This document shows positions 1-64,000 of a stretch of DNA of 64,000 nt, piece by piece. Positions within the stretch are counted from its first letter, which is position 1. Every line of letters begins with the position of its first letter. The position numbers and the translations under genes were made by a program. The notes beneath the pieces were generated by a model, which saw only the letters and a program-made list of their open reading frames with translations, did not search any database and was not told where the DNA came from. Source of the DNA: Escherichia coli. Lineage in GTDB: Bacteria; Pseudomonadota; Gammaproteobacteria; Enterobacterales; Enterobacteriaceae. The stretch lies in the NCBI RefSeq assembly GCF_045037415.1, contig NZ_CP173438.1; one strand, written 5' to 3'.

Positions 1-535
1 GCTGCTGATTAATGCTTCGCGCGGTACTGTGGTGGATATTCCAGCGCTGTGTGACGCGCTGGCGAGCAAACATCTGGCGGGGGCGGCAATCGACGTATTC
101 CCGACGGAACCGGCGACCAATAGCGATCCATTTACCTCTCCGCTGTGTGAATTCGACAATGTCCTTCTGACGCCACACATTGGCGGTTCGACTCAGGAAG
201 CGCAGGAGAATATTGGCCTGGAAGTTGCGGGTAAATTGATCAAGTATTCTGACAATGGTTCAACGCTCTCTGCGGTGAACTTCCCGGAAGTCTCGCTGCC
301 ACTGCACGGTGGTCGTCGTCTGATGCACATCCACGAAAACCGTCCGGGTGTGCTGACTGCGCTCAACAAAATTTTTGCCGAGCAGGGCGTCAACATCGCC
401 GCGCAATATCTGCAAACTTCCGCCCAGATGGGTTATGTAGTTATTGATATTGAAGCCGACGAAGACGTTGCCGAAAAAGCGCTGCAGGCAATGAAAGCTA
501 TTCCGGGTACCATTCGCGCCCGTCTGCTATACTAA
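1..535 (+). CDS. serA: D-3-phosphoglycerate dehydrogenase, C-terminal part (5' end outside window)
   Basis: Frame is open to the window edge and ends at the stop at 533-535; the ORF-track protein (29..535) matches the SerA C-terminal regulatory domain; a hairpin plus T-run terminator follows. Confidence 0.93.
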   Translation, partial: LLINASRGTVVDIPALCDALASKHLAGAAIDVFPTEPATNSDPFTSPLCEFDNVLLTPHIGGSTQEAQENIGLEVAGKLIKYSDNGSTLSAVNFPEVSLPLHGGRRLMHIHENRPGVLTALNKIFAEQGVNIAAQYLQTSAQMGYVVIDIEADEDVAEKALQAMKAIPGTIRARLLY

Positions 536-555
536 ATCCCTTTCTCTGAAAATCA

Positions 556-587
556 ACGGGCAGGTCACTGACTTGCCCGTTATTTTA
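556..587 (+). terminator. Rho-independent terminator downstream of serA
   Basis: 7-bp GC-rich stem (acgggca/tgcccgt) followed by tatttta, about 20 nt after the serA stop. Confidence 0.6.
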
Positions 588-714
588 TCCCTTCTCCACA
601 CCGTTGCCGCGTTGCGCATTCTACTTTGCGAGTCTGCTCCAGAAAATAAATCAAAGTCAGATCAATGCGTTGTGTTTATTTAATGGGGATTTACGATGGC
701 GGGACTGTACAGGG

Positions 715-860
715 CTGTAACGGTAAAGCCCTCACCGAAGCGAGGGCTTGAAGGAGAAGGGTTATGATGCGACTTGTCATCATACTGATTGTACTGTTAC
801 TCATAAGTTTCAGCGCTTATTAACAGTCAGTCACAGGGGAGGAGCAATCCCCCCTTACCC
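715..860 (-). ncRNA. sibC: SibC antisense sRNA (antitoxin of IbsC); boundaries approximate
   Basis: Sib RNAs are about 140 nt and fully complementary to the ibs mRNA; a GC stem (gccctc..gagggc) plus short U-run on the minus strand near 720-750 fits a 3' end. Ends not determined from sequence alone. Confidence 0.45.
764..823 (+). CDS. ibsC: Type I toxin IbsC, 19-aa hydrophobic peptide
   Basis: Small ORF atgatgcgacttgtcatc... encoding MMRLVIILIVLLLISFSAY with an upstream gaaggagaa Shine-Dalgarno; sits in the serA-ygfA intergenic region where ibsC/sibC lies in E. coli. Too short for the ORF track. Confidence 0.7.
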   Translation: MMRLVIILIVLLLISFSAY

Positions 861-923
861 TTACTCACTAAATTAGGTTAAAGAATCAACGATGTCAATC
901 AGGGCGATGCAGGTGTGTCGCCC

Positions 924-1472
924 TCACCACTCCCAGACTTTCGACGGTGTAACCACCGCAGGCAGTGGGATATCCCACTCTTCAACGGGGAGTTTTTCCA
1001 CCAACTGACAATCATGCGCATAACCCACCGGTTGCATTTTATAGTGCTGCCAGTTTTGTAAGGTCCGATCATAAAAACCACCGCCCATTCCCAGGCGCTG
1101 ACCGTACTCATCAAAGGCGACCAGCGGTGTAATCAACACGTCTAATCGGGAAAGGGGTAGCACGTCACGCACATCCAGTTTTGGCTCATGGATCTTCAAC
1201 TTGTTCATCACCAGTTCGCTTTGTGGATGGTAATTCAGGAACAGCAAATTACCGGCACTAAAGGGATGCAAAACTGGAAGATATACGCGCTTACCGGCGC
1301 GCCAGAGTTGTTCTATGAGTGGCTGGGTGTCGAGTTCGCCATCAAAAGAGAGGAATACAGCGACCGTATGTGCCATCACCACCGGGGGATAAGTCATCAT
1401 CCGGGTAGCGGCTTGTTGACCCATTTCCTGCTGTTGTTCCGGCGTTAACGCACGACGACGTTGCCGAATCAT
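924..1472 (-). CDS. ygfA: 5-formyltetrahydrofolate cyclo-ligase
   Basis: ORF track 924..1670; the internal start MIRQRRRALTPEQQ gives 182 aa, the known YgfA length. The longer track ORF is an artefact of read-through across ssrS. Confidence 0.9.
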   Translation of the reverse strand: MIRQRRRALTPEQQQEMGQQAATRMMTYPPVVMAHTVAVFLSFDGELDTQPLIEQLWRAGKRVYLPVLHPFSAGNLLFLNYHPQSELVMNKLKIHEPKLDVRDVLPLSRLDVLITPLVAFDEYGQRLGMGGGFYDRTLQNWQHYKMQPVGYAHDCQLVEKLPVEEWDIPLPAVVTPSKVWEW

Positions 1473-1547
1473 TTTGCGGATTTCTTGTCGGGATAATGTC
1501 AGTGGGAGTTCTGGTAATTGCGTCATGGCTGGTGCCAGATAAGAAGG

Positions 1548-1730
1548 GAATCTCCGAGATGCCGCCGCAGGCTGTAACCCTTGAACCCTTGGTTCAAGGT
1601 GAATGTGTCGTCGCAGTTTTAAGGCTTCTCGGACGGACCGAGCATGCTCACCAACCGCGGAGCGCCACATTCTTGTGGTATGAAATATCGGCTCAGGGGA
1701 CTGGCCCGCTTGCGAACATCTCAGAGAAAT
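1548..1730 (-). ncRNA. ssrS: 6S RNA, regulator of sigma-70 RNA polymerase
   Basis: Minus-strand sequence begins AUUUCUCUGAGAUGUUCGCAAGCGGGCCAGUCCCCUGAGCC and ends ...GGCAUCUCGGAGAUUCCC, the E. coli 6S RNA; about 183 nt, immediately upstream of ygfA. Confidence 0.92.
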
Positions 1731-1771
1731 TTTGTCTTCACGGTTACTCTACCACAGTAAACCGAAAAGTG

Positions 1772-2167
<396 letters not shown>

Positions 2168-2268
2168 CTATAGCTACCCTGATGAGAAGAGACAAGCCCT
2201 TTTCTGGTCCACCAGGGCCCAAAGTGGTAGCATATCATGAATATTCCTCCCTTTGACGACGAATGCTT

Positions 2269-2847
2269 ATGTCTATACAGAACGAAATGCCTGGTTACAA
2301 CGAAATGAACCAGTATCTGAACCAACAAGGGACGGGTCTGACCCCTGCTGAGATGCATGGTTTAATCAGTGGGATGATATGTGGCGGTAACGATGACAGC
2401 TCATGGCTGCCGCTACTTCACGACCTGACGAACGAAGGCATGGCTTTCGGTCATGAGCTGGCACAGGCACTGCGCAAAATGCACTCTGCCACCAGCGATG
2501 CCCTGCAGGATGACGGCTTCCTTTTTCAGCTTTATCTACCTGATGGCGATGATGTCAGCGTTTTCGATCGGGCTGATGCGCTGGCTGGTTGGGTCAATCA
2601 CTTCCTGCTTGGTCTTGGCGTTACGCAACCGAAGCTGGACAAAGTGACCGGCGAAACCGGTGAAGCCATCGACGATCTGCGTAACATCGCGCAGTTGGGT
2701 TACGACGAAGACGAAGATCAGGAAGAGCTTGAAATGTCGCTTGAAGAGATCATCGAGTACGTCCGTGTTGCCGCGCTGTTATGCCACGACACCTTTACTC
2801 ATCCGCAACCGACCGCGCCAGAAGTACAAAAACCGACTCTACACTAA
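2269..2847 (+). CDS. ygfB: UPF0149 family protein YgfB
   Basis: ORF track 2263..2847; start at the third codon ([10 protein letters not shown]) gives 192 aa; divergent from zapA. Confidence 0.88.
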
Positions 2848-2872
2848 AAACAAAAAACGTAAGGAGAGTGTT

Positions 2873-4198
2873 ATGAGTGATATATCCCGGCAAGAATTTC
2901 AGCGTCGCCGTCAGGCCCTGGTAGAGCAAATGCAACCCGGCAGCGCCGCGCTGATTTTTGCTGCACCAGAAGTAACACGTAGCGCCGACAGCGAATACCC
3001 CTATCGTCAGAACAGTGACTTCTGGTACTTCACCGGCTTTAACGAACCGGAAGCGGTGCTGGTGCTGATTAAAAGCGATGACACTCATAACCACAGCGTT
3101 TTGTTTAACCGCGTTCGCGACCTGACGGCAGAGATCTGGTTTGGTCGTCGCTTAGGCCAGGATGCCGCGCCAGAGAAACTGGGCGTTGACCGCGCACTGG
3201 CATTCAGCGAAATCAATCAACAACTTTATCAACTACTTAATGGTCTGGATGTGGTTTACCACGCCCAGGGCGAATATGCATATGCTGATGAAATCGTGAA
3301 CAGCGCGCTTGAGAAACTGCGTAAAGGTTCGCGGCAAAATCTCACCGCACCGGCAACGATGATCGACTGGCGTCCTGTTGTTCATGAAATGCGCCTGTTC
3401 AAATCACCAGAAGAGATTGCCGTACTTCGCCGCGCGGGTGAAATCACCGCACTGGCGCATACACGGGCGATGGAAAAATGCCGTCCGGGGATGTTCGAGT
3501 ACCATCTGGAAGGCGAAATTCACCACGAATTTAACCGCCACGGTGCGCGTTACCCTTCCTATAACACCATTGTTGGCAGCGGTGAAAACGGCTGCATTTT
3601 GCATTACACCGAAAACGAGTGTGAACTGCGTGACGGTGACCTGGTGTTGATTGACGCGGGTTGTGAATACAAAGGTTACGCTGGCGACATTACCCGCACC
3701 TTCCCGGTCAACGGCAAATTCACTCAGGCTCAGCGTGAAATCTATGACATTGTGCTGGAGTCTCTTGAAACCAGCCTGCGCCTGTATCGTCCGGGAACTT
3801 CCATTCAGGAAGTCACTGGTGAAGTGGTGCGCATCATGGTTAGCGGTCTGGTAAAACTCGGCATCCTGAAAGGTGATGTTGATGAACTGATCGCTCAGAA
3901 CGCCCATCGTCCTTTCTTTATGCATGGCCTTAGCCACTGGTTAGGACTGGATGTTCATGACGTTGGTGTTTATGGTCAGGATCGCTCGCGTATTCTGGAA
4001 CCGGGTATGGTACTGACCGTAGAACCAGGACTGTATATTGCGCCGGATGCAGAAGTGCCAGAACAGTATCGCGGTATCGGCATTCGTATTGAAGACGATA
4101 TTGTGATTACCGAAACCGGTAATGAAAACCTCACCGCCAGCGTGGTGAAAAAGCCGGAAGAAATCGAAGCGTTGATGGCAGCTGCGAGAAAGCAATGA
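2873..4198 (+). CDS. pepP: Xaa-Pro aminopeptidase (aminopeptidase P II)
   Basis: Track ORF 2660..4198; real start at MSDISRQEFQRRRQ (RBS aaggagag) gives 441 aa; M24 metallopeptidase motif HGLSHWLGLDVHD. Confidence 0.93.
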   Translation: MSDISRQEFQRRRQALVEQMQPGSAALIFAAPEVTRSADSEYPYRQNSDFWYFTGFNEPEAVLVLIKSDDTHNHSVLFNRVRDLTAEIWFGRRLGQDAAPEKLGVDRALAFSEINQQLYQLLNGLDVVYHAQGEYAYADEIVNSALEKLRKGSRQNLTAPATMIDWRPVVHEMRLFKSPEEIAVLRRAGEITALAHTRAMEKCRPGMFEYHLEGEIHHEFNRHGARYPSYNTIVGSGENGCILHYTENECELRDGDLVLIDAGCEYKGYAGDITRTFPVNGKFTQAQREIYDIVLESLETSLRLYRPGTSIQEVTGEVVRIMVSGLVKLGILKGDVDELIAQNAHRPFFMHGLSHWLGLDVHDVGVYGQDRSRILEPGMVLTVEPGLYIAPDAEVPEQYRGIGIRIEDDIVITETGNENLTASVVKKPEEIEALMAAARKQ

Positions 4199-5373
4199 GC
4201 GTAATCATCGTCGGTGGCGGCATGGCGGGCGCGACGCTGGCGCTGGCTATTTCCCGGTTAAGTCACGGGGCGCTGCCAGTACATTTGATTGAAGCGACCG
4301 CGCCAGAGTCACATGCGCATCCGGGCTTTGATGGACGAGCTATTGCGCTGGCGGCGGGTACCTGTCAGCAACTGGCGCGCATCGGCGTCTGGCAATCTCT
4401 GGCTGATTGCGCAACTGCCATCACCACCGTGCATGTTAGCGATCGTGGTCACGCTGGATTTGTCACCCTCGCCGCAGAAGATTACCAACTGGCGGCGCTG
4501 GGGCAGGTTGTCGAATTGCACAATGTCGGGCAACGGCTGTTTGCATTGCTGCGCAAAGCACCTGGCGTAACGCTGCATTGCCCTGATCGCGTGGCTAACG
4601 TTGCCCGTACTCAGAGCCACGTTGAAGTGACGCTGGAGAGTGGCGAGACGCTGACGGGCCGCGTGCTGGTAGCCGCTGATGGCACCCATTCAGCGTTAGC
4701 CACCGCGTGCGGTGTTGACTGGCAGCAGGAGCCTTACGAACAACTGGCTGTGATTGCCAACGTTGCGACTTCCGTTGCGCATGAAGGGCGCGCTTTTGAA
4801 CGCTTTACACAATATGGCCCGCTGGCGATGTTGCCGATGTCTGACGGACGCTGTTCGCTGGTCTGGTGTCATCCACTGGAACGGCGCGAAGAGGTGCTGT
4901 CGTGGAGCGACGAGAAGTTCTGCCGTGAACTCCAGTCGGCCTTTGGCTGGCGACTGGGGCAAATTACCCACGCCGGAAAACGTAGTGCTTATCCGCTGGC
5001 GTTAACCCGCGCCGCCAAACCTATTACCCATCGTACCGTGCTGGTGGGGAATGCGGCGCAAACTCTGCATCCCATCGCCGGGCAAGGATTTAACCTCGGT
5101 ATGCGTGATGTGATGAGTCTTGCAGAAACCCTGACTCAGGCGCAGGAACGCAGAGAAGACATGGGTGATTACGGCGTATTGTGCCGTTATCAGCAGCGTC
5201 GACAGCGCGATCGCGAAGCAACCATCGGCGTCACGGACAGCCTTGTACATCTTTTTGCCAACCGTTGGACGCCGCTGGTTGTCGGGCGCAACATCGGGCT
5301 GATGACGATGGAATTATTTACCCCGGCACGCGATGTGCTGGCGCAGCGCACTCTTGGTTGGGTGGCGCGTTGA
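4195..5373 (+). CDS. ubiH: 2-octaprenyl-6-methoxyphenol hydroxylase (FAD-dependent)
   Basis: 392 aa; N-terminal FAD fold VGGGMAGATLA; ATGA start/stop overlap with pepP. Confidence 0.93.
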   Translation: MSVIIVGGGMAGATLALAISRLSHGALPVHLIEATAPESHAHPGFDGRAIALAAGTCQQLARIGVWQSLADCATAITTVHVSDRGHAGFVTLAAEDYQLAALGQVVELHNVGQRLFALLRKAPGVTLHCPDRVANVARTQSHVEVTLESGETLTGRVLVAADGTHSALATACGVDWQQEPYEQLAVIANVATSVAHEGRAFERFTQYGPLAMLPMSDGRCSLVWCHPLERREEVLSWSDEKFCRELQSAFGWRLGQITHAGKRSAYPLALTRAAKPITHRTVLVGNAAQTLHPIAGQGFNLGMRDVMSLAETLTQAQERREDMGDYGVLCRYQQRRQRDREATIGVTDSLVHLFANRWTPLVVGRNIGLMTMELFTPARDVLAQRTLGWVAR

Positions 5374-5395
5374 AGGCGGTTTTAAGGAATAAACA

Positions 5396-6598
5396 ATGCA
5401 AAGTGTTGATGTAGCCATTGTTGGCGGCGGCATGGTCGGGCTGGCGGTTGCCTGCGGCTTACAGGGTATCGGCTTACGCGTTGCCGTACTGGAGCAGCGC
5501 GTACCGGAACCTCTGGCGGCGGATGCACCACCACAACTGCGCGTTTCGGCTATCAATGCCGCCAGCGAAAAATTACTCACCCGTCTTGGCGTCTGGCAGG
5601 ACATTCTCTCTCGTAGGGCCTGTTGCTATCACGGCATGGAAGTGTGGGACAAAGACAGCTTTGGTCACATCTCGTTTGACGATCAAAGCATGGGCTATAG
5701 CCATCTTGGGCATATCGTTGAAAACTCAGTGATTCACTACGCGCTGTGGAACAAAGCGCTGCAGTCGTCAGATATCACTCTGTTGGCCCCCGCAGAATTA
5801 CAGCAGGTCGCCTGGGGTGAAAATGAAACCTTCCTGACGTTGAAAGATGGCAGCATGTTAACGGCGCGTCTGGTGATTGGCGCGGACGGCGCTAATTCCT
5901 GGTTGCGCAACAAAGCCGATATTCCGCTGACTTTCTGGGATTATCAGCATCACGCGCTGGTGGCGACCATTCGCACGGAAGAACCGCATGATGCGGTGGC
6001 GCGACAGGTTTTTCATGGCGAAGGCATTCTGGCCTTTTTGCCGCTTAGCGATCCGCATCTTTGCTCGATTGTCTGGTCACTGTCGCCAGAGGAAGCGCAG
6101 CGGATGCAGCAGGCAGGCGAAGACGAATTTAATCGCGCGTTAAATATCGCTTTTGATAATCGCCTGGGCTTATGCAAGGTTGAAAGTGAGCGCCTGGTGT
6201 TCCCGCTAACGGGGCGTTATGCGCGCCAGTTTGCCGCGCACCGTCTGGCGCTGGTGGGCGACGCCGCGCATACCATTCACCCGTTGGCGGGGCAGGGGGT
6301 AAATCTCGGCTTTATGGATGCTGCAGAGCTGATTGCTGAACTGAAACGGTTGCATCGTCAGGGTAAAGACATCGGGCAGTACATTTACCTGCGTCGCTAT
6401 GAGCGTAGCCGCAAGCACAGCGCGGCGCTGATGCTGGCTGGTATGCAGGGATTCCGCGATCTGTTTTCCGGGGCTAATCCGGCGAAAAAATTGCTGCGTG
6501 ATATTGGTCTGAAACTGGCTGATACGCTTCCTGGCGTTAAGCCACAACTTATTCGCCAGGCAATGGGATTAAACGATTTGCCTGAATGGCTGCGTTAA
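5396..6598 (+). CDS. ubiI: 2-octaprenylphenol hydroxylase (FAD-dependent; VisC)
   Basis: 400 aa; VGGGMVGLAVA dinucleotide-binding motif; paralogue of ubiH immediately upstream. Confidence 0.92.
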   Translation: MQSVDVAIVGGGMVGLAVACGLQGIGLRVAVLEQRVPEPLAADAPPQLRVSAINAASEKLLTRLGVWQDILSRRACCYHGMEVWDKDSFGHISFDDQSMGYSHLGHIVENSVIHYALWNKALQSSDITLLAPAELQQVAWGENETFLTLKDGSMLTARLVIGADGANSWLRNKADIPLTFWDYQHHALVATIRTEEPHDAVARQVFHGEGILAFLPLSDPHLCSIVWSLSPEEAQRMQQAGEDEFNRALNIAFDNRLGLCKVESERLVFPLTGRYARQFAAHRLALVGDAAHTIHPLAGQGVNLGFMDAAELIAELKRLHRQGKDIGQYIYLRRYERSRKHSAALMLAGMQGFRDLFSGANPAKKLLRDIGLKLADTLPGVKPQLIRQAMGLNDLPEWLR

Positions 6599-7045
6599 AA
6601 ATTTCTCTTCTGCTGTTTATTTGATACCCATCACACTTTCATCTCCCGGTTTTTTCGCCGGGAGATTTTCCTCATTTGAAATAAACTAATTTCACCTGCG
6701 ATTTCGCATTATATTTTCTAATGCCACGAATTTTTGATTTAGTGTTTTTTGACATTTTTTTAGTTCTTAATGTTGTCTTATTCAAATTAACTTTCTCATC
6801 TATTTATCTTTATATAGAGATTTGTTCATTTTTTGGTTTTTTATTCTGTTACGATTTTGGCGTTTTTTAACCATAAGCTAATGTGATGATCAATTTTACC
6901 TTATGGTTAACAGTCTGTTTCGGTGGTAAGTTCAGGCAAAAGAGAACGATTGCGTTGGGGACCGGGAGTGGCTCCGATGCTGGGTTTCGTGGTGATAATT
7001 TCGCCATAGAAAAGTTGTCAGCCCCGCTTATTCAATGAGGACAAG

Positions 7046-8140
7046 ATGGCACAACAGACTCCTTTGTACGAACAACACACGCTTTGCGGCGCTCGCATGG
7101 TGGATTTCCACGGCTGGATGATGCCGCTGCATTACGGTTCGCAAATCGACGAACATCATGCGGTACGTACCGATGCCGGAATGTTTGATGTGTCACATAT
7201 GACCATCGTCGATCTTCGCGGCAGCCGCACCCGGGAGTTTCTACGTTATCTGCTGGCGAACGATGTGGCGAAGCTCACCAAAAGCGGCAAAGCCCTTTAC
7301 TCGGGGATGTTGAATGCCTCTGGCGGTGTGATAGATGATCTCATCGTCTACTACTTTACTGAAGATTTCTTCCGCCTCGTTGTTAACTCCGCCACCCGCG
7401 AAAAAGACCTCTCCTGGATTACCCAACACGCTGAACCTTTCGGCATCGAAATTACTGTTCGTGATGACCTTTCCATGATCGCCGTACAAGGGCCGAATGC
7501 GCAGGCAAAAGCTGCCACACTGTTTAATGACGCCCAGCGTCAGGCGGTGGAAGGGATGAAACCGTTCTTTGGCGTGCAGGCGGGCGATCTGTTTATTGCC
7601 ACCACCGGTTACACCGGTGAAGCGGGCTACGAAATTGCGCTGCCCAATGAAAAAGCGGCCGATTTCTGGCGCGCGCTGGTGGAAGCTGGCGTTAAGCCAT
7701 GTGGCCTGGGCGCGCGTGACACGCTGCGTCTGGAAGCGGGCATGAATTTGTATAGCCAGGAGATGGACGAAACTATTTCTCCTTTAGCCGCCAATATGGG
7801 CTGGACTATCGCCTGGGAACCGGCAGATCGTGACTTTATCGGTCGTGAAGCTCTGGAAGCGCAGCGTGAACATGGCACAGAAAAACTGGTTGGTCTGGTG
7901 ATGACCGAAAAAGGCGTGCTGCGTAATGAACTGCCGGTACGTTTTACTGATGCGCAGGGCAACCAGCATGAAGGCATTATCACCAGCGGTACTTTCTCCC
8001 CAACGCTGGGTTATAGCATTGCGCTGGCGCGCGTGCCGGAAGGTATTGGTGAAACGGCGATTGTGCAAATTCGCAACCGTGAAATGCCGGTTAAAGTGAC
8101 GAAACCTGTTTTTGTGCGTAACGGCAAAGCCGTCGCGTGA
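7046..8140 (+). CDS. gcvT: Glycine cleavage system T protein (aminomethyltransferase)
   Basis: 364-aa [44 protein letters not shown]...; first gene of gcvTHP. Confidence 0.95.
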
Positions 8141-8163
8141 TTTACTTTTTTGGAGATTGATTG

Positions 8164-8553
8164 ATGAGCAACGTACCAGCAGAACTGAAATACAGCAAAG
8201 AACACGAATGGTTGCGTAAAGAAGCCGACGGCACTTACACCGTTGGCATCACCGAACACGCTCAGGAGCTGTTAGGCGATATGGTGTTTGTTGACCTGCC
8301 GGAAGTGGGCGCAACGGTTAGCGCGGGCGATGACTGCGCGGTTGCCGAATCGGTAAAAGCGGCGTCAGATATTTATGCGCCAGTAAGCGGTGAAATCGTG
8401 GCGGTAAACGATGCACTGAGCGATTCTCCGGAACTGGTCAACAGCGAACCGTATGCAGGCGGCTGGATTTTCAAAATCAAAGCCAGCGATGAAAGCGAAC
8501 TGGAATCACTGCTGGATGCAACCGCATACGAAGCATTGTTAGAAGACGAGTAA
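8164..8553 (+). CDS. gcvH: Glycine cleavage system H protein (lipoyl carrier)
   Basis: Track ORF 8161..8553; start at the second Met gives 129 aa; lipoyl-lysine context [11 protein letters not shown]. Confidence 0.94.
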
Positions 8554-8671
8554 CGGCTTTATTCCTCTTCTGCGGGAGAGGATCAGGGTGAGGAACATTT
8601 ACGCCTCACCCTCACTCTCTTCGTAAGGAGAGAGGTTCACAATTCACTGCACGTTTCAGGAACCATCGCTC

Positions 8672-11545
8672 ATGACACAGACGTTAAGCCAGCTTGAAAA
8701 CAGCGGCGCTTTTATTGAACGCCATATCGGACCGGACGCCGCGCAACAGCAAGAAATGCTGAATGCCGTTGGCGCACAATCGTTAAACGCGCTGACCGGC
8801 CAGATTGTGCCGAAAGATATTCAGCTTGCGACTCCGCCGCAGGTTGGCGCACCGGCGACCGAATACGCCGCACTGGCAGAACTCAAGGCTATTGCCAGTC
8901 GCAATAAACGCTTCACGTCTTACATCGGCATGGGTTACACCGCCGTGCAGCTACCGCCGGTTATCCTGCGTAACATGCTGGAAAATCCGGGCTGGTATAC
9001 CGCGTATACTCCGTATCAACCTGAAGTCTCCCAGGGCCGCCTTGAAGCACTGCTCAACTTCCAGCAGGTAACGCTGGATTTAACCGGGCTGGATATGGCC
9101 TCTGCTTCTCTTCTTGACGAAGCCACCGCTGCCGCCGAAGCAATGGCGATGGCGAAACGCGTCAGCAAACTGAAAAATGCCAACCGCTTCTTTGTTGCTT
9201 CTGACGTTCATCCGCAAACGCTGGATGTGGTCCGTACTCGTGCCGAAACCTTTGGTTTTGAAGTGATTGTCGATGATGCGCAAAAAGTGCTCGACCATCA
9301 GGACGTCTTCGGCGCGCTGTTACAGCAGGTCGGCACTACTGGTGAAATTCACGACTACACTGCGCTTATTAGCGAACTGAAATCACGCAAAATTGTGGTC
9401 AGCGTTGCCGCCGATATTATGGCGCTGGTGCTGTTAACTGCGCCAGGTAAACAGGGCGCGGATATTGTTTTTGGTTCGGCGCAACGCTTTGGCGTACCGA
9501 TGGGCTACGGTGGCCCACACGCGGCATTCTTTGCGGCGAAAGACGAATACAAACGCTCAATGCCGGGCCGTATTATCGGTGTATCGAAAGATGCAGCTGG
9601 CAACACCGCTCTGCGCATGGCGATGCAGACTCGTGAGCAACATATTCGTCGTGAAAAAGCGAACTCCAACATTTGTACATCCCAGGTCTTGCTGGCAAAC
9701 ATTGCCAGTCTGTATGCCGTTTACCACGGTCCGGTTGGCCTGAAACGTATCGCTAACCGCATCCACCGTCTGACCGATATCCTGGCGGCGGGCCTGCAAC
9801 AAAAAGGTCTGAAGCTGCGCCATGCGCACTATTTCGATACTTTGTGTGTGGAAGTGGCCGACAAAGCGGGCGTGCTGGCGCGTGCCGAAGCGGCTGAAAT
9901 CAACCTGCGTAGCGATATTCTGAACGCGGTTGGGATCACCCTTGATGAAACCACTACGCGCGAAAACGTGATGCAGCTTTTCAGCGTGCTGTTGGGCGAT
10001 AACCACGGGCTGGACATCGACACACTGGACAAAGACGTGGCTCACGACAGTCGCTCTATTCAGGCTGCGATGCTGCGCGACGACGAAATCCTCACCCATC
10101 CGGTGTTTAATCGCTACCACAGCGAAACCGAAATGATGCGCTATATGCACTCGCTGGAGCGTAAAGATCTGGCGCTGAATCAGGCGATGATCCCGCTGGG
10201 TTCCTGCACCATGAAACTGAACGCCGCCGCCGAGATGATCCCGATCACCTGGCCGGAATTTGCCGAACTGCACCCGTTCTGCCCGCCGGAACAGGCTGAA
10301 GGTTATCAGCAGATGATCGCGCAGCTGGCTGAGTGGCTGGTGAAACTGACCGGTTACGACGCCGTTTGTATGCAGCCGAACTCTGGCGCACAGGGCGAAT
10401 ACGCGGGCCTGCTGGCGATTCGTCATTATCATGAAAGCCGCAACGAAGGGCATCGCGATATCTGCCTGATCCCGGCTTCTGCGCACGGCACTAACCCGGC
10501 TTCCGCGCATATGGCAGGAATGCAGGTGGTGGTTGTGGCGTGTGATAAAAACGGCAACATCGATCTGACTGATCTGCGCGCGAAAGCCGAACAGGCGGGC
10601 GATAACCTCTCCTGTATCATGGTGACCTATCCTTCCACCCACGGCGTGTATGAAGAAACGATCCGTGAAGTGTGTGAAGTCGTGCATCAGTTCGGCGGTC
10701 AGGTTTACCTTGATGGCGCGAACATGAACGCTCAGGTTGGCATCACCTCGCCGGGCTTTATTGGTGCGGACGTTTCCCACCTTAACCTGCATAAAACTTT
10801 CTGCATTCCGCATGGCGGTGGTGGTCCGGGTATGGGACCGATCGGTGTGAAAGCGCATCTGGCTCCGTTTGTACCGGGTCATAGCGTGGTGCAAATCGAA
10901 GGCATGTTAATCCGTCAGGGCGCGGTTTCTGCGGCACCGTTCGGTAGTGCCTCTATCCTGCCAATCAGCTGGATGTACATCCGCATGATGGGCGCAGAAG
11001 GGCTGAAAAAAGCAAGCCAGGTGGCAATTCTTAACGCCAACTATATTGCCAGCCGTCTGCAGGATGCCTTCCCGGTGCTGTATACCGGTCGCGACGGTCG
11101 CGTGGCGCACGAATGTATTCTCGATATTCGCCCGCTGAAAGAAGAAACCGGCATCAGCGAGCTGGATATTGCCAAGCGCCTGATCGACTACGGTTTCCAC
11201 GCGCCGACCATGTCGTTCCCGGTGGCGGGTACGCTGATGGTTGAACCGACTGAATCTGAAAGCAAAGTGGAACTGGATCGCTTTATCGATGCGATGCTGG
11301 CTATCCGCGCAGAAATTGACCAGGTGAAAGCCGGTGTCTGGCCGCTGGAAGATAACCCGCTGGTGAACGCGCCGCACATTCAGAGCGAACTGGTCGCCGA
11401 GTGGGCGCATCCGTACAGTCGTGAAGTTGCAGTATTCCCGGCAGGTGTGGCAGACAAATACTGGCCGACCGTGAAACGTCTGGATGATGTTTACGGCGAC
11501 CGTAACCTGTTCTGCTCCTGCGTACCGATTAGCGAATACCAGTAA
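8672..11545 (+). CDS. gcvP: Glycine dehydrogenase (decarboxylating), glycine cleavage P protein
   Basis: 957-aa [33 protein letters not shown]...; length and sequence match GcvP. Confidence 0.95.
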
Positions 11546-11567
11546 TTTACTGATTCGACTATCTTCT

Positions 11568-11590
11568 AAAGGCGCTTCGGCGCCTTTTTC
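11568..11590 (+). terminator. Rho-independent terminator of gcvTHP
   Basis: ggcgc-ttcg-gcgcc hairpin followed by ttttt about 22 nt after the gcvP stop; flanked by A-run, so possibly bidirectional. Confidence 0.7.
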
Positions 11591-11710
11591 GCTTGTTAAT
11601 AAAGTGCGCTTTGTGTGTTTCGGTTGAGGCGTAATATAAAATATTGCGAGCTCAATATATTAAAAGAGTGCCAGGCCTGATGAGCGGAGCACATCAGGCA
11701 CATCGGCTAA

Positions 11711-13171
<1,461 letters not shown>

Positions 13172-13188
13172 TTACAGGAAATATTACC

Positions 13189-13500
13189 ATGCAGCCAAAC
13201 GACATCACTTTTTTTCAACGTTTCCAGGATGACATTCTGGCTGGGCGTAAAACCATCACCATCCGCGACGAGTCTGAATCGCACTTCAAAACGGGTGATG
13301 TGCTTCGTGTCGGACGTTTTGAAGATGACGGTTATTTTTGCACGATTGAAGTCACCGCAACCTCAACCGTAACGCTGGATACGCTGACGGAAAAACATGC
13401 AGAGCAGGAAAATATGACCCTGACTGAACTGAAAAAGGTCATTGCCGACATCTATCCCGACCAGACACAGTTTTATGTGATTGAATTTAAATGTCTTTAA
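13189..13500 (+). CDS. yqfB: ASCH-domain protein YqfB
   Basis: 103-aa [31 protein letters not shown]...; divergent from bglA. Confidence 0.9.
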
Positions 13501-13660
13501 ATTGAACTCACGCCTGTTAGTTGAAATTTCGCATTTAATTTCATGATTTTTCGGAGATTAATCTCAAATCAGAATTTATTTTAGCTAACAGGTGTTCACT
13601 GGAACTATTCTCAGTTACGCTGGAGAGGTATACATGTGCGTGTACGTTTTTCCGGAGTAA

Positions 13661-14323
<663 letters not shown>

Positions 14324-14329
14324 TTGGCG

Positions 14330-14395
14330 TGCCTTTGTAGGCCTGAAAAGACACACCAGTGTCGCATCAGGCGATAAATGCCTGATGCGATACAG
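14330..14395. repeat. REP-type palindromic elements
   Basis: Inverted REP-like units (gtcgcatcaggcg / gcctgatgcgat) between the convergent stops of yqfA and ygfZ. Confidence 0.5.
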
Positions 14396-14399
14396 AGAT

Positions 14400-15380
14400 T
14401 TACTCTTCCAGCGAATATGGCAGTGGCTCAATACGCAATGTATTCGCATCGTCACGCACGCGGAAGATGCTGTCCGGTTCCATATCGTTATTCATGACAA
14501 CCTGCACCACAACCTGACCATCTTCCAGTTTGACCGCAGCCAGCACCGTACCGGTACGACGCCAGTTCTCGCCCATTTTCAGCTCTAAGTCTTCACCAGC
14601 TTCCGGCAGTCGGCTGGCGCTACCCGTCAGCAACCAGAGCGCGCGTTTGTTGGCACCACGGAATTTTGCTCGCGCCACCATCTCTTGTCCGGTATAGCAG
14701 CCTTTCTTAAAGCTGATGCCGCCCAGCGCCTGGAGGTTGGTCGCCTGGGGGATAAACTGCCCGCTGTTGGCGGCATCAATCACCGGAAAACCCGCTTCAA
14801 TGTTTAATGCCAGCCACTGTTGGCTATTGTTCAGTTCCGCTTCACCGCGCAGTTTATCGGTCAGCATATTGGCAGTAGCTTCATCGGTTACGATCAGGAA
14901 ACGTTCTGCCGGGTGTTCAAACCATAGCAACGTGGTCGCGCCTTCTTTGACTACCTGTTTTTCTCTCGAAGGTAGTTCACTAAAGAGATTTGCCAACGCG
15001 GTGCGCGCCTGAAAACCGGCAACACCAAGCAGCACACGCTCGTCGTCTGGCGCGATGGTCACTTTAGAGAACACCGCATATTTTTTCAGTTCAGTCAGCT
15101 GCGGTTCACGCACGCTGCGCCGTTCAATCCATGCAAAGCCATCGCCGTCGCGGAACAGACGTAAATTGCTCCACATTTTACCTTTGGCGTCGCAATGGGC
15201 GGCGAGCAGGTGCTGATCTTCAGTCATCTGGCTGACATCTGCTGTCACCTGGCCTTGCATATATTTTTCGCTGTCCGCGCCAGTAATAGTGGCAAGCGCC
15301 CAGTCATCAAGCGTCATCAGCGTCAGTGGCAAACGGGCAGAAGCCGTAGGCTGACGGGGAGGAAAAGGTGTAAAAGCCAT
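14400..15380 (-). CDS. ygfZ: tRNA-modifying folate-binding protein YgfZ
   Basis: 326-aa [52 protein letters not shown]... Confidence 0.93.
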
Positions 15381-15610
15381 AATAGAGTCCTGAGTTGCTT
15401 AACGGCGTATTAATCACTAATGGTAAAAGAGCTATGAGGCAATGCAAGTGCTTTCACTGCGCGATCTGTGCCTTCTGCGAGGCGACTTCCAAAAAAATGA
15501 AGCCCTTGAATTGTTGTGAATTAATTTCGCGATCGCGATTGTGTTTACTGATATTCCCGTAAAAGAAGTCGAAAAACACGTTACAATAGCCGGGTACTGG
15601 ATTTTCGTGA

Positions 15611-16277
<667 letters not shown>

Positions 16278-16316
16278 AGATGACGGCAAAGCATATGTGC
16301 TAAGCCGTCAGTGACA

Positions 16317-16838
16317 TCAGGCGTAATGCTCTGCCATTTCGTTGAGGATTTGCTCGCACCAGCTTTGAATACGCTCGTCGCTAAGGTCATACTGGTTAGT
16401 TTCATCCAGCGCCAGACCCACGAACAGTTGCCCGTCAGCAATCACCGGTTTCGGACTGGTAAATTCATATCCTTCCGTTGGCCAGTAGCCGACGAACTTC
16501 ACGCCTTTGGTCGAGAGTTTGTCATGCAGCATACCGAGCGCATCGAGGAACCACTCGCCGTATCCCAGTTGATCGCCAAGCCCATACAGCGCAACAATTT
16601 TACCTTCGAGGTTCAGGTCGTCGAGCTGATCCCAGACGGCTTCCCAGTCTTCCTGGATTTCGCCAAAATCCCAGGTCGGGATACCCAGAATGAGCACATC
16701 GTACTGCTCCATTAATTTCGGGGAGTCGTCCTTGAGGTTATGTAAGGTCACCAGTTCTGGGCCGATAATATCGCGGATTTTTTCTGCCGCCATTTCGGTG
16801 TAACAGGTGCTGGAACCGTAAAAAAGACCCATATTCAT
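16317..16838 (-). CDS. fldB: Flavodoxin 2
   Basis: 173-aa [29 protein letters not shown]...; flavodoxin FMN-binding N-terminus. Confidence 0.93.
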
Positions 16839-16949
16839 AACGTAAGCTTCTCGATTCTGCTGTGGCTTTTGCGGCTAGTGTATCAGAATCGCTTTAGTCA
16901 CGGCACAATAAGGCATAATGGATCAAATGAGTGACCATAAGGGGCGCAA

Positions 16950-17846
16950 GTGAAACAGGATCTGGCACGCATCGAGCAGTTTCTTGATGCTCTGTGGCTG
17001 GAAAAAAATCTGGCTGAAAATACGTTGAACGCTTACCGTCGCGATCTGTCAATGATGGTGGAGTGGTTGCATCACCGCGGGTTGACGCTGGCGACGGCGC
17101 AAAGTGACGATTTGCAGGCATTACTGGCAGAACGGCTGGAGGGCGGGTATAAAGCCACCAGCTCAGCGCGTTTGCTGAGTGCAGTGCGCCGATTGTTCCA
17201 GTATCTTTATCGCGAAAAGTTTCGTGAAGATGATCCCAGTGCGCATCTCGCTTCACCGAAATTGCCCCAGCGTTTGCCAAAAGATTTAAGCGAAGCGCAG
17301 GTCGAACGTTTATTACAGGCACCATTAATTGATCAGCCACTGGAGCTACGCGATAAAGCCATGCTTGAAGTGTTGTATGCTACCGGACTGCGTGTCTCTG
17401 AACTGGTCGGGCTGACAATGAGTGATATCAGCCTGCGTCAGGGCGTGGTGCGGGTCATTGGTAAAGGCAACAAAGAGCGCCTGGTGCCGTTAGGTGAAGA
17501 GGCGGTTTACTGGCTGGAAACCTATCTGGAACATGGGCGTCCGTGGCTGTTGAATGGTGTGTCAATTGACGTGTTGTTTCCCAGCCAGCGTGCGCAGCAG
17601 ATGACGCGACAGACCTTCTGGCACCGCATTAAACATTATGCCGTGCTGGCGGGTATCGACAGCGAAAAGCTGTCACCGCATGTGTTGCGTCACGCTTTTG
17701 CCACTCACTTATTAAATCATGGTGCGGATTTACGCGTGGTGCAGATGCTACTGGGCCACAGCGATCTCTCCACCACGCAAATTTATACGCATGTCGCTAC
17801 CGAGCGTCTGCGACAACTTCATCAACAGCATCACCCGCGGGCGTGA
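16950..17846 (+). CDS. xerD: Site-specific tyrosine recombinase XerD
   Basis: 298 aa; catalytic C-terminal motifs LRHAFATHLLNHGADLRVVQMLLGHSDLSTTQIYTHV. Confidence 0.95.
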   Translation: MKQDLARIEQFLDALWLEKNLAENTLNAYRRDLSMMVEWLHHRGLTLATAQSDDLQALLAERLEGGYKATSSARLLSAVRRLFQYLYREKFREDDPSAHLASPKLPQRLPKDLSEAQVERLLQAPLIDQPLELRDKAMLEVLYATGLRVSELVGLTMSDISLRQGVVRVIGKGNKERLVPLGEEAVYWLETYLEHGRPWLLNGVSIDVLFPSQRAQQMTRQTFWHRIKHYAVLAGIDSEKLSPHVLRHAFATHLLNHGADLRVVQMLLGHSDLSTTQIYTHVATERLRQLHQQHHPRA

Positions 17847-17870
17847 TGTCTGAAAAGAACAGGAAAATTT

Positions 17871-18581
17871 ATGAAGAAAGGTTTTATGTTATTTACCTTG
17901 TTGGCAGCGTTTTCAGGCTTTGTTCAGGCTGATGACGCGGCAATTCAACAAACGTTAGCCAAAATGGGCATCAAAAGCAGCGATATTCAGCCCGCGCCCG
18001 TAGCTGGCATGAAGACAGTTCTGACTAACAGCGGTGTGTTGTACATCACCGATGATGGTAAACATATCATTCAGGGGCCAATGTATGACGTTAGTGGCAC
18101 GGCTCCGGTCAATGTCACCAATAAGATGCTGTTAAAGCAGTTGAATGCGCTTGAAAAAGAGATGATCGTTTATAAAGCGCCGCAGGAAAAACACGTCATC
18201 ACCGTGTTTACTGATATTACCTGTGGTTACTGCCACAAACTGCATGAGCAAATGGCAGACTATAACGCGCTGGGGATCACCGTGCGTTATCTTGCTTTCC
18301 CGCGCCAGGGGCTGGACAGCGATGCAGAGAAAGAAATGAAAGCTATCTGGTGTGCGAAAGATAAAAACAAAGCGTTTGATGATGTGATGGCAGGTAAAAG
18401 CGTCGCACCAGCCAGCTGCGACGTAGATATTGCCGACCATTACGCACTTGGCGTCCAGCTTGGCGTTAGCGGTACTCCGGCAGTTGTGCTGAGCAATGGC
18501 ACACTTGTTCCGGGTTACCAGCCGCCGAAAGACATGAAAGAATTCCTCGACGAACACCAAAAAATGACCAGCGGTAAATAA
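17871..18581 (+). CDS. dsbC: Thiol:disulfide interchange protein DsbC
   Basis: 236 aa; signal peptide; CGYC active site in TDITCGYCHKLH. Confidence 0.95.
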   Translation: MKKGFMLFTLLAAFSGFVQADDAAIQQTLAKMGIKSSDIQPAPVAGMKTVLTNSGVLYITDDGKHIIQGPMYDVSGTAPVNVTNKMLLKQLNALEKEMIVYKAPQEKHVITVFTDITCGYCHKLHEQMADYNALGITVRYLAFPRQGLDSDAEKEMKAIWCAKDKNKAFDDVMAGKSVAPASCDVDIADHYALGVQLGVSGTPAVVLSNGTLVPGYQPPKDMKEFLDEHQKMTSGK

Positions 18582-18586
18582 TTCGC

Positions 18587-20320
18587 GTGAAACAACAGAT
18601 ACAACTTCGTCGCCGTGAAGTCGATGAAACGGCCGACTTGCCCGCTGAATTGCCTCCCTTGCTGCGCCGTTTATATGCCAGCCGGGGTGTGCGTAGCGCG
18701 CAGGAACTGGAACGCAGTGTTAAAGGCATGCTGCCCTGGCAGCAACTGAGCGGCGTCGAAAAGGCCGTTGAGATCCTTTACAACGCTTTTCGCGAAGGAA
18801 CGCGGATTATTGTGGTCGGTGATTTCGACGCCGACGGTGCCACCAGCACGGCTCTAAGCGTGCTGGCGATGCGCTCGCTTGGTTGCAGCAATATCGACTA
18901 CCTGGTTCCAAACCGTTTCGAAGACGGTTACGGCTTAAGCCCGGAAGTAGTCGATCAGGCTCATGCCCGTGGCGCGCAGTTAATTGTCACGGTGGATAAC
19001 GGTATTTCCTCCCATGCGGGGGTTGAACACGCTCGTTCGTTGGGCATTCCGGTTATTGTTACCGATCACCATTTGCCAGGCGACACATTACCCGCAGCGG
19101 AAGCGATCATTAACCCTAACTTGCGCGACTGTAATTTCCCGTCGAAATCACTGGCGGGCGTTGGCGTGGCGTTTTATCTGATGCTGGCGCTGCGCACCTT
19201 TTTGCGCGATCAGGGCTGGTTTGATGAGCGCGGCATCGCAATTCCTAATCTGGCAGAACTGCTGGATCTGGTAGCGTTGGGGACAGTGGCGGACGTCGTG
19301 CCGCTGGACGCTAATAATCGCATTCTGACCTGGCAGGGGATGAGTCGCATCCGTGCCGGAAAGTGCCGTCCGGGGATTAAAGCGTTGCTGGAAGTGGCCA
19401 ATCGCGATCCACAAAAACTCGCCGCCAGCGATTTAGGTTTTGCGCTGGGGCCACGTCTCAATGCTGCCGGGCGACTGGACGATATGTCCGTTGGCGTGGC
19501 GCTGTTGCTGTGCGACAACATCGGCGAAGCGCGCGTGCTGGCAAATGAACTCGATGCGCTAAACCAGACGCGAAAAGAGATCGAACAGGGAATGCAAGTT
19601 GAAGCCCTGACCTTGTGCGAGAAACTGGAGCGCAGCCGCGACACGCTACCCGGCGGGCTGGCAATGTATCACCCCGAATGGCATCAGGGCGTTGTCGGTA
19701 TTCTGGCTTCGCGCATCAAAGAGCGTTTTCATCGTCCGGTTATCGCCTTTGCGCCAGCTGGTGATGGTACGCTGAAAGGTTCCGGTCGCTCCATTCAGGG
19801 GCTGCATATGCGTGATGCGCTGGAGCGGCTAGACACGCTTTACCCCGGCATGATGCTCAAGTTTGGCGGTCATGCGATGGCGGCGGGTTTGTCGCTGGAA
19901 GAGGAGAAATTCGAACTCTTTCAACAACGGTTTGGCGAACTGGTTACTGAGTGGCTGGACCCTTCGCTATTGCAAGGCGAAGTGGTGTCGGACGGTCCGT
20001 TAAGTCCGGCCGAAATGACCATGGAAGTGGCGCAGCTGTTGCGCGATGCTGGCCCGTGGGGGCAGATGTTCCCGGAGCCGCTGTTTGATGGTCATTTCCG
20101 TCTGCTGCAACAGCGGCTGGTGGGCGAACGTCATTTGAAAGTCATGGTCGAACCGGTCGGCGGCGGTCCACTGCTGGACGGGATTGCTTTTAATGTCGAT
20201 ACCGCCCTCTGGCCGGATAACGGCGTGCGCGAAGTGCAACTGGCTTACAAGCTCGATATCAACGAGTTTCGCGGCAACCGCAGCCTGCAAATTATCATCG
20301 ACAATATCTGGCCAATTTAG
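18587..20320 (+). CDS. recJ: Single-stranded-DNA-specific exonuclease RecJ
   Basis: 577 aa; DHH phosphoesterase motifs (VGDFDADGATS, DHHLPG). Confidence 0.95.
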   Translation: MKQQIQLRRREVDETADLPAELPPLLRRLYASRGVRSAQELERSVKGMLPWQQLSGVEKAVEILYNAFREGTRIIVVGDFDADGATSTALSVLAMRSLGCSNIDYLVPNRFEDGYGLSPEVVDQAHARGAQLIVTVDNGISSHAGVEHARSLGIPVIVTDHHLPGDTLPAAEAIINPNLRDCNFPSKSLAGVGVAFYLMLALRTFLRDQGWFDERGIAIPNLAELLDLVALGTVADVVPLDANNRILTWQGMSRIRAGKCRPGIKALLEVANRDPQKLAASDLGFALGPRLNAAGRLDDMSVGVALLLCDNIGEARVLANELDALNQTRKEIEQGMQVEALTLCEKLERSRDTLPGGLAMYHPEWHQGVVGILASRIKERFHRPVIAFAPAGDGTLKGSGRSIQGLHMRDALERLDTLYPGMMLKFGGHAMAAGLSLEEEKFELFQQRFGELVTEWLDPSLLQGEVVSDGPLSPAEMTMEVAQLLRDAGPWGQMFPEPLFDGHFRLLQQRLVGERHLKVMVEPVGGGPLLDGIAFNVDTALWPDNGVREVQLAYKLDINEFRGNRSLQIIIDNIWPI

Positions 20321-20410
20321 CGTCATCTTCTCTATAAAAAAGAGCGTGGATTGGGTACAATCCCGCTCTTATCACCGCATTTTGACTAGCTCAATAAAAG
20401 AAATCAGACC

Positions 20411-21509
20411 ATGTTTGAAATTAATCCGGTAAATAATCGCATTCAGGACCTCACGGAACGCTCCGACGTTCTTAGGGGGTATCTTTGACTACGACGCCAA
20501 GAAAGAGCGTCTGGAAGAAGTAAACGCCGAGCTGGAACAGCCGGATGTCTGGAACGAACCCGAACGCGCACAGGCGCTGGGTAAAGAGCGTTCCTCCCTC
20601 GAAGCCGTTGTCGACACCCTCGACCAAATGAAACAGGGGCTGGAAGATGTTTCTGGTCTGCTGGAACTGGCTGTAGAAGCTGACGACGAAGAAACCTTTA
20701 ACGAAGCCGTTGCTGAACTCGACGCCCTGGAAGAAAAACTGGCGCAGCTTGAGTTCCGCCGTATGTTCTCTGGCGAATATGACAGCGCCGACTGCTACCT
20801 CGATATTCAGGCGGGGTCTGGCGGTACGGAAGCACAGGACTGGGCGAGCATGCTTGAGCGTATGTATCTGCGCTGGGCTGAATCGCGTGGTTTCAAAACT
20901 GAAATCATCGAAGAGTCGGAAGGTGAAGTGGCGGGTATTAAATCCGTGACGATCAAAATCTCCGGCGATTACGCTTATGGCTGGCTGCGTACAGAAACCG
21001 GCGTTCACCGCCTGGTGCGTAAGAGCCCGTTTGACTCCGGCGGTCGTCGCCACACGTCGTTCAGCTCCGCGTTTGTTTACCCGGAAGTTGATGATGATAT
21101 CGATATCGAAATCAATCCAGCGGATCTGCGCATCGACGTTTATCGCGCATCCGGCGCGGGCGGTCAGCACGTTAACCGTACCGAATCTGCGGTGCGTATT
21201 ACTCACATCCCAACCGGGATCGTGACCCAATGCCAGAACGACCGTTCCCAGCACAAGAACAAAGACCAGGCCATGAAGCAGATGAAAGCGAAGCTTTATG
21301 AACTGGAGATGCAGAAGAAAAATGCCGAGAAACAGGCGATGGAAGATAACAAATCCGACATCGGCTGGGGCAGCCAGATTCGTTCTTATGTCCTTGATGA
21401 CTCCCGCATTAAAGATCTGCGTACCGGGGTAGAAACTCGCAACACGCAGGCCGTGCTGGACGGCAGCCTGGATCAATTTATCGAAGCAAGTTTGAAAGCA
21501 GGGTTATGA
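20411..21509 (+). CDS. prfB: Peptide chain release factor 2 (requires programmed +1 frameshift)
   Basis: ATG opens a 25-codon frame ...AGG GGG TAT CTT TGA C; the +1 frame continues as [11 protein letters not shown]... into track ORF 20628..21509; GGQ motif ([13 protein letters not shown]) present. Joined product about 365 aa. Confidence 0.93.
20476..20490 (+). other. prfB programmed +1 ribosomal frameshift site (internal SD + CUU UGA C)
   Basis: Sequence agggggtatctttgac: SD-like AGGGGG, 3-nt spacer, slippery CUU followed by in-frame UGA. Confidence 0.9.
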
Positions 21510-21518
21510 GGAACCAAC

Positions 21519-23036
21519 ATGTCTGAACAACACGCACAGGGCGCTGACGCGGTAGTCGATCTTAACAATGAACTGAAAACGCGTCGTGAGAAGCTGGCGA
21601 ACCTGCGTGAGCAGGGGATTGCCTTCCCGAACGATTTCCGTCGCGATCATACCTCTGACCAATTGCACGCAGAATTCGACGGTAAAGAGAACGAAGAACT
21701 GGAAGCGCTGAACATCGAAGTCGCCGTTGCTGGCCGCATGATGACCCGTCGTATTATGGGTAAAGCGTCTTTCGTTACCCTGCAGGACGTTGGCGGTCGC
21801 ATTCAGTTGTACGTTGCCCGTGACGATCTGCCGGAAGGCGTTTACAACGAGCAGTTCAAAAAATGGGACCTCGGCGATATCCTCGGCGCGAAAGGTAAAC
21901 TGTTCAAAACCAAAACCGGCGAACTGTCTATCCACTGTACCGAGCTGCGTCTGCTGACCAAAGCACTGCGTCCGCTGCCGGATAAATTCCACGGCTTGCA
22001 GGATCAGGAAGCGCGCTATCGTCAGCGTTATTTGGATCTCATCTCTAACGATGAATCCCGCAACACCTTTAAAGTGCGCTCGCAGATCCTCTCTGGTATT
22101 CGCCAGTTCATGGTGAACCGCGGCTTTATGGAAGTTGAAACGCCGATGATGCAGGTGATCCCTGGCGGTGCCGCTGCGCGTCCGTTTATCACTCACCATA
22201 ACGCGCTGGATCTCGACATGTACCTGCGTATCGCGCCGGAACTGTACCTCAAGCGTCTGGTGGTCGGTGGCTTCGAGCGTGTATTCGAAATCAACCGTAA
22301 CTTCCGTAACGAAGGTATTTCCGTACGTCATAACCCAGAGTTCACCATGATGGAACTCTATATGGCTTACGCAGATTACAAAGATCTGATCGAGCTGACC
22401 GAATCGCTGTTCCGTACTCTGGCACAGGATATTCTCGGTAAGACGGAAGTGACCTACGGCGACGTAACGCTGGACTTCGGTAAACCGTTCGAAAAACTGA
22501 CCATGCGTGAAGCGATCAAGAAATATCGCCCGGAAACCGACATGGCGGATCTGGACAACTTCGACTCTGCGAAAGCGATTGCTGAATCTATCGGCATCCA
22601 CGTTGAAAAGAGCTGGGGTCTGGGCCGTATCGTTACCGAGATCTTCGAAGAAGTGGCAGAAGCTCATCTGATCCAGCCGACCTTCATTACTGAATATCCG
22701 GCAGAAGTTTCTCCTCTGGCGCGTCGTAACGACGTTAACCCGGAAATCACAGACCGCTTTGAGTTCTTCATTGGTGGGCGTGAAATCGGTAACGGCTTTA
22801 GCGAACTGAATGACGCGGAAGATCAGGCGCAGCGCTTCCTGGATCAGGTTGCCGCGAAAGATGCAGGTGACGACGAAGCGATGTTCTACGACGAAGATTA
22901 TGTCACCGCACTGGAACATGGCTTACCGCCGACAGCCGGTCTGGGAATTGGTATCGACCGTATGGTGATGCTGTTCACCAACAGCCATACCATCCGCGAC
23001 GTTATTCTGTTCCCGGCGATGCGTCCGGTAAAATAA
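21519..23036 (+). CDS. lysS: Lysyl-tRNA synthetase (constitutive)
   Basis: 505 aa, [33 protein letters not shown]...; 9-nt spacing after the prfB stop. Confidence 0.96.
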
Positions 23037-23056
23037 GCATTACGTTATGCTCACAA

Positions 23057-23080
23057 CCCCGGCAACCGTCGGGGTTTTTT
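23057..23080 (+). terminator. Rho-independent terminator after lysS
   Basis: ccccg-gcaaccgt-cgggg hairpin followed by tttttt; the convergent idi stop codon lies in the T-run. Confidence 0.75.
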
Positions 23081-23627
23081 ATTTAAGTTGGGTAAATGCA
23101 GATAATCGTTTTCTGGCTTCGCGATTTGTCGCCTGCATCACCATCCACGGACTGAACGCCCACGGCGTAGCATCAATACCGCGTAAAACCGCTGCTAAAT
23201 CACACCATTGATAATCCATCACTTCATCATCGTTGATCTGTAACGCACTGGTCGTGCGTGCGGCAAATACCGGACACACTTCATTTTCCACAATGCCATT
23301 CGGATCGGTGGCGCGGTAGCGAAAGTCAGGATAGATAGATTCAGGAGGCGTAATTTCTACGCCAAGCTCATAACGGCAACGGCGGATCACCGCCTCTTCG
23401 TTGCTTTCTCCCAGTTGTGGGTGCCCACAAACCGAGTTAGTCCACACGCCAGGCCATGCTTTTTTGCTAAGGGCGCGGCGGGTAACTAATAATTGCCCTT
23501 TGGCATTAAACAGCCAACTGGAAAACGCGAGATGTAAGAGGGTGTCTGCCGTGTGTGCGGCATACTTTTCCAGCGTACCCGTGGGAACTCCCTGTGCATT
23601 CAATAAAATGACGTGTTCCGTTTGCAT
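23079..23627 (-). CDS. idi: Isopentenyl-diphosphate delta-isomerase (Nudix)
   Basis: 182-aa [44 protein letters not shown]... Confidence 0.94.
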
Positions 23628-23876
23628 AATTTCTCACATGTAATTCTGATCACTCATCATTATAGATAATAGAAGAGTGAAATGATTAACCAAGTGAGCG
23701 TTTATCGACAACCGCCCGTTTTGAGCGGATGTCGACAGGTAAAAACCATTTAAAAAAGCAGCATCATATATTTGAAGCGACTTTCAATGGCCATTGCAAC
23801 ACAATCAGAAATGACAGGAATAGAGAGAGTAAAAAGCAACAGCAGACTGAATATAGCGCGCATTAAAAGATTCATA

Positions 23877-25325
23877 TTATTCTCCATGCTCATTTTTCTT
23901 CAGCTTGCGCATCAGAAGCCACATACGTACTGTCCTGACTTTTAAATCTTTATCAGAGACGGATTCCTTCACCAGGTCAGCATGATGCTGGTAGCCATTA
24001 AAGAAGACGTTCAGCACAACGGCGCTAAGGGTTGCGAGCATAATGCCGCTATGCAGCAACGGTTGCAGTACGGCCGGTAACTTAGAAAAGAAATCGTGAG
24101 AGAGCGTTGGCGTCATGCCAACACCGAGACTGATCGCCACAATATAGAGGTTGTAACGGTTAGTGGTGTAGTTACAGCGCGACAGAATTCGAATCCCTGT
24201 CGCCAGTACCATGCCGAACATCACCAGCCCCGCGCCGCCCAGCACAAATTGCGGAATGGAGGCGACCAGCACCGCCATTTTGGGCACCATGCCAAACAGG
24301 ATTAATATAATTCCCGAAGAAATACACACCCAGCGGCTGTGGACGCGCGTCACGCTGACCAGCCCGACGTTCTGCGAAAATGACGTATGTGGGAAGCTGT
24401 TAAACGTGCCTCCAATCATTGTCCCGACCCCATCTACGCGTAACCCACGAATAATGTCCTGGGAAGAGAGTTTGCGACCGACTATTTCACCCAGTGCCAG
24501 GAACATCCCCATTGACTCAATAAATACGATGATGAGTACTGCGGTCATGGTCAAAATGGAAACGGGATCGAAAATCGGCATACCAAATGACATCGGCGTG
24601 ACAATCGCAAACCATGAAGCATCATGTAGCCCGGATAAATTGACTTCATTCATCATCCACGAAAGTAAAAAGCCAAATACAATCCCCAGTAATACGGCGA
24701 CGTTGGACATAAATCCTTTCGCATAGCGAGTAATGAGCAAGATAAAAATTAAGACGGCAAAGGAGATACCTAAATAAACGGGATTACCATATTGCGGATT
24801 CCCTTTACCTCCGGCGGCCCAGTCAATACCCACCTGAATGATGCTAAGCCCGATAGAAGTAATCACCACACCGGTAACCAGTGGCGGGAATAAAGGCATC
24901 AAGCGACCGATAAGTGGCGCTAATAATGTGGTGATAAAACCCGCGGCGATAGTGGCACCGAATATCCCCAGCAGGCCGATATCCGGGTTCATACCAATGG
25001 CTATCATTGGTGTTACAGCGGCGAAGGTCACCGACATAATCACCGGCAGGCGGATCCCCATAAAGCGGCCGATACCGATACATTGCAATAATGTGACGAT
25101 CCCGCAGCAAAAGAGATCCGAGCTAATGAGCATCGCAATAGCTTCTTTTGATAGGCCGAGTCGGTCACCAATCATAAGAGGAACAGCGACTGCACCTGCG
25201 TACATGACAAGGACGTGTTGCAGACCGAGTATGATCAGCTTTCCTGGTGATAATATGCGGTCAACCTCATCAGTTGGGCGGTCTTGCCCAGAAGATGAGG
25301 GAAGTTGGGAATCTATGGCGCTCAT
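23877..25325 (-). CDS. uacT: Uric acid:H+ symporter (NCS2/NAT family)
   Basis: Track ORF 23877..25454; internal start MSAIDSQLPSSSGQ gives 482 aa; polytopic NAT-family membrane protein. Confidence 0.88.
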   Translation of the reverse strand: MSAIDSQLPSSSGQDRPTDEVDRILSPGKLIILGLQHVLVMYAGAVAVPLMIGDRLGLSKEAIAMLISSDLFCCGIVTLLQCIGIGRFMGIRLPVIMSVTFAAVTPMIAIGMNPDIGLLGIFGATIAAGFITTLLAPLIGRLMPLFPPLVTGVVITSIGLSIIQVGIDWAAGGKGNPQYGNPVYLGISFAVLIFILLITRYAKGFMSNVAVLLGIVFGFLLSWMMNEVNLSGLHDASWFAIVTPMSFGMPIFDPVSILTMTAVLIIVFIESMGMFLALGEIVGRKLSSQDIIRGLRVDGVGTMIGGTFNSFPHTSFSQNVGLVSVTRVHSRWVCISSGIILILFGMVPKMAVLVASIPQFVLGGAGLVMFGMVLATGIRILSRCNYTTNRYNLYIVAISLGVGMTPTLSHDFFSKLPAVLQPLLHSGIMLATLSAVVLNVFFNGYQHHADLVKESVSDKDLKVRTVRMWLLMRKLKKNEHGE

Positions 25326-25760
25326 CAGTGTTTCTCCTTTCGCCCGCCAGAGTAAAAAGCAACCGTTTATGTTCATGAAACTGTCTAAACACATGCTCGT
25401 GGAGTGCCAGTTTTTGCGAGGAAGGGGAGTTAGAGACAGGAATTGCGGAGGCAATCACATAATCGTGGTTAAACCACGAAAATGAGAAGAGAACCTGACA
25501 ATGGAATTATCTGTAATTTTCTCATATTGATATTTCATTAATCATTCTGGCATGTCGCACTCTCGCATTTAATCGTTTTTATCTGGATAGCATTCTTTTG
25601 ATCGGCAATGTTGAAATAATGAAAGCGGCATAGATTGAGGGGCAATAATTTGAACTCAGTTGCAAAATTATAATTAAAACGGTCATGCTACCTAATATAT
25701 GCCCGTTTATTGCATCGCGAAATTTGAGAAGACATAACTCATTAAATGAAAGGGATGCAA

Positions 25761-27680
25761 ATGAATAAGTTTATCGCTGCTGAAGCTGCGGAATGTATAG
25801 GCTGCCATGCTTGTGAAATTGCCTGTGCGGTGGCACATAATCAAGAAAACTGGCCGCTGAGTCACAGTGACTTTCGACCGCGTATCCACGTTGTAGGGAA
25901 AGGCCAGGCTGCGAATCCGGTGGCCTGCCATCACTGCAACAATGCCCCTTGCGTTACGGCTTGTCCGGTTAATGCTCTGACTTTCCAGTCCGATAGCGTA
26001 CAACTGGACGAGCAAAAATGTATTGGTTGTAAAAGATGCGCAATCGCTTGCCCCTTTGGCGTCGTTGAGATGGTCGATACGATTGCACAGAAATGCGACC
26101 TTTGTAACCAGCGCAGTTCCGGCACGCAAGCCTGTATTGACGTCTGCCCAACACAGGCGTTACGGCTGATGGACGATAAAGGGTTGCAGCAGATAAAGGT
26201 GGCCCGCCAGCGCAAAACGGCAGCAGGAAAAGCGTCATCAGACGCTCAGCCATCTCGCAGTGCAGCGTTGCTCCCCGTTAACTCGCGTAAAGGCGCAGAT
26301 AAAATTTCAGCGAGTGAACGGAAAACCCACTTTGGCGAAATCTATTGCGGGCTGGATCCACAACAAGCGACTTATGAGAGTGACCGCTGTGTTTATTGTG
26401 CCGAAAAAGCTAACTGCAACTGGCATTGTCCGCTGCATAACGCTATTCCGGATTACATCCGTCTGGTACAGGAAGGAAAGATTATTGAAGCGGCAGAACT
26501 TTGCCACCAGACCAGTTCCTTACCCGAAATCTGCGGCAGGGTATGTCCACAGGACCGTCTTTGTGAAGGTGCATGTACTTTGAAAGATCACTCTGGCGCA
26601 GTCTCTATCGGTAATCTGGAACGCTACATCACCGATACTGCGCTGGCGATGGGCTGGCGTCCCGATGTCAGCAAAGTTGTTCCCCGTAGCGAAAAAGTGG
26701 CGGTGATTGGCGCTGGACCTGCAGGATTAGGGTGTGCTGATATTCTGGCGCGCGCGGGAGTTCAGGTTGATGTCTTTGATCGCCATCCAGAAATTGGCGG
26801 TATGCTGACTTTTGGCATTCCTCCTTTCAAACTCGATAAAACGGTATTAAGCCAGCGGCGAGAGATATTCACCGCAATGGGAATCGATTTCCATCTCAAC
26901 TGTGAAATTGGCCGCGATATCTCTTTCAACGAATTAACGGCGGAATATGATGCTGTTTTCCTCGGCGTGGGGACTTACGGGATGATGCGAGCAGATCTGC
27001 CGCATGAAGATGCGCCTGGTGTCATTCAGGCGTTACCGTTCCTGACCGCCCATACCCGCCAGCTCATGGGATTGCCGGAGTCTGCAGAGTATCCGCTGAC
27101 GGATGTGGAAGGTAAGCGAGTTGTGGTATTGGGCGGTGGCGATACGACAATGGATTGTTTGCGGACTTCCATCCGCCTTAATGCTGCCAGCGTGACCTGT
27201 GCGTATCGTCGTGATGAAGTCAGTATGCCGGGTTCGCGCAAAGAGGTGGTCAATGCCCGCGAGGAAGGTGTTGAGTTTCAGTTCAATGTTCAGCCGCAAT
27301 ATATCGCTTGTGATGAAGATGGACGCTTAACGGCGGTGGGCCTGATTCGTACCGCTATGGGTGAGCCGGGGCCGGATGGCCGCCGTCGTCCTCGTCCGGT
27401 TGCGGGTTCAGAGTTTGAATTGCCCGCCGATGTTCTCATTATGGCCTTTGGTTTCCAGGCACATACCATGCCGTGGTTGCAGGGCAGCGGAATTAAACTC
27501 GATAAATGGGGCCTGATTCAAACCGGCGACGTCGGGTATTTACCCACCCAGACGCATCTGAAAAAAGTCTTTGCTGGTGGTGATGCAGTTCATGGCGCAG
27601 ATCTGGTTGTCACTGCAATGGCCGCAGGAAGGCAGGCGGCGCGCGATATGTTAACTCTGTTTGATACGAAGGCATCGTGA
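25761..27680 (+). CDS. ygfT: Fe-S / FAD-NAD(P) oxidoreductase YgfT (glutamate synthase small-subunit-like)
   Basis: Track ORF 25746..27680; start [11 protein letters not shown] gives 639 aa; 4Fe-4S motif [11 protein letters not shown] and dinucleotide fold VIGAGPAGL. Confidence 0.9.
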
Positions 27681-28168
27681 TGAAATCGTTAATTATCGTT
27701 AATCCGGCTGACTGTATTGGCTGCCGTACTTGTGAAGTGGCCTGTGTGGTCGCTCACCCTTCAGAACAGGAGTTGAATGCCGATATCTTTTTACCCCGGC
27801 TGAAGGTACAACGGCTGGATAGCATCAGTGCGCCGGTGATGTGCCATCAGTGTGAAAACGCCCCTTGTGTTGGCGCTTGTCCCGTGGGGGCGCTGACGAT
27901 GGGCGAGCAGGTGGTGCAGGCAAATTCTGCCCGTTGTATTGGCTGTCAGAGTTGCGTCAGTGCGTGCCCGTTTGGAATGATCACCATTCAGTCATTGCCG
28001 GGGGATACCCGGCAACAAATCGTGAAATGCGATCTCTGTGAACAGCGGGAAGAGGGGCCAGCCTGCGTTGAATCTTGCCCGACACAGGCGCTGCAGTTGC
28101 TGACTGAAAGAGAACTCAGGCGAGTCCGCCAGCAGCGTATTGTTGCCAGCAGTGAGAATCCTCTGTGA
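27677..28168 (+). CDS. ygfS: 4Fe-4S ferredoxin-type protein YgfS
   Basis: 163-aa ORF with repeated CxxCxxCxxxCP clusters ([23 protein letters not shown]); ATGA overlap with ygfT. Confidence 0.9.
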
Positions 28169-28203
28169 AAGAAATCTCCGCGCTGAAAGGCGCGGAGAAT
28201 CTA

Positions 28204-29571
28204 TTAGATTGCCCAACCACCCGCGTAAAACGCGACCAGTGCGGCAGTAATGATCACCGTACCAATATTCAGCTTTTGCCATTCGCGCGCAAAGACGCGA
28301 CCCACCACCAGTGTTACAAAGCCCAGCATAATACCGGTAACGATATTACAAGTCAGAACGATGAACACGGCACACACCAGGCCAGCCATTGCGTCAATAA
28401 AATCGTTGAAATCCAGCTTCGAGACGTTGCTTAACATCAGCAAACCCACGTACATCAGTGCGGGAGCTGTGGCATAACCGGGGATCAGAAACGATAACGG
28501 TGATAAAAACAGAATCATCAGGAACAACACACCAACCACGGTTGCGGTTAAACCGGTTTTCCCCCCGGCGGCGGTTCCTGCCGCTGATTCGATATAAACC
28601 GCCGCGGGCGCTGCGCCCACCAGGCCGGAGAATATTGAACTTACTGAGTCACTGGTCAGGGCTTTGCCGCCGTTGATGATCTGGTTGTCTTTATCCAACA
28701 AATTCGCCTGACCGGCGACGGCACGGATGGTGCCAGTGGCGTCGAACACTGCGGTCATCACCAATGCCAGTACACTCGGAAGTACAGTTGGCTGGAGTGC
28801 GCCCATAATATCGAGGCTGAAAATCAGAGACTTACCATCTTCGCCAGTCAGGCTTGGCATCGCCACCAGACCGTGGTACTTCACCGCTGGGTCAAAGATT
28901 AAGCCGATGATCGAAATTGCAATAATCACCAACAAGATCCCGCCGGGTACGCGGCACTTTTCCAGACCGAAGATGACCGCCAGCCCCAGTAAGCTCATCA
29001 TCACCGGGAAGGAGGTAAAGGCACCGAGCGCCACTGGCAAGCCTTCAATCGGGTTTTTTATAACCATTCCCACACCGTTAGCAGCAATCAGCAGCAGAAA
29101 CAGGCCGATACCGATACCTGTACCGTGAGCGATCCCCATCGGCAAATTACGTAAGATCCAGGTACGCACACCGGTTACGGAAATAGCGGTGAAGATGACG
29201 CCCATCAGAAAGACTGCGCCCAGTGCGACAGGAACGCTAATTTGTTGCCCGAGTACCAGACTGAATGCGGTAAACGCCGTCAAGGAAATAGCGCAACCAA
29301 TCGCCATTGGCAAATTGGCCCATAACCCCATCAGCAACGAGCCGAAGCCCGCGACCAGACAGGTGGCAACAAACACAGCTGCGGGAGGAAAACCTGCTTT
29401 GCCCAGCATTCCCGGAACGACGATAACGGAATAAACCATGGCCAGAAAGGTCGTTAAGCCAGCCAGTACTTCCTGACGAACGGTACTGCCACGAGCGGTA
29501 ATTTTAAAATAATTATCCAGCGCGCCCTGTGGCTTTGGTGCGTCCGGTGTTTGTAGGATGTCTCCAGACAT
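28204..29571 (-). CDS. ghxQ: Guanine/hypoxanthine permease (AzgA-like, YgfQ)
   Basis: 455-aa polytopic membrane [38 protein letters not shown]... Confidence 0.88.
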
Positions 29572-29606
29572 AATGATGTCCTCACGAGGATGTTAAAGTT
29601 TTATTA

Positions 29607-30926
29607 TTAGTTGCGTTCGTACACCAGACGACCATCAACGTAGGTGCGGTAGATCGAACGGTCATCGCCCAACGTCATCATCACGAACAATTTGTCGACT
29701 AAAGAAACAGAGTTGTCATAGCGCAGCTGCTGTAGCGGAGTGGCAGTGGGTTCCATCACCACGAAATCAGCCTCTTTGCCAGGTAAAAAGTTGCCAATCA
29801 AATCGTCAAGGCCCAGAGATTTCGCTCCGCCGAGCGTGGCCAGGTAAAACGCTTCATATGCCGAGAGGCGATAGCCTTGTAATTGCAATACCTTGTAGGC
29901 TTCGTTCAGCGTTTGCAGCATGTTAAAAGTTGTTCCGGCACCGATATCCGTTCCCATGCCCACTTTGACTTTCTTCTGCCATGCTTTTTTCAAGTTGAAT
30001 AAGCCGCTGCCGAGGTAAAGGTTGGAGGTCGGACAGAAAGCAATGCTGGATTTGGTTTCGCTGAGACGATCCCACTCTTTTTCTTCGAGATGGACGCAGT
30101 GAGCAAAGACGCAGTTTTTACCGGTCAGGCCGTACTGATGGTAAACATCAAGATAACCATCATGGTCAGGATAAAGCGATTTCACCCAGGCAATTTCATC
30201 TTTGTTTTCACAGAGATGGGTATGTACCCATGTATCCGGATATTCTTCTTTCAGGCGTTGCGCCATCGCCATCTGTTCAGGAGATGAGGTAGGGGCGAAG
30301 CGTGGCGTAATCGCATACAACAGACGACCATTTTTGTGCCAGCGTTCAATCAGTTCTTTGCTTTGGTGATAGCTGCTTTCGGCAGTGTCGAGCAGATAAT
30401 CCGGTGCGTTTCGGTCCATCATCACTTTACCGGCAATCATACGCATATTGATATGACTGGCGGCTTCAAACAGCGCATCAACGGATTGTGGATGAACAGT
30501 GCCAAACACCAGCGCCGTGGTGGTTCCGTTACGTAAAAGCTGCTTGATGAAGAACGCCGACATCTCGCGGGCGTACTCTAAATCCTCATAACGACGTTCA
30601 GTAGGGAAGGTGTGTTTATTCAACCACTCCAGCAATTGTTCACCATAGGCCCCCACCATTTCACTTTGCGGATAATGGATATGTGTATCGATAAAGCCCG
30701 GTACTATCAGTTTGCCGCGATAGTCGCGCACGCGAATGGTGTCAGGAATTTGATGCTTTCCGTCTTCCCATTCGCCAAACCATTCCACTTTTCCCTGTTT
30801 AATGAGTAATAAACCATCCTCAATAAACCGCAGCGCAGAGGCAATTTCTTCCGGGTTATCGACCGTACGGGTGACATCAATAAAACTGCCTCGTACCGCT
30901 TTTAACGTGTGTTCTCCTGACATCAT
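29607..30926 (-). CDS. guaD: Guanine deaminase
   Basis: Track ORF 29607..31046; start MMSGEHTLKAVRGSF gives 439 aa; amidohydrolase HxH motif PGFIDTHIHYPQ. Confidence 0.92.
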   Translation of the reverse strand: MMSGEHTLKAVRGSFIDVTRTVDNPEEIASALRFIEDGLLLIKQGKVEWFGEWEDGKHQIPDTIRVRDYRGKLIVPGFIDTHIHYPQSEMVGAYGEQLLEWLNKHTFPTERRYEDLEYAREMSAFFIKQLLRNGTTTALVFGTVHPQSVDALFEAASHINMRMIAGKVMMDRNAPDYLLDTAESSYHQSKELIERWHKNGRLLYAITPRFAPTSSPEQMAMAQRLKEEYPDTWVHTHLCENKDEIAWVKSLYPDHDGYLDVYHQYGLTGKNCVFAHCVHLEEKEWDRLSETKSSIAFCPTSNLYLGSGLFNLKKAWQKKVKVGMGTDIGAGTTFNMLQTLNEAYKVLQLQGYRLSAYEAFYLATLGGAKSLGLDDLIGNFLPGKEADFVVMEPTATPLQQLRYDNSVSLVDKLFVMMTLGDDRSIYRTYVDGRLVYERN

Positions 30927-30940
30927 TGACTCCTTTACTG

Positions 30941-32341
30941 TTAATCCATCTCTTCCGCTGAGGTAATACCAGGCAGAACGTTTTCCTGTCGGTAGCCACC
31001 AGGGAGGATAATATTTAATAAAATCGCAGTTAACCCGCCAGCACAAATAGGGTTTTCAACTAATACATAAATAGAGGCTGGCAATATTTTAAAAATTTCG
31101 GGATCGTAGGAGATACCAAGCCCTAAACCTAAAGAAGTGGCAACAATAAGCGTTTCACGGCGCTTTAAACCGTTGGTGATGATGATGCGAATCCCTGCGA
31201 TGGCAATCATGGAAAACATCAACGTCATTGCGCCTCCCAGAACTGCTGAGGGAATGGTCGTGAAGAAGCCGCCAATCATCGGAAATAAGCCGAGGATAAC
31301 CAGCATTACCGCGATGGTTCGCCCGACATAACGTGAAGCGACGCCAGTCATCTGAATAACCCCATTATTTTGCGCAAACGTGGTTAATGGTAATGAACCG
31401 ACAGCGGAGGCGATAACAGAAACCAGACCATCTGCCAGCACGCCGCCTTTCAGTCGGGACTGATACTCTTCCCCCTGAATGGGACGGCGGGAAACCATTG
31501 CCGTGGCGGTGATATCGCCGACAGCTTCCAGCACGCTAAGCAGATAAATCGTGCCAACCACCAGGAACTGATGGAAGCTAAAACTAAAGCCGTATTTGAA
31601 CGGATGCGGGATGGTGATTAACGGCAAATTGCGCATACTGCTGAAATCCACCATGCCCAGGCATAACGATGCGATATAGCCGACACATAGCCCAATGGCG
31701 ATCCCTCCCATGCGTAGCAACGGACTGCGACAGCAGTTAAAGCCGATCACCACAATCAAAACCAATAAACCAACGCCGAGATGTTCGTAATTGCCGAACG
31801 TACCGCTGCTTTTGGCTGCAAATCCTCCACCAAAATCAATAATGCCGACTTTAATCAGGCTTAAGCCGATCATCAGCACCACAATGCCGCTGACGGTAGG
31901 CGTAATAACCCGACGTAAATAGGGCAGGATAAAAGAAGAGCCGACAACCAGAAATGCGCCAACGAAGGAGACGCCGAGGAGCGACGACATGATTAACTCT
32001 TCGTGAAAACCGTCGCTTTTCATGCTGCTGCCCAGCGCAATCATGACCGTAACAAATGAAAAATTGACTGACTGAATTGAAAGTAAACCAGAACCGACGA
32101 TGCCGTAGCGGTTTACTTGTAACCAGGTACCAATACCAGAGGCGATCATCGCCATAGAAACAAGATAGGCAGTTGTTTCAGCGGAAAGCTGTAAGGCCGC
32201 ACCCACGATTAACGCGGGGGTTACCATCGGAACGAAAATTGCCAACAGATGGGTAATGGCACCTACGAGAGCCTGATGAAAGGGAGGGCGATCCTCCAGT
32301 TCAAATATAAGGTCAGAACCTGCATGGTTTATATCAGACAT
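30941..32341 (-). CDS. xanQ: Xanthine permease (NCS2/NAT family, YgfO)
   Basis: Track ORF 30941..32398; start MSDINHAGSDLIFELEDRPPF gives 466 aa. Confidence 0.9.
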   Translation of the reverse strand: MSDINHAGSDLIFELEDRPPFHQALVGAITHLLAIFVPMVTPALIVGAALQLSAETTAYLVSMAMIASGIGTWLQVNRYGIVGSGLLSIQSVNFSFVTVMIALGSSMKSDGFHEELIMSSLLGVSFVGAFLVVGSSFILPYLRRVITPTVSGIVVLMIGLSLIKVGIIDFGGGFAAKSSGTFGNYEHLGVGLLVLIVVIGFNCCRSPLLRMGGIAIGLCVGYIASLCLGMVDFSSMRNLPLITIPHPFKYGFSFSFHQFLVVGTIYLLSVLEAVGDITATAMVSRRPIQGEEYQSRLKGGVLADGLVSVIASAVGSLPLTTFAQNNGVIQMTGVASRYVGRTIAVMLVILGLFPMIGGFFTTIPSAVLGGAMTLMFSMIAIAGIRIIITNGLKRRETLIVATSLGLGLGISYDPEIFKILPASIYVLVENPICAGGLTAILLNIILPGGYRQENVLPGITSAEEMD

Positions 32342-32505
32342 CCCTTCACTCCTTTTAAAGTAAATTTGATCATCTGAATTAGTAAAATAAATTCCCACGA
32401 ATTTGGGGCGCAGGACGCCTTGAGAACGGCTTATCTCATTTTCGCAGTCACTATTTAGTCATCGTTCAAACAGAGAAACAGGCCGCCGAAGCGGCCATTT
32501 ATTAC

Positions 32506-35376
32506 TTATATTTTTTCCAGCGCGGTGAGTATTTTCTCCGGTGTGAAATGCCATTCGCGTAACCAGATGCCGCAGGCATCGTGAATTGCGGTAGCAATCG
32601 CCGGAGCTGCGCCATTTACACCGATTTCCGAGATCGATTTCGCCCCGAATGGGCCGACTTTATCGTCGCTCGGCACCAGCACAGCGCGGAAATCACGCGG
32701 AATGTCACCAATTTTCGGTGCGCCGTAACTGCGTAAATCACGCGTTAACGGGTGACCTTCGGCGTCATAAATGATCTCTTCGCTCATACTGTGGCCGATA
32801 GCACGCAGGGTGGCACCGTAGATTTGTCCCAACGCTAACTCTGGATTGACCGGTGTACCGCAGTCCAGCAAGGCGTAGAATTTATCCAGGCGGATTTCAC
32901 CCGTACGCGTGTTGACGGCAACTTCAGCGAAGTTTGCGCCATACGGGAAGGCGAAATCAGGTGTGATATAACTGCCAGTTCCCACCAGTGAACCAAAGCC
33001 GGTGCCGGTTTCGCCTTTATGGGCTATCTCTCCGAAACTAACTTCGCCTTTCTTGCCGCGAACGACGCCCGGCGTTGCTAGTTGAACATCTGCCACTGGC
33101 TCACCCAATATTTGCGCGCCGTGGAACAGGATTTTCTCCCGCAGATTTTCCGCTGCCAAACGCGCAGCGTTACCCGAGAAGCAAGTACCGGACGAGGCAT
33201 ATGCGCCTTTATCAAACAGTGCATGATCGGTATCACCAGAGATAACATGCACGTCCTGCGGTGGGCAGTGCAGCACTTCTGCTGCCAGTTTGGTCACCAC
33301 AGTATCCAGACCAGTACCAATATCCGCACCACCGGAATGAACGATAAAGGTGCCATCCGATTCCAGTTTGATCATGCAGTTAGCCTGATCGATATCCGGG
33401 ATACCCGATTTCTGCATGATAATGGCGACGCCGCGACCGATGTGCCAGTCACCATTTTGCGGTTTTGGTGAAGACCATTGGATCATCTCGCGACCCTGAC
33501 GCAGGATCTCTTCCAGTGCGCAGCTGGCGGCGGAAGGAACGGAGGTCGGCGCTTTACCTTCACCGATTGCACCGAGAATTTTCAGCTCTTGCCCTTCGTG
33601 TACCCGGTTACGTTCGATAATTTCCAGTTGGTCGATCTGTAACTGTTCAGCCAGTTCCGCTAATGCCATGGTGATAGCGAAGTTACCTTTCGGTGCGCCA
33701 TAACCCTGATAAGCACCATTTGGGCAAATGTTGCTGTAGTAGGTGGTGACCTGAAAATCGACGTTATCGCATGGATATAACGGCAGCGACAGCGCCGGTC
33801 CGTTACACGGTACGGTGAGTGAGTGGTTACCGTAAGGACCCGTGTTGGCGCGGAAATCCATCTTCACTGCCGTCAGGCGACCATCTTTTTTCGCGCCCAG
33901 TTTGACGGTGACTTTCGCGACGTGACGAGAGGTGTTAGCAATAAACTCTTCTTCACGGGTGTAGCGGAAAAGTACCGGACGCCCGGTCACGCAGGTTGCC
34001 CAGGCGCACACTTCTTCCAGCAGGATGTCCTGTTTGGAACCAAAACCGCCGCCAACTCGCTCTTTAATGACATGAACTTTATGCTGTTTCATGCCCACGA
34101 GGCGCGCGACCTGGCGGCGTAAGTGCCATGGTACCTGGGTGGAGGCGTGGATCACCAGACGATCGCCGTCCATACGGGTAAAGCAGATATGTGTTTCAGT
34201 CGGGCACTGCTGTGCCTGCGTTGAATTATAGGTTCGCTCAATGATCACATCGGCATCGGCAAAGCCTTTGTCCATATCGCCAATATGACCATGAATACTG
34301 GCGGCGATATTTTTGCGTGGGCGAGAACCGATCGGGAAGTTGATGATCATATGCTCGCCGCGCTGGGCTGCATGGCTGTTATCATCTTCCAGAGTATCTG
34401 GCGCACCAGCAACATACACCACCGGTTCATCGTGCACGACAGGCGCATCTTCCGCCATTGCCTCGTCAATCGACATTACCGGCTTAAGCACTTCATATTC
34501 AACGTCGATGAGCTTCAGTGCTTCGAGCGCAATGTCTTCACTTTCGGCTACTACCGCAGCAACGCGATCGCCGACGTGACGCATTTTCTTGCCGAACATT
34601 CGGCGGTCAAGCGGTGACGGTTCCGGTGCGCTCTGACCACCCGGGGTATAGTAAATATCCGGGCAATTCAGGTGAGTAATAACGTGAACGACGCCCGGTA
34701 AGGCTTCAGCTTTGCTGACATCCAGATGAGTAATCAGTGCGTGAGCGTGTGGGCTACGTAACATTTTAATGACGCAGGCGTCAGCCGTTACGCGATCTTC
34801 AACATAGCAGGGTTTCGCCTGCACCATTTTCGCGGCATCAGTTTTAGGATAATGCTTGCCAATGACTTCAAGGTCGTCACGGAAAGTCGGAGCGATATCA
34901 ATGGTGGCCTGCGGATTATTTTTACGTGCAACCGCCAGTTCAATGACCTGATAGTATTGCTGCCAGCCAGCATCGCGGCTAAACAGACCTGAGAGTGCGT
35001 CGTCGATCTCTTCGCGGGTAGGTGCGTCGATGCGATCGAGAAGATCGGTGATAATCAGAGCCGCAGCTGGATCGTTATAACCAGACTGCACCACGCCAAC
35101 ATCAACCATGGCCTGTTGAACCAGACTTAACTCATTCCATTTGCCCAGAGATTCTGCGGTACGAATATCTGCCTTCTCTAACTGTGCGGCGATAAGCAAG
35201 GACGCGTTAACGATATTACCGTTAAAGATAATTGCGTCAGAACCGGCAAACCCAAAGCCATCATCACTGTTGCGTACAGAGTGCATTCCCATGTTAAACA
35301 ACAGCTTTTGCACGTTTTCGCCTGGATTAACGGTTAGCTCCTGAGGCGCGCCATTTAAAGTAAAGTGGATGATCAT
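32506..35376 (-). CDS. xdhD: Molybdopterin-dependent hydroxylase, large subunit (putative selenium-dependent; YgfN)
   Basis: 956-aa ORF with N-terminal 2Fe-2S-like region and C-terminal aldehyde-oxidase/xanthine-dehydrogenase Mo-binding domains. Confidence 0.9.
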   Translation of the reverse strand: MIIHFTLNGAPQELTVNPGENVQKLLFNMGMHSVRNSDDGFGFAGSDAIIFNGNIVNASLLIAAQLEKADIRTAESLGKWNELSLVQQAMVDVGVVQSGYNDPAAALIITDLLDRIDAPTREEIDDALSGLFSRDAGWQQYYQVIELAVARKNNPQATIDIAPTFRDDLEVIGKHYPKTDAAKMVQAKPCYVEDRVTADACVIKMLRSPHAHALITHLDVSKAEALPGVVHVITHLNCPDIYYTPGGQSAPEPSPLDRRMFGKKMRHVGDRVAAVVAESEDIALEALKLIDVEYEVLKPVMSIDEAMAEDAPVVHDEPVVYVAGAPDTLEDDNSHAAQRGEHMIINFPIGSRPRKNIAASIHGHIGDMDKGFADADVIIERTYNSTQAQQCPTETHICFTRMDGDRLVIHASTQVPWHLRRQVARLVGMKQHKVHVIKERVGGGFGSKQDILLEEVCAWATCVTGRPVLFRYTREEEFIANTSRHVAKVTVKLGAKKDGRLTAVKMDFRANTGPYGNHSLTVPCNGPALSLPLYPCDNVDFQVTTYYSNICPNGAYQGYGAPKGNFAITMALAELAEQLQIDQLEIIERNRVHEGQELKILGAIGEGKAPTSVPSAASCALEEILRQGREMIQWSSPKPQNGDWHIGRGVAIIMQKSGIPDIDQANCMIKLESDGTFIVHSGGADIGTGLDTVVTKLAAEVLHCPPQDVHVISGDTDHALFDKGAYASSGTCFSGNAARLAAENLREKILFHGAQILGEPVADVQLATPGVVRGKKGEVSFGEIAHKGETGTGFGSLVGTGSYITPDFAFPYGANFAEVAVNTRTGEIRLDKFYALLDCGTPVNPELALGQIYGATLRAIGHSMSEEIIYDAEGHPLTRDLRSYGAPKIGDIPRDFRAVLVPSDDKVGPFGAKSISEIGVNGAAPAIATAIHDACGIWLREWHFTPEKILTALEKI

Positions 35377-36152
35377 ACGGCTTCCTCCCCAGCCTGTTGG
35401 CAGTCGGCATACAGGTCGGCTACCAGAACTCCCGTGATATAGCGTTTATAGGCCACGCTGCCCCGCAAATCTTCCTGCGGGAAAATGGCGTTGGCGACAG
35501 CCTGTTCCAGTGCATTGCCTTCCAGATTTTGAGTTTCAACATCATGCAGACGCAGTGCTTTACTGGCGACGCCATCCAGCGCAATTCGCATACCGTCGTG
35601 GTCTGTTATTGCAACGGCTGCCGTCACGACGGTTAAACCTGCCTGAGAACGGCTAATTTTGCGAGTCGCACAGGTGCGATACGGATCTTTAATGATAATT
35701 TCGGTTAACAGGCGATCGCATGGGCAGGCCAGGTAGTCCTCGATTGACAGCGTTTCGCCGTTGCCAAAAACCAGTTCAGCATCCAGTGCCAGCAGGACGG
35801 GAAGCAGCACTGACTCTTCTTGCCGGGCGGCAATTTCACCACCAATGGTCGACTGATTACGAACATGGCGAGAGTAGACAAAACCGAGAGCTTCCCGCAG
35901 TGCTGCAGGAATAAATCGCGCATCACGCAGTGGCTGCAAGCGAGACATTGCGCCAATTCGTAGTGCACCGTTATCCCAGTCAATCCAGTCCAGCTCCAGA
36001 TCCTGCAAGGAAATGGCAATCTTTTTATCGGTACGGGTTGGTGTAGCGTTGAGTTTGCTGCCCCCGGCGAACCAGACGGCTTCATCCTGGTAGCGGCGCT
36101 TCAGTTCCAGCGCCTGTTCGACAGAGTCGGGTCTGAAAAATTGTTCAATCAT
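35373..36152 (-). CDS. ygfM: FAD-binding subunit of molybdenum hydroxylase (CO-dehydrogenase medium-subunit-like)
   Basis: 259-aa ORF MIEQFFRPDSVEQALELKRRYQDEAVWFAGGSKLN...; stop overlaps the xdhD start by 4 nt. Confidence 0.88.
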   Translation of the reverse strand: MIEQFFRPDSVEQALELKRRYQDEAVWFAGGSKLNATPTRTDKKIAISLQDLELDWIDWDNGALRIGAMSRLQPLRDARFIPAALREALGFVYSRHVRNQSTIGGEIAARQEESVLLPVLLALDAELVFGNGETLSIEDYLACPCDRLLTEIIIKDPYRTCATRKISRSQAGLTVVTAAVAITDHDGMRIALDGVASKALRLHDVETQNLEGNALEQAVANAIFPQEDLRGSVAYKRYITGVLVADLYADCQQAGEEAV

Positions 36153-36202
36153 CGTCTTTCCTTAATTTCCCCTCTTCTCTGAAAGAAGAGGGGAGCTGTT
36201 AT

Positions 36203-37531
36203 TTATGCCAGCGCATCCATCCGACGCCACATACTGGCAGCGGCTTTTCTGGCTTGCGCATAAATGGAATCGCAATCGAAGTTAAACTGACGGTCTTCAT
36301 AGACCATCACACCATTGACCATCACGCTGTGAACGCTACCTGAGCCCATACCGAAAGCGATATGCCCGGCGATATTGTCTGCCAGCAGCGGCGTCGGCGA
36401 GTTGTAATCGCAAATGGTTAAATCGGCTTTGTAACCGGCTTCCAGAAGCCCAAATTTCGCGCCAAAGTTGCGGCTCATCAGTTCGTTGCCGTTAGCCAGT
36501 GCTTTGGCAAAACTGTCAGGCCACAGCGGGCCACCCGCATCGCGATGTTTAAAGAAGGCAAATTTCATCTCTTCAAACATGTCCGAACCAATGCCGTCCG
36601 TTCCCAACGCCAGATTGCGGATGTCGCTAAGGTGATGGTTGTAGCCGACATGGTTGTTCATGTTTGAACGGGCGTTATGCACCAGGAACGCATCGCGCTG
36701 ATTGAGTAGGACGATGTCATCTTTCGACAGGTACAGCCCATGAGCGACCAGCGTTTTGCTGTCGATGAGATCGAATTGCGCAAGTCGTGCCAGCAGGTCT
36801 TTGCCGTACCAATGGTGACTGTAGGAAACGTCGTAAAGGTCTTCCGCAACGTGAATATGCAAACCACGACCTGTGCTTTTCACGGCTTCACGCAGCATCT
36901 CCAGACCGGCATCCGGCACGGTAAACGGCGCGTGAGCGCCGATATGTGCTTCCACCAGATACGGCTCGGTTGCTGCTTTCTTCGCCTCATCAATCTGACG
37001 GGTGAAGCGGATGTTTTCTTCTACACCTTCCTGCAACTCTTTGATGCCGTTGTTACGGTCAGTAGTTTCAAAACAGGTCATCGCGCGCAGGCCAACTTTT
37101 AAAAATGCGTTGCGCAATGTGGAGAGCGACCCGTCGATATACGCCGGAGAGGCATGGTGATCGATAACCGATGTACATCCGCTCTTAATCGCTTCCAGGG
37201 AACAAATCAGTCCGCTGTAATAGAGCGACTCTTCATCAAGAGCGCGATCGAGCCGCCACCAGAGATTTTTCAGCGTTGAGATGAAATCCGGGCAGGGGGC
37301 GATGTTTGCCATAATTCCGCGGGAAAGCCCCGAGTAAAAATGGTTGTGCGAGCAGACAATTCCCGGCATCACAATCCGACCATGCATCTCTTTGTAGCTG
37401 GCATCGGGGTAGCGTTGCGTCAGGGCATCGCCGATAGCGACAATCACATCATTTTCGATGGCGATATCAACGCCTTCCTGCACTTTCGCCGGGTGTAACT
37501 GCACTGCGGTGACATTCTTCAGAATCAACAT
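36203..37531 (-). CDS. ssnA: Putative aminohydrolase SsnA (amidohydrolase superfamily)
   Basis: 442 aa; metal-binding HxH motif (GIVCSHNHFYSG). Confidence 0.9.
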   Translation of the reverse strand: MLILKNVTAVQLHPAKVQEGVDIAIENDVIVAIGDALTQRYPDASYKEMHGRIVMPGIVCSHNHFYSGLSRGIMANIAPCPDFISTLKNLWWRLDRALDEESLYYSGLICSLEAIKSGCTSVIDHHASPAYIDGSLSTLRNAFLKVGLRAMTCFETTDRNNGIKELQEGVEENIRFTRQIDEAKKAATEPYLVEAHIGAHAPFTVPDAGLEMLREAVKSTGRGLHIHVAEDLYDVSYSHHWYGKDLLARLAQFDLIDSKTLVAHGLYLSKDDIVLLNQRDAFLVHNARSNMNNHVGYNHHLSDIRNLALGTDGIGSDMFEEMKFAFFKHRDAGGPLWPDSFAKALANGNELMSRNFGAKFGLLEAGYKADLTICDYNSPTPLLADNIAGHIAFGMGSGSVHSVMVNGVMVYEDRQFNFDCDSIYAQARKAAASMWRRMDALA

Positions 37532-37533
37532 GA

Positions 37534-40500
37534 TTACACCTCCACGCGGCCCAGCAGATAATGATGATGCTGGTGGACATGGCTAATGATGCGGCACATA
37601 TCGTTCAGCTCCGGTGGTACGTTGTTGAACTGACCTTCGCTGTCGATGTTTAACACCCAGCTTTGGTTATTCAGACGTACGCGTACCCGGCAATCTTCCA
37701 CAAGGAAGCCTGGGTTACTGCTGTTATCAAAGTCTTGCGACAGGCTGAAGACGGTGATTTTGTCTTTGTACGGTTTACCGTTCCACGGGCAGAATTGGGC
37801 GCAGTTGCCGCATTCGTTGCAGTAGGCATCGAGATGCAGCGTCTGGAAACGGTTCTGGAAGCCAGGAACCGCAATGGATACGTTGGCGCGGTTCGGGCAG
37901 ACATCCACACACTTGCTGCAAACGTAGTTACATTCAAGGCAGCGTGCGGCTTCCTGTGCGACAAACGCGTCACGATCGTCACTGTTCACCAGAGTGACAG
38001 AGATATCGCCTTTACGTTGATAGATTTCCGCCGGATTTACGTTGTTCCAGTATTTATCGTTCTGGTGGGAACGGATATTTTCCCGACTAAGGATGGTATC
38101 GGTCGCCCGACGCGCGGTTCCGACAGCAGCGACAATGGAGGATGGTCCGCGCTGTACGTCGCCGATCATAAAGACGTCAGTCAGACGCGTTTCGCCATTA
38201 TGGTCGACGTCTGGCCAGCCGTTTTTGTCCAGCGGCACGCCCATCGCATTCAGGGCTTCAGTATCCTGCTGTTCACCAATGGCGGTGATCAGACTGTCCA
38301 CATGCAGTGTTACTGTTTCGTTGGTTTCAACCGGACGGCGACGACCTTTCTCATCAGGTTCGCCAAGCGACATAACGCGCAAGGTTAAGGTGCCATCAGC
38401 ATCGAAACGTTCCGGATTATTCAGAAAACGGAACTCCACGCCGTCGTGCAACGCTTCTTCATACTCTTCGCGCCATGCGGGCATTTCTTGCAGTGAACGA
38501 CGGTAAACGACCGTTGCTTTTTCTACGCCTGGAACGCGTAACGCCGCACGAGCGCAGTCCATTGCGGTGTTACCCGCCCCGACAACGACCACATGTTTGC
38601 CCAGCTTGAGCGCGGTGCCCTTGTTGTATTCACGCAGGAAAGGGAGTGATTTCCAGACATTTTGGTTGTCGCCCGCCAGTTTCACACCGCTATTTTTATC
38701 AGTGCCGGTGGCAATCAGAACATAGTGGAAGCCCTGATTTTTTAACTGTTCAACGGTCAAATCGGGTGAGCAACCGTACTCAAATTTCACGCCGTGAGCG
38801 GCAACAAAATCGATATCGTGCTGAATTAACTCTGCAGGAATACGGAACTGAGGAATGATATTTTTCACCACGCCGCCCGCATTGGCTTCGCGTTCAAACA
38901 GCGTGACCGGATGGCCCGCTCTGGCAAGGAAGTAACCTGCGGCCAGACCCGCCGGACCTGCACCAATCACGGCTACCGGATGGCGTGAACCGGAACCGGC
39001 TGGTTTGTGCCAGCGTTGCTTATATTCATCCCAACCTTTTTCCAGGGCGACTTTTTTCAGTTCGCGGATATTCAGCGCACTGTCGTAATCCAGGCGGGTA
39101 CAGTTGTATTGGCACTGGTGATCGCAAATATGACCGGTAATGGCGGGCAGGGCGTTGCGTTGATAGATGAGTTCCAGCGCGTCGGCATAGCGGTGTTCGC
39201 CAAGCAGACGGATGTATTCCGGAATATCTTGCTTGATAGCGCAGGCAGTAACACAGGGGGCAACGTAGCAATCGGTCAGCGGCAGGTCTTCAGCCACTTC
39301 AATACGCTCTTCTGGCTTCCAGTGTTTCTGGGTGTATTCCATGGTTAACGCGTCTGCTGCCAGTCTGTTCAGTCGTTCGACGTCAACGTGGTTAAGCTCC
39401 CAGGCGTCGGAGCCTTCCAGCTCGCGCATGCAGGCACTTAAGCGCAGATAGCCGCCAGGTTTCAGCAGGTCGGTTGCCATAGTAATAGGGCGAATACCAG
39501 TATCAAAAATATCGCGGATAGTCAGCTGACTGGCACCACCGGAATAAGAAATGGGCAGTTTGCCGTCAAAGGCGCGAGAGAGAACTGCTGCAACGTTGAT
39601 GGAGAGCGGGAACAGCGCACGGCCTGACATATACATCTCTTCACCGGGCAGTGCGCCTTTATTGTTGATGGTGCCGAGAGTGTTAGTCAGTTTTACGCCA
39701 AAGCCGAGTGATTTTTCTTTTGCCAGTGCCATCAGGCGTTCCAGCATTTCCAGTGCTTGCGTCAGCTTGAGGTCGTGATCAAATGACTCTTCTTTTAAGC
39801 CGATGTAACCGAAACCGCAGACATCGAGGATCTCACGAACACGCGCGTACCCCAGTAAGGTCGGGTTGAGTTTCACAAAGGTGTTGAGTCCTTTTTCTTC
39901 CAGCATGTAGCGGCAAATGGCTTCGATTTCATGCGGAGGACAGCCGTGCATGGTGGAGAGGGTAACACCTTGTACCATGCTGGTGGGGATGCGAGCGGGT
40001 AAGGCTTGCAAGCTTTCGCGTTTTTCCTGCAATCCGTGGCGGGCTAAAAATGCCTCATCCTGGAGTAGCTTATTAAGTGCATCGCGGTATTGAGCGAATT
40101 TCGGATGGTCAGATGCGTCCATCATATTGTCGATGAACTGCTGCATCGGCGGTTGCTTAATACCTTCGAGGTTGTAACCGACGCTCATATTAAAGATGAA
40201 CGATTTACCGGAATCAGAAGGCTGGAACATCGCTTCGAGAAGGTGCAGGGCAAACCAGGCTTTGAGGTATTCATCCCAGGCTTTAAGCAGGGTAAATTCG
40301 GTAGACCATTCGGTGTTAAAGCACTCGTCTTCGGCATCGATACAGGGCTTTTCCAGCTCCAGACGGTCAAGAATTTGGACGGTTTTTAGTTCGATGAAGC
40401 GTCCGCCAGTCAGCCAGGAAGTGACAATATTTTGCGCGAGTTGCGTGTGCGGGCCAGCGGCAGGGCCGACGGGAGTGGCACAGGTTTCACCGAAGACGCT

Positions 40501-40632
40501 AACAGTTTTACTTTTTACGGGTGAGTAAAACTGTTGCTCGGGAATACCAAAGATTGAGCGTTGTTGTTGGTATTCATCAAATATGCGCGTCAAAAGTTCC
40601 TCAAACGGAATGGGACGCATAATATCCCCCAT
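37534..40632 (-). CDS. ygfK: Fe-S flavoprotein oxidoreductase YgfK (putative selenate reductase component)
   Basis: 1032 aa; dinucleotide fold [14 protein letters not shown]; C-terminal cysteine cluster CLECNYVCSKCVDVCP; 2-nt spacing to ssnA. Confidence 0.9.
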   Translation of the reverse strand: MGDIMRPIPFEELLTRIFDEYQQQRSIFGIPEQQFYSPVKSKTVSVFGETCATPVGPAAGPHTQLAQNIVTSWLTGGRFIELKTVQILDRLELEKPCIDAEDECFNTEWSTEFTLLKAWDEYLKAWFALHLLEAMFQPSDSGKSFIFNMSVGYNLEGIKQPPMQQFIDNMMDASDHPKFAQYRDALNKLLQDEAFLARHGLQEKRESLQALPARIPTSMVQGVTLSTMHGCPPHEIEAICRYMLEEKGLNTFVKLNPTLLGYARVREILDVCGFGYIGLKEESFDHDLKLTQALEMLERLMALAKEKSLGFGVKLTNTLGTINNKGALPGEEMYMSGRALFPLSINVAAVLSRAFDGKLPISYSGGASQLTIRDIFDTGIRPITMATDLLKPGGYLRLSACMRELEGSDAWELNHVDVERLNRLAADALTMEYTQKHWKPEERIEVAEDLPLTDCYVAPCVTACAIKQDIPEYIRLLGEHRYADALELIYQRNALPAITGHICDHQCQYNCTRLDYDSALNIRELKKVALEKGWDEYKQRWHKPAGSGSRHPVAVIGAGPAGLAAGYFLARAGHPVTLFEREANAGGVVKNIIPQFRIPAELIQHDIDFVAAHGVKFEYGCSPDLTVEQLKNQGFHYVLIATGTDKNSGVKLAGDNQNVWKSLPFLREYNKGTALKLGKHVVVVGAGNTAMDCARAALRVPGVEKATVVYRRSLQEMPAWREEYEEALHDGVEFRFLNNPERFDADGTLTLRVMSLGEPDEKGRRRPVETNETVTLHVDSLITAIGEQQDTEALNAMGVPLDKNGWPDVDHNGETRLTDVFMIGDVQRGPSSIVAAVGTARRATDTILSRENIRSHQNDKYWNNVNPAEIYQRKGDISVTLVNSDDRDAFVAQEAARCLECNYVCSKCVDVCPNRANVSIAVPGFQNRFQTLHLDAYCNECGNCAQFCPWNGKPYKDKITVFSLSQDFDNSSNPGFLVEDCRVRVRLNNQSWVLNIDSEGQFNNVPPELNDMCRIISHVHQHHHYLLGRVEV

Positions 40633-40953
40633 AACCCTCTCCTTAGCTTATACAGATATCATTGAGTGACCGGTGTTGAGAAATCCGGTGGTTTAGGGGG
40701 ATAGAGCAACAATCGCACCACTCTTGCCAGGTTTGACGGGAAATATAAAAAAATGTGAGGCGGCTCGAAACTTAATGGCTTTTTGTGAATGAACTCACAG
40801 GTGCCAAATGAGAATTAAAATCACTCCTGAAAATTATTATTGCCAGCCCATTTATCACTTTTTCTCTTTTCTCAAAATCAGTGATTCCTTATCATTATGA
40901 TAAAGAGTGCTGGAGGGATTAAATATTTGAACGCAATCGTTTAACTACGTTTT

Positions 40954-41532
40954 CTAAATTTCAGTATACCTTTTCTTCGCTGTAATAAAGTCGTCCGGAG
41001 TATCAATATCTAAAATTATTTCTGCATTTTCTATTTCGACGGAATAATGTTCTCCCATAAGGAGTGCCTGACGCATATTGGTGACATTGGGGCGCTGGAT
41101 TGCCTGCATCAGGCATGGTTTTGACACTAAAATCGGATGGCCGGGGATGCCATTATGGAGTGGCAGTATTGCGCCATCATTTCGTAACGACCAGATTTTT
41201 CTAAAAATATCGATGGTGAGGGTTGGCATATCTCCGTGGGTGAGAAAACAATGTTCTGTTTGCACCGCGGGTACTGCGGCCTTTACTGATGTCAGTAAAC
41301 CCTGCGCATAATCTGGGTTGTGGATAATAGTGATATTGCTCTGGTTCGCATAACGTTCGTGCAGTTCATTACCACGATAGCCGGTGACTAAAATAATTCG
41401 GCTACAAAACTGCAACGCATTTTTGATACTTGTATCAAGAATTGTTCCCTGTTGCCAGGGTAACATCATTTTCCATTGCCCCATTCTTGATGATAATCCT
41501 GCGGCGGTAATTATACAGTCGATGGCTGACAT
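40954..41532 (-). CDS. mocA: Molybdenum cofactor cytidylyltransferase (YgfJ)
   Basis: 192-aa ORF MSAIDCIITAAGLSSRMGQWKMMLPWQQG...; nucleotidyltransferase G-rich loop. Confidence 0.9.
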   Translation of the reverse strand: MSAIDCIITAAGLSSRMGQWKMMLPWQQGTILDTSIKNALQFCSRIILVTGYRGNELHERYANQSNITIIHNPDYAQGLLTSVKAAVPAVQTEHCFLTHGDMPTLTIDIFRKIWSLRNDGAILPLHNGIPGHPILVSKPCLMQAIQRPNVTNMRQALLMGEHYSVEIENAEIILDIDTPDDFITAKKRYTEI

Positions 41533-41635
41533 AGTGATTCCATTATTTACAGGAGCTAATAACGCCTGATAATTGCGTTACTTCCTGATGGATTACGTTG
41601 AGGGTAATTTATCCCAGAGAGGTCCATAAAGACGC

Positions 41636-42406
41636 GTGAAAAGTATAATTGACCCATCGGCATTATTCATTGATTTAGGCGCGCAGAAACGTCCCACTGT
41701 GATTTCTATTGTTGGTGCTGGGGGGAAAACCAGCTTGCTTTTTTGGCTGGCAGAACTGTTCCAGGCGAGTGGCAGGCGTGTATTAATCACTACGACGACA
41801 CATATGTTTATGCCAACATCTCACTGGCCCGTGGTTTTCTGTCGTGATCCCGCCATGCTTCCTCATGCGTCTTTTATATCCCCCATTTCATTTTGTTTTC
41901 ACTGCTGGAAAGCGAACCAGGGAAAAGTGCAGGGATTTACGCCAGAAGCGATTGATGCACTGGTACAACGACCAGAGTGTGACGTAATTCTCATTGAGGC
42001 AGATGGCTCGCGTGGAATGCCGTTAAAAGCGCCTGATGAGCACGAACCTTGCATACCTAAAAGCAGTTGCTGCGTGATTGCTGTGATGGGAGGACATATT
42101 TTGGGTGCGAAAGTGAGCACAGAAAATGTCCATCGCTGGTCGCAGTTTGCTGATATTACTGGGTTAACACCTGATGCACCCTTGCAACTGAGCGATCTCG
42201 TTGCGCTGGTTCGCCACCCTCAGGGCGCGTTTAAAAACGTACCGCAAGGTTGTCGGCGAGTCTGGTTCATTAACCGTTTTTCTCAATGTGAGAATGCGAT
42301 TGCGCAAAGCGAGCTCCTTCAACCGCTGCAACAACACAACGTAGAGGCAATCTGGCTGGGCGATATACAAGAACATCCTGCAATCGCGCGCAGATTTGTG
42401 AATTAG
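41636..42406 (+). CDS. yqeC: Selenium-dependent molybdenum hydroxylase accessory protein YqeC
   Basis: 256 aa; P-loop-like VGAGGKTS near the N-terminus; divergent from mocA. Confidence 0.85.
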   Translation: MKSIIDPSALFIDLGAQKRPTVISIVGAGGKTSLLFWLAELFQASGRRVLITTTTHMFMPTSHWPVVFCRDPAMLPHASFISPISFCFHCWKANQGKVQGFTPEAIDALVQRPECDVILIEADGSRGMPLKAPDEHEPCIPKSSCCVIAVMGGHILGAKVSTENVHRWSQFADITGLTPDAPLQLSDLVALVRHPQGAFKNVPQGCRRVWFINRFSQCENAIAQSELLQPLQQHNVEAIWLGDIQEHPAIARRFVN

Positions 42407-42453
42407 CGGCCCGGGTATTCCGGGTTACTGAAAGGATATCCATTGAGGTTGGT

Positions 42454-44079
42454 ATGAATATTTTCACAGAGGCTGCAAAACTCGAAGAGCAAAATTGTCC
42501 GTTTGCGATGGCGCAAATTGTTGATAGCCGAGGCTCAACCCCCCGCCATTCTGCACAAATGTTAGTGCGCGCCGATGGTTCTATCGTCGGTACAATTGGT
42601 GGCGGAATGGTTGAGCGGAAGGTGATTGAAGAGTCGCTTCAGGCATTGCAGGAACGTAAGCCGCGATTATTCCATGGACGTATGGCTCGTAACGGTGCGG
42701 ATGCTGTCGGGTCAGATTGTGGAGGTGCAATGTCAGTATTTATCAGCGTCCATGGTATGCGTCCACGTCTGGTGTTGATTGGTGCGGGGCATGTCAACCG
42801 GGCGATAGCCCAGAGTGCGGCGCTATTAGGATTTGATATCGCCGTTGCCGATATTTATCGCGAAAGCCTCAATCCTGAACTATTCCCACCATCAACCACG
42901 CTTCTCCATGCTGAGTCGTTTGGTGCGGCAGTGGAAGCACTGGATATTCGCCCTGATAATTTTGTCCTGATTGCCACGAATAATCAGGATCGTGAAGCCC
43001 TCGACAAACTCATTGAACAACCCATTGCATGGCTGGGGTTGCTGGCAAGTCGCCGCAAGGTTCAGCTTTTCCTACACCAATTGCGTGAGAAAGGCGTGGC
43101 TGAAGAACATATTGCCCGTTTACATGCGCCCGTTGGTTACAACATAGGTGCGGAAACGCCGCAGGAGATCGCCATCAGCGTGCTGGCAGAAATATTACAG
43201 GTGAAAAATAACGCGCCGGGTGGGCTGATGATGAAGCCTTCTCATCCTTCCGGACACCAGCTGGTGGTGATTCGCGGTGCGGGGGATATCGCCAGTGGTG
43301 TAGCGCTACGTCTGTATCATGCGGGTTTTAAAGTGATCATGTTGGAAGTGGAAAAACCGACAGTGATTCGTTGTACCGTGGCGTTTGCCCAGGCCGTGTT
43401 CGATGGCGAAATGACGGTCGAAGGCGTCACCGCCCGCCTGGCAACCAGCTCTGCGGAAGCGATGAAACTTACCGAACGCGGATTTATCCCTGTGATGGTA
43501 GATCCCACCTGTTCATTGCTTGATGAACTGAAACCGCTTTGCGTGGTGGACGCTATTCTGGCGAAACAGAATTTGGGAACGCGGGCAGATATGGCACCAG
43601 TAACAATCGCGCTTGGGCCGGGCTTTACTGCAGGGAAGGATTGTCATGCGGTAATTGAAACAAATCGCGGGCACTGGCTCGGTCAGGTGATTTACTCAGG
43701 TTGTGCGCAGGAGAATACCGGTGTTCCCGGCAATATTATGGGGCATACCACCCGACGAGTGATCCGCGCTCCTGCTGCAGGCATTATGCGATCCAACGTG
43801 AAATTAGGCGATCTGGTGAAAGAGGGCGATGTCATTGCCTGGATTGGTGAGCATGAAATTAAAGCACCGTTGACGGGGATGGTGCGTGGCTTGTTGAACG
43901 ACGGACTGGCCGTGGTCGGTGGTTTTAAAATTGGTGATATCGATCCTCGTGGTGAAACGGCTGATTTCACCAGCGTTTCTGATAAAGCCCGGGCGATTGG
44001 CGGCGGCGTACTTGAGGCGTTAATGATGTTGATGCATCAGGGCGTTAAAGCGACAAAAGAAGTGCTGGAAGTGGCTTAA
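42454..44079 (+). CDS. yqeB: Selenium-dependent molybdenum hydroxylase system protein YqeB (XdhC/CoxI-like)
   Basis: 541-aa ORF MNIFTEAAKLEEQNCPFAMAQIVDSRGSTPRHSAQM... Confidence 0.85.
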   Translation: MNIFTEAAKLEEQNCPFAMAQIVDSRGSTPRHSAQMLVRADGSIVGTIGGGMVERKVIEESLQALQERKPRLFHGRMARNGADAVGSDCGGAMSVFISVHGMRPRLVLIGAGHVNRAIAQSAALLGFDIAVADIYRESLNPELFPPSTTLLHAESFGAAVEALDIRPDNFVLIATNNQDREALDKLIEQPIAWLGLLASRRKVQLFLHQLREKGVAEEHIARLHAPVGYNIGAETPQEIAISVLAEILQVKNNAPGGLMMKPSHPSGHQLVVIRGAGDIASGVALRLYHAGFKVIMLEVEKPTVIRCTVAFAQAVFDGEMTVEGVTARLATSSAEAMKLTERGFIPVMVDPTCSLLDELKPLCVVDAILAKQNLGTRADMAPVTIALGPGFTAGKDCHAVIETNRGHWLGQVIYSGCAQENTGVPGNIMGHTTRRVIRAPAAGIMRSNVKLGDLVKEGDVIAWIGEHEIKAPLTGMVRGLLNDGLAVVGGFKIGDIDPRGETADFTSVSDKARAIGGGVLEALMMLMHQGVKATKEVLEVA

Positions 44080-44119
44080 ATGAAAATGGCCGGATGGTAT
44101 TACCCATCCGGCCTTTAAA

Positions 44120-45052
44120 TTACTGACAAATCACCGTTCCGGTTTTGCCTTCAATCCCTTCTTTCGCTTTGCTCAATACGGTAATCAGTGCTTCACGACC
44201 TGCGCGAGAGCGAGCAAACGAGGCGGCAGCTTCCACTTTAGGCAGCATAGAACCTTTCGCAAAATGACCTTCTTCGATAAAGCGTTCAGCATCACTTAAT
44301 GACAGGCGATCGAGCCACTGTTCATTCTCTTTTCCGAAGTTAATGGCCACTTTTTCTACCGCAGTCAGAATGATCAGCATATCGGCATCGATCATTTCTG
44401 CTAAACGGGCACTGGCCCAGTCTTTATCGATAACCGCGCTGGCACCACGCAGATGGTTACCTTCACGAATAACAGGGATACCACCACCGCCAACGGTGAT
44501 CACCACCTGTCCGGCATCTACCAGAGCTTTAACCGTTTCTTTTTCAATGATATCAACCGGTTTTGGCGAAGCAACGACACGACGATAGCCGCGACCCGCA
44601 TCTTCTTTCAGAGTGTAACCCTGTTTTGTCAGTAGCTCTGCTTCTTGCTCGGTAAAGAACGAACCAATCGGCTTGGTCGGGTTGAGGAATGCCGGATCGT
44701 TAGCATCGACTTCGACCTGGGTAACCAGCGTTGCTACAGGTTTATTAATGCCACGAGAAAGCAGTTCTTCTCTTAAGGCGTTTTGTAGATCGTAACCAAT
44801 ATAACCCTGGCTTAAGGCAACACAGACAGACATCGGCAGCATTGGCGAGTGCGCTTCAGTTTTTGCGGCAGCTTCAAAGGCCTGGTTAATCATGCCCACC
44901 TGTGGCCCGTTGCCATGAGTGACGATGACCTCATGTCCCTGGGCAATTAAATCAACAATTGCCTGAGAAGTAATTTTTACCGCTTTCATTTGTCCGGCCA
45001 GGTCATCGCCCAGCGCATTCCCGCCCAGGGCGAGAACAATTTTCTTACTCAT
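44120..45052 (-). CDS. yqeA: Carbamate kinase-like protein
   Basis: 310 aa; amino-acid-kinase fold with LALGGNAL N-terminus. Confidence 0.9.
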   Translation of the reverse strand: MSKKIVLALGGNALGDDLAGQMKAVKITSQAIVDLIAQGHEVIVTHGNGPQVGMINQAFEAAAKTEAHSPMLPMSVCVALSQGYIGYDLQNALREELLSRGINKPVATLVTQVEVDANDPAFLNPTKPIGSFFTEQEAELLTKQGYTLKEDAGRGYRRVVASPKPVDIIEKETVKALVDAGQVVITVGGGGIPVIREGNHLRGASAVIDKDWASARLAEMIDADMLIILTAVEKVAINFGKENEQWLDRLSLSDAERFIEEGHFAKGSMLPKVEAAASFARSRAGREALITVLSKAKEGIEGKTGTVICQ

Positions 45053-45099
45053 TTTTCCTCACTCATCATTCTTGATTGTGTATAGATCCCTGGCAGTGG

Positions 45100-46485
45100 T
45101 TAGAGCACGGGAGGGACAAACGGTTTGCGTCGCAGGAAACGACCTCGCCCGGCTTTGCCTGTAAAGGTGCCGTCGCAGAAAATCGTTTCACCACGGGATA
45201 AGGTTCTGACAATCGCGCCCTGACAGGTAAAACCCTCCCATGGCGAGTAGTCAGCGTTGTCGTGGAGATGGCGATGCTGAATTTGTTGGCTCTGACGTGG
45301 GTCTATAATCACCACGTCGCCATCGGAACCGGGCGCTAATAATCCTTTTTGTGGCCACAGGCCAAACAGCCTGGCGGGCATTGCACTGGTTAACTCAACA
45401 AAACGCTCCGGTGAGATACGCCCCGTCATCACGCCACTGGAGAACAGCAGTTGCATGCGGTTCTCCACACCGGGTAAGCCATTTGGGCAGCGGCTGAAAT
45501 CGCCTTTAGAAATTTGCAGGCGTTGAGCCATCGAGAAGGTGCAGTGATCGGTTGCCACCACGTCAATCGCACCATCGCTGATGCCACACCACAGTTTGTC
45601 CTGCTCGCGTACGTTACGCAGCGGTGGGCTAAGAATGAACTTCATGCCATCTTCTGTATCGTAACTGCGTTCGTCCAACAGGAGATATTGTGGGCAGGTT
45701 TCAACCCAGACTGGCTGGTGATTCGCACGGGCAAGACGCAGATAATCCAGACCTAAGCCGTTAGACAGGTGCACGATATAGAGCGGGGCGTTACCGGCAA
45801 TTTGTGCCAGGTTAATCATGCGGGCGATGGCTTCCGCTTCGCATTCCAGAGGTCGACTCAAGGCATGATAACGCGGCGCGGTTAACCCTGCGGCGATAAA
45901 CTCCGCCCGCTTGCTGGCGATAGCTGCGTCATTTTCCGGGTGCACGGTGGTCAGCGCGCCGGACTCATGCAAGCGGCGTAATGCCTGCAACACTTCATCA
46001 TCGTTGAGTTTATATTGATAGGTTAAATAGAGTTTAAAACTGCTCAGTCCTTCCTCAACCATCATCGGAATTTCGTCGAGGATAGCGTGATTAATATGTT
46101 GAATGACACCGTGAAAGCTGTAGTCGATGACTGCTTTGTGGGCGGCATAACCGCGATAAACTTCCAGTTGATGGCGTAACCGGCAGCCATTTGGGCCAAA
46201 TCCCATATGGTCAATAATGGTTGTTGTACCGCCACACGCAGCTGCGCGGGTACCGGTAAAAAAATCATCACAACTGCGCGCGATGCCGACATCAATATTG
46301 AAATGCGTATGGACATCCACGCCGCCAGGGAAAACGTAACAGCCAGAGGCATCAATTTCTTCGCAAGGGAGTTGCGGCGAAATATCGGTACCCAACTGGC
46401 GAACAATCCCGCTTTCAATCAGCAAATCCTGCTTCGCCTGTCCATCTGCATTAACAACAATGCCGTTTTTTATCAATACGCGCAT
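45100..46485 (-). CDS. hyuA: D-phenylhydantoinase / dihydropyrimidinase-like cyclic amidohydrolase (YgeZ)
   Basis: Track ORF 45100..46497; start MRVLIKNGIVVNADGQ gives 461 aa; metal-binding GGVDVHTHF. Confidence 0.9.
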   Translation of the reverse strand: MRVLIKNGIVVNADGQAKQDLLIESGIVRQLGTDISPQLPCEEIDASGCYVFPGGVDVHTHFNIDVGIARSCDDFFTGTRAAACGGTTTIIDHMGFGPNGCRLRHQLEVYRGYAAHKAVIDYSFHGVIQHINHAILDEIPMMVEEGLSSFKLYLTYQYKLNDDEVLQALRRLHESGALTTVHPENDAAIASKRAEFIAAGLTAPRYHALSRPLECEAEAIARMINLAQIAGNAPLYIVHLSNGLGLDYLRLARANHQPVWVETCPQYLLLDERSYDTEDGMKFILSPPLRNVREQDKLWCGISDGAIDVVATDHCTFSMAQRLQISKGDFSRCPNGLPGVENRMQLLFSSGVMTGRISPERFVELTSAMPARLFGLWPQKGLLAPGSDGDVVIIDPRQSQQIQHRHLHDNADYSPWEGFTCQGAIVRTLSRGETIFCDGTFTGKAGRGRFLRRKPFVPPVL

Positions 46486-46537
46486 AGCAAACTCCAAAAA
46501 CCCTCCGGTGAACCGGAGGGGAATAAGTGAAGAGTAA

Positions 46538-47749
46538 TTATTCGGTTGCCAGCCAGCTTAATGGGATTGCAGCGTACATAGCGGCACAGGTTACCAGGTG
46601 AGATTTCCAGGTTTTTTCGTTTGGCGCGTGCGCTTCCGGTTCTTTACCGGGGCCAAAACCGATGACCGGAATGCCGTGGCGACCCATGATGGATACGCCA
46701 TTAGTCGAGAAGGTCCACTTATCAACGACAGGCGCTTTACCAAACAGCCCTTCATAAGCATTCACCAGTGCTTTAACGGTGAAGTGATCTTCTTCCACTT
46801 TCCAGGTCGGGAAGTAGCATTCGGTTGGGTAAACCAGGCCAGTCCAGGACGGGCGGTCGTAGTTGTACATAGAAACGACAGCATTCGCTTTTTGTACTGC
46901 AGGCAGGGCACGGATCTCGTCCAGCGCGCCTTCCCAGGTTTCGCCCCAGGTCAGACGACGGTCGATTGAAACTGCGCAGCTGTCTGCGACAGCGCAACGG
47001 CTTGGGGAGGTGAAGAAAATTTCAGAAACGGTGAGGGTGCCTTTGCCGAGGAATTCGTCATAACCCAGACGTTGGGAGAGTTCTTGTAATTCGCCAAGAA
47101 TCGGACCCATTTTGAAAATGGCGTTATCACCGCGTTCTGGTGCCGAACCGTGGCAGCTAACACCCTGAACATCAATACGAATTTCCATACGACCGCGTTG
47201 ACCACGGTATACCTGGCAGTCGGTTGGTTCGGTACTGACCACAAATTCCGGGCGAATGCCGGATTGTTCAATAATGTACTGCCAGCACAGGCCGTCGCAG
47301 TCTTCTTCCTGCACAGTACCGGTAACCAGCAGGGTATATTCATCTTCCAGACCGAGATCTTTAATGATTTTACCGGCATATACCATAGACGCCATGCCGC
47401 CTTCCTGGTCGGAAGTACCACGACCACCGATCAGCTCGTCGGTTTCCATGCCTTCATACGGATCGAAGTCCCAGTTTTTGATGTTGCCAATGCCGACTGT
47501 ATCGATATGAGCGTCCATTGCCACCAGACGCGGGCCGTGGCCGATATAACCGAGAACGTTGCCCATTGGGTCGATTTCAACTTTATCGAAGCCGACTTTT
47601 TCCATCTCTTCTTTAATACGATGTACTACGCGTTTCTCGTCGCAGCTTTCACTGGGAATAGCAACCATATCGCGCAGGAAGCGAGTCATGTCTGCCTGGT
47701 AATCTTTTGCTTTTTCAAGAATCAGTTTGAATGGAATATTCTTAGCCAT
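46538..47749 (-). CDS. ygeY: M20-family peptidase / amidohydrolase YgeY
   Basis: 403-aa [43 protein letters not shown]... Confidence 0.9.
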
Positions 47750-47806
47750 TATTTTTCTCCAGATTTTTTACTCCCCGTTTTGCAGGGAGCAGTTCCAATA
47801 GGGTGA

Positions 47807-49003
47807 TTAAGGTGCTACAGCGTGTTTGCCTTCCCAGACAACTTCGCGGTAGTGCTTCACGTCGGTGTCGCCTTCAGTGCTGATAACCAGCACCACGGCA
47901 TCTTTGTTCAGCGCCAGTTTTTCCATCAGGCTTTGACGTTGCGGGTGATAATGAACCGCTGCGAGAACGCCCAAACCGACAGCGCCGGATTCACCGGAGA
48001 TGATGCGCGGGTCGTTGCCGTACGGATTACCCAGCACGCGCATACCTAATGCGGCAACGCTGTCCTGGCAGGAGATGAATTGGGTGGCGCAGTTACGTAG
48101 GATTTCCCAGCCCAGCGGGTTAGGTTCGCCGCAGGCCAGGCCCGCCATGATGGTGGCCATATCACCGCCAACGTTGACGATGTCGCCTTTGACGCCGGAG
48201 CGATAAATACAGTCAGCTTTGTCAGGTTCAACAATAATGCTGTGCAGATTTTGCGGGCTATAGACGTCGACCAGATAACCCAGCACACCACCGGCCATTG
48301 CACCGACACCTGCTTGCAGCAGAACGTGTGTCGGGGTTACGCCCATTTCACGCATTTGCTCGACGGCTTCATCCGCCAGTGTTGCGTAGCCTTGCATGAT
48401 CCAGGTTGGGATTTTGGTGTAACCTTCCCATGCCGTGTCCTGTACCACTTCCCAGCCGTGCTGCTGCGCGTGTTGCATGGTCAGGCGAACGGTATCGTCA
48501 TAGTTCATATCCGTGACGATGCACTCGGCACCGAGGTTTAGAATGGCGTCAACGCGTTCCTGAGCAGAACCTTTCGGCATGTAAATCACCGCATTCTGTC
48601 CGAGTTGCTGAGCGGCCCATGCCACACCGCGCCCGTGGTTGCCGTCGGTGGTGGTCGCGAAAGTCATTTTTTCGCCAATGGCATTTTTCAGGTGCTCAAA
48701 TGATAGCGTTTCGATATCAAGATGATATTTTTCACACAATAATTGAGCGATGGCGTATGCGCCGCCGAGCATTTTGAAGGCGTTCAGACCGAAGCGTTTT
48801 GATTCGTCCTTAACGAGAATTTTCTTTACACCAAACAGGTTTGCGAGATCGTCCAGCGCACAAAGCGGTGTTGGGCGATAACCAGCAATTTTCTGGTGGA
48901 ACTGGCGTGCCAGTTTTGCCTGGCTTTGCGAAAAAAGCGGTGATGTTTCGCCGTTGAAAAATTTGTTATCGGCGATATCAATCTTTAATGAGAAAACGGA
49001 CAT
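47807..49003 (-). CDS. dpaL: Diaminopropionate ammonia-lyase (PLP-dependent; YgeX)
   Basis: 398-aa ORF MSVFSLKIDIADNKFFNGETSPLFSQSQAKLARQFHQKIAGYRPTPL... Confidence 0.9.
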   Translation of the reverse strand: MSVFSLKIDIADNKFFNGETSPLFSQSQAKLARQFHQKIAGYRPTPLCALDDLANLFGVKKILVKDESKRFGLNAFKMLGGAYAIAQLLCEKYHLDIETLSFEHLKNAIGEKMTFATTTDGNHGRGVAWAAQQLGQNAVIYMPKGSAQERVDAILNLGAECIVTDMNYDDTVRLTMQHAQQHGWEVVQDTAWEGYTKIPTWIMQGYATLADEAVEQMREMGVTPTHVLLQAGVGAMAGGVLGYLVDVYSPQNLHSIIVEPDKADCIYRSGVKGDIVNVGGDMATIMAGLACGEPNPLGWEILRNCATQFISCQDSVAALGMRVLGNPYGNDPRIISGESGAVGLGVLAAVHYHPQRQSLMEKLALNKDAVVLVISTEGDTDVKHYREVVWEGKHAVAP

Positions 49004-49060
49004 ATCCTATCCTTTTGGCCTCTGGAAATAGAGGGCCGACCAGCTGATCGGCCCGAGGGG

Positions 49061-50251
49061 TTATTTCACGCGTTCTTGCGCTTCTTTCAGCAGTTGCTCG
49101 AGCAGTGCACCTGGTTTGGCGTATTTACGGGACAGGATCATCGCGGCGATGATATAAGGCTTCCAGCTGGCTTCTTTGTAGGTAGCGATACGGTATTTTT
49201 CGAATACGCCTTCAGTCACTTCACCTTCTTTGCAGGATACGCCGCTGATATCAGCTGGCAGGCAGTGCATGTACAGGGCTTCGCCATCACGGGTCAGCTC
49301 CATCATCTCTTCGGTACAATGCCAGTCTTTGTGCTGTGCGTTCTGTGCCAGACACTGTTTTTCCAGCGCTTTCAGTCCTTCGTGATCGTTCGCACGCAGC
49401 AGTTCAGTACGCTCTTCCATCACTTTGTAAGGTGCCCAGGACTTCGGATAAACGATGTCTGCGTCTTTGAAGGCTTCTTCCATGCTGGTGACCTGACGGA
49501 AGCTACCACCGGAGGCTTTAGCATTGTTTTTAGCAACTTCAACGACATCCGGGATCAGGTCGTAGCCTTCCGGATGGGCCAGGGTGACATCCATACCGAA
49601 GCGGGTCATCAGACCGATGATGCCTTGTGGTACAGAGAGCGGTTTGCCATAGCTTGGGGAGTAGGCCCAGGTCATGGCGATTTTTTTACCTTTCAGGTTT
49701 TCCAGTGAACCAAAGTGTTCACGTAACCATGCCAGATCAGCCATTGATTGAGTCGGGTGGTCAATATCGCATTGCAGGTTCACTAAAGCCGGACGCTGCG
49801 GCAGCACACCCTGCTTGTAACCGTCATCAAGTGCAGCGCCAACTTCACGCATATAGGCGTTGCCTGCGCCCAGATACATATCGTCGCGAATACCGATAGC
49901 GTCAGCGCAGAAGGAGATCATATTGGCGGTTTCACGCACGGTTTCGCCGTGAGCGATTTGTGATTTACCTTCGTCAAGATCTTGTTGTGCAAGGCCGAGC
50001 AGGTTAAGCGCGGAAGCATAAGAGAAGCGGGTACGGGTGGAATTGTCGCGGAATACGGAAATACCTAATCCACTATTAAAGACTTTGGTTGAGATGTTTT
50101 CAGCACGCAGTGCTTTTAACGCGGCGGCAACGTCCAGTACTTGTTTCAGTTCGTCTGGCGTCTGTTCCCACGTTAACAAAAAATCTTTTTCATGCAGGTG
50201 AGAGGTCAGCGAATTGATATCCTTAATCAGCTCATTAACAGTTTTCATCAT
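49061..50251 (-). CDS. ygeW: Carbamoyltransferase-family protein YgeW
   Basis: 396 aa; ATCase/OTCase-like fold with STRTR motif (RDNSTRTRFSYASA). Confidence 0.9.
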   Translation of the reverse strand: MMKTVNELIKDINSLTSHLHEKDFLLTWEQTPDELKQVLDVAAALKALRAENISTKVFNSGLGISVFRDNSTRTRFSYASALNLLGLAQQDLDEGKSQIAHGETVRETANMISFCADAIGIRDDMYLGAGNAYMREVGAALDDGYKQGVLPQRPALVNLQCDIDHPTQSMADLAWLREHFGSLENLKGKKIAMTWAYSPSYGKPLSVPQGIIGLMTRFGMDVTLAHPEGYDLIPDVVEVAKNNAKASGGSFRQVTSMEEAFKDADIVYPKSWAPYKVMEERTELLRANDHEGLKALEKQCLAQNAQHKDWHCTEEMMELTRDGEALYMHCLPADISGVSCKEGEVTEGVFEKYRIATYKEASWKPYIIAAMILSRKYAKPGALLEQLLKEAQERVK

Positions 50252-50726
50252 AAAGTCCCGATAGTGGAATGACAGGCAAAGTGGTTTATTTCACTGTGAC
50301 GTGCCAAAGTGATTGGTGTTTTCACAGCTATACCTCGGACTAACAATAAGTGTGCCAGAATTATCCACGCGGCTGCGAAAGGCTAATTTGACGGATAATG
50401 TGTGGGGTTGATCACATATTGATGCCAGTTTCCGGTTGTTTGTAAAATACGAAAACGTTTGGCTTTTTTTATTACGTTATTTATTTGCTGCTAAGTATCA
50501 GAAATAAGATAAAGAGGCAGGCTATCTCTCTTCAGTTTGATAAACTTGCCGCTGTAATTCTCATATTGATATAGAAATGTGATATCTCTTCCATAATTTT
50601 ATTAGAAAGTGATAAAAATCTTATGTTTTTATCAAAGCCAATTTCGCCTGAGTTAATATCATCATGATCTGTGAACCATCAACGTCTTCAATGATCGACT
50701 TTTAAGTAAGTCTGGAAGGTAAAGCT

Positions 50727-52505
50727 ATGGAGCTTGCGACTACGCAGTCAGTATTGATGCAAATTCAACCAACAATTCAGCGTTTTGCCAGAATGCTTGC
50801 CAGCGTTTTGCAGCTTGAGGTTGAGATCGTTGATGAAAACTTGTGTCGCGTCGCCGGAACGGGCGCGTATGGGAAGTTTCTTGGCCGCCAGTTGAGCGGC
50901 AACTCACGTCTGCTCCGCCACGTCCTGGAAACGAAAACTGAAAAAGTTGTGACACAGTCTCGCTTCGATCCCCTTTGTGAAGGTTGCGATAGTAAAGAAA
51001 ATTGCCGCGAAAAAGCATTTCTGGGTACGCCAGTCATTTTACAGGATCGTTGTGTTGGGGTGATAAGTTTGATTGCCGTTACCCACGAGCAACAAGAACA
51101 TATCAGTGATAATTTACGCGAATTTTCCGATTACGTTCGCCATATATCCACCATTTTTGTTTCTAAACTTCTGGAGGATCAGGGACCAGGAGATAACATC
51201 AGTAAAATATTCGCGACCATGATCGATAATATGGATCAGGGCGTGTTAGTGGTTGATGCTGATAATCGGGTTCAGTTTGTTAATCAGACAGCTTTAAAAA
51301 CACTCGGTGTTGTACAAAATAATATTATTGGAAAACCTGTTCGTTTCAGACCATTAACATTTGAGAGTAATTTTACCCATGGTCATATGCAACATATTGT
51401 TTCGTGGGATGATAAAAGTGAATTAATCATTGGTCAGTTGCATAACATCCAGGGCCGACAACTATTTTTAATGGCGTTTCACCAATCGCATACCAGTTTT
51501 TCTGTAGCAAATGCACCTGATGAACCGCATATTGAACAATTGGTTGGCGAGTGCCGTGTTATGCGGCAATTAAAACGACTCATTAGCCGTATTGCACCCA
51601 GCCCATCCAGCGTTATGGTGGTTGGTGAAAGCGGCACGGGTAAAGAAGTCGTCGCCCGTGCAATCCATAAGTTGAGCGGAAGACGGAATAAACCCTTTAT
51701 TGCTATCAACTGTGCCGCGATTCCGGAACAGCTTCTGGAGAGCGAACTGTTCGGTTATGTTAAAGGCGCATTTACTGGCGCTTCTGCCAACGGTAAAACA
51801 GGGTTGATTCAGGCGGCGAATACGGGCACGCTGTTTCTCGATGAAATTGGTGATATGCCATTAATGTTGCAGGCTAAATTACTGCGCGCTATTGAGGCGC
51901 GTGAAATTCTGCCGATTGGTGCCAGTAGCCCAATACAAGTCGACATCCGCATCATTTCTGCAACTAATCAGAATTTGGCCCAGTTCATTGCCGAAGGTAA
52001 ATTCCGCGAAGATCTCTTCTACCGACTTAATGTTATCCCGATAACTCTTCCACCGCTGCGTGAACGTCAGGAAGATATTGAATTACTAGTGCATTACTTT
52101 TTACATCTGCATACCCGTCGTCTGGGATCGGTTTATCCTGGCATTGCTCCTGATGTCGTCGAAATATTGCGTAAGCATCGTTGGCCCGGAAACCTGCGCG
52201 AGTTAAGCAATTTGATGGAATATCTGGTTAACGTTGTTCCTTCAGGTGAAGTTATCGACAGCACGCTATTGCCGCCAAATCTGCTGAATAATGGCACAAC
52301 GGAGCAAAGTGATGTAACAGAGGCCAGTGAGGCGCACCTGTCACTCGATGATGCGGGCGGCACGGCGCTGGAAGAGATGGAAAAGCAAATGATCCGCGAG
52401 GCGCTTTCACGTCATAACAGCAAGAAGGAAGTTGCTGATGAACTGGGCATCGGCATTGCTACGCTCTATCGCAAGATTAAGAAATATGAGTTGTTAAACA
52501 CATAA
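50727..52505 (+). CDS. ygeV: Sigma-54-dependent transcriptional activator YgeV
   Basis: 592 aa; central AAA+ domain with Walker A (GESGTGKE) and the sigma-54-contact motif GAFTGA; C-terminal HTH (ELGIGIATLYRKIKKY). Confidence 0.93.
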   Translation: MELATTQSVLMQIQPTIQRFARMLASVLQLEVEIVDENLCRVAGTGAYGKFLGRQLSGNSRLLRHVLETKTEKVVTQSRFDPLCEGCDSKENCREKAFLGTPVILQDRCVGVISLIAVTHEQQEHISDNLREFSDYVRHISTIFVSKLLEDQGPGDNISKIFATMIDNMDQGVLVVDADNRVQFVNQTALKTLGVVQNNIIGKPVRFRPLTFESNFTHGHMQHIVSWDDKSELIIGQLHNIQGRQLFLMAFHQSHTSFSVANAPDEPHIEQLVGECRVMRQLKRLISRIAPSPSSVMVVGESGTGKEVVARAIHKLSGRRNKPFIAINCAAIPEQLLESELFGYVKGAFTGASANGKTGLIQAANTGTLFLDEIGDMPLMLQAKLLRAIEAREILPIGASSPIQVDIRIISATNQNLAQFIAEGKFREDLFYRLNVIPITLPPLRERQEDIELLVHYFLHLHTRRLGSVYPGIAPDVVEILRKHRWPGNLRELSNLMEYLVNVVPSGEVIDSTLLPPNLLNNGTTEQSDVTEASEAHLSLDDAGGTALEEMEKQMIREALSRHNSKKEVADELGIGIATLYRKIKKYELLNT

Positions 52506-52543
52506 CCTCTGAGAATCCGGCCTGAATTCAGGCCGGATATCTT

Positions 52544-53023
52544 TTACTTTGTTTTCTCGCAATCCAGAACTGTATTTACAATCATCTGATACCCCGTGCA
52601 GCGACAAAGATTTCCCGCCAGTCCACGACGAATTTCCGTAATGGTTAATGGCTTCTCGCGTGGTTTCGCCAGCATTGCCGTGGTAGCCATAATCAGGCCC
52701 GGCGTACAAAACCCGCATTGCACTGCACCAGATTTCGCATAAGCCAGTTGGACATGAGAAAGTTTACCGCCTTTCGCTTCACCTTCCAGCGTGCGGATCT
52801 CTTTTCCTTCAGCCCAGGCCGCAAGGAATAAGCAACTGTCTATCGCAGTGCCGTCGACCAGCACCGTACAGGCACCACATTCACCCACGCAGCACCCTTG
52901 TTTGACACTTAGCAGTCCTTGTTCGCGGAGTAATTCCGAGAGCGGCGTGCCTGGTGCGGCGTGAAGCTGAAAAGGCATCCCGTTAATGGTGCATTCGATG
53001 GTAATTGTTTCGCTGTGATTCAT
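52544..53023 (-). CDS. xdhC: Xanthine dehydrogenase Fe-S subunit
   Basis: 159 aa; 2Fe-2S cysteine motifs [11 protein letters not shown] and CGFCTPG. Confidence 0.93.
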
Positions 53024-53897
53024 TGCAATTTCCCCCCGCCGCGGCGACGGCTTCGCTAATCACTTTTTTGGTCATCGTCTGGATGAGATGCAGACGAAAC
53101 TCTTTACTGGCCCGCCATGACGAACGCGGGGCGACATCTTGCAGGACTGATTCGCTGATGGCTTCCAGCGTTTGCAGGTTTAATGGCGCATTTTGTGCAG
53201 TCTGTTCGGCATGTTGGCAGCGAATCGGCGTTGGCGCGGCAACACCAAATGCCAGGCGTAATTCGCTGAAATTGCCGTTATCCAGTCGGCAATGTGCGGC
53301 GCAGCCAATTGTTGAAATATCCATTGCGTCGCGCATGGCATATTTAAAATGCGCGCTGCCCGCGTGTTCTTTCGGCTGTGGCGGAAAATGAAAGGCGACA
53401 AGGATTTCGTCATGCTCAAGAGACACTTTGCCCGGCCCGGTGTGAAAGCCATTAATCGGGACGAAACGAACACCGCGCGGGGAGTGGATCTCCAGTTTCG
53501 CGTCATAAATTAGCGTTGGCGTGGCAGAATCTGCGCTGGTGGCACCGTTGCAAATATTTCCGCCGTAGGTGGCGACATTACGGATCTGCGGCCCGGCGAT
53601 TGATGCAGCCGCAGCACATAACGCCGGGAGATGACGTTGAGTTACAGGATCTTCAATGAGCTGGGTAAATGTCGTTGCAGAGCCGATACGTAGCGCGCCA
53701 TCTTCCGCCAGCGTAATTCCCCGCAGCTCCGCCAGATTATGAATATCAACAATATGGCGATAACGGTCATTGTGATGGTGAAGCTGTATCAGTACGTCAG
53801 TGCCACCGGCGAGCAGTTTGGCCTGCGGGTTGTCAGTCAGCAGGTTGATGGCATCGGCAAGGGTTGCTGCGCGATGGTAAGAAGCAAAATCAAACAT
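52983..53897 (-). CDS. xdhB: Xanthine dehydrogenase FAD-binding subunit (304-aa reading frame here, 41-nt overlap with xdhC)
   Basis: ORF track gives 304 aa ending ...[22 protein letters not shown]; I recall the K-12 protein as 292 aa, so the C-terminus appears altered (see findings). Confidence 0.85.
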
Positions 53898-53907
53898 GAT
53901 GTTATCC

Positions 53908-56166
53908 TCAAATCAATCCTGCCAGATGGAATTCTTCATATAATCGTTTTGGCGTTAGCGGCAGTGTATTGATTGCAACACCGGTAGCCATCTTCACCGC
54001 GTTACGAATAGCAGCGGCTACAGGAATTATGGGTGGCTCACCCAGTGACTTATGTCCGTATGCGGATTGCGGCTCATTGATTTCGACGAACGCGCTTTCC
54101 AGTTGTGGCAGATCCGGCATGGTCGGCATTTTGTAATCCAGCAGATTGGGGTTACGGACCACGCCGCTTTTCGCATCGATGATCATCTCTTCAAATAGCG
54201 CCCAGCCAATGCCCATCCCCATTCCGCCGTGTACCTGACCTTCTGCCAGCAGCGGATTAAGAATATGGCCCGAATCATGAACGTTGAGGATGCGGTTGAT
54301 GGTTACTTTACACAGTGCAATATCGACCGTCAGATCAACAAAGGTACAGCCAAACGCCGGTGGGTTAGTGGTGGTTTTGATGGAGCTTTCGGCAGAGAGC
54401 TGCCCGCCGCGTTCAGGGTGGTAGAAAGCGTCCATCGCCAAATCTTTTAACGACATTAACGGCTCTTCCGGTCGTTCAACCAGCACGATATGGCCTTTTA
54501 TCAGGGTCAGATTCATCGCTGACTGATGTAGCATGACTGCGGCGTGAGCGATGATTTTCTCTTTTAATAACAGTGCCGCACTGCGCAGCGCAGGCGCGGC
54601 AACATAGCTCTGACGTGAGGCAAATGCGCCGGGGTCGAATGGTGTAACGTCGGTGTCTTGTGTCGAAATTACGCGGACATCGCTGACCGGAACTCCCACG
54701 GTTTCTGCCACCATTTGCGAGAACACGGTGTCGGCACCCTGGCCGATTTCCGTCGCGCCGCTTTGCACGTTGATGGTTCCATCCTGATTCATCAACAGGC
54801 GCGCGCCTGCTATTTCTACGCCGACAGGCCAGGTGTTAGAGGTGTAGCTAAAACAGGCGACGCCAACGCCACGACGTAAATTGCCTTGCTGGTTCTGGCA
54901 CTCTGCACGGCGTTTTTCCCATTCAAAGATTTTCCGGCCTTTTTCAAGACACTCCGGCAACCCTGCGCTGTAAATACGTTTTCCCGTGAGCGGATTAGCA
55001 TCTCCTTCGCGGGCGGCGTTGCGTAAACGAATTTCAACAGGATCAATACCTAACGCTGTCGCGGCATCATCAAGCATAGACTCAACGGCAAATACGACTT
55101 GTGGCGCGCCATAACCACGCATCGCACCAGCCGAGGGGAGGTTGGTATAGCAGGTCTTTGAACTGTAAGCGTAGGCACAACGAGGATAAAGGTAAGCGAC
55201 TTTATTCCCCCCAGCAGAAGCAATGGAGTGCCCGTGAGATGCATAAGCGCCGGTGTTAGACAGAACATCCAGACTATAACCTTTCAATGTTCCGTCGCGG
55301 TTCACGCCCATTTGCCCGTCAATAGTAAAAGCGTGGCGGGTACGGGTTGCGAGGAAACACTCTTCACGGCTAAGAGAAACTTTCACCGGAATGCCGCCAA
55401 GTTTGCTTGTCAGGAATGCCGCCATTGGCTCTTCCAGTACATCCTGTTTATTACCAAAACCGCCACCGATAAACGGTTTGATGACTCGTACGCATGACCA
55501 GGGAATATCCAGCGCCTGACCAACCACGCGGCGAACAATGTGCGGGATCTGGGTGCTGGAAACGATGGTAATTCGCGAGTCATCCTCCATCCATGCCAGC
55601 GATGTCACGCTTTCCATATGACAATGTTGAATAACGGGCGTCTGATAGTGCCCCTGTACCTGGTAGTCGGCGGCATCGATTGTTTGTTGGACATTACCCG
55701 TCGACATCGTGCTTTGTTTCAGTAAATTGCCACCGTTATGGATTGGTGCAGCGTCTTCTGCCAGCGCCGCTTCTGACGAGGTGATAACGGGTAATTCTTG
55801 CCACTCAATGCTGACCAATTGCACCGCTTTTTCTGCCGTGAGTTCATCGCGGGCTACGACGATGGCAACGGCGTCACCATGATGACGAACATGACGCGTT
55901 AGCAGGGCACGATCGGCAGTATCGCGCTTGTTTTCGTCAAGTGTCCAGGCATGCCCTGCCGTGGCGAATGGGATTTCTGGCACATCTTCCCAGGTAAAAA
56001 TCGCCAGGACGCCCGGCAAACTCCTGGCTTGTTCATCATTAATACTTACGGCATAACCATGTGCGATAGGGCTACGTACATATTTCGCGTAACACATGCC
56101 CGCCATAACATAATCGTCAGTATATCGTGCCCGCCCGGTGACCTTAGCAATGGCATCGACGCGCAT
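53908..56166 (-). CDS. xdhA: Xanthine dehydrogenase molybdenum-binding subunit
   Basis: Track ORF 53908..56205; start MRVDAIAKVTGRARYTDDY gives 752 aa. Confidence 0.93.
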   Translation of the reverse strand: MRVDAIAKVTGRARYTDDYVMAGMCYAKYVRSPIAHGYAVSINDEQARSLPGVLAIFTWEDVPEIPFATAGHAWTLDENKRDTADRALLTRHVRHHGDAVAIVVARDELTAEKAVQLVSIEWQELPVITSSEAALAEDAAPIHNGGNLLKQSTMSTGNVQQTIDAADYQVQGHYQTPVIQHCHMESVTSLAWMEDDSRITIVSSTQIPHIVRRVVGQALDIPWSCVRVIKPFIGGGFGNKQDVLEEPMAAFLTSKLGGIPVKVSLSREECFLATRTRHAFTIDGQMGVNRDGTLKGYSLDVLSNTGAYASHGHSIASAGGNKVAYLYPRCAYAYSSKTCYTNLPSAGAMRGYGAPQVVFAVESMLDDAATALGIDPVEIRLRNAAREGDANPLTGKRIYSAGLPECLEKGRKIFEWEKRRAECQNQQGNLRRGVGVACFSYTSNTWPVGVEIAGARLLMNQDGTINVQSGATEIGQGADTVFSQMVAETVGVPVSDVRVISTQDTDVTPFDPGAFASRQSYVAAPALRSAALLLKEKIIAHAAVMLHQSAMNLTLIKGHIVLVERPEEPLMSLKDLAMDAFYHPERGGQLSAESSIKTTTNPPAFGCTFVDLTVDIALCKVTINRILNVHDSGHILNPLLAEGQVHGGMGMGIGWALFEEMIIDAKSGVVRNPNLLDYKMPTMPDLPQLESAFVEINEPQSAYGHKSLGEPPIIPVAAAIRNAVKMATGVAINTLPLTPKRLYEEFHLAGLI

Positions 56167-56618
56167 GCATGATTCACCCGTAGCGGTTGCTTCCCGCGCT
56201 TCCATAGAAATCCCCTCGGTTTGAACATTTGGTTCTTATGGCAAAGATTTAGTCTTAGCAGGCAAGAATTACGCCAGAAACGACTATATGCGTGAGGGGA
56301 GGAAGGAAGTGTGATGACGTTAAAAAAACACAGATATGATACGAAACAGGACTCTGAATAGGGACAGTGATACGTATCAATATGAGTGGCGATAAAATCA
56401 ATGTGATAAATTAGGATTATTACGCATCAAGGTGGGAAATAGGGTAAAAGTCAGGAAATTCGATACCACTACAGCAAATATTTTGCTGATGATACTTCCC
56501 TTTGCCAAATGAAATTAACCTCTTTCTCTATTACATCGTTTTTCCAGAAGCAAGAGATTGGGTATCAAGAGGCTGGCTGCTATGATATGGCGTCTTGTTT
56601 TTTAAGCGAGGAAAGATT

Positions 56619-57374
56619 TTGAGTGCGGGACGCCTGAATAAAAAATCTCTGGGTATCGTGATGTTGTTATCGGTTGGACTGCTTTTGGCGGGCTGTTCGG
56701 GTAGCAAATCATCCGATACAGGAACGTATTCCGGCTCCGTTTACACCGTGAAACGGGGGGATACGCTATATCGTATTTCGCGCACCACGGGAACCAGCGT
56801 AAAAGAACTGGCGCGACTGAACGGCATTTCCCCCCCTTACACCATTGAAGTAGGTCAGAAACTAAAACTGGGTGGGGCGAAAAGTAGCAGTAGTACACGT
56901 AAATCAACCGCCAAATCCACGACCAAAACCGCATCGGTTACACCGTCATCAGCGGTACCGAAATCTTCCTGGCCGCCAGTAGGGCAACGTTGTTGGTTAT
57001 GGCCAACGACAGGGAAAGTTATCATGCCGTATTCGACAGCAGATGGCGGCAATAAAGGGATTGATATCTCAGCTCCACGAGGTACACCTATTTACGCCGC
57101 GGGTGCAGGAAAGGTGGTGTATGTGGGCAACCAGCTGCGTGGCTACGGTAATCTCATCATGATTAAACACAGTGAAGATTACATTACGGCTTACGCTCAT
57201 AATGACACGATGCTGGTAAATAATGGGCAAAGCGTGAAGGCTGGGCAAAAAATCGCCACTATGGGGAGCACTGATGCGGCATCTGTTCGCCTGCATTTCC
57301 AGATTCGTTACCGTGCAACGGCAATTGATCCGCTACGTTACTTGCCGCCTCAGGGCAGCAAGCCAAAATGCTGA
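56619..57374 (+). CDS. ygeR: LysM / M23-peptidase-domain lipoprotein (septal murein hydrolase activator)
   Basis: Track ORF 56595..57374; likely TTG start (RBS gaggaaag) giving 251 aa; lipobox LLAGCSG; C-terminal M23 (LytM) domain. Confidence 0.88.
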   Translation: MSAGRLNKKSLGIVMLLSVGLLLAGCSGSKSSDTGTYSGSVYTVKRGDTLYRISRTTGTSVKELARLNGISPPYTIEVGQKLKLGGAKSSSSTRKSTAKSTTKTASVTPSSAVPKSSWPPVGQRCWLWPTTGKVIMPYSTADGGNKGIDISAPRGTPIYAAGAGKVVYVGNQLRGYGNLIMIKHSEDYITAYAHNDTMLVNNGQSVKAGQKIATMGSTDAASVRLHFQIRYRATAIDPLRYLPPQGSKPKC

Positions 57375-57452
57375 TGGCGAATTAATCAGCAGTCAGCAGC
57401 GTGGTACTTGCTAAGGAGAGCGTAAGGTTTATAATGCCTTACGCATCTCGAA

Positions 57453-57526
57453 GCGGGCGTAGTTCAATGGTAGAACGAGAGCTTCCCAAGCTCTATACGA
57501 GGGTTCGATTCCCTTCGCCCGCTCCA
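57453..57526 (+). tRNA. glyU: tRNA-Gly (anticodon CCC)
   Basis: 74-nt sequence gcgggcgtagttcaatggtagaacgagagcttcccaagctctatacgagggttcgattcccttcgcccgctcca; cloverleaf with CCC anticodon in the cttCCCaag loop; 3' CCA encoded. Confidence 0.95.
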
Positions 57527-57842
57527 ATTTATCTTCACATCATCTACCTGCCATTTTTGTTGTATCTGATTTTCTATATTATCTTAATTCAAGCGCTTCA
57601 GACTTTTCGCAATCGCCGTAATACTTCCCCATTTTTTTGTAAATAAAAAGCGTTTACGCAATGCAATCGTCATGTATCTTAAATAGTCTTATTTAAGATG
57701 TTCAGAACTCTTTGTGTGTTTAACTGGCTGATAATTATATAATATTACGAGAGAAGTGATAGAGCGGAATAATAACAAATGAACATTATGAAAACTGGGA
57801 TGGTTCAAAATTGAAGCAATTTTGAACCATCCACAACGGATA

Positions 57843-59072
57843 TTAGCTAAAGAACATTACCGATACGCACAGGATACCCACGATCAGGGTAATCAGATTT
57901 CCGATGGAACGCCAGGGTTTAAGCGCCGGGATGAGATACGTTGACAGCGTAGGCATGATGAAAAGTATCATGGCAATGAGCGGGCCGCTGATCGCGTAAA
58001 TCATCGAAATCGCGTTCGGGTTAATGCAACAAACAATGAAGGTAATCAGCGATACCAACATAATTGATAGTGCGCGGTTAAATGCACGACTTTTCTTTAC
58101 ACCAACCTGCTGTAATGTTGTTTTGACGACCTCTGTGGCACCTTCAATAACGCCAAAGTACGTACCCAGGAATGATTTCGACATCGCAACTACTGCGACA
58201 ATAATCCCGGAAATTGACAACCATGCTGGGGCGTTCGGCAGCATAGAAAGCGCCGATAAAATGGTAACCCCTTCTTCTTTAGCCGCTTCAATATACGAAG
58301 GTGGAATAGAAAGCAGGCAGCTAAAGACAAAGAACAATACACTTATGCAGATGATGAGATAAGCGACTTTCATAATTTTTTTGCATTTATCCATAGCATG
58401 TTCGCCATATTTTTCACGTCTGTCTATGGCAAACGTAGAAATAATGGGCGTATGGCTAAAAGCGAAAACCATCACGGGAATCGATATCCATATCTGGTGA
58501 AGGGTATTCTGATTGAACTCTACCTGGGTTGTTAATAGATCAGGTTGCCAACTACCGACCAGGTAAATAGAAAGAAATAAGAAATAGGCAATCAATGGGA
58601 ATACCAAAAATCCCATTACCCGAATAGTGGCATGGCGTCCCATCAGAAAAATGAGATTCAGGATTAATACAACCCCCAGACTCACTAGCATACGGATGCG
58701 AAGATCAATAACCATATGCTTTGCCAGCTGTTCCGTAAGTGAGTTGGTAATTGCCACTGCATATATCAACACGACGACAAAAAAGGCGATGAAGTACAGC
58801 GTGGTAATCAGATTACCAATCTTCTTGCCATAGTAGTGTGTTACCGCGCCCGTTATCCCTTCACCTGCTGATGTTTTCGATGAGAGGATGAACTGGCATA
58901 AGGCTTTATGTGGCCAATATGTTAAAGGCCAGGCGACCAGAGCAGTAATAAACAGGACCACAGCCCCCGCCGAACCTAACTGAATAGGAAGGAAGAGCGT
59001 GCCTGCACCAACGGCTGTGCCGTAGAGTGCGAAACTCCACAGAGTTTCTTCTTTTGACCAAATATTAGACAT
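57843..59072 (-). CDS. yqeG: Amino-acid (Ser/Thr-type, HAAAP family) transporter YqeG
   Basis: 409-aa polytopic membrane ORF MSNIWSKEETLWSFALYGTAVGAGTLFLPIQLGSAG... Confidence 0.9.
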   Translation of the reverse strand: MSNIWSKEETLWSFALYGTAVGAGTLFLPIQLGSAGAVVLFITALVAWPLTYWPHKALCQFILSSKTSAGEGITGAVTHYYGKKIGNLITTLYFIAFFVVVLIYAVAITNSLTEQLAKHMVIDLRIRMLVSLGVVLILNLIFLMGRHATIRVMGFLVFPLIAYFLFLSIYLVGSWQPDLLTTQVEFNQNTLHQIWISIPVMVFAFSHTPIISTFAIDRREKYGEHAMDKCKKIMKVAYLIICISVLFFVFSCLLSIPPSYIEAAKEEGVTILSALSMLPNAPAWLSISGIIVAVVAMSKSFLGTYFGVIEGATEVVKTTLQQVGVKKSRAFNRALSIMLVSLITFIVCCINPNAISMIYAISGPLIAMILFIMPTLSTYLIPALKPWRSIGNLITLIVGILCVSVMFFS

Positions 59073-59326
59073 TATCTGAACGTATCATCTACAAATTAAA
59101 CAAAATGGAGGGCAATTTACCATAAACCAGGTTAAGTATGGGAGATTAACGCCTTATCTACCTCTCTATTGGTGGGTTAGTGGTTGCAAACCTTACGTGC
59201 CAGTTATGTCTCTGACTACTACTCAGGCGTATTTCCTTTGTGATAATGGTCACTTTTTTTAAACAATTAAGATAACTGTAATTAACAATCATTTACTATT
59301 GCACTGTTAATTGGTGCGAGGTTGTG

Positions 59327-60508
59327 ATGAAAGACGTTGTGATTGTCGGGGCGTTACGGACACCTATCGGCTGCTTTCGTGGTGCGTTAGCGGGTCATTC
59401 CGCCGTGGAACTTGGCAGCCTGGTCGTCAAAGCGTTAATAGAACGTACCGGCGTTCCTGCATATGCGGTGGATGAAGTGATTCTTGGTCAGGTGTTGACT
59501 GCAGGGGCAGGGCAGAATCCGGCAAGACAATCGGCTATTAAAGGTGGTCTTCCTAATAGCGTTTCTGCAATCACTATTAATGACGTTTGTGGTTCCGGGC
59601 TTAAAGCACTGCATCTGGCTACTCAGGCGATACAGTGTGGCGAGGCTGATATTGTCATCGCCGGTGGCCAGGAAAACATGAGCCGCGCACCACATGTTCT
59701 GACTGATAGCCGCACCGGCGCACAGCTTGGCAATAGCCAGTTGGTTGATAGTCTTGTGCATGATGGGTTGTGGGATGCCTTCAATGATTATCATATTGGT
59801 GTCACCGCCGAAAATCTGGCTCGCGAATATGGCATCAGCCGTCAGTTGCAGGATGCTTACGCACTTAGCTCGCAACAAAAAGCGCGAGCGGCGATTGACG
59901 CCGGACGATTTAAAGATGAGATCGTCCCGGTAATAACCCAAAGTAACGGTCAGACGTTGGTTGTTGATACCGATGAACAGCCACGCACTGACACCAGCGC
60001 AGAAGGCTTAGCCCGTTTAAATCCTTCATTTGATAGTCTCGGTTCTGTGACAGCGGGTAATGCATCATCCATAAACGATGGGGCAGCTGCAGTAATGATG
60101 ATGAGCGAAGCCAAAGCACGAGCGTTGAATTTACCCGTGCTGGCCCGCATCCGCGCATTTGCCAGCGTTGGTGTGGATCCGGCATTGATGGGAATTGCGC
60201 CGGTGTATGCGACCCGCCGTTGCCTGGAGCGTGTTGGCTGGCAGTTGGCTGATGTCGATCTTATCGAGGCTAATGAAGCGTTTGCTGCACAGGCGCTTTC
60301 GGTTGGCAAGATGCTTGAATGGGATGAGCGTCGGGTCAATGTTAATGGTGGTGCGATCGCACTCGGTCACCCGATAGGCGCTTCCGGTTGCCGAATCCTG
60401 GTTTCTCTTGTTCATGAAATGGTGAAACGTAATGCCCGCAAAGGACTGGCAACGCTTTGTATCGGCGGAGGCCAGGGTGTGGCATTGACCATTGAACGTG
60501 ACGAGTAG
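59327..60508 (+). CDS. yqeF: Acetyl-CoA acetyltransferase (thiolase II family)
   Basis: Track ORF 59324..60508; start MKDVVIVGALRTPIG gives 393 aa; thiolase active-site region (NDVCGSGL, C-terminal GGGQGVA). Confidence 0.92.
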   Translation: MKDVVIVGALRTPIGCFRGALAGHSAVELGSLVVKALIERTGVPAYAVDEVILGQVLTAGAGQNPARQSAIKGGLPNSVSAITINDVCGSGLKALHLATQAIQCGEADIVIAGGQENMSRAPHVLTDSRTGAQLGNSQLVDSLVHDGLWDAFNDYHIGVTAENLAREYGISRQLQDAYALSSQQKARAAIDAGRFKDEIVPVITQSNGQTLVVDTDEQPRTDTSAEGLARLNPSFDSLGSVTAGNASSINDGAAAVMMMSEAKARALNLPVLARIRAFASVGVDPALMGIAPVYATRRCLERVGWQLADVDLIEANEAFAAQALSVGKMLEWDERRVNVNGGAIALGHPIGASGCRILVSLVHEMVKRNARKGLATLCIGGGQGVALTIERDE

Positions 60509-60794
60509 CTCTGCATTACCTCCTTACCGATAAATATCTGCCGTCATTAATCTGTTGAATAATGATGGCTGGTGAGTCGACATACCTTTTCAGGGCTCCC
60601 TGATTTTTCCATTCTCATGACATATTCGTGATCGACACTGCACTTTTTTTAATCCTTAACTTGAAAATGAAACATTGTTTTATTTTTAATTGAAAACCCT
60701 ATCCCATGGGCATATCATCCCCTCATAGAGAAAACGAAACAGTGTTTTATTATTGTTTTCTATTTTCACGCTTCACTGATTATCGGAGGTTGAT

Positions 60795-61631
60795 GTGGAC
60801 GTAAGACAGAGCATCCACAGCGCGCACGCAAAAACGCTGGATACCCAGGGGCTGCGCAATGAATTTTTGGTTGAAAAGGTATTTGTCGCCGATGAGTACA
60901 CCATGGTTTACAGCCACATTGACCGTATTATTGTTGGCGGCATTATGCCGGTAACTAAAACGGTTTCCGTTGGCGGGGAAGTTGGTAAACAACTCGGCGT
61001 AAGCTATTTCCTTGAACGTCGCGAGTTAGGTGTTATCAATATTGGCGGTGCCGGTACGATTACTGTCGATGGTCAATGCTATGAAATCGGTCACCGCGAC
61101 GCCCTGTATGTTGGTAAAGGTGCAAAAGAAGTTGTCTTTGCCAGTATTGATACCGCCACTCCGGCGAAGTTTTATTACAATTGCGCACCCGCGCATACGA
61201 CGTATCCCACCAAAAAAGTCACACCGGACGAAGTATCTCCAGTCACGTTAGGCGATAACCTCACCAGTAACCGTCGCACGATTAACAAATATTTTGTCCC
61301 GGATGTGCTGGAAACCTGCCAATTGAGTATGGGGCTGACGGAGCTGGCTCCAGGTAACTTGTGGAACACCATGCCGTGTCACACCCACGAGCGCCGGATG
61401 GAAGTTTATTTCTATTTCAATATGGATGATGACGCCTGCGTTTTCCACATGATGGGGCAACCGCAAGAAACGCGTCACATTGTGATGCATAACGAGCAGG
61501 CGGTGATCTCCCCGAGCTGGTCGATCCATTCCGGCGTCGGAACCAAAGCTTATACCTTTATCTGGGGCATGGTCGGTGAAAACCAGGTTTTTGATGATAT
61601 GGACCATGTGGCCGTTAAAGATTTGCGCTAG
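60795..61631 (+). CDS. kduI: 4-deoxy-L-threo-5-hexosulose-uronate ketol-isomerase
   Basis: 278-aa [47 protein letters not shown]... Confidence 0.94.
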
Positions 61632-61660
61632 TTGTGGGCATAAACGAATAAGGTATTGTT

Positions 61661-62422
61661 ATGATTTTAAGTGCATTTTCTCTCGAAGGTAAAGTTGCGG
61701 TCGTCACTGGTTGTGATACTGGGCTGGGCCAGGGGATGGCGTTGGGGCTGGCGCAAGCGGGCTGTGACATTGTTGGCATTAACATCGTTGAACCGACTGA
61801 AACCATCAAGCAGGTCACGGCGCTGGGGCGTCGTTTTTTAAGCCTGACCGCCGATCTGCGAAAGATTGATGGCATTCCAGCACTGCTGGATCGCGCGGTA
61901 GCGGAGTTTGGTCATATTGATATCCTGGTGAATAACGCCGGATTGATTCGCCGCGAAGACGCTCTCGAATTCAGCGAAAAAGACTGGGACGATGTCATGA
62001 ACCTGAATATCAAGAGCGTATTCTTCATGTCTCAGGCAGCGGCGAAACACTTTATCGCGCAAGGCAATGGCGGCAAGATTATCAATATCGCGTCAATGCT
62101 CTCCTTCCAGGGCGGGATCCGTGTGCCTTCTTATACCGCATCAAAAAGCGGTGTGATGGGCGTGACGCGATTGATGGCGAACGAATGGGCTAAACACAAC
62201 ATTAATGTTAATGCGATAGCTCCGGGTTACATGGCGACCAACAATACTCAACAACTGCGGGCAGATGAACAACGTAGCGCGGAAATTCTCGACCGCATTC
62301 CAGCTGGCCGTTGGGGACTGCCGAGTGACCTGATGGGGCCGGTGGTGTTCCTTGCCTCCAGCGCTTCAGATTATGTGAATGGTTATACCATTGCCGTGGA
62401 TGGCGGTTGGCTGGCGCGTTAA
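61661..62422 (+). CDS. kduD: 2-dehydro-3-deoxy-D-gluconate 5-dehydrogenase (SDR family)
   Basis: 253 aa; SDR motifs TGCDTGLG and YTASKSGV (YxxxK). Confidence 0.94.
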   Translation: MILSAFSLEGKVAVVTGCDTGLGQGMALGLAQAGCDIVGINIVEPTETIKQVTALGRRFLSLTADLRKIDGIPALLDRAVAEFGHIDILVNNAGLIRREDALEFSEKDWDDVMNLNIKSVFFMSQAAAKHFIAQGNGGKIINIASMLSFQGGIRVPSYTASKSGVMGVTRLMANEWAKHNINVNAIAPGYMATNNTQQLRADEQRSAEILDRIPAGRWGLPSDLMGPVVFLASSASDYVNGYTIAVDGGWLAR

Positions 62423-62736
62423 TTCATTCCTCTTACTTTTATGACCCTGTCGCATGGCAGGGTTTTTTATACCTGTAGATCATCATAATCCATATCATGG
62501 TTATGAAATAATCCATATCAATTATCAATTGATGAACTTTATGAATTTTATCTGCTTTAAAATTAGGTGGTTAATAATAATCTCAATAATTCAACTTAAT
62601 TTGAAAATTGGAATATCCATCACATAACGACATGTCGTAGCAATTTAATCCATATTTATGCTATTTCCGACCTGACACCTGTGTGAATTGTTCACGTATT
62701 TTTTCACTATGTCTTACTCTCTGCTGGCAGGAAAAA

Positions 62737-64000
62737 ATGGTTACTATCAATACGGAATCTGCTTTAACGCCACGTCCTCTGCGGGATACGCGGCGTATGA
62801 ATATGTTTGTTTCGGTAGCTGCTGCGGTCGCAGGATTGTTATTTGGTCTTGATATCGGCGTAATCGCCGGAGCGTTGCCGTTCATTACCGATCACTTTGT
62901 GCTGACCAGTCGTTTGCAGGAATGGGTGGTCAGTAGCATGATGCTCGGTGCAGCAATTGGTGCGCTGTTTAATGGTTGGCTGTCGTTCCGCCTGGGGCGT
63001 AAATACAGCCTGATGGCGGGGGCCATCCTGTTTGTACTCGGTTCGATAGGGTCCGCTTTTGCGACCAGCGTAGAGATGTTAATCGCCGCTCGTGTGGTGT
63101 TGGGCATTGCTGTCGGGATCGCGTCTTACACCGCTCCTCTATATCTTTCTGAAATGGCAAGTGAAAACGTTCGCGGTAAGATGATCAGCATGTACCAGTT
63201 GATGGTCACTCTCGGCATCGTGCTGGCGTTTTTATCCGATACAGCGTTCAGTTATAGCGGTAACTGGCGCGCAATGTTGGGGGTTCTTGCTTTACCAGCA
63301 GTTCTGCTGATTATTCTGGTGGTCTTCCTGCCAAATAGCCCGCGCTGGCTGGCGGAAAAGGGGCGTCATATTGAGGCGGAAGAAGTATTGCGTATGCTGC
63401 GCGATACGTCGGAAAAAGCGCGAGAAGAACTCAACGAAATTCGCGAAAGCCTGAAGTTAAAACAGGGCGGTTGGGCACTGTTTAAGATCAACCGTAACGT
63501 CCGTCGTGCTGTATTTCTCGGTATGTTGTTGCAGGCGATGCAGCAGTTTACCGGTATGAACATCATCATGTACTACGCGCCACGTATCTTCAAAATGGCG
63601 GGCTTTACGACCACAGAACAACAGATGATTGCGACTCTGGTCGTGGGGCTGACCTTTATGTTCGCTACCTTCATTGCGGTCTTTACGGTAGATAAAGCAG
63701 GGCGTAAGCCGGCGCTGAAAATTGGTTTCAGCGTGATGGCGTTAGGCACTCTGGTGCTGGGTTACTGCCTGATGCAGTTTGATAACGGTACGGCTTCCAG
63801 TGGCTTGTCCTGGCTCTCTGTTGGCATGACGATGATGTGTATTGCCGGTTATGCGATGAGCGCCGCGCCAGTGGTGTGGATCTTGTGCTCTGAAATTCAG
63901 CCGCTGAAATGCCGCGATTTTGGCATCACCTGCTCAACGACGACAAACTGGGTGTCGAATATGATTATCGGCGCGACCTTCCTGACACTGCTTGATAGCA
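62737..64000 (+). CDS. araE: Arabinose:H+ symporter (MFS), 5' part; 3' end outside window
   Basis: ATG at 62737 opens a frame running to the window edge: [49 protein letters not shown]...; MFS sugar-porter motifs. Not in the ORF track because there is no stop in the window. Confidence 0.9.

Follow-up and report, generated by a model that had tools for sequence, protein, structure and literature searches.

The closest described counterparts of the locus reported here are the Ibs/Sib pairs of Escherichia coli K-12. The Sib RNAs are about 140 nt long and have been reported to be constitutive, and each of them covers an entire ibs open reading frame (ORF) together with its translation start while repressing only its cognate toxin (PMC2943612). 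Four of the pairs (ibsA/sibA, ibsB/sibB, ibsD/sibD, and ibsE/sibE) have the same layout as the fifth, ibsC/sibC, with a small RNA (sRNA) of 136 to 145 nt lying over an 18- to 19-codon hydrophobic ORF and its start. The K-12 paralogues also share a consensus fold and the peptide motif MM(K/R)x(V/L)II...S(F)xxY. The ibsC/sibC pair, whose sRNA is also known as RygC or QUAD1c, was described in 2008, had its mechanism dissected in 2010, and is found in Rfam, in EcoCyc, and in essentially every E. coli genome. According to Han et al. 2010, the ibsC mRNA is 159 nt long and, when fully paired with the 141-nt SibC, protrudes by 18 nt at its own 5' end (PMC2943612). The first contacts between a Sib RNA and its ibs mRNA spread to flanking pairing, and RNase III cuts the full duplex (PMC2943612). 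The toxin IbsC forms an alpha-helix, and its overexpression results in depolarization of the membrane within minutes, loss of viability, and induction of the psp operon; residues 6 to 19 are enough for toxicity (PMC8309996).

Small hydrophobic inner membrane toxins that are encoded by an antisense-repressed mRNA and that are depolarizing when overexpressed are likewise found in ShoB/OhsC, Ldr/Rdl, Hok/Sok, TisB/IstR-1, and Zor/Orz (PMC8309996, PMC2943612). The toxins ShoB, Ldr, Hok, TisB, and Zor are longer, with 26 to 50 residues, and have no sequence relationship to Ibs. In addition, antitoxins of the ShoB/OhsC type usually overlap part of the mRNA or act in trans, whereas a Sib RNA spans the whole ORF and its start (PMC2943612).

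We analyzed a 64,000-nt stretch of E. coli DNA (the window), the whole of which is 99.99% identical to, and collinear with, the genome of E. coli SA186 from serA to araE. A first-pass annotation of this DNA had placed an IbsC/SibC module in the serA-ygfA spacer, and the neighboring genes were as described: the serA coding sequence (CDS) ends at 535, and fau, which is the same gene as ygfA, lies at 924 to 1526 (- strand). The spacer itself (536 to 923) runs from the serA stop codon (533 to 535, + strand) to the fau stop codon. We identify the element in it as the known chromosomal type I toxin-antitoxin pair ibsC/sibC of E. coli, a reading to which we give a probability of about 0.97. In the K-12 MG1655 record, sibC (b4446, 141 nt) and ibsC (b4665) occupy the orthologous place between fau and serA. 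When the window was aligned with this K-12 stretch, identity was 97% and the module was free of gaps. The ORF and the peptide were identical to those of K-12 IbsC, and the sRNA matched K-12 SibC at 139 of 141 positions. One of the two differences, A to G at SibC +12, leaves the 5' hairpin with a G-U wobble in place of an A-U pair, while the other, A to U at +30, is unpaired in the predicted fold; both fall within the ibsC 3' untranslated region. The window and K-12 further share the Shine-Dalgarno (SD) sequence, the terminator, the sibC -35 box, and the TRD1 and TRD2 pairing domains; the sibC promoter spacer differs at one position (879). In contrast, the other four K-12 pairs are located elsewhere (yegL-mdtA and yqiK-hldE), their peptides differ at four or more positions, and their sRNAs differ extensively, chiefly in TRD1 and TRD2, on which cognate specificity depends (PMC2943612). 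The identification as SibC, which had been proposed from position, thus holds both by position and by sequence, as judged from alignment with all five K-12 paralogues, among which SibC/IbsC is the closest.

The ibsC CDS lies at 764 to 823 (+ strand), an assignment based on translation and on nucleotide and peptide identity to K-12 b4665. The frame opens with ATG-ATG at 764, contains 19 sense codons encoding MMRLVIILIVLLLISFSAY, and closes with TAA at 821 to 823. An AAGGAG SD motif, read from the sequence at 751 to 756 (+ strand), has the ATG 7 nt downstream, and AAGGA is kept in every K-12 ibs paralogue as well as in syntenic copies from other genera. Both the 19-codon ORF with a good SD and the almost purely hydrophobic, Ibs-type character of its peptide had been recognized in the first-pass annotation, and both stand. 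To place the hydrophobicity in context, we scored all ATG-started ORFs of 15 to 30 codons on both strands of the whole 64-kb window (n = 473) for Kyte-Doolittle hydropathy. The ibsC ORF ranked first, with a GRAVY of 2.44 compared with 2.08 for the next unrelated ORF, and it was the only one of the eight most hydrophobic small ORFs with an SD motif. Because it combines the top hydropathy of 473 ORFs with the sole SD among the top eight, we regard the ORF as real and not a product of chance. The peptide MMRLVIILIVLLLISFSAY belongs to the Ibs family: it falls in the range of 18 to 19 residues, nearly all of them hydrophobic, it begins with MM(K/R) and ends with S-x-x-(A/T)-(Y/F), an SD stands ahead of it, and it fits the pattern of the K-12 paralogues and of 68 homologues. 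A RefSeq record with 100% identity labels 764 to 823 as ibsC (WP_010723220.1). An NCBIfam search with a 20-residue IbsC query, extended by one upstream codon to the minimum query length, returned no family match, a result that carries no weight given the artificial extension. The earlier remark that gene callers miss this ORF applies to ab initio callers but not to RefSeq/PGAP: the PGAP-annotated SA186 record (NZ_CP022730.1) lists an ibsC CDS and no sibC noncoding RNA gene, while the curated K-12 record has both.

Opposite the ORF, sibC was located using two types of covariance model together with the gap-free alignment to K-12 b4446. First, we scanned the whole window against Rfam 15 at the gathering threshold, which returned three matches: 6S RNA at 1547 to 1730 (- strand), SIB_RNA at 898 to 748 (- strand), and a tRNA at 57453 to 57523 (+ strand). 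Relaxing the cutoff to E = 0.05 across the whole window yielded only 6S RNA, SIB_RNA, and one tRNA, and nothing further. The SIB_RNA match (RF00113; E = 2.6e-27) scored 133.7 bits, compared with a gathering score of 56, and spanned model positions 1 to 147 of 147 antisense to the ibsC ORF, in agreement with the antisense Sib RNA that had been postulated there. The first 36 positions of this model correspond to the sibC promoter. Since the model begins at the -35 box (UUGACA), its 5' end marks the promoter and not the start of the transcript. Second, we trained our own covariance model on the window copy and the five K-12 Sib RNAs. This model recovered exactly 722 to 862 (- strand) at 145.4 bits, with no match listed on the mRNA strand of the window. 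The sRNA is thus placed at 722 to 862 (- strand, 141 nt), and its ends, which had been no more than estimates, can now be set, using the K-12 annotation, at 862 (5') and 722 (3').

The predicted SibC fold consists of a closing stem, a 5' hairpin, a long central hairpin that carries TRD1, a start-codon hairpin, and a terminator hairpin. Its free energy of -53.9 kcal/mol corresponds to a z score of -4.95 relative to dinucleotide shuffles of the single sequence. In the minimum free energy fold, the terminator (726 to 749, - strand) takes the form AAGCCCUCGC-UUCG-GUGAGGGCUU and is followed by UACC. A consensus terminator scan of 500 to 1000 called only the serA terminator (555 to 581); the SibC terminator was missed because it has no long T run. 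Taken with the K-12 data, these features suggest that SibC is an RNA of about 140 nt, here probably transcribed antisense to ibsC from an intact promoter to an intact terminator. The transcript has already been demonstrated for the near-identical SibC of K-12 (PMC2943612, PMC4447067), where a shorter, processed RNA has been reported too.

The sibC promoter can be read from the sequence at 870 to 898 (- strand), with a putative -35 hexamer TTGACA (898 to 893), a 17-nt spacer, and a putative -10 hexamer TAATTT (875 to 870) preceded by a C at 876. A C at -13 is a known sigma-S determinant. The transferred SibC +1 (862) is 8 nt downstream of the -10 box, and the promoter region is kept across genera. 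In K-12, sigma-S RNA polymerase has been found at the sibC promoter by ChIP-seq (PMC4447067). For the toxin, applying the published K-12 lengths (PMC2943612) to SibC at 722 to 862 would place the 159-nt ibsC mRNA at 704 to 862 (+ strand). Relative to a +1 at 704, the likely ibsC promoter is found at 670 to 697 (+ strand), where a -35 hexamer TTGTGT (670 to 675) and a -10 hexamer TACGAT (692 to 697) are separated by a 16-nt spacer; both hexamers are kept in the syntenic copies of Escherichia and Citrobacter. We infer the two promoters from their position and conservation. A sigma-70 consensus scan of 500 to 1000 called neither of them, because their -10 hexamers match weakly and the scan is too strict. 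The interval originally assigned to the module (700 to 870) does hold SibC and the approximate extent of the ibsC mRNA, but it omits the sibC -35 box and the probable ibsC promoter.

Two domains of SibC are expected to make the first contacts with the ibsC mRNA. Using the coordinates of Han et al. 2010 (PMC2943612), TRD1 (SibC +46 to +68) maps to 795 to 817 (- strand) and would pair within the ibsC ORF, while TRD2 (SibC +99 to +115) maps to 748 to 764 (- strand) and would pair with the SD and start region. Both sequences are the same as in K-12 SibC and unlike those of SibA, SibB, SibD, and SibE, and TRD1 is also identical to the probe NPSC46-68 used in that study (PMC2943612). In K-12, the TRD1 loop is sufficient alone, whereas TRD2 requires the closing stem (PMC2943612). 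Overexpression of the K-12 peptide, which is identical to that of the window, is toxic, and the cognate Sib relieves this toxicity (PMC8309996, PMC2943612).

From this, a working model for the locus can be put forward. A short mRNA from the + strand (approximately 704 to 862) would be translated from its 19-codon ORF into IbsC, a hydrophobic inner membrane peptide with a single helix; if overproduced, IbsC would depolarize the membrane and growth would stop. A strong promoter of its own (TTGACA at 898 to 893) would drive SibC, the perfect complement of the mRNA start region and ORF. SibC would first touch the mRNA through its two independent domains, TRD1 at the ORF and TRD2 at the SD and start, and pairing would then spread, blocking translation and turning the duplex into a substrate for RNase III. 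Together, the translation block and duplex cleavage would keep the toxin off in normal growth. The present analysis itself establishes the sequence, the family of both genes, their orthology to K-12, and selective constraint on ORF and antisense RNA. Toxicity, repression, the roles of TRD1 and TRD2, and the transcript ends are carried over here from K-12 work on essentially identical sequence, and it is likewise because of sequence identity with K-12 that both RNAs are presumed to be expressed in the strain of the window. Given how much of this has been described before, the importance of the locus is small beyond correct annotation, which the coordinates of SibC (862 to 722), the promoters, and the TRDs make complete here.

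Only the ibsC mRNA leader adds something not yet described for this locus, and what it adds is minor. At 701 to 711, the window carries six substitutions relative to K-12 (GGCGGGACTGTACAGGG against GGCAGGGCAGCATGGGG). The first 8 nt of the putative ibsC mRNA contain five of them, the sixth lies at -3, and the altered leader sits in the 18-nt tail (704 to 721) that is outside SibC coverage. The K-12-type leader is predicted to form a 5'-terminal hairpin (GCAGC-AUGGG-GCUGU, -6.0 kcal/mol), and a GCAGC/GCUGY hairpin is common to Escherichia albertii, other Escherichia, and Citrobacter, with a related GCAGCAUGnUGCU stretch in Pseudocitrobacter. For the window leader, a different and longer 5' hairpin is predicted (-4.8 kcal/mol). 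The exact window allele occurs in 548 of 5,426 complete E. coli genomes (~10%). The rewritten leader looks like a derived, lineage-specific allele, and the start site or the stability of the toxin mRNA might differ as a result. If the tail sets mRNA stability or start-site choice, the allele could even naturally retune the ratio of toxin to antitoxin, an idea that we consider rather doubtful.

To characterize the distribution of the module, we searched for the DNA of the serA-fau spacer in complete E. coli genomes and found it in 5,425 of 5,426, with the RefSeq label "type I toxin-antitoxin system toxin IbsC." The sole exception is NZ_CP033605.1 (E. coli O157:H7 TR01), which appears to be without ibsC/sibC and in which the sibC query aligns best to ibsE, at 76.8%. 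The number of Sib-like places per E. coli genome had a median of 3 and a maximum of 6. Beyond E. coli, we searched one genome per species with the pattern AAGGGTYATGATG-N7-TCATCAT. There were 72 matches at 68 loci in Enterobacterales, with hosts that included E. albertii, E. whittamii, other Escherichia, Citrobacter, Kluyvera, Pseudocitrobacter, Phytobacter, Salmonella enterica subsp. arizonae and diarizonae, Hafnia, and Chimaeribacter. Copies in the serA-fau spacer, some of them in tandem, are also present in E. albertii, two other Escherichia species clusters, Citrobacter sp. MGH106, and Pseudocitrobacter. Two tandem Sib/Ibs copies occupy this spacer in E. coli SCPM-O-B-8794 (locus L026, 1 to 497) and in Pseudocitrobacter faecalis (locus L018, 2706 to 3190); the window has one. 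An ORF of 18 to 19 codons ending in S-x-x-(A/T)-(Y/F) was kept in 68 of the 72 copies, counter to what would be seen if the small ORF were not conserved in relatives.

In the remaining four copies the stop or the frame has been lost, which demonstrates that relics of the family exist. It is therefore conceivable that the copy in the window is itself a decayed relic, family-like in sequence but with one or both genes no longer expressed or active. A toxin mRNA with a rewritten 5' end, as in the window lineage, would fit such decay, as would the report that K-12 SibA/IbsA is nontoxic in deletion backgrounds (PMC2943612). However, the window retains an intact ORF, SD, terminator, and sibC -35/-10 region as well as both TRDs, and the sRNA departs from the experimentally active K-12 copy at only 2 of 141 positions. 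Moreover, the altered leader is still predicted to form a 5' hairpin, and the same allele has been kept in 548 genomes. We judge decay to be very improbable and retain the identification as an ibsC/sibC pair with both partners intact.

The homologues also allowed us to ask whether the ORF evolves as coding sequence. For this we used 60 distinct 19-codon sequences and restricted the test to codons 8 to 19, which are not fixed by the search pattern. Mean column entropy was 0.56 at first, 0.24 at second, and 0.97 at third codon positions. Synonymous codon differences accounted for 44% of the total in the Ibs frame (43% in an 11-codon frame comparison), compared with 4 to 28% in the other five frames. 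Stops were found in none of the 60 sequences in the Ibs frame and in 27 to 60 of the 60 in other frames. Variation mostly at third positions, nearly fixed second positions, and a stop-free frame are together the signature of a translated ORF, and the ibsC frame is under coding constraint. A chance hydrophobic frame inside a noncoding sRNA gene, with the RNA alone being functional as, for example, a trans-acting regulator or the terminator of the ssrS-fau operon, is accordingly the least probable reading of all. In its favor are the length of the ORF, only 19 codons, and the fact that SibC comes right after fau on its strand, so that ssrS-fau read-through would stop at the SibC terminator and the RNA would have a role independent of the peptide. 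Against it stand these coding-type substitutions and the absence of stops across 60 homologues, the conserved length and C-terminal S-x-x-A/T-Y/F, and the toxicity of the identical peptide in published mutagenesis and overexpression (PMC8309996).

The antisense RNA of the ibsC/sibC pair is under constraint as well. We aligned 74 strong matches (E at most 1e-18) to our covariance model and found that 90.7% of Sib cells were paired, in an alignment that was itself fitted to the model, compared with 34 to 62% when partners were slid. Changes on both sides were seen in 14 pairs; shuffles gave 8.5 +/- 1.4 (none of 500 reached 14), and slid partners gave 3 to 8. These compensatory changes clustered in three elements, namely the terminator helix (helix 6), where 6 of 11 pairs were affected, the 5' hairpin, and the base of the central hairpin; the invariance of the start-codon hairpin (helix 5) is imposed by the search pattern. 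G-U pairs were frequent in the aligned Sib structures. Scored with the same model, the Sib strand reached about 145 bits, whereas the mRNA strand of the homologous loci never exceeded 33.5 bits. The frequent G-U pairs, together with a Sib-strand score far above that of the mRNA strand, place the structural constraint on the antisense RNA.

Several further observations concern the surroundings of the module. Only 25 nt separate the fau stop codon (924 to 926) from the sibC -35 box, which follows it on the same strand, and the consensus scan of 500 to 1000 called no terminator-like site between fau and sibC (863 to 926, - strand). Read-through from ssrS-fau would cross sibC, with the SibC terminator as its probable stopping point, and would thereby add antisense RNA over ibsC. 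The 6S RNA gene (ssrS, 1547 to 1730, - strand) is a full-length Rfam match of 139.8 bits and is annotated in the SA186 record. On the other side, just after the serA terminator, 12 nt at 586 to 597 (TATCCCTTCTCC) are 92% complementary to the ibsC SD and start (753 to 764) and resemble TRD2 of SibC. We considered this segment as a cis-acting anti-SD element for ibsC and dropped it, as chance alone should produce approximately 0.3 matches of this kind in 500 nt (an estimate) and the resemblance is probably fortuitous.

Elsewhere in the window, the region between yqeG and actS (approximately 55800 to 57600) contains only a tRNA-Gly gene (57453 to 57523, + strand) in the SA186 record. K-12 presumably carries the ETT2 ygeF-ygeK island near this yqeG-actS region, and the lineage of the window looks ETT2-less. 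In the gcvT-ubiI spacer, the SA186 record annotates a 27-residue "hypothetical protein" (WP_122083101.1) at 6672 to 6755 (- strand). Finally, prfB, encoding release factor 2 (20411 to 21509, + strand), is annotated in the SA186 record as two pieces joined by a programmed frameshift, which is a known feature of this gene.

Follow-up and report, generated by a model that had tools for sequence, protein, structure and literature searches.

The most closely related system described so far is the ssrS-ygfA (fau) unit of Escherichia coli K-12, which was reportedly characterized as a dual-function transcription unit by Hsu et al. in 1985 and by Chae et al. in 2011, the latter of whom are said to have found that primary transcripts of 6S RNA terminate approximately 90 nt downstream. 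More generally, the known transcripts that carry a stable RNA ahead of a coding sequence resemble the ssrS-fau pair analysed here in having one transcript and a conserved linkage, but differ from it in that the spacer of this pair is only 20 nt long (64-125 nt in Klebsiella, Raoultella and Yersinia) and has no Shine-Dalgarno sequence. Co-transcription of 6S RNA with ygfA, and conservation of the arrangement in enterobacteria and gamma-proteobacteria, have been documented (PMC2848244, PMC4064990), and PMC3299989, citing Chae et al. (2011), refers to Rho-dependent termination within ygfA.

The window, that is, the whole stretch of E. coli DNA that was analysed (64,000 nt), contains this locus near its beginning, and all positions below are window positions unless otherwise stated. 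The 1.6 kb from 700 to 2300 is 100 % identical to the chromosome of E. coli strain SA186, and of 5426 complete E. coli genomes 5425 contain it with an identity of at least 95 %. The features of the locus are as follows.

Up to 535, minus strand: end of serA.
748-898, in the minus-strand gene order after fau: sibC/ibsC toxin-antitoxin locus.
924-1526, minus strand: fau (ygfA), 5-formyltetrahydrofolate cyclo-ligase, 200 aa, the most likely coding sequence, placed by PGAP, profiles, conservation and ribosome profiling.
1467-1546, minus strand: C-rich, G-poor stretch (C 31 %, G 14 %), rut-site-like, from the sliding C/G ratio.
1470-1472, minus strand: internal ATG, Met19 of the 200-aa form and start of the 182-aa form in K-12 MG1655 and UniProt, from the K-12 annotation.
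1527-1546, minus strand: pyrimidine-rich spacer of 20 nt, sequence CTTCTTATCTGGCACCAGCC, separating the 3' end of 6S from the start of fau.
1527-1670, minus strand: spurious 48-codon N-terminal extension, overlapping the 3' 124 nt of 6S.
1547-1730, minus strand: ssrS (6S RNA, 184 nt), Rfam RF00013, annotated at the same coordinates in SA186.
1746-1775, minus strand: promoter-like site upstream of 6S (ATGACA, 18 nt, TG-n-TAGAGT), from a consensus scan.
1772-2101, minus strand: zapA.

The gene order zapA, ssrS, fau, sibC/ibsC, serA is shared with K-12, as are the promoter-like site and the absence of an intrinsic terminator between ssrS and fau. Across 341 nt covering 6S, its flanks and the 5' part of fau, a single difference from K-12 was found, a synonymous TTA/CTA change in codon 4 of the 200-aa form. 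No biological difference from the K-12 unit was seen; the sole difference is where the start of fau is drawn (182 aa versus 200 aa). The locus can thus be identified with good confidence as the known ssrS-fau (ygfA) transcription unit of E. coli, its coding sequence most likely running from the ATG at 1526 to 924, and the dicistronic ssrS-ygfA arrangement proposed in an earlier note on this DNA matches the published unit. Descriptions of the operon, of its conserved linkage and of Rho-dependent termination inside ygfA were already published between 1985 and 2011, and nothing new is claimed for the biology.

The earlier note had placed 6S RNA on the fau strand and had named an Rfam scan as the search that could overturn this. 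The scan placed 6S RNA here, with an untruncated match to the whole model (positions 1-187 of 187): cmscan matched RF00013 at 1547-1730 on the minus strand with 139.8 bits, three times the gathering score of 46.4, and E = 2.2e-28. No difference from the RF00013 family was found in the window 6S RNA, which has 100 % identity with ssrS of K-12 MG1655 and only two non-canonical pairs in the cmscan alignment. It folds as a long rod with paired 5' and 3' ends and is far more stable than shuffled sequence, with a minimum free energy of -80.5 kcal/mol (z = -5.6) that none of 200 shuffles equalled. From the complete identity with K-12, the window 6S RNA would be expected to bind the sigma-70 RNA polymerase holoenzyme and to template pRNA synthesis.

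The promoter-like site upstream of 6S has nine of 12 consensus matches together with a TG extended -10 element, and 16 nt separate the end of its -10 hexamer from the 5' end of mature 6S. The consensus scan returned two sites where 1.6 were expected by chance, which taken alone is weak evidence. Transcription from ssrS P1 presumably starts about 9 nt upstream of mature 6S, with which the position of the hexamer agrees, and the site is probably, as judged from its sequence, this proximal promoter. On the other side of the RNA, 6S and ygfA had been described in the earlier note as directly fused, which is a misnomer, since two distinct genes lie on one transcript and are separated by the short pyrimidine-rich spacer.

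The fau open reading frame ends at 924 on the minus strand and matches the families PF01812, TIGR02727 and NF007661, all of which denote 5-formyltetrahydrofolate cyclo-ligase. Its N-terminus is given in three versions in the public databases, corresponding to 248 aa (GenBank), 200 aa (PGAP) and 182 aa (K-12, EcoCyc, UniProt), and the exact window forms occur on 555 contigs (248 aa), at least 1000 contigs (200 aa) and 40 contigs (182 aa); K-12's own 182-aa sequence occurs on 571. In K-12 MG1655, ssrS ends at 3056165 and fau starts at 3056241, which leaves a gap of 75 nt and a product of 182 aa, whereas the PGAP annotations of SA186, the strain with the identical sequence, and of K-12 DH1 give fau 603 nt and 200 aa and a start 20 nt after ssrS. 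The comparison with the annotated ygfA start, which had been proposed as a check, therefore gives 75 nt or 20 nt according to the annotation consulted, and because the annotations disagree, the earlier claims of a 75-nt distance and a 66-codon over-call depend on which start is accepted. Both figures are exact for the K-12 MG1655 annotation and its 182-aa form, but the evidence favours the ATG at 1526, for which they become 20 nt and 48 codons. No ATG, GTG or TTG is present in frame between the ATG at 1670, inside 6S, and the ATG at 1526. The latter is very probably the true start of fau, giving 200 aa, a 20-nt spacer after 6S and an over-call of 48 codons. The discrepancy itself is not new, as PGAP and a profiling study from 2016 already give the 200-aa form.

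The longest version corresponds to a mechanically predicted ORF at 924-1670 on the minus strand, 248 aa, whose first ATG lies within 6S and which exceeds the 182-aa form by 66 codons. If it were real, the 3' two-thirds of the 6S gene would be translated. The frame is open and begins with ATG, and the product is not only carried by the 555 contigs mentioned above but also deposited in GenBank (the window sequence, for example, as ANK03217.1), and a near-identical 248-aa variant with two residues different, P0001, represents a 90 % cluster of 2588 members. However, the extension of 48 residues had no family match in Pfam, and what this region encodes is an abundant non-coding RNA, highly structured and conserved as RNA. 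The in-frame ATG, located 124 nt ahead of the 3' end of 6S, was found in Escherichia sequences only, other genera having different accidental in-frame starts inside 6S, among which a TTG at -51 is common. Furthermore, the spacer length modulo 3 is evenly spread across species (23/25/21), so that fau can stand in any phase relative to 6S and no reading phase is conserved in common, and ribosome profiling puts the start downstream of 6S. The ORF exists only because the 3' two-thirds of the Escherichia 6S gene happen to contain no stop codon in this frame. It is a mechanical over-call and not a gene, as the earlier note had recognized in calling the long ORF spurious, and genuine translation of the 248 aa is extremely improbable. 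As the cluster representative, P0001 is itself an over-call and misleads anyone who trusts representatives at face value. ORFs on the plus strand, at 1496-1822 and 1188-1448, which are antisense to 6S and fau, were also considered and were rejected as chance ORFs, having no family match.

The choice between the two shorter forms was considered first at the protein level. The 200-aa form of window Fau has full domain coverage and strong scores within the MTHFS family, as represented by the three profiles and by the solved chains 2jcb, 1ydm, 1sou and 3hxt: 163.4 bits with PF01812 (cut-off 27), 179.9 with TIGR02727 (84.9) and 445.9 with NF007661 (343). Profile position 1 of both PF01812 and TIGR02727 aligns at residue 13, the domain being complete (positions 1-186), and the match to NF007661 (198 positions) covers residues 4-200. 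A predicted ATP-dependent activity converting 5-formyl-THF to 5,10-methenyl-THF is assigned to the enzyme by the equivalog-level NCBIfam model. If the K-12 annotation is right, fau starts at the ATG at 1472, the spacer is 75 nt and the codons upstream are an untranslated leader. This 182-aa start is the curated one in MG1655 and UniProt, the form is widely deposited, including as 5FCL_ECOLI, and it scores far above every family cut-off; its match to PF01812 and TIGR02727, however, begins only at profile position 8 and lacks Arg13 and Arg17. The family profiles (Pfam, TIGRFAM, NCBIfam) and the solved homologues all begin approximately six residues upstream of the K-12 start.

The solved chains 2jcb (Bacillus anthracis), 1ydm (B. 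subtilis), 1sou (Aquifex aeolicus) and 3hxt (human) are aligned from residues 12-14 of the 200-aa form. A lysine is opposite Arg13 in three of the four (1ydm, 1sou and 3hxt), the B. anthracis alignment beginning at residue 14, and an arginine is opposite Arg17 in all four. Residues 10-14 of human MTHFS are annotated as ATP-binding, and the two basic residues near the N-terminus may contact ATP. Compared with the B. subtilis and A. aeolicus chains, which lack them, the enterobacterial Fau has about 10-12 poorly conserved residues (MTQLPELPLTLS) before the conserved helix. An AlphaFold2 model built with an alignment of 10 sequences had its first helix at residues 13-26 but was too poor (mean pLDDT 49.5, pTM 0.55) to support an argument from the N-terminal helix. 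The supplements of TRAINSPOTTER, of the Salmonella riboproteogenomics study and of the ribosome-signature study did not mention ygfA/fau and gave no N-terminal peptide evidence for it.

The conservation of the two candidate starts was then compared. A scan of species-representative genomes gave 80 Enterobacterales loci, and the comparison set consisted of 78 of these and the window (n = 79). In 79 of the 80 loci, the gene directly upstream of fau is that of 6S RNA, in the same orientation. Equivalents of Arg13 and Arg17 are invariant in all 79 sequences. Each sequence also has an in-frame ATG ahead of the Arg13 equivalent, at a distance of 10 codons in 70 sequences and of 7, 12 or 16 codons in the others. 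The conserved fau ATG lies 15-28 nt past the 6S 3' end in 70/79 sequences. The codon of Met19 is ATG in only 10 of the 79, among them Escherichia, Salmonella arizonae, Pseudocitrobacter and C. amalonaticus, in all of which both ATGs are present. Elsewhere the position is occupied by Leu, Thr, Gln, His, Ile, Phe, Val, Asp or Glu (CTG, TTA, CTC, ACC, CAG, CAC, GAA and other codons), and most of these relatives carry a codon unable to start translation, which speaks against the K-12 start.

Codon entropy was calculated for 70 sequences that could be aligned without gaps. At codon positions 1, 2 and 3 it was 0.56, 0.22 and 1.39 for the codons of residues 13-18, compared with 0.63, 0.59 and 1.55 for the downstream fau coding sequence, and codon 2 (Thr) gave 0.29, 0.11 and 1.80. 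Judged from the aligned sequences, the third-position wobble in the disputed codons is a protein-coding constraint and not an RNA-level element. The supposed leader of the 182-aa form would thus have protein-coding wobble as well as two invariant arginines, and it is improbable that the K-12 annotation is right; the 182-aa start is probably an under-call by 18 codons.

The sole locus of the 80 without 6S upstream (L055, Superficieibacter electus BP-1) has another protein gene instead. Its fau still begins MTLIQPSDTPLSRQQIR and has Gln as the Met19 equivalent. At about 1300-1430 of that locus an unrelated ORF ends in an ATGA overlapping the fau start, and a purine-rich GGAAGAGAT is found just before the ATG. 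This fau may be a second copy or a rearrangement.

Ribosome profiling of K-12 with tetracycline-inhibited ribosomes has given a new ygfA ATG at -54 (Nakahigashi et al. 2016, PMC4909307), listed in Table S2 at U00096.2 position 3054209 with a 200-aa product and the class "1. new site". The signals in the three samples were 150.5, 4.7 and 0.6 at -54 and 0, 1.75 and 0.33 at the annotated start (PMC4909307). The ygfA signal is weak and very uneven across the samples, yet it is higher upstream in all three, and fau is weakly expressed. The small signal at the ATG at 1472 in two of the three samples fits the K-12 start, but the stronger signal at -54 in all three does not.

The same data bear on a further possibility, namely that both starts are used in Escherichia and in the few relatives with both ATGs, yielding 200-aa and 182-aa forms. 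Such dual initiation would agree with the presence of both ATGs in 10 of the 79 sequences and with the non-zero profiling signal at both sites in two samples of three. However, since Met19 is not conserved, the short form cannot be common to the family as a whole, and it would be without the invariant Arg13 and Arg17; moreover, the profiling authors classed ygfA as a new site and not as having signal at both sites. Dual initiation is thus considered unlikely, although somewhat less so than use of the K-12 start as the only one, and the 200-aa form from the ATG at 1526 is the preferred reading.

The spacer between 6S and fau is pyrimidine-rich throughout the group, with a mean pyrimidine content of 76 % in the 69 fetched loci with a short spacer. 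Anti-Shine-Dalgarno pairing energies revealed no Shine-Dalgarno sequence before either candidate ATG. The duplex energy at the window fau was -1.5 kcal/mol and the median across 78 species +0.3 kcal/mol, compared with a median of -6.1 kcal/mol for 39 neighbouring genes. Shine-Dalgarno strength was dropped as a start criterion, both ATGs being essentially without one. A terminator scan of 700-2400 found no intrinsic terminator between 1472 and 1547, the stretch between 6S and the K-12 start of fau.

Longer spacers, of 59-125 nt instead of 15-28 nt, were observed in eight loci (L029, L035, L047 and L061 of Klebsiella/Raoultella, L076 and L078 of Yersinia, and L036 and L054). The inserts of Klebsiella and Raoultella have the motif TGTATTACACTAYGCCT in common, and a simple scan of the 102-nt spacer of one Klebsiella locus (L029) found neither promoter nor terminator.

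The C/G ratio reaches its maximum of 2.27 in the 80 nt that follow 6S (1467-1546), compared with about 1.0-1.4 elsewhere, and this C-rich stretch covers the spacer and the first 20 codons of fau. By its composition it is a candidate Rho loading (rut) site, and the window sequence is compatible with Rho termination inside ygfA. The unit is most likely expressed as follows. 6S is transcribed from upstream promoters, in and just after zapA, and mature 6S is cut and trimmed from a longer primary transcript. Rho terminates most primary transcripts in the 5' part of fau, which is rich in C and poor in G, and those that read through serve as fau mRNA. Weak initiation 20 nt after 6S, without a Shine-Dalgarno sequence, would help to set the ratio of 6S to fau output, since the C-rich tract overlaps the weak translation start and ribosome loading and Rho would therefore compete. 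This competition would hold fau mRNA far below the level of 6S.

On this basis, we tentatively suggest that the placement of the start 15-28 nt after 6S is itself functional, in that initiating ribosomes would cover the Rho site and suppress termination of the 6S transcript, inefficient and condition-dependent initiation then setting the amount of fau mRNA made per 6S. This remains a speculative proposal; if true, folate salvage would be coupled to translational status via fau initiation. With the K-12 start, most of the C-rich tract lies upstream of the ribosome-binding site, which would have hidden the overlap between initiation and Rho action. The region of 6S 3' processing and Rho termination must also be read differently with the corrected start, since most of that region is then coding.

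For annotation, neither should the 248-aa ORF be called nor should the start be reverted to that of the 182-aa K-12 form, as the latter leaves the gene under-called by 18 codons and loses two invariant arginines. Likewise, anyone expressing or modelling "E. coli Fau" from the K-12 record omits 18 residues, including these arginines, which did not vary in any of the Enterobacterales sequences compared and are matched by basic residues in the solved homologues, the human one included.

Some further observations were made elsewhere in the window. A tRNA-Gly with anticodon CCC (anticodon loop CUUCCCAA in the Rfam alignment) is located at 57453-57523 on the plus strand, approximately 320 nt from yqeG and adjoining actS, in a neighbourhood spanning about 55.6-58.4 kb. 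In K-12, the degenerate ETT2 type III secretion island (yqeH...ygeQ) presumably lies between yqeG and tRNA-Gly; if this order holds, the present strain appears to be without the ETT2 island at this site. The start of ygfB on the plus strand is ambiguous, the mechanical ORF starting at 2263 (194 aa) and the PGAP gene at 2269 (579 nt, 192 aa), the latter without Shine-Dalgarno pairing (+0.1 kcal/mol). Directly downstream of fau, a full-length SIB_RNA match (RF00113, 133.7 bits) at 748-898 on the minus strand corresponds to the sibC antitoxin RNA, which is antisense to the ibsC toxin gene of 19 codons at 764-823 on the plus strand. The PGAP record of SA186 has ibsC annotated and sibC RNA absent, whereas K-12 annotates both. 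Some E. coli genomes (matches H17-H23, with about 390 extra bases) have a second Ibs-family copy at the sibC/ibsC site.

Follow-up and report, generated by a model that had tools for sequence, protein, structure and literature searches.

The gcvTHP control region and its inverted repeat

The window, by which we mean the whole 64-kb stretch of E. coli DNA that was analysed, carries the genes pepP, ubiH and ubiI in this order, then a 447-bp intergenic region, and then gcvT, gcvH and gcvP; ubiI ends at position 6598. The intergenic region is 100% identical to that of E. coli SA186. The initial annotation had reported an 11-bp perfect inverted repeat with a 22-nt gap within 6860–6915 of this region, and our analysis confirms it, with arms at 6867–6877 and 6900–6910. 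The parts of the repeat and the gene downstream of it are as follows.

6867–6877, + strand: left arm of the inverted repeat, TTAACCATAAG
6878–6899: spacer of the inverted repeat, 22 nt, CTAATGTGATGATCAATTTTAC
6900–6910, + strand: right arm of the inverted repeat, CTTATGGTTAA
7046–8140, + strand: coding sequence of gcvT, the regulated gene that heads the gcvTHP operon

The arms TTAACCATAAG and CTTATGGTTAA are exact reverse complements of each other, with 22 nt between them, and the same repeat is found in K-12 MG1655. Perfect complementarity ends at 11 bp, and the repeat search also returns 15-nt arms at 93%. The centres of the two arms are 33 bp apart, i.e. about 3.1 helical turns, which places them on the same face of the DNA. 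When the intergenic region was shuffled 5000 times with its dinucleotides preserved, 0.64% of the shuffles contained a perfect inverted repeat (arms of 11 bp or more, spacer no longer than 40 nt), which implies that the observed repeat is real and non-random. By the same definition the 64-kb window contains six perfect inverted repeats, compared to 0.56 expected. Of the 5399 matching E. coli genomes, 5238 carry the 44-bp unit formed by arms and spacer with an identity of at least 99%, and the repeat is fixed in at least 96% of E. coli genomes. The substitution A6869T is a natural E. coli variant in which a single outer pair is lost. We rejected a mobile or repeated element, since the window holds no further copy of the arm sequence beyond the two arms and the 44-bp unit is present in one copy per E. 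coli genome.

Four other perfect inverted repeats (11 bp or longer, with short spacers) are located in the window at 14362–14390, 36168–36194, 40501–40535 and 52515–52538. A long perfect hairpin at 57796–57834, GGGATGGTTCAAAATTG-AAG-CAATTTTGAACCATCC, lies between an open reading frame at 57401–57646 (+ strand) and one at 57843–59072 (− strand), and is likely a bidirectional terminator. At the upstream end of the intergenic region, 6641–6666 contains a GC-rich hairpin with a perfect 9-bp stem, ATCTCCCGG-N8-CCGGGAGAT, and TTTTCC after it; the terminator scan did not call this hairpin, which is probably the ubiI terminator.

GcvA boxes, putative core promoter and neighboring sites

The regulatory features around the repeat, listed by position, are the following.

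6681–6695, + strand: GcvA box of site 3, ATAAACTAATTTCAC, T-N11-A with CTAAT at 6686–6690
6713–6727, + strand: GcvA box of site 2, ATTTTCTAATGCCAC, T-N11-A with CTAAT at 6718–6722
6873–6887, + strand: GcvA (LysR-type) box of site 1, ATAAGCTAATGTGAT, T6874-N11-A6886, centred on A6880 of CTAAT 6878–6882
6895–6909, + strand: possible second, degenerate, activation-site-like GcvA box, TTTACCTTATGGTTA, suggested by its spacing
6904–6909, + strand: putative −35 hexamer TGGTTA, within the right arm and 17 bp before the −10 hexamer
6924–6932, + strand: putative extended −10, TGGTAAGTT (TGn + TAAGTT), nearly invariant across Enterobacterales
6938–6941, + strand: putative gcvT +1, at about 6940, 5–9 nt past the −10 hexamer
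6940–6955, + strand: PurR operator, AAGAGAACGATTGCGT, 30 bp downstream of the repeat and separate from it

The left arm continues into an invariant block, CATAAGCTAATGTGATG, that forms a LysR-type T-N11-A box around CTAAT. The GcvA consensus is a T-N11-A element containing 5′-CTAAT-3′ (PMC3658693; also PMC5002191), and Wilson et al., as summarised in PMC5002191, found CTAAT in every GcvA-protected region, including the regions of 35 bp and 57 bp upstream of gcvTHP. In the intergenic region there are three copies of CTAAT, all on the + strand (at 6686, 6718 and 6878), each with a T at −6 and an A at +6 from the central A. The probability of finding three or more copies is 0.0065 in shuffles of the region. 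Measured from the start of CTTATGGTT, the conserved block of the right arm, the three boxes are at −214/215, −182/183 and −22. The −22 box occupies the same position in 71 of 71 Enterobacteriaceae loci and is absent from nine Erwiniaceae/Yersiniaceae loci. Examined as a GcvA site, 6873–6887 thus contains T-N11-A with CTAAT and is conserved in orthologous promoters. Taken together, the consensus and the fixed −22 box imply that the inner half of the left arm (CATAAG) flanks a GcvA recognition box at 6873–6887.

Nearly all of the 80 Enterobacterales loci, those of Erwiniaceae and Yersiniaceae among them, have 214 or 215 bp between the CTAAT of site 3 and CTTATGGTT. The leader between the CTTATGGTT block and the ATG, by contrast, ranges from 102 to 224 nt across the same loci. 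The small gene yqfI (b4754 in K-12; 6672–6755, − strand, divergent to gcvT) encodes 27 amino acids, MSKNTKSKIRGIRKYNAKSQVKLVYFK. Its coding sequence overlaps the CTAAT boxes at 6686 and 6718, so that GcvA sites 3 and 2 are located inside a translated small gene.

The right arm carries the putative −35 hexamer. TGGTTA matches TTGACA at 3 of 6 positions, and a scan for consensus sigma-70 promoters found none, as expected for an activator-dependent promoter. We place the start of transcription at about 6940, because this is consistent with the conserved −10 and with the reported positions of the CRP, GcvA and PurR sites. Counted from there, the PurR site, which reportedly lies at about +1 to +16 and overlaps +1, agrees with 6940–6955. 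The two upstream CTAAT boxes, with centres at about −252 and −220, presumably correspond to GcvA sites 3 and 2, which are reported to span −271 to −214. A CRP-like sequence, TTTGATACCCATCACA (TTTGA-N6-TCACA), is located at 6620–6635, just past the ubiI stop codon, with its centre about 313 bp upstream of the putative +1, and presumably represents the CRP site of the gcv operon, reported at about −313. The Lrp-binding region, reported to span −229 to −92, would end upstream of 6850 and of the repeat. The footprint of GcvA site 1, reportedly −69 to −34 (Wilson et al. 1995; Wonderling et al. 2000), would equal 6871–6907. With the same start site the repeat spans −73 to −30, and its centre at −51.5 is that of the reported site 1 footprint.

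The initial annotation had named GcvA, Lrp and PurR as regulators of this promoter and had suggested comparing the repeat with footprinted GcvA and Lrp sites. For GcvA the overlap stands: the left arm enters the consensus box and, given a +1 at about 6940, the repeat and the reported site 1 are co-centred. It does not stand for Lrp and PurR, which by the reported coordinates both miss the repeat, with the Lrp region ending upstream of 6850 and the PurR box at 6940–6955. We therefore rejected both as binders of the repeat. The promoter-distal part of the reported Lrp region, 6800–6862, is highly polymorphic among E. coli lineages, and the window shows about 20 differences from K-12 and 2EC1 there. 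Most E. coli genomes are only 90–95% identical over the 447-bp intergenic region, and 6863–7003 is identical in the three compared sequences.

A PurR-box-like ACGATTGCGT noted earlier near 6945–6960 proved to be real; the operator AAGAGAACGATTGCGT lies slightly to the left, at 6940–6955. A PurR ChIP-chip study, in which the motif is the 16-bp palindrome ACGNAAACGTTTGCNT, gives precisely this sequence for gcvT-gcvH-gcvP (PMC3159470). The operator matches the motif at 11 of 14 specified positions and, with its ChIP-chip listing, qualifies as a PurR operator. Positions 6945–6955 are invariant across species, with the exception of 6949, which is A in the E. coli box (AACGATTGCGT) and T in 99% of other Enterobacteriaceae (AACGTTTGCGT). 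The other genera consequently match the PurR consensus more closely than E. coli does.

Conservation and history of the two arms

The comparative set consists of 80 Enterobacterales gcvT loci, one genome per species, of which 71 are from Enterobacteriaceae and nine from Erwiniaceae/Yersiniaceae, and the upstream regions were aligned. Pairing was counted over 68 distinct sequences, with the window included. The 70 distinct Enterobacteriaceae species share four conserved blocks: 6865–6888 (TTTTggtCATAAGCTAATGTGATG), in which CATAAGCTAAT (6872–6882) and ATG (6886–6888) are invariant; 6900–6908 (CTTATGGTT); 6919–6935 (TTCGGTGGTAAGTTCAG); and 6939–6957 (AAAG..AACGTTTGCGTCG). The middle of the spacer, 6889–6899, is freely variable in these species.

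Across Enterobacteriaceae, the inner 6 bp of the arms (CATAAG at 6872–6877 and its counterpart CTTATG) and the 22-nt spacing are kept. Escherichia alone is complementary at 11 of 11 positions; among the remaining 66 distinct Enterobacteriaceae sequences the score is 3 to 10 of 11 and mostly 7 to 8, because the left arm reads TTGGTCATAAG in most genera. At positions 6869–6871 the left arm has AAC in Escherichia only and GGT in most other genera. The variation at these positions across species comprises transitions only (purine-purine-pyrimidine), and several lineages have partial AAC-like states. The expectation that the repeat would be conserved in enterobacterial gcvT upstream regions is borne out for the inner 6 bp and the spacing but fails for the full 11-bp complementarity, which is restricted to Escherichia. 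A perfect local dyad, GGTCAT-N11-ATGACC, centred on A6880, is present in 26 of the 68 distinct sequences, and E. coli retains only 4 of its 6 pairs.

We searched for covariation by counting pairs in the alignment. For the long stem, with G-U pairs allowed, none was found: 91.8% of the cells are paired, compared to 92.5% after shuffling of the columns. The local stem likewise shows none (80.9% paired versus 80.4% in column shuffles). The conserved property is the sequence and not the pairing.

The histories of the two arms differ. The right-arm block CTTATGGTT does not vary in any of the 80 Enterobacterales loci, even in families without a left arm. In the nine Erwiniaceae/Yersiniaceae loci the right arm is 100% conserved and the −215 and −183 boxes are kept, with the −22 box and the left arm absent. 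The presence of the right arm where both the left arm and the CTAAT box are absent implies that the arms evolved separately. The right arm is part of the ancestral core promoter, and the left arm together with the CTAAT box was added in Enterobacteriaceae. The 11-bp symmetry arose by three transitions, from GGT to AAC at 6869–6871, in the Escherichia lineage.

The right arm is conserved over 9–11 consecutive bases across families, which exceeds the needs of a −35 hexamer with 3 of 6 matches. This over-conservation suggests that the right arm probably binds something besides sigma. The CTTAT of the right arm follows the CTAAT of the left box by 22 bp, and by analogy with known GcvA sites the arm may also act as a second, degenerate GcvA box. 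Serratia and Edaphovirga have the right arm within a 15-bp dyad of its own, TTAAC-N5-GTTAA. In long-term stationary-phase E. coli, one mutation disrupting the “known sigma70 −35 hexamer” of gcvT rose in all five populations, and promoter mutations in gcvA were contingent on it (PMC8233507; bioRxiv 10.1101/2024.03.21.586114). If the −35 is TGGTTA at 6904–6909, this gcvT mutation falls in the right arm.

Interpretation of the repeat and comparison with known systems

The initial annotation took the repeat for a long symmetric element of the kind bound by dimeric regulators, and this does not hold. Arm centres 33 bp apart are too far from each other for one dimer, and the symmetry is confined to Escherichia, shows no covariation and joins arms with separate histories. 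A single-dimer operator was rejected because the spacer has 22 nt, whereas about 0–10 bp would be expected between the arms; a single inverted-repeat operator was also rejected, as the symmetry is not kept across species and the arms do not co-occur. Alternatively, the arms could be the outer half-sites of one bipartite two-fold operator, occupied on the same DNA face by a GcvA tetramer (a dimer of dimers, possibly with GcvR), with the symmetry in E. coli selected for stronger repression. Such an operator would account for the spacing of about 3.1 turns between the arm centres, for the invariance of the inner 6 bp and the 22-nt spacing in Enterobacteriaceae, for the coincidence of the repeat centre with the reported footprint centre and for the near-fixation of the unit in E. 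coli. It would also fit the GcvA half-site-like pentamer in each arm, where ATAAG resembles ATTAG and CTTAT resembles CTAAT (motif in PMC5002191), and the strictly purine-purine-pyrimidine variation at 6869–6871. The fixation of the symmetry in at least 96% of E. coli genomes, together with the partial AAC states in other lineages, is compatible with selection on the symmetry itself. However, the outer 5 bp are complementary in Escherichia only and do not covary, the right arm is equally conserved in families without the left arm or the CTAAT box, the left hexamer of most genera is a better partner for the nearby ATGACC than for the distal arm, and the natural E. coli variant A6869T loses one pair. 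We regard a bipartite operator as unlikely. Similarly little weight falls on a related scenario for the origin of the module, in which the CTTATGGTTAA block would be older than site 1 and would serve as an unrecognised promoter-proximal docking site for GcvA looped from sites 3 and 2; Enterobacteriaceae would have added the CTAAT box later as a repression switch, and full two-fold symmetry of the outer half-sites would then have followed in Escherichia.

Two further explanations have still lower probability. The repeat could be an operator of another regulator, acting on gcvTHP or on the divergent yqfI, in which case a right arm conserved more deeply and fully than a weak −35 needs, and the dyad of Serratia and Edaphovirga, would be explained. 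This is very unlikely, as the window holds no second copy of the arm, the element occupies one place per E. coli genome, and the known GcvA motif already explains the left block. A literature search for another factor at the position of the repeat found no link. Least credible is a functional hairpin, either an RNA stem-loop in a transcript that reads through from ubiI or starts upstream, or a DNA cruciform. On the + strand the 11-bp stem has predicted energies of −13.1 kcal/mol as RNA (z −3.45) and −7.3 kcal/mol as DNA (z −3.12), and across 68 species, with G-U allowed, 91.8% of the cells pair on this strand. But this pairing equals that of the shuffles (92.5%), with essentially no compensatory changes; the element lies between the ubiI terminator hairpin (6641–6666) and the putative start, no transcript is expected across it, it has no U-tract and no terminator call, and a 22-nt loop disfavors cruciform extrusion. 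The absence of covariation and of a terminator call and the location upstream of the putative start also led us to reject a structured RNA or an intrinsic terminator.

We consider it probable that the repeat is the promoter-proximal control module of gcvTHP, composed of two adjacent, separately evolved elements that are perfectly complementary by chance in Escherichia. The perfect 11-bp symmetry itself is most likely not a functional unit. The repeat is better described as the place where GcvA site 1 meets the −35 region of gcvTp; both have been known for a long time, and the repeat is ordinary biology. In this module, the CATAAG of the left arm would be the left flank of the T-N11-A box at 6873–6887, through which GcvA recognises site 1. 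The right arm would supply the weak −35, TGGTTA, of the extended −10 promoter TGGTAAGTT. With a GcvA tetramer or a GcvA/GcvR complex on about −69 to −34, the −35 region would be covered and RNA polymerase would be hindered there. Combined with GcvA bound to sites 3 and 2 and with DNA bent by Lrp, occupancy of site 1 would hold the promoter in a repression loop. Site 1 is reportedly needed for repression by GcvA/GcvR when glycine is absent or purines are present. By the title of Wonderling et al. 2000, cited in PMC3658693 and PMC5002191, site 1 of gcvTHP is reported to be necessary for repression and dispensable for activation. In the accepted model, the GcvA/GcvR complex forms a repression loop at gcvTHP in the absence of glycine, together with bending by Lrp, and glycine frees GcvR, upon which GcvA activates gcvTHP (PMC13104608). 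The layout of the locus agrees with this model, with a high-affinity LysR-type box at about −60 and, after it, a block overlapping the −35.

Beyond annotation the significance of the repeat is small, as it marks the promoter-proximal GcvA site and the −35 region of an E. coli promoter that is among the most thoroughly dissected. The comparison adds that the symmetry is specific to Escherichia, that site 1 is apparently restricted to Enterobacteriaceae, and that Enterobacterales share a fixed −35 block at a fixed distance of 214/215 bp from GcvA site 3. Such findings may steer work on how the GcvA/GcvR/Lrp loop docks at the promoter.

Among known systems the closest is GcvA site 1 of gcvTHP itself: the locus is the same, the sequence is identical to that of K-12, T-N11-A with CTAAT is present and the centre is shared with the reported footprint. 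The difference is one of definition, since site 1 was defined in the literature by its footprint and CTAAT and not by the 11-bp repeat, which overhangs the reported footprint by a few bases on both sides. Another likeness is to IR1 and IR2 between gcvA and gcvB (ATTAG-N5-CTAAT, centred at −65 and −43 from gcvB and 22 bp apart; PMC5002191), where the spacing is the same as that between CTAAT 6878 and CTTAT 6900. The box centres are at about −60 and −38 at gcvT, compared to −65 and −43 at gcvB, and at both promoters the proximal box, which is putative at gcvT, is degenerate and abuts or overlaps the −35. The two differ in output: the gcvB arrangement activates, whereas site 1 of gcvT is reported to act in repression only, with activation coming from sites 3 and 2, some 160–215 bp upstream. 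The layout also resembles the generic LysR-type architecture of recognition and activation sites, in which a strong T-N11-A dyad box is followed by a weak box at the −35. It departs from this architecture in that gcvA is neither adjacent to gcvT nor divergent from it, and in that distant sites and bending by Lrp are needed at gcvT (PMC13104608).

Follow-up and report, generated by a model that had tools for sequence, protein, structure and literature searches.

A probable decayed BoxC/TMECO pair in the gcvH-gcvP spacer of Escherichia coli, adjoining a mapped RNA 3' end

The window analyzed here, a 64,000-nucleotide stretch of Escherichia coli DNA, carries the gcvTHP operon, in which the entire spacer between gcvH and gcvP comprises 118 nt (8554-8671). 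The features of this region are listed in Table 1. A preliminary description of the spacer, made from the DNA sequence, had noted three stacked stem-loops without a U-tract, had held that they were not a terminator, and had suggested an RNA element within the operon, either a processing or stability determinant or an intergenic-repeat unit.

Table 1. Features in and around the gcvH-gcvP spacer (window positions)
Feature	Position	Strand	Details
gcvT	7046-8140	+	
gcvH CDS	8164-8553	+	Stop TAA 8551-8553; named gcvH in E. coli RefSeq records
BoxC/TMECO-like unit 1	8563-8594	+	TCCTCTTC pyrimidine arm, loop TGCG, GGAGAGGA purine arm, linker, GGGTGAGGA third block
Hairpin H1	8563-8582 (8563-8570/8575-8582)	+	8 bp including one G-U, loop UGCG, -11.8 kcal/mol
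Hairpin H2	8585-8612 (8585-8593/8604-8612)	+	9 bp, 10-nt loop, -15.1 kcal/mol
BoxC/TMECO-like unit 2, inverted	8603-8634/6	-	CCTCTCTCC ttac GAAGAGAG tga GGGTGAGG
Hairpin H3	8615-8634 (8615-8622/8627-8634)	+	8 bp including one G-U, loop GUAA, -10.6 kcal/mol
Mapped RNA 3' end	8616	+	4 nt 3' of H2 stem, 2 nt into H3 5' arm
gcvP translation-initiation region	8641-8671	+	Shine-Dalgarno AGGA 8658-8661; outside the repeat
gcvP CDS	8672-11545	+	ATG at 8672

The minimum-free-energy fold of the sense RNA of the spacer contained exactly three stem-loops, H1, H2, and H3, the same three as in the preliminary description, and H2 was the most stable of them. The energy of this fold was -44.3 kcal/mol versus -29.9 +/- 3.4 kcal/mol for dinucleotide shuffles (z = -4.31), and none of the 200 shuffles reached it. 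The antisense RNA folded more weakly, at -36.9 kcal/mol (z = -2.15), with energies of -6.5, -14.3, and -5.8 kcal/mol for H1, H2, and H3, respectively. The element as a whole is palindromic, with arms at 8565-8593 and 8604-8632. The tail on the 3' side of the H2 stem, UCACUCUC, has only three U residues within 8 nt, so that the GC-rich hairpin followed by a U-tract that makes an intrinsic terminator is not present in the spacer, and no terminator-like site (hairpin plus T-run) was found on the + strand in 8300-8900. The z score, the shuffles, and this negative search together indicate that the structure is real, above chance, and without a U-tract, which bears out both the stem-loops and the statement that they are not a terminator. 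A consensus scan of 8300-8900 gave no sigma-70-like promoter, and an internal gcvP promoter in the spacer was rejected on that basis. An Rfam scan of 6500-12000 at a permissive E value returned sub-threshold noise only, the top match being whalefall-1 (score, 19.8 bits; gathering threshold, 37 bits; E = 0.14). Beyond the hairpins, 8641-8671 is near-invariant in Enterobacteriaceae spacers regardless of the repeat that lies upstream. This block of ~30 nt before the gcvP start, attcactgcacgtttcaggaaccatcgctc, is conserved beyond the needs of a Shine-Dalgarno sequence alone and, judged by its conservation, may serve in translational control or as a binding site.

The spacer was then compared with the enterobacterial intergenic repeat families. 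The REP consensus palindrome (GCCGGATG...CATCCGGC type) was not present in the E. coli spacer, and the same search flagged REP in Citrobacter and Lelliottia. The central inverted repeat of the ERIC/IRU element, GTGAATCCCCAGGAGCTTACAT / AAGTAAGTGACTGGGGTGAGCG, was likewise not found in the E. coli spacer and was present at the same locus in other genomes (L006, L008, L017, and others of our set of loci); we take these two strings to be the ERIC primer sequences and the whole element to be of ~127 bp. The family that the spacer does resemble is BoxC, described by Bachellier and colleagues in the 1990s, also known as PIT elements (Hoyne and Maher 2000) and TMECOs (Holder et al. 2015, PMC4666352). 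The published TMECO motif is 5'-CCCTCNCCC N3-6 GGGNGAGGG N3 GGGNGAGGG, and E. coli K-12 has 23 TMECOs in 18 loci, five of which are inverted pairs; neither promoter nor terminator activity has been reported for the family (PMC4666352).

In the gcv spacer, unit 1 matched the strict TMECO motif at 19 of 24 positions (5 mismatches, with a 2-nt loop in that register) and unit 2 at 18 of 24 (6 mismatches). Neither unit satisfies the motif strictly, and the gcv element is absent from the list of 23 K-12 TMECOs; we therefore file it as a diverged derivative and not as a canonical member. The two units were the two best matches to the motif on either strand of the 64-kb window, the next best having 7-8 mismatches. 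They were also the top two matches in the window to an nhmmer profile of the 23 K-12 TMECOs, with E values over the whole window of 0.012 for unit 1 and 6.9 for unit 2, each weak individually though suggestive jointly, and they lie 11 nt apart in the inverted arrangement typical of TMECO pairs. In the register used, 8 of the 11 mismatches to the consensus are C-to-T or G-to-A transitions. The intergenic site and the inverted pairing that characterize BoxC/TMECO elements are both found here, and the layout is shared in detail: each unit consists of CT-rich and GA-rich arms around a short loop, then a 3-nt linker and a GGGTGAGG block, and the facing third blocks form a central hairpin. TMECO10/11, the canonical pair that K-12 carries ~70 bp past gcvP, reads hairpin, GGGTGAGGGG, loop, CCCTCACCCC, hairpin, and the gcv element reads hairpin, GGGTGAGG, loop, CCTCACCC, hairpin, H2 being built from the facing GGGTGAGG and CCTCACCC blocks, one from each unit. 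The gcv copy differs from the family in its linkers (TCA/TCA instead of TTA or CCG), in its failure to satisfy the strict motif, in being single-copy by BLAST, in its reduced triplex potential, and in the unusual stability of its locus in the population. By inspection, unit 1 could still form 7 of 9 base triplets of a purine-motif intrastrand triplex; its DNA hairpin contains a G-T mismatch.

A BLAST search of 5,426 complete E. coli genomes placed the spacer, at 95% identity or more, in 5425 of them, with a median of one place per genome. Because the gcv copy has diverged, such a search cannot recover the rest of the BoxC family; a canonical-looking BoxC-like query was found in a median of 19 places per genome among 5,425 E. 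coli genomes, and real copies were read in two loci. On the evidence of motif, profile, layout, and orthologous copies (below), the gcv element is by descent most likely a BoxC/TMECO pair, and of the two natures that the preliminary description had allowed for, that of an intergenic-repeat unit is borne out, the family being BoxC/PIT/TMECO and not REP or ERIC. We found no literature that links gcvH or gcvP with BoxC.

The sequence on the far side of gcvP differs between the strains. In K-12, the TMECO10/11 pair (~7063-7170 of the K-12 stretch, L083) and ygfF lie between gcvP and bglA (L083 6993-8058). Neither is present in the window (11546-11710), in which the gcvP terminator directly adjoins the end of bglA. 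This indel polymorphism beside a BoxC pair agrees with reports that such loci are unstable. The gcvP terminator is a canonical intrinsic one (aaaggcgc ttcg gcgccttttt, 11568-11589) and corresponds to the RNA end at K-12 3,046,123, and a REP-like palindrome (gcctgatg...catcaggc, 11675-11699) lies just downstream of the convergent bglA.

To place the element in a wider context, 80 gcvH loci from named genomes (~275 kb) were compared. The gcvH-gcvP spacer ranged from 8 to 445 nt, and its content changed by lineage. The TMECO profile matched strongly (E values of 9e-9 to 2e-4) in the spacers of L010, L012, L018, L023, L026, L029, and L048 and more weakly in those of L004, L021, and L022; across the 80 loci, every match fell within the spacer. 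The matches started ~7-11 nt past the gcvH stop codon in nine loci and 20 nt past it in Buttiauxella (L029). Full or partial BoxC triple hairpins were seen in a divergent Escherichia (L004), Enterobacter cloacae and E. asburiae (L010, L026), Pseudocitrobacter (L018), Pluralibacter (L048), Buttiauxella, the Enterobacteriaceae isolate RIT691 (L023), and a metagenome-assembled genome (L012). Canonical BoxC copies are thus found in loci orthologous to the gcv spacer, although they may reflect independent insertion at a hot spot. In Siccibacter (L034), the three-hairpin layout was recognized by eye and had no profile match. A single CCCTCTCCC hairpin was present in Cedecea (L021), Phytobacter (L022), and two Enterobacter isolates (L024, L039), the last two being without a TMECO-profile match.

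Other lineages carry other elements at this position. REP/BIME sequences were found in the spacers of several Citrobacter, Lelliottia, Pseudescherichia, some Enterobacter, and others, and ERIC in those of other Citrobacter and Kluyvera. The short spacers of Erwinia (23 nt) and Rosenbergiella (8 nt) have no hairpin, indicating that the slot is dispensable. A GC-rich hairpin followed by a T-run occupies the same position in genera such as Photorhabdus, Providencia, Serratia, Dickeya, Pantoea, Shewanella, and Idiomarina. Such a structure lies directly after gcvH, ~5-45 nt past its stop codon, in many Gammaproteobacteria outside the Enterobacteriaceae (L044, L045, L050, L053-L057, L062, L063, L066, L073, L079, and L082), and gcvP in these genera may depend on read-through or on a promoter of its own. 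The intrinsic terminators or attenuators of these other Gammaproteobacteria share with E. coli a GC-rich hairpin that starts 5-27 nt past the gcvH stop codon and differ from it in carrying the T-run that the E. coli element does not have. Among the 75 gammaproteobacterial spacers of 40 nt or more, whichever element they contained, 73% folded with z < -2 (median, -2.7). Some long gcvH-gcvP spacers contain tandem ERIC-like palindromic repeats, as in a Providencia metagenome-assembled genome (L078 1894-2338; 445 nt) and in Serratia marcescens (L074 1891-2209; 319 nt).

We then turned to published maps of RNA ends. The Term-seq data of Adams et al. (2021, supplementary file 1) include a curated "orphan" 3' end at MG1655 3,049,097 on the - strand, with the surrounding sequence ...GCCTCACCCTCAC[T]CTCTTCGTAA. 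Such strings run from -50 to +10, as verified on the SgrS and gcvP terminators, and the window coordinate is obtained as 3,057,713 minus the K-12 coordinate, a conversion cross-checked with the coordinates of the CLASH fragment described below; the end therefore falls directly past H2. It is listed three times, one per growth-condition sheet, with average reads of 412,219 (LB OD 0.4 sheet) and 171,112 (another sheet) (Adams et al. 2021). The "primary" end at the gcvP terminator, K-12 3,046,123, had 36,065 reads (Adams et al. 2021), and the end at 8616 thus had ~11-fold more, a count comparable to those of abundant sRNAs such as ssrS. The same listing gives no Rho termination region near 8616. 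Similar curated ends accompany other BoxC copies of K-12, lying 3-5 nt past the hairpin at 847200, 3781065 (TMECO17), 3959467 (TMECO20), and 4231270 and about 10 nt past it at 632098 (Adams et al. 2021).

A fragment of matching extent appears in Hfq-CLASH data. Iosub et al. (2020, PMC7213987) report gcvH "3UTR" fragments joined in chimeras to OmrB, RyeA, dsbB, livJ, and lpxH; these fragments, K-12 3,049,091-3,049,154, coincide exactly with the H1-H2 region. [quoted passage not shown] The gcvH fragment thus shares with this group its TEX sensitivity, its processed nature, and its presence in Hfq chimeras, and differs in that it is putative and unnamed, has no terminator U-tail, and shows no evident conserved seed. 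A RIL-seq-based predictor gave gcvP.gcvH.IGT an sRNA probability of 0.003-0.004. The 3' end 4 nt past H2 in three sheets and the processed 3'UTR RNA in the Hfq-CLASH data agree with the other half of the earlier suggestion, that of a processing or stability determinant.

From these results we propose, as the probable account, that a decayed inverted BoxC pair has become fixed in E. coli and that H1 and H2 act as an exonuclease barrier, so that RNA is trimmed to 8616. Each BoxC unit would contribute one CT/GA hairpin (H1 and H3, respectively), the facing GGGTGAGG and CCTCACCC blocks would provide H2, and the element would be transcribed within the gcvTHP mRNA, where H1 and H2 would block 3'-to-5' exonucleases. 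If the distal gcvP part were cleaved, or transcription ended early, trimming from the 3' side would proceed through H3 and halt 4 nt past H2, leaving an abundant RNA ending with gcvT-gcvH. Further cuts on the 5' side would leave a short processed H1-H2 remnant that could be cross-linked to Hfq. RNase E prefers sites of the type GCUUU, cleaved after GC. A presumed cut at such an RNase E-like site, at 8557/8558, would give a remnant of ~59 nt.

Known systems offer close parallels. The gcv element would probably work like the REP-type intercistronic stabilizers and the stem-loops of Dar and Sorek. The REP/BIME stabilizers (e.g., malE-malF) are likewise dispersed palindromic repeats without a U-tract inside an operon, and REP occupies the equivalent gcvH-gcvP position in Citrobacter, Lelliottia, some Enterobacter, and others. 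Newbury, Higgins and colleagues reportedly found in 1987 that REP blocks 3'-to-5' exonucleases and raises the level of the upstream segment, as in malE-malF. The gcv element is unrelated in sequence to REP/BIME, the GCCGGATG and CTTATCCGGC motifs being absent, and its own stabilizing effect is putative. As described by Dar and Sorek (2018, PMC6061677) for protective stem-loops, steady-state 3' ends occur directly 3' of stable stem-loops without a U-tract, which protect against PNPase and RNase II. The gcv end shares with these a precise position a few nucleotides past such a stem-loop; relative to the Rho-dependent or processed ends described there, it differs in lying inside an operon with no Rho region listed nearby (PMC6061677).

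We infer that the end at 8616 arises by exonucleolytic trimming rather than by termination or a direct cut and that the element would raise gcvTH relative to gcvP. That the element tunes gcvP expression relative to gcvTH, as had been suggested, is plausible. H-protein is a shuttling co-substrate and is needed in excess where this has been measured, which makes an effect on the GcvH:GcvP ratio plausible. Several observations weigh against this mechanism. H3 is close to H1 in stability, yet trimming would have to pass through it. Earlier reporter work, as cited in PMC4666352, is reported to have found gene expression unaffected by PIT/TMECO elements. The hairpin-less spacers of Erwinia and Rosenbergiella and the weak covariation (below) also count against it. 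In addition, the high Term-seq count may come mostly from the short remnant and not from intact gcvTH mRNA, and the element might then leave GcvH:GcvP output unaffected.

Variation within E. coli bears on whether the structure is under constraint. Among five alleles (the window, K-12, O157:H7, O145, and a bat isolate), four sites varied, three of them within the loop of H2 and the fourth within that of H3, and stems and flanks were invariant. The G-U pair in each of H1 and H3 results from a sense-strand C-to-T change, making these hairpins ~5 kcal/mol stabler in the mRNA than in the antisense RNA. Such sense-specific pairing hints at selection on the transcript rather than the DNA, a thin hint because H1 and H3 share the variant. 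Across the 11 BoxC-bearing spacers, pairing was kept in 86% of cells versus 57-72% with slid partners; double-sided changes were seen in six pairs, a result that 74 of 500 shuffles equalled. This covariation is unconvincing, since the CT/GA arms are of low complexity and the MAFFT register is imperfect. In a rare allele, that of E. coli VTB96775v (L086 1-155), rearrangement has produced a longer palindrome that holds H2 twice and a copy of H3 in inverted orientation; the fetched stretch has no gcvH annotated beside it.

We put forward only tentatively a broader reading, in which a hairpin at the position just past gcvH is itself selected, BoxC/TMECO elements would be RNA-level exonuclease barriers wherever they are transcribed, and the gcv copy would have been domesticated, setting the GcvH:GcvP ratio and releasing an Hfq-bound RNA. 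As part of this same tentative reading, lineages would fill the position variously, with terminators in distant genera and with BoxC, REP, or ERIC in the Enterobacteriaceae.

Set against selection of any kind, the pair might be a neutral relic of a palindromic repeat, selfish or passively spreading, in a permissive spacer, its 3' end and fragment being incidental decay intermediates. No function has been found for the BoxC family (PMC4666352), the succession of BoxC, REP, and ERIC by genus is what would be expected of a permissive insertion site, some genera are entirely without a hairpin, the covariation is weak, and the predictor score for the intergenic transcript is very low. We nevertheless regard a neutral relic as unlikely. 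The stems are invariant, with all four variable sites of the five alleles in loops; the element is retained at 95% identity or better by 5425 of 5426 genomes, though TMECO loci are reported to be unstable (PMC4666352); the transitions that depart from the consensus preserve pairing in the sense RNA only; and a stable hairpin just past gcvH is near-universal, including the hairpin plus T-run of distant genera.

It is improbable that the element is instead a noncanonical partial terminator or attenuator, at which polymerase would stop past H2 without a U-tract and send fewer transcripts into gcvP. The position of the 3' end, 4 nt past a GC-rich 9-bp stem, would fit such a stop, and the hairpin with a T-run at the same position in Photorhabdus, Providencia, Serratia, Dickeya, Pantoea, Shewanella, and others would give it a precedent; against it stand the three U residues within 8 nt past the stem and the absence of a terminator-like match in the spacer.

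We consider still less probable a trans-acting role, in which the RNA of ~60 nt spanning H1-H2, released by RNase and bound by Hfq, would act as a 3'UTR-derived sRNA or sponge by pairing with other RNAs. The Hfq-CLASH chimeras, the listing among putative 3'UTR-derived sRNAs (PMC7213987), and a Term-seq count in the range of ssrS speak for this role. The RNA, however, has no U-rich 3' tail for the proximal face of Hfq, was not found in RIL-seq or TIER-seq (PMC7213987 table), scored very low in the predictor, and is mostly locked in stems; the H2 loop, its only long unpaired segment, varies among E. coli strains.

A DNA-level element, in which an intrastrand triplex or cruciform at the BoxC pair would affect replication, recombination, or supercoiling, ranks lowest of the alternatives and is very improbable: the family forms triplexes in vitro and is linked to local genomic variability (PMC4666352), VTB96775v has a rearranged, partly duplicated palindrome, and the window strain lacks the canonical BoxC pair and ygfF that K-12 carries downstream of gcvP, but at the gcv copy consensus positions are lost in all three blocks, G-T mismatches are present in the DNA hairpins, by inspection only 7 of 9 triplets could form, 5425 of 5426 genomes carry a near-identical locus, and in vivo footprinting gave no support for stable triplexes even at canonical TMECO copies (PMC4666352).

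The decayed BoxC pair acting on the transcript is thus most likely an ordinary RNA-end or stability element rather than a new kind of regulator. The repeat family, the type of mechanism, and the raw data points were already public. What is new is that the orphan Term-seq peak and the unnamed CLASH fragment both coincide with a decayed BoxC pair and that the position past gcvH is filled by interchangeable hairpin elements across Gammaproteobacteria. If the proposal is true, BoxC/PIT/TMECO, an orphan family for 30 years, would gain an effect at the RNA level in the form of defined, abundant 3' ends; earlier work on BoxC dealt mainly with triplex formation by the DNA and saw no part for the repeats in expression. 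The proposal would also account for an "orphan" Term-seq peak in K-12 that had gone unremarked and for an Hfq-CLASH fragment without a name, and gcvTHP would offer a compact natural case of ratios within an operon kept by interchangeable hairpin modules, GcvH being a carrier protein expected to be needed in excess over the large P-protein. The view of such elements would be unchanged, with REP-type logic extended to another repeat family and another operon.

Two further observations were made in the course of this work. At K-12 2,945,855 (- strand; Adams et al. 2021), the mapped end belongs to a terminator with the stem GGGTGAGGG/CCTCGCCC followed by TTTTT, which, from its sequence, looks like a BoxC central hairpin with an acquired U-tract. 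The other concerns the start of the operon, where yqfI, annotated as a small protein gene of 27 codons, is found upstream of gcvT, antisense in the spacer between ubiI and gcvT (K-12 L083 2119-2202). We know of no glycine riboswitch at the start of the E. coli gcvT operon. In the Term-seq data, 3' ends of 80,000-106,000 reads map near window positions 6990 and 7111 (K-12 3,050,723 and 3,050,602; Adams et al. 2021), the former (~6990) in the gcvT 5' UTR and the latter 65 nt into gcvT, which suggests premature termination or processing at the operon start.

Follow-up and report, generated by a model that had tools for sequence, protein, structure and literature searches.

We analyzed the interval between gcvP and bglA in a 64,000-nucleotide (64-kb) stretch of Escherichia coli DNA, referred to herein as the window. 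gcvP, which encodes the glycine decarboxylase P protein and is the last gene of gcvTHP, occupies positions 8672..11545 on the plus strand as a 957-aa ORF, with its TAA stop at 11543-11545. The convergent gene bglA (6-phospho-beta-glucosidase A) is encoded by the minus strand at 11711..13144; viewed on the plus strand, its stop codon appears as TTA at 11711-11713. Both genes are annotated as such (bglA with 477 aa) in strain SA186, which is 100% identical at this locus. An earlier sequence-only reading placed the two stops 165 bp apart, and the coordinates of the spacer, 11546..11710, give exactly this length. That reading also found no ORF in the spacer, in agreement with the ORF list, which contains none of at least 40 aa inside 11546..11710; the only ORF overlapping the spacer (11484..11627, 47 aa) begins within gcvP and is read in a different frame. 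Among complete E. coli genomes, the 1,165-bp junction of the window was present at 100% identity in SA186 and other strains and at 99.3% in E2348/69. K-12-type genomes match this junction only as two pieces, with ygfF between them.

Inverted-repeat detection and folding located two hairpins in the spacer, at the places where the sequence-only reading had put them. The first is an intrinsic-terminator-like hairpin on the gcvP side (11568..11589, plus strand), with an 8-bp stem, a UUCG loop, and a T5 run. Its sequence is AAAGGCGC-TTCG-GCGCCTTT (11568-11587), with the T run reaching 11589. The arms form a perfect 8-nt inverted repeat, and the calculated folding energy was -13.5 kcal/mol (z = -2.4 versus shuffled controls). 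As a G+C-rich stem-loop directly before a U run, it is a predicted intrinsic terminator, and with the A tract upstream it could act bidirectionally. A promoter and terminator consensus scan of the spacer returned 0 terminators and no promoter-like site. Since the scan was blank even for the obvious gcvP terminator, we relied on folding and inverted-repeat detection. The omission is apparently a false negative; we think that the rule behind the scan runs the stem on into the T run and so overlooks this terminator.

The second, REP-like hairpin lies at the bglA side (11670..11707, minus strand) and was identified as a fold and an inverted repeat, GCCGAUGUGCCUGAUG...CAUCAGGCCUGGC followed by ACUCUUUUAAU. 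Its core, GCCTGATGAGC/GCACATCAGGC at 11675-11699, has 11-nt arms that are 91% complementary. The folding energy was -20.4 kcal/mol (z = -3.8), and none of 200 shuffles was as stable. On the minus strand, an interrupted U run, CUCUUUUAAU, lies a few bases past the extended stem and was not flagged by the consensus scan. The hairpin is positioned to terminate bglA transcription and may serve as its terminator. It resembles what we take to be the REP/PU consensus, GCC(G/T)GATG...(C/T)ATC(A/C)GGC, which presumably has many extragenic copies per genome. A loose REP pattern fits this hairpin and one other place in the window; because there were only these two matches, we call the hairpin "REP-like" only. 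Between the two hairpins is an AT-rich palindromic core (11632..11669; palindromes at 11632-11662, inverted repeats I1, I3, and I5), and G+C content is 38% over 11590-11675. Rfam covariance models applied to 11300-11950 gave 0 matches at E-values up to 1, and the spacer thus provides no evidence of a known sRNA. We suggest, from the sequence features, that what remains in the spacer is probably functional punctuation only, namely, a conserved gcvP terminator and a REP-like hairpin now situated at the end of bglA.

The sequence-only reading placed ygfF between bglA and gcvP in K-12 and concluded that it appeared to be missing here. This K-12 order is right: MG1655 carries bglA (b2901), ygfF (b2902), and gcvP (b2903), with ygfF on the gcvP strand in a bglA-gcvP interval of 1,066 bp, and K-12 accordingly does not share the 165-bp spacer. 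A tblastn search with K-12 YgfF did not detect ygfF between gcvP and bglA or elsewhere in the 64-kb window; the sole match was the SDR gene kduD at 61694-62407, with 27% identity. gcvP is thus not followed on its strand by an SDR ORF of approximately 247 aa. The further suggestion of a lineage other than K-12 was supported, as the locus is 100% identical to that of SA186 and not K-12-like. The "empty glyU site" on which this suggestion partly drew also holds. glyU, encoding tRNA-Gly (CCC), is present at 57453-57526, and the identical strain SA186 continues directly into yqeG-yqeF-kduI-kduD. In K-12, an ETT2 remnant presumably lies between glyU and yqeG.

We then counted the states of the interval in 5,426 complete E. 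coli genomes, 5,425 of which hold the locus. Type Y has ygfF in the interval and was found in 3,057 genomes (56%); the gene is chromosomal and essentially single-copy (3,061 places in the 3,057 genomes). Type S, with a spacer of 163-165 bp and no gene, was found in 2,349 genomes, counted as those covering at least 80% of the spacer. In type T (17-18 genomes), ygfF is replaced by a gene for a 297-aa PF13557 outer-membrane-channel-like "transporter"; these are the 17 genomes outside the S count in which the match to the S core stops after its first half. The three types add up to 5,424 genomes out of 5,425, and thus partition the species almost exactly. The window belongs to type S, because its spacer is collinear with that of the other members from the gcvP stop to the bglA stop, with the same two junctions. 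Although the absence of ygfF is real, the word "missing" understates how frequent it is: the short spacer is a major allele of the species. The spacer of the window is an ordinary inherited variant that occurs in approximately 43% of complete E. coli genomes, and there is nothing unusual about it. It is neither private to the genome of the window nor recent in it. In a literature search, we found no description of the gcvP-bglA interval as variable. One of the approximately 5,400 junction matches sits on a plasmid-classed record; probably, either the replicon is mislabelled or the plasmid carries a large piece of the chromosome.

S-type strains include SA186, E2348/69, LF82, ATCC 25922, SE15, APEC O2:K1:H7, IAI39, O157:H7 EDL933 and EC4115, and O145 RM8988, and Y-type strains include K-12, BL21, O111:H8, O121, and Shigella. 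We take E2348/69, LF82, SE15, ATCC 25922, IAI39, and O157:H7 to represent the early-branching phylogroups B2, F, and E. S versus Y presumably corresponds, roughly, to phylogroups B2, F, and E versus A and B1, and the closest matches of the window include strains that we assume to belong to phylogroup B2.

The S allele itself has subtypes. The O145-like subtype comprises 441 genomes in the 80-90% identity band, with 87-89% overall identity to the window. Between the window and the O145 subtype, 13% of spacer positions are different. Most of these differences fall in the AT-rich core, where the S allele varies most (29 of 44 positions identical). This poor conservation of the core between the subtypes argues against a further functional element in the spacer. 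Both junctions are identical in the two subtypes, which suggests a single origin of S. The C terminus of BglA differs: it is ...GENL* in the window (11711-11719) and ...GEKL* in the five other E. coli alleles compared, that of the S-type O145 strain among them. The two endings differ by three nucleotide changes, which fall within the final two codons and directly adjoin the junction. The ENL* ending was also found in Enterobacter sp. Bisph1.

The flanking genes diverge by 2-4%, with no peak towards the junction, and the flanks of K-12 are closer to those of the S-type O145 strain than to those of the Y-type strain N96. Flank relatedness does not track the allele type, as recombination around the locus would produce.

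Several deviating loci were noted in individual genomes. N96 (L083:1268-2305) and 107 other genomes have a divergent ygfF allele that is 93% identical to that of K-12, with flanks approximately 3% off K-12. The spacer upstream of the N96 ygfF contains a second, inverted copy of the gcvP terminator and approximately 90 bp that resemble the S/T scaffold; positions 104-216 of N96 are the reverse complement of positions 22-134 of the T-type strain AST85 at 73% identity. In E. coli 2017-02-2CC (L087:4786-5766), an IS621 (IS110-family) transposase gene lies between gcvP and ygfF. The insertion measures approximately 1.28 kb in total relative to N96, with which this strain is otherwise 100% identical there. 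Two candidate intermediates were rejected. HH97 (L085:2266-3101) has an 836-bp interval and no CDS; this interval is a homopolymer-ridden copy of the K-12 interval at 74% identity, in which the lack of a callable ygfF is most likely an assembly error. WB61 (L095:2500-2510) has no more than the final 171 bp of the T interval and was considered as a T-to-S intermediate; however, its junction contains N characters, which cut short gcvP and the PF13557 gene. HH97 and WB61 are both RefSeq "complete" genomes with assembly defects at this locus.

The T allele was found in E. coli AST85 (L086:2961-4356) and in Salmonella enterica (L088:3546-4941). Pfam PF13557 (Phenol_MetA_deg) was identified in the closest relatives of its protein. 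At the nucleotide level, the T cassettes of E. coli and Salmonella are 96% identical, whereas the gcvP and bglA flanks are approximately 87% identical, which indicates that the cassette was exchanged between the genera by recombination in the flanks. In one lineage (L096:3410-4303), two ORFs of 192 and 88 aa take the place of an intact PF13557 gene, which is therefore a probable pseudogene; the cluster of the 192-aa protein has 207 member sequences. The PF13557 gene appears to decay repeatedly as well. Two PF13557 proteins were rejected as candidates for the E. albertii locus: P0005 belongs to an unrelated locus, and P0002 to a T-type locus of another species that is approximately 80% identical to E. 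coli.

The ancestral state was examined by searching the GcvP C terminus against one genome per species. The 20 closest Enterobacterales loci were listed; they are without E. fergusonii and Salmonella, and E. albertii is represented by a contig that stops 321 bp past gcvP. Nine of the 20 loci have ygfF as the immediate downstream neighbor of gcvP, with both genes on one strand. In two more, Yersinia artesiana and Enterobacter sp. BIGb0383, ygfF is located a few hundred to approximately 3,200 bp downstream (11 of 20 in total). In most of the 11, the gene next to ygfF is a convergent bglA; examples are Citrobacter werkmanii, Citrobacter sp. FP75, strain RIT691, Enterobacter cloacae, Superficieibacter, Rahnella bruchi, Yersinia artesiana, and "Candidatus Pantoea persica". 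Two further loci, those of Enterobacter sp. Bisph1 (L007) and Mangrovibacter yixingensis (L018), keep remnants of ygfF and, judging from these remnants, represent independent ygfF deletions. Since gcvP-adjacent ygfF is widespread in Enterobacterales, we regard its presence as ancestral at the order level and its absence as a derived, recurrent loss.

Based on these results, we consider it probable that the 165-bp spacer is a lineage-inherited S allele, one of three states of the interval, that reflects a derived loss of ygfF and is probably the remnant of a T-like interval rather than an excision from K-12-like sequence. The polarity within E. coli may be viewed differently. The ancestor of the species may have been without ygfF (S or T), and the lineage of K-12, B1 strains, and Shigella may have re-acquired the gene from a relative by homologous replacement. 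At this site, Salmonella is without ygfF, and the 321 bp that could be read past gcvP in E. albertii do not contain it. The S state is that of E2348/69, LF82, SE15, ATCC 25922, IAI39, and O157:H7, the strains that we take to be early-branching. Among the 120 best relatives of YgfF listed, identity drops from at least 94% (E. coli, Shigella, and unclassified Escherichia) to 85% or less (Klebsiella, Citrobacter, and Metakosakonia), with two fragments at 90-92% between these groups, and there is no E. albertii or E. fergusonii entry in this list. Cross-genus exchange does occur in this interval, as demonstrated by the T cassette. However, the order gcvP-ygfF-bglA is the same in many Enterobacterales, and so vertical retention explains the distribution equally well; the identity gap of YgfF fits retention in Y and re-acquisition alike. 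Furthermore, the gcvP and bglA flanks of K-12 are not unusually divergent from those of S-type strains, and no donor was identified. We view a gain within E. coli as possible but doubtful. It concerns the polarity inside E. coli only, and is compatible at the family level with the loss that we favor. The timing of ygfF loss within Escherichia is something that we infer.

The composition of the spacer bears on how the S allele arose. The gcvP terminator (spacer positions 20-44) is invariant in the S, T, E. albertii, and K-12 alleles. The segment that follows (11590..11631) is, in the alignments, common to the T-type (PF13557) allele, Salmonella, and E. albertii and absent from K-12; it holds a small hairpin, AAAGTGCGCTTT (11601-11612), and a degenerate REP-like stretch. 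The first 86-87 bp of S match the T allele of AST85 at 92%. Homology with Salmonella enterica (L088) extends 81 bp past the gcvP stop, to position 11626 of the window, and the E. albertii type strain has 69 bp in common with S at 90%. At spacer positions 45-86, 35 of 42 positions are identical to T and 27 of 42 to E. albertii, while only 23 of 42 are identical to K-12, with 48 gap columns. Similarity is lower at positions 87-130 (23 of 37 identical to T and 14 of 33 to E. albertii). At positions 131-165, 26 of 35 are identical to E. albertii. The bglA-side hairpin at S 132-155 matches E. albertii 134-158, at the same distance from the gcvP stop, and the local alignment of the two hairpins scored 28, whereas none of 300 shuffles exceeded 23. 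The rest of the E. albertii contig, which stops 321 bp past gcvP, is 69% identical to the region upstream of the AST85 PF13557 gene. An exact 11-mer, CAGTTTGTTAG, is common to the region upstream of the K-12 ygfF (L001:5457-5467, approximately 55 bp upstream) and the E. albertii interval (L003, 201-211), and a similar 11-mer, CAGTGTATTAG, is found in the T allele. With E = 0.15, CAGTTTGTTAG may be a trace of a common scaffold or a chance match.

The most direct route to S would be a simple loss of ygfF, along with the repeats that precede it, from a K-12-like (Y) interval. Y and S both have the gcvP terminator in the 44 bp after the stop, and are approximately 70% similar over the last approximately 35 bp around the bglA stop. 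Internal deletions of ygfF have also occurred independently elsewhere, and Bisph1 and Mangrovibacter each keep the first ygfF codons. However, apart from these two ends, S does not match K-12: the entire 1,066-bp K-12 interval contains nothing that corresponds to approximately 100 bp of S (11590-11690), and therefore the absence is probably not a simple excision of ygfF from K-12-like sequence. Unlike the deletions in Bisph1 and Mangrovibacter, no ygfF remnant is present in the window, and positions 45-86 are, as described above, much closer to T than to K-12. We consequently regard direct deletion as unlikely.

A derived loss through a T-like interval appears to be more consistent with these homology boundaries. 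ygfF directly downstream of gcvP on the same strand would be the ancestral Enterobacterales arrangement. By differential loss, which is the simplest interpretation, Y would have kept ygfF and T the PF13557 gene, and S would have lost both. The S spacer would represent the gcvP-proximal approximately 160 bp of a T-like interval, now fused to the bglA stop, and this T-like interval would be the arrangement of Salmonella, rare E. coli, and apparently E. albertii. We give the specific step from a T-like interval to S about an even chance. We do not rate it higher because homology is weak at S 87-130, the PF13557 gene of E. albertii is inferred from a contig that ends 321 bp after gcvP, the PF13557 gene was found in the interval in 0 of the 20 outgroup loci listed, and no direct repeats or other deletion scar were identified at the S junction. 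Two metagenome-derived loci carry both genes in the order gcvP-ygfF-PF13557-bglA (L089:2850-4903 and L090:1961-4014); they are approximately 85% identical to E. coli and have Citrobacter-like synteny. These loci possibly provide a picture of an ancestral two-gene interval. The idea of a two-gene ancestor is based on these two loci, Salmonella, and one other species (L092/L093).

A broader view is that the interval is a long-lived replacement site, at which ygfF, PF13557, and empty alleles predate or cross species, are shuffled by recombination in the flanks, and are maintained by niche at intermediate frequency. We attach little probability to this view. If it is true, a niche-dependent value of YgfF, a glucose 1-dehydrogenase in vitro, or of the channel protein might keep the alleles at intermediate frequency. 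An ancient balanced polymorphism visible as raised divergence of the flanks was rejected, since no such elevation was seen. A misassembly, or a ygfF relocated elsewhere in the source genome, is very improbable: the locus is faulty in other records (the garbled HH97 interval and the N characters of WB61), but the 1,165-bp junction is identical in many independent complete genomes, the S spacer recurs in 2,349 of them, ygfF is a single-copy chromosomal gene where found, Y, S, and T partition the genomes near exactly, and the 64-kb window contains no ygfF.

The distribution of the alleles is relevant to how the function of YgfF is regarded. K-12 YgfF matched the NCBIfam SDR equivalog model NF007273 (PRK09730) with 531.6 bits (cutoff 406). 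Purified YgfF was reported to exhibit glucose 1-dehydrogenase activity in vitro (PMC10645960), and a later critical re-analysis accepted this assignment and placed the protein in the SDR63C subgroup (PMC12506659). However, 44% of complete E. coli genomes are without ygfF, and this "y-gene" of K-12 is accessory. Any physiological role proposed from K-12 is, therefore, dispensable for nearly half of the species. The state of ygfF, combined with that of the glyU site, which is empty here, is an ordinary lineage marker with little value beyond strain typing. The three alleles and the cassette shared by E. coli and Salmonella provide a small example of gene turnover via recombination in the flanks.

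The locus may be compared with several known arrangements. K-12 has the same convergent flanking genes as the window and the same gcvP terminator hairpin, with 42 of the 44 bases after the stop identical. In contrast to the window, it has a 1,066-bp interval with ygfF (247 aa) and a different bglA-side hairpin. Upstream of ygfF, K-12 also carries two hairpin/G-quadruplex repeat elements (PMC5100583). None of these features is present in the window. The T allele shares the flanking genes and the first approximately 86 bp after gcvP (92%) with the window; however, only the T allele has the 297-aa channel-like gene, which is preceded by 455 bp of AT-rich sequence, and a terminator of its own beside bglA. 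In Bisph1 and Mangrovibacter, as in the window, gcvP and bglA have come to lie within approximately 170-290 bp of each other by the loss of ygfF, but recognizable start and/or end codons of ygfF are kept there, whereas the window keeps none. Other E. coli strains have the S allele itself. The window is 100% identical to SA186, the core of its spacer is 98.9% identical to those of LF82, IAI39, and ATCC 25922, and its identity to O157:H7 is 96.8%; the O145-like subtype is more distant, and its bglA ends in EKL* rather than ENL*. The allele is visible in thousands of annotated genomes, and gene turnover by loss and by recombination in conserved flanking genes is well understood.

Follow-up and report, generated by a model that had tools for sequence, protein, structure and literature searches.

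We found that the prfB gene of this Escherichia coli chromosome carries an intact, textbook self-regulating +1 frameshift signal that gives a release factor RF2 of 365 residues, a reading to which we assign a probability of about 0.97 and which no feature of the sequence contradicts. The anatomy of the site, the full-length product of the joined frames, the identity of the allele, the conservation of the site and the purifying selection acting on the gene were all observed directly, in the stretch of DNA analysed here (64,000 nucleotides, hereafter the window) and in the comparisons made with it. RF2 reads UGA and most UAA stop codons, and in its own gene an in-frame UGA follows the first 25 codons. 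The elements of the site and of the gene, with their positions in the window, are the following.

20411..20485, + strand: prfB ORF1, codons 1-25 of RF2 (Met1 to Leu25) in the 0 frame, from the translation and its match to the solved E. coli RF2
20474..20479, + strand: internal Shine-Dalgarno-like element AGGGGG, read in the sequence
20480..20482, + strand: 3-nt spacer TAT (Tyr24) between the Shine-Dalgarno-like element and the slippery codon, read in the sequence
20483..20486, + strand: slippery sequence CUU U, read in the sequence; the proposed re-pairing of the P-site tRNA-Leu from CUU to UUU is taken from PMC12421855 and PMC10798248
20486..20489, + strand: in-frame RF2-specific stop UGA (0-frame codon 26) with its 3' C, a weak stop; read in the sequence, its weakness from PMC12421855
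20487..21509, + strand: prfB ORF2, RF2 codons 26-365 and the terminal TGA (21507-21509) in the +1 frame, from the translation, the Pfam matches and dN/dS
21024..21032, + strand: SPF tripeptide, residues 205-207, from the position of the motif in the translation
21147..21149, + strand: codon 246, GCA (Ala) in place of the K-12 ACG (Thr), from the comparison of the coding sequences
21159..21167, + strand: GGQ motif, residues 250-252, from the position of the motif in the translation
21519..23036, + strand: lysS, whose start lies 9 nt past the prfB stop, from the ORF list and the RefSeq annotation

The sequence at 20411-20489 opens with atgtttgaa and ends in ctttgac, and every element of the frameshift site lies where the first-pass annotation had put it, correct to the base. 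That annotation had described a 25-codon frame ending CUU UGA C and preceded by AGGGGG at the canonical 3-nt spacing. Indeed, the 0 frame starts at the ATG at 20411 and runs over 25 codons to CTT (20483-20485), which is followed by TGA (20486-20488), an in-frame stop at codon 26, and then by C at 20489. In CTTTGA (20483-20488) the slippery CUU U precedes and overlaps the stop, and the distance of 3 nt from AGGGGG (20474-20479) to CTT is occupied by TAT (20480-20482). We searched both strands of the 64-kb window with the 16-nt pattern AGGGGGNNNCTTTGAC, tolerating one mismatch, and observed a single occurrence; 0.03 matches were expected by chance, and any match at all was seen in 3 of 100 shuffles.

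When stop codons were mapped over 20380-21520 in all three forward frames, the +1 frame (that of 20487) had two, TAA at 20430 and TGA at 21507, and is thus without a stop from 20433 up to the latter (21507-21509), while the 0 frame had many beyond 20486. As had been proposed, the body of RF2 continues in the +1 frame: positions 20487-21506 hold 340 codons without a stop, the first of which, GAC, overlaps the UGA, and they align to residues 26-365 of RF2. In the ORF list prfB is represented by two entries, an ORF of 25 aa (20411..20488) and an ORF of 293 aa (20628..21509). Since the +1 frame contains no ATG, GTG or TTG between 20433 and 20628, the 293-aa ORF begins at the internal Met73 (ATG 20628), and residues 26-72 of RF2 are therefore missing from both entries. 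The gene is thus split in the list by the frameshift, and the explanation of the ORF track that had been offered from the letters holds.

That the ORF list holds exactly these two ORFs would also be expected if the functional product were a truncated RF2 of 293 aa initiated at ATG 20628 (Met73), the 25-codon ORF being an unrelated upstream leader peptide. We consider this extremely improbable. Residues 26-72, encoded in the open +1 frame, match the solved full-length RF2 residue for residue, and in the 96 listed species discussed below conservation extends from residue 26 on. In addition, ORF1 corresponds to residues 1-25 of RF2, the alignment to the NCBIfam prfB model begins at residue 12, and the full-length 365-aa E. 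coli RF2 with the N-terminus MFEINP is known from solved structures.

For the product of the +1 frameshift, joining 20411..20485 to 20487..21509 gives 1098 nt, i.e. 365 codons and a stop. The joined protein aligns end to end with 1gqe_A (E = 8.1e-241), the sole difference being L/V at residue 298, and it differs at one position from 1ml5_Z, a K-12 chain, with A246 here and T246 there. A joined translation, which had been suggested as a check, therefore yields full-length RF2, one residue off each of these two chains. On the NCBIfam model TIGR00020 prfB, whose curated cut-off is 370 bits, the protein scores 525.9 bits; the RF1 models give 304-306 bits, under their cut-offs of 400-423, and the PrfH model also remains under its cut-off. 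Pfam places PCRF (PF03462) at residues 31-219 and RF-1 (PF00472) at residues 228-337. The SPF tripeptide, present at residues 205-207, is the stop-codon recognition motif of RF2 among class I release factors. The GGQ motif is that of peptidyl-tRNA hydrolysis (PMC5373646). As for the end of the gene, the terminal stop of prfB is itself a UGA (TGA-G), which is read by RF2 only.

We compared the gene with two reference alleles. The 190 nt at 20321-20510, which span the site, are identical to those of K-12 MG1655, and the recJ-prfB spacer together with the first 100 nt of prfB likewise shows 100% identity to MG1655, on which the frameshift mechanism was originally worked out. The whole prfB coding sequence is base-for-base that of E. 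coli SK1144, whose RefSeq entry for prfB (protein WP_001701073.1) joins two pieces and bears the note 'programmed frameshift'. The alignment to a reference prfB that had been recommended thus agrees with SK1144 over the coding sequence and with MG1655 over the site region. Compared with K-12, the coding sequence has 16 nt differences, namely 14 synonymous third-position changes and two changes in codon 246, so that the two proteins differ at one residue only (Ala246/Thr246). The NG86 method gives a dN of 0.0012 and a dS of 0.064 in comparison to K-12. A dN/dS of 0.018 in a frame that is reached only via the +1 shift indicates strong purifying selection and excludes a pseudogene.

The site is conserved throughout the species. 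The 1261-nt region was matched in 5425 of the 5426 complete E. coli genomes, with one copy each and many at 100%. An exact copy of the 30 nt at 20460-20489, which we call the cassette, is present in 5418 of 5425 genomes, the remainder of the cassette search being 7 genomes at 95-99% identity and one genome without a match. A longer stretch of 45 nt at 20456-20500 is exact in 4410 of 5421 genomes; the variants of it that were inspected lie 3' of the cassette, at 20492 (TAC to TAT, synonymous in the +1 frame) and at 20496 (GCC to ACC).

We also carried out a cross-species scan for TAGGGGGNNNCTTTGAC with one genome per species, which gave at least 120 loci. Among the matches listed, an RF2 homolog from another species directly follows the motif in the +1 frame at 96 of 120; at these 96 listed loci the codon overlapping the stop opens a protein that aligns to residues 26-365 of RF2 from its first residue, with 23-98% identity. 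The other listed loci are chance matches outside RF2 (21) or are cut by the end of the locus (3), and with 21 chance matches among the 120 listed the motif is not fully specific without its RF2 context. In the other species listed, ORF1 has mostly 24-25 codons and ends in RGYL or RGSL. The spacer among the 96 listed species is TAT in 46, TCT in 35, TAC in 12 and another triplet in 3, so that the spacer found here is the commonest one. The loci were chosen by the motif and its positions are therefore invariant by construction, which limits the independent evidence to the spacer, the length of ORF1 and the downstream homology. These three features agree with published surveys (PMC12421855, PMC10798248).

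This conservation bears on another reading, in which prfB would be a pseudogene, or in which a sequencing or assembly error would have introduced a spurious extra T into CTTT and split a continuous gene. A naive ORF call does return a 25-aa and a 293-aa piece, and the records of two O157:H7 strains, SS17 and SS52, contain CTTGAC and a continuous frame. However, the extra T is present in all matched E. coli genomes but these 2, with the cassette exact in 5418 of 5425, and the same codon is interrupted in the 96 listed distant species, together with Shine-Dalgarno-like and UGA-C signals that would not arise from a random frameshift. The disruption is moreover a single one, and dN/dS past the shift is 0.018. 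We therefore give this reading next to no weight, in agreement with the first-pass annotation, which had stated that the gene is not a pseudogene and had named the absence of the CUU UGA C context, or additional frame disruptions downstream, as what would speak against its claim. The CUU UGA C context is present and no extra disruption was found downstream, the cut-off of the prfB model is passed and the sequence is identical to SK1144 prfB.

Concerning SS17 (NZ_CP008805.1) and SS52 (NZ_CP010304.1), both are cattle-faeces isolates, and in their RefSeq records CTTGAC stands in place of CTTTGAC, so that prfB is a single frame uninterrupted by UGA. The prfB coding sequence is annotated unsplit in SS17, where 26 of the 30 nt of the cassette were matched at 100% identity. 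The CTTGAC allele is absent from all other matched E. coli genomes. It may be a manual 'fix' of the frameshift, i.e. a curation artefact, or it may reflect a real loss of autoregulation.

[quoted passage not shown] The local RNA structure at 20440-20560 is not significant (z = -1.53, with 11 of 200 shuffles folding equally well), and a downstream RNA structure as stimulator of the frameshift was dropped on these figures. An Rfam search found no family at the frameshift site, SECIS included, its only matches in the window being 6S RNA, Sib RNA and one tRNA. Taken together, the lack of local structure and of an Rfam match fits a signal that works without downstream structure.

The same results help to decide how the UGA at 20486 is passed. 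Instead of a ribosomal +1 shift, one could think of readthrough or selenocysteine insertion, since the UGA-C context is leaky and selenocysteine is encoded by UGA, or else of transcriptional slippage. However, 31 codons further on the 0 frame is closed by TAA at 20582, without having entered RF2 sequence. Selenocysteine insertion is further opposed by the non-significant RNA structure (z = -1.5; 11/200 shuffles) and by the lack of an Rfam SECIS match at the site, and slippage by the run of three T, which is generally too short for efficient slippage of the polymerase. In addition, earlier studies describe the shift as ribosomal (PMC12421855, PMC10798248). We consider that these routes deserve hardly any credence, and that a ribosomal +1 shift best accounts for the product.

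The course of this +1 shift in the present strain can be proposed by analogy with experiments on the identical E. coli sequence, from which the slippage, the part played by the Shine-Dalgarno-like element and the dependence on the RF2 level would carry over. Ribosomes would start at ATG 20411, translate 25 codons and pause while tRNA-Leu occupies CUU (20483-20485) in the P site and the A site contains the weak UGA-C (20486-20489). With RF2 in abundance, termination would occur at the UGA and a 25-residue peptide would be released. When RF2 is scarce, the pause would be longer; AGGGGG would pair with the 3' tail of the 16S rRNA, the mRNA would be strained and the pairing in the P site destabilised, the tRNA-Leu would slip from CUU to UUU and GAC would enter the A site as Asp26. 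From there the +1 frame would be translated to its end, yielding RF2 of 365 aa, the level of RF2 setting in this way the rate of its own synthesis by negative feedback.

Such a model, with a pause, competition by RF2, strain from Shine-Dalgarno:anti-Shine-Dalgarno pairing and re-pairing of the tRNA, has been described previously (PMC12421855, PMC10798248). That the efficiency of frameshifting falls as RF2 rises is an experimental result, obtained with a K-12 sequence identical to the site here (PMC12421855, PMC5373646, PMC10798248). AGGGGG is the consensus across more than 12,000 genomes, and UGAC is a weak stop context (PMC12421855). The frameshift efficiency measured in E. coli with a reporter is about 50% (PMC10798248). 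Ribosome profiling of the native locus gave about 28% for K-12 RF2 and about 21% for the Ala246 allele, so that frameshifting was slightly lower when Ala246 was put into the K-12 background (PMC5373646). For the frameshift of E. coli K-12 prfB, PMC12421855 cites Craigen and Caskey 1986 and Weiss et al. 1987.

As for the 25-residue termination product of ORF1, we think it very unlikely that it acts as a functional micropeptide and is not a by-product. With the present evidence, a micropeptide role is inseparable from ordinary conservation of the N-terminus of RF2.

In SK1144, xerD, dsbC and recJ are found upstream of prfB, and lysS and idi downstream; the order is the same in K-12 MG1655. The sole terminator-like site on the + strand in 20000-23300 lies at 23055-23076, after lysS, and lysS is probably co-transcribed with prfB. 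The position of this terminator fits the prfB-lysS operon, which we take to be a known one. Within 21507-21521, a GAGG Shine-Dalgarno sequence overlaps the prfB stop ahead of the lysS start. A consensus scan found no sigma-70-like promoter in the 90-nt recJ-prfB spacer; the only match of the scan lies inside the coding region, and the count is below the shuffle expectation. The same spacer contains an imperfect inverted repeat, AAGAGCGTGGATT ... AATCCCGCTCTT, at 20341-20371, which is identical in K-12 and at which the scan flagged a terminator-like site on the minus strand only; it may be the terminator of recJ or a REP-like element. Two long antisense ORFs were also considered, one of 334 aa at 20472-21476 (- strand), opposite prfB, and one of 471 aa at 21504-22919 (- strand), opposite lysS. 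Neither has a Pfam match, and they are most likely shadow ORFs of strongly codon-biased sense genes.

Elsewhere in the window, a Sib antitoxin RNA is found at 748-898 (- strand, 133.7 bits), at the position of K-12 sibC, the other strand encoding the toxin ibsC at about 764-823, and 6S RNA (ssrS) at 1547-1730 (- strand, 139.8 bits); both RNAs are ordinary E. coli features. The spacer between gcvP and bglA (11546-11710) is only 165 nt long, K-12 ygfF (3045158-3045901) being absent here as it is in SK1144. The tRNA-Gly(CCC) gene glyU (57453-57526) is directly followed by yqeG, yqeF, kduI, kduD and araE. In K-12, glyU is instead followed by the ETT2 remnant, a block from ygeQ through ygeF that consists mostly of pseudogenes and has an IS2 copy; this block is absent here. 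Positions 57669-64000 gave no match in the K-12 stretch compared, and 55420-64000 is 100% identical to SK1144. Positions 1-19421 are 98.9% identical to SK1144 (210 mismatches), and 17800-24060 and 55420-64000 are 99.97-100% identical; from sequence comparison, this step in identity suggests the boundary of a recombination patch somewhere before about 17800.

In comparison to K-12 prfB, the spacer to recJ, ORF1, the Shine-Dalgarno-like element, the 3-nt spacer, CUU UGA C and the next 21 nt are all identical. The two genes also share the 25-codon ORF1, the length of 365 aa, recJ upstream and lysS 9 nt downstream, and they differ by 16 nt further into the coding sequence, with Ala246 here and Thr246 in K-12. 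Set against the bacterial prfB cassette, AGGGGG, the 3-nt spacer, CTTTGAC and an ORF1 of about 24-25 codons all match, and nothing distinguishes the site here. Surveys of the prfB cassette across Bacteria have reportedly been made by Baranov 2002 and Bekaert 2006. In the eukaryotic antizyme genes and in yeast Ty1/Ty3, as in prfB, a +1 shift at an A-site codon that is slow to decode serves as a sensor. Their stimulators are polyamines with a pseudoknot and rare tRNAs, they are not known to involve Shine-Dalgarno:anti-Shine-Dalgarno pairing or reading by a release factor, and the prfB site does not belong to either family. In other bacterial lineages the cassette varies: the Shine-Dalgarno-like element is degenerate in some Flavobacteriales, the slippery run is TTTTTGA in a few low-GC genomes, and Actinomycetota are without the motif (PMC12421855, PMC10798248).

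At the sequence level, every feature that defines the prfB recoding site and RF2 is present in the strain studied here, a non-K-12 E. coli that combines a canonical frameshift cassette with the Ala246 form of RF2. Ala246 is the canonical and more active allele outside K-12 (PMC5373646). As a weaker alternative, one already documented, this allele could give the strain an autoregulatory set-point other than that of K-12 (PMC5373646). The site, which lies in an ordinary E. coli chromosome of non-K-12 type, is the textbook one; it is already known and is the classic example of programmed +1 frameshifting. For annotation, prfB is to be given as one joined coding sequence (20411..20485, 20487..21509), and neither as a pseudogene nor as a truncated ORF of 293 aa.
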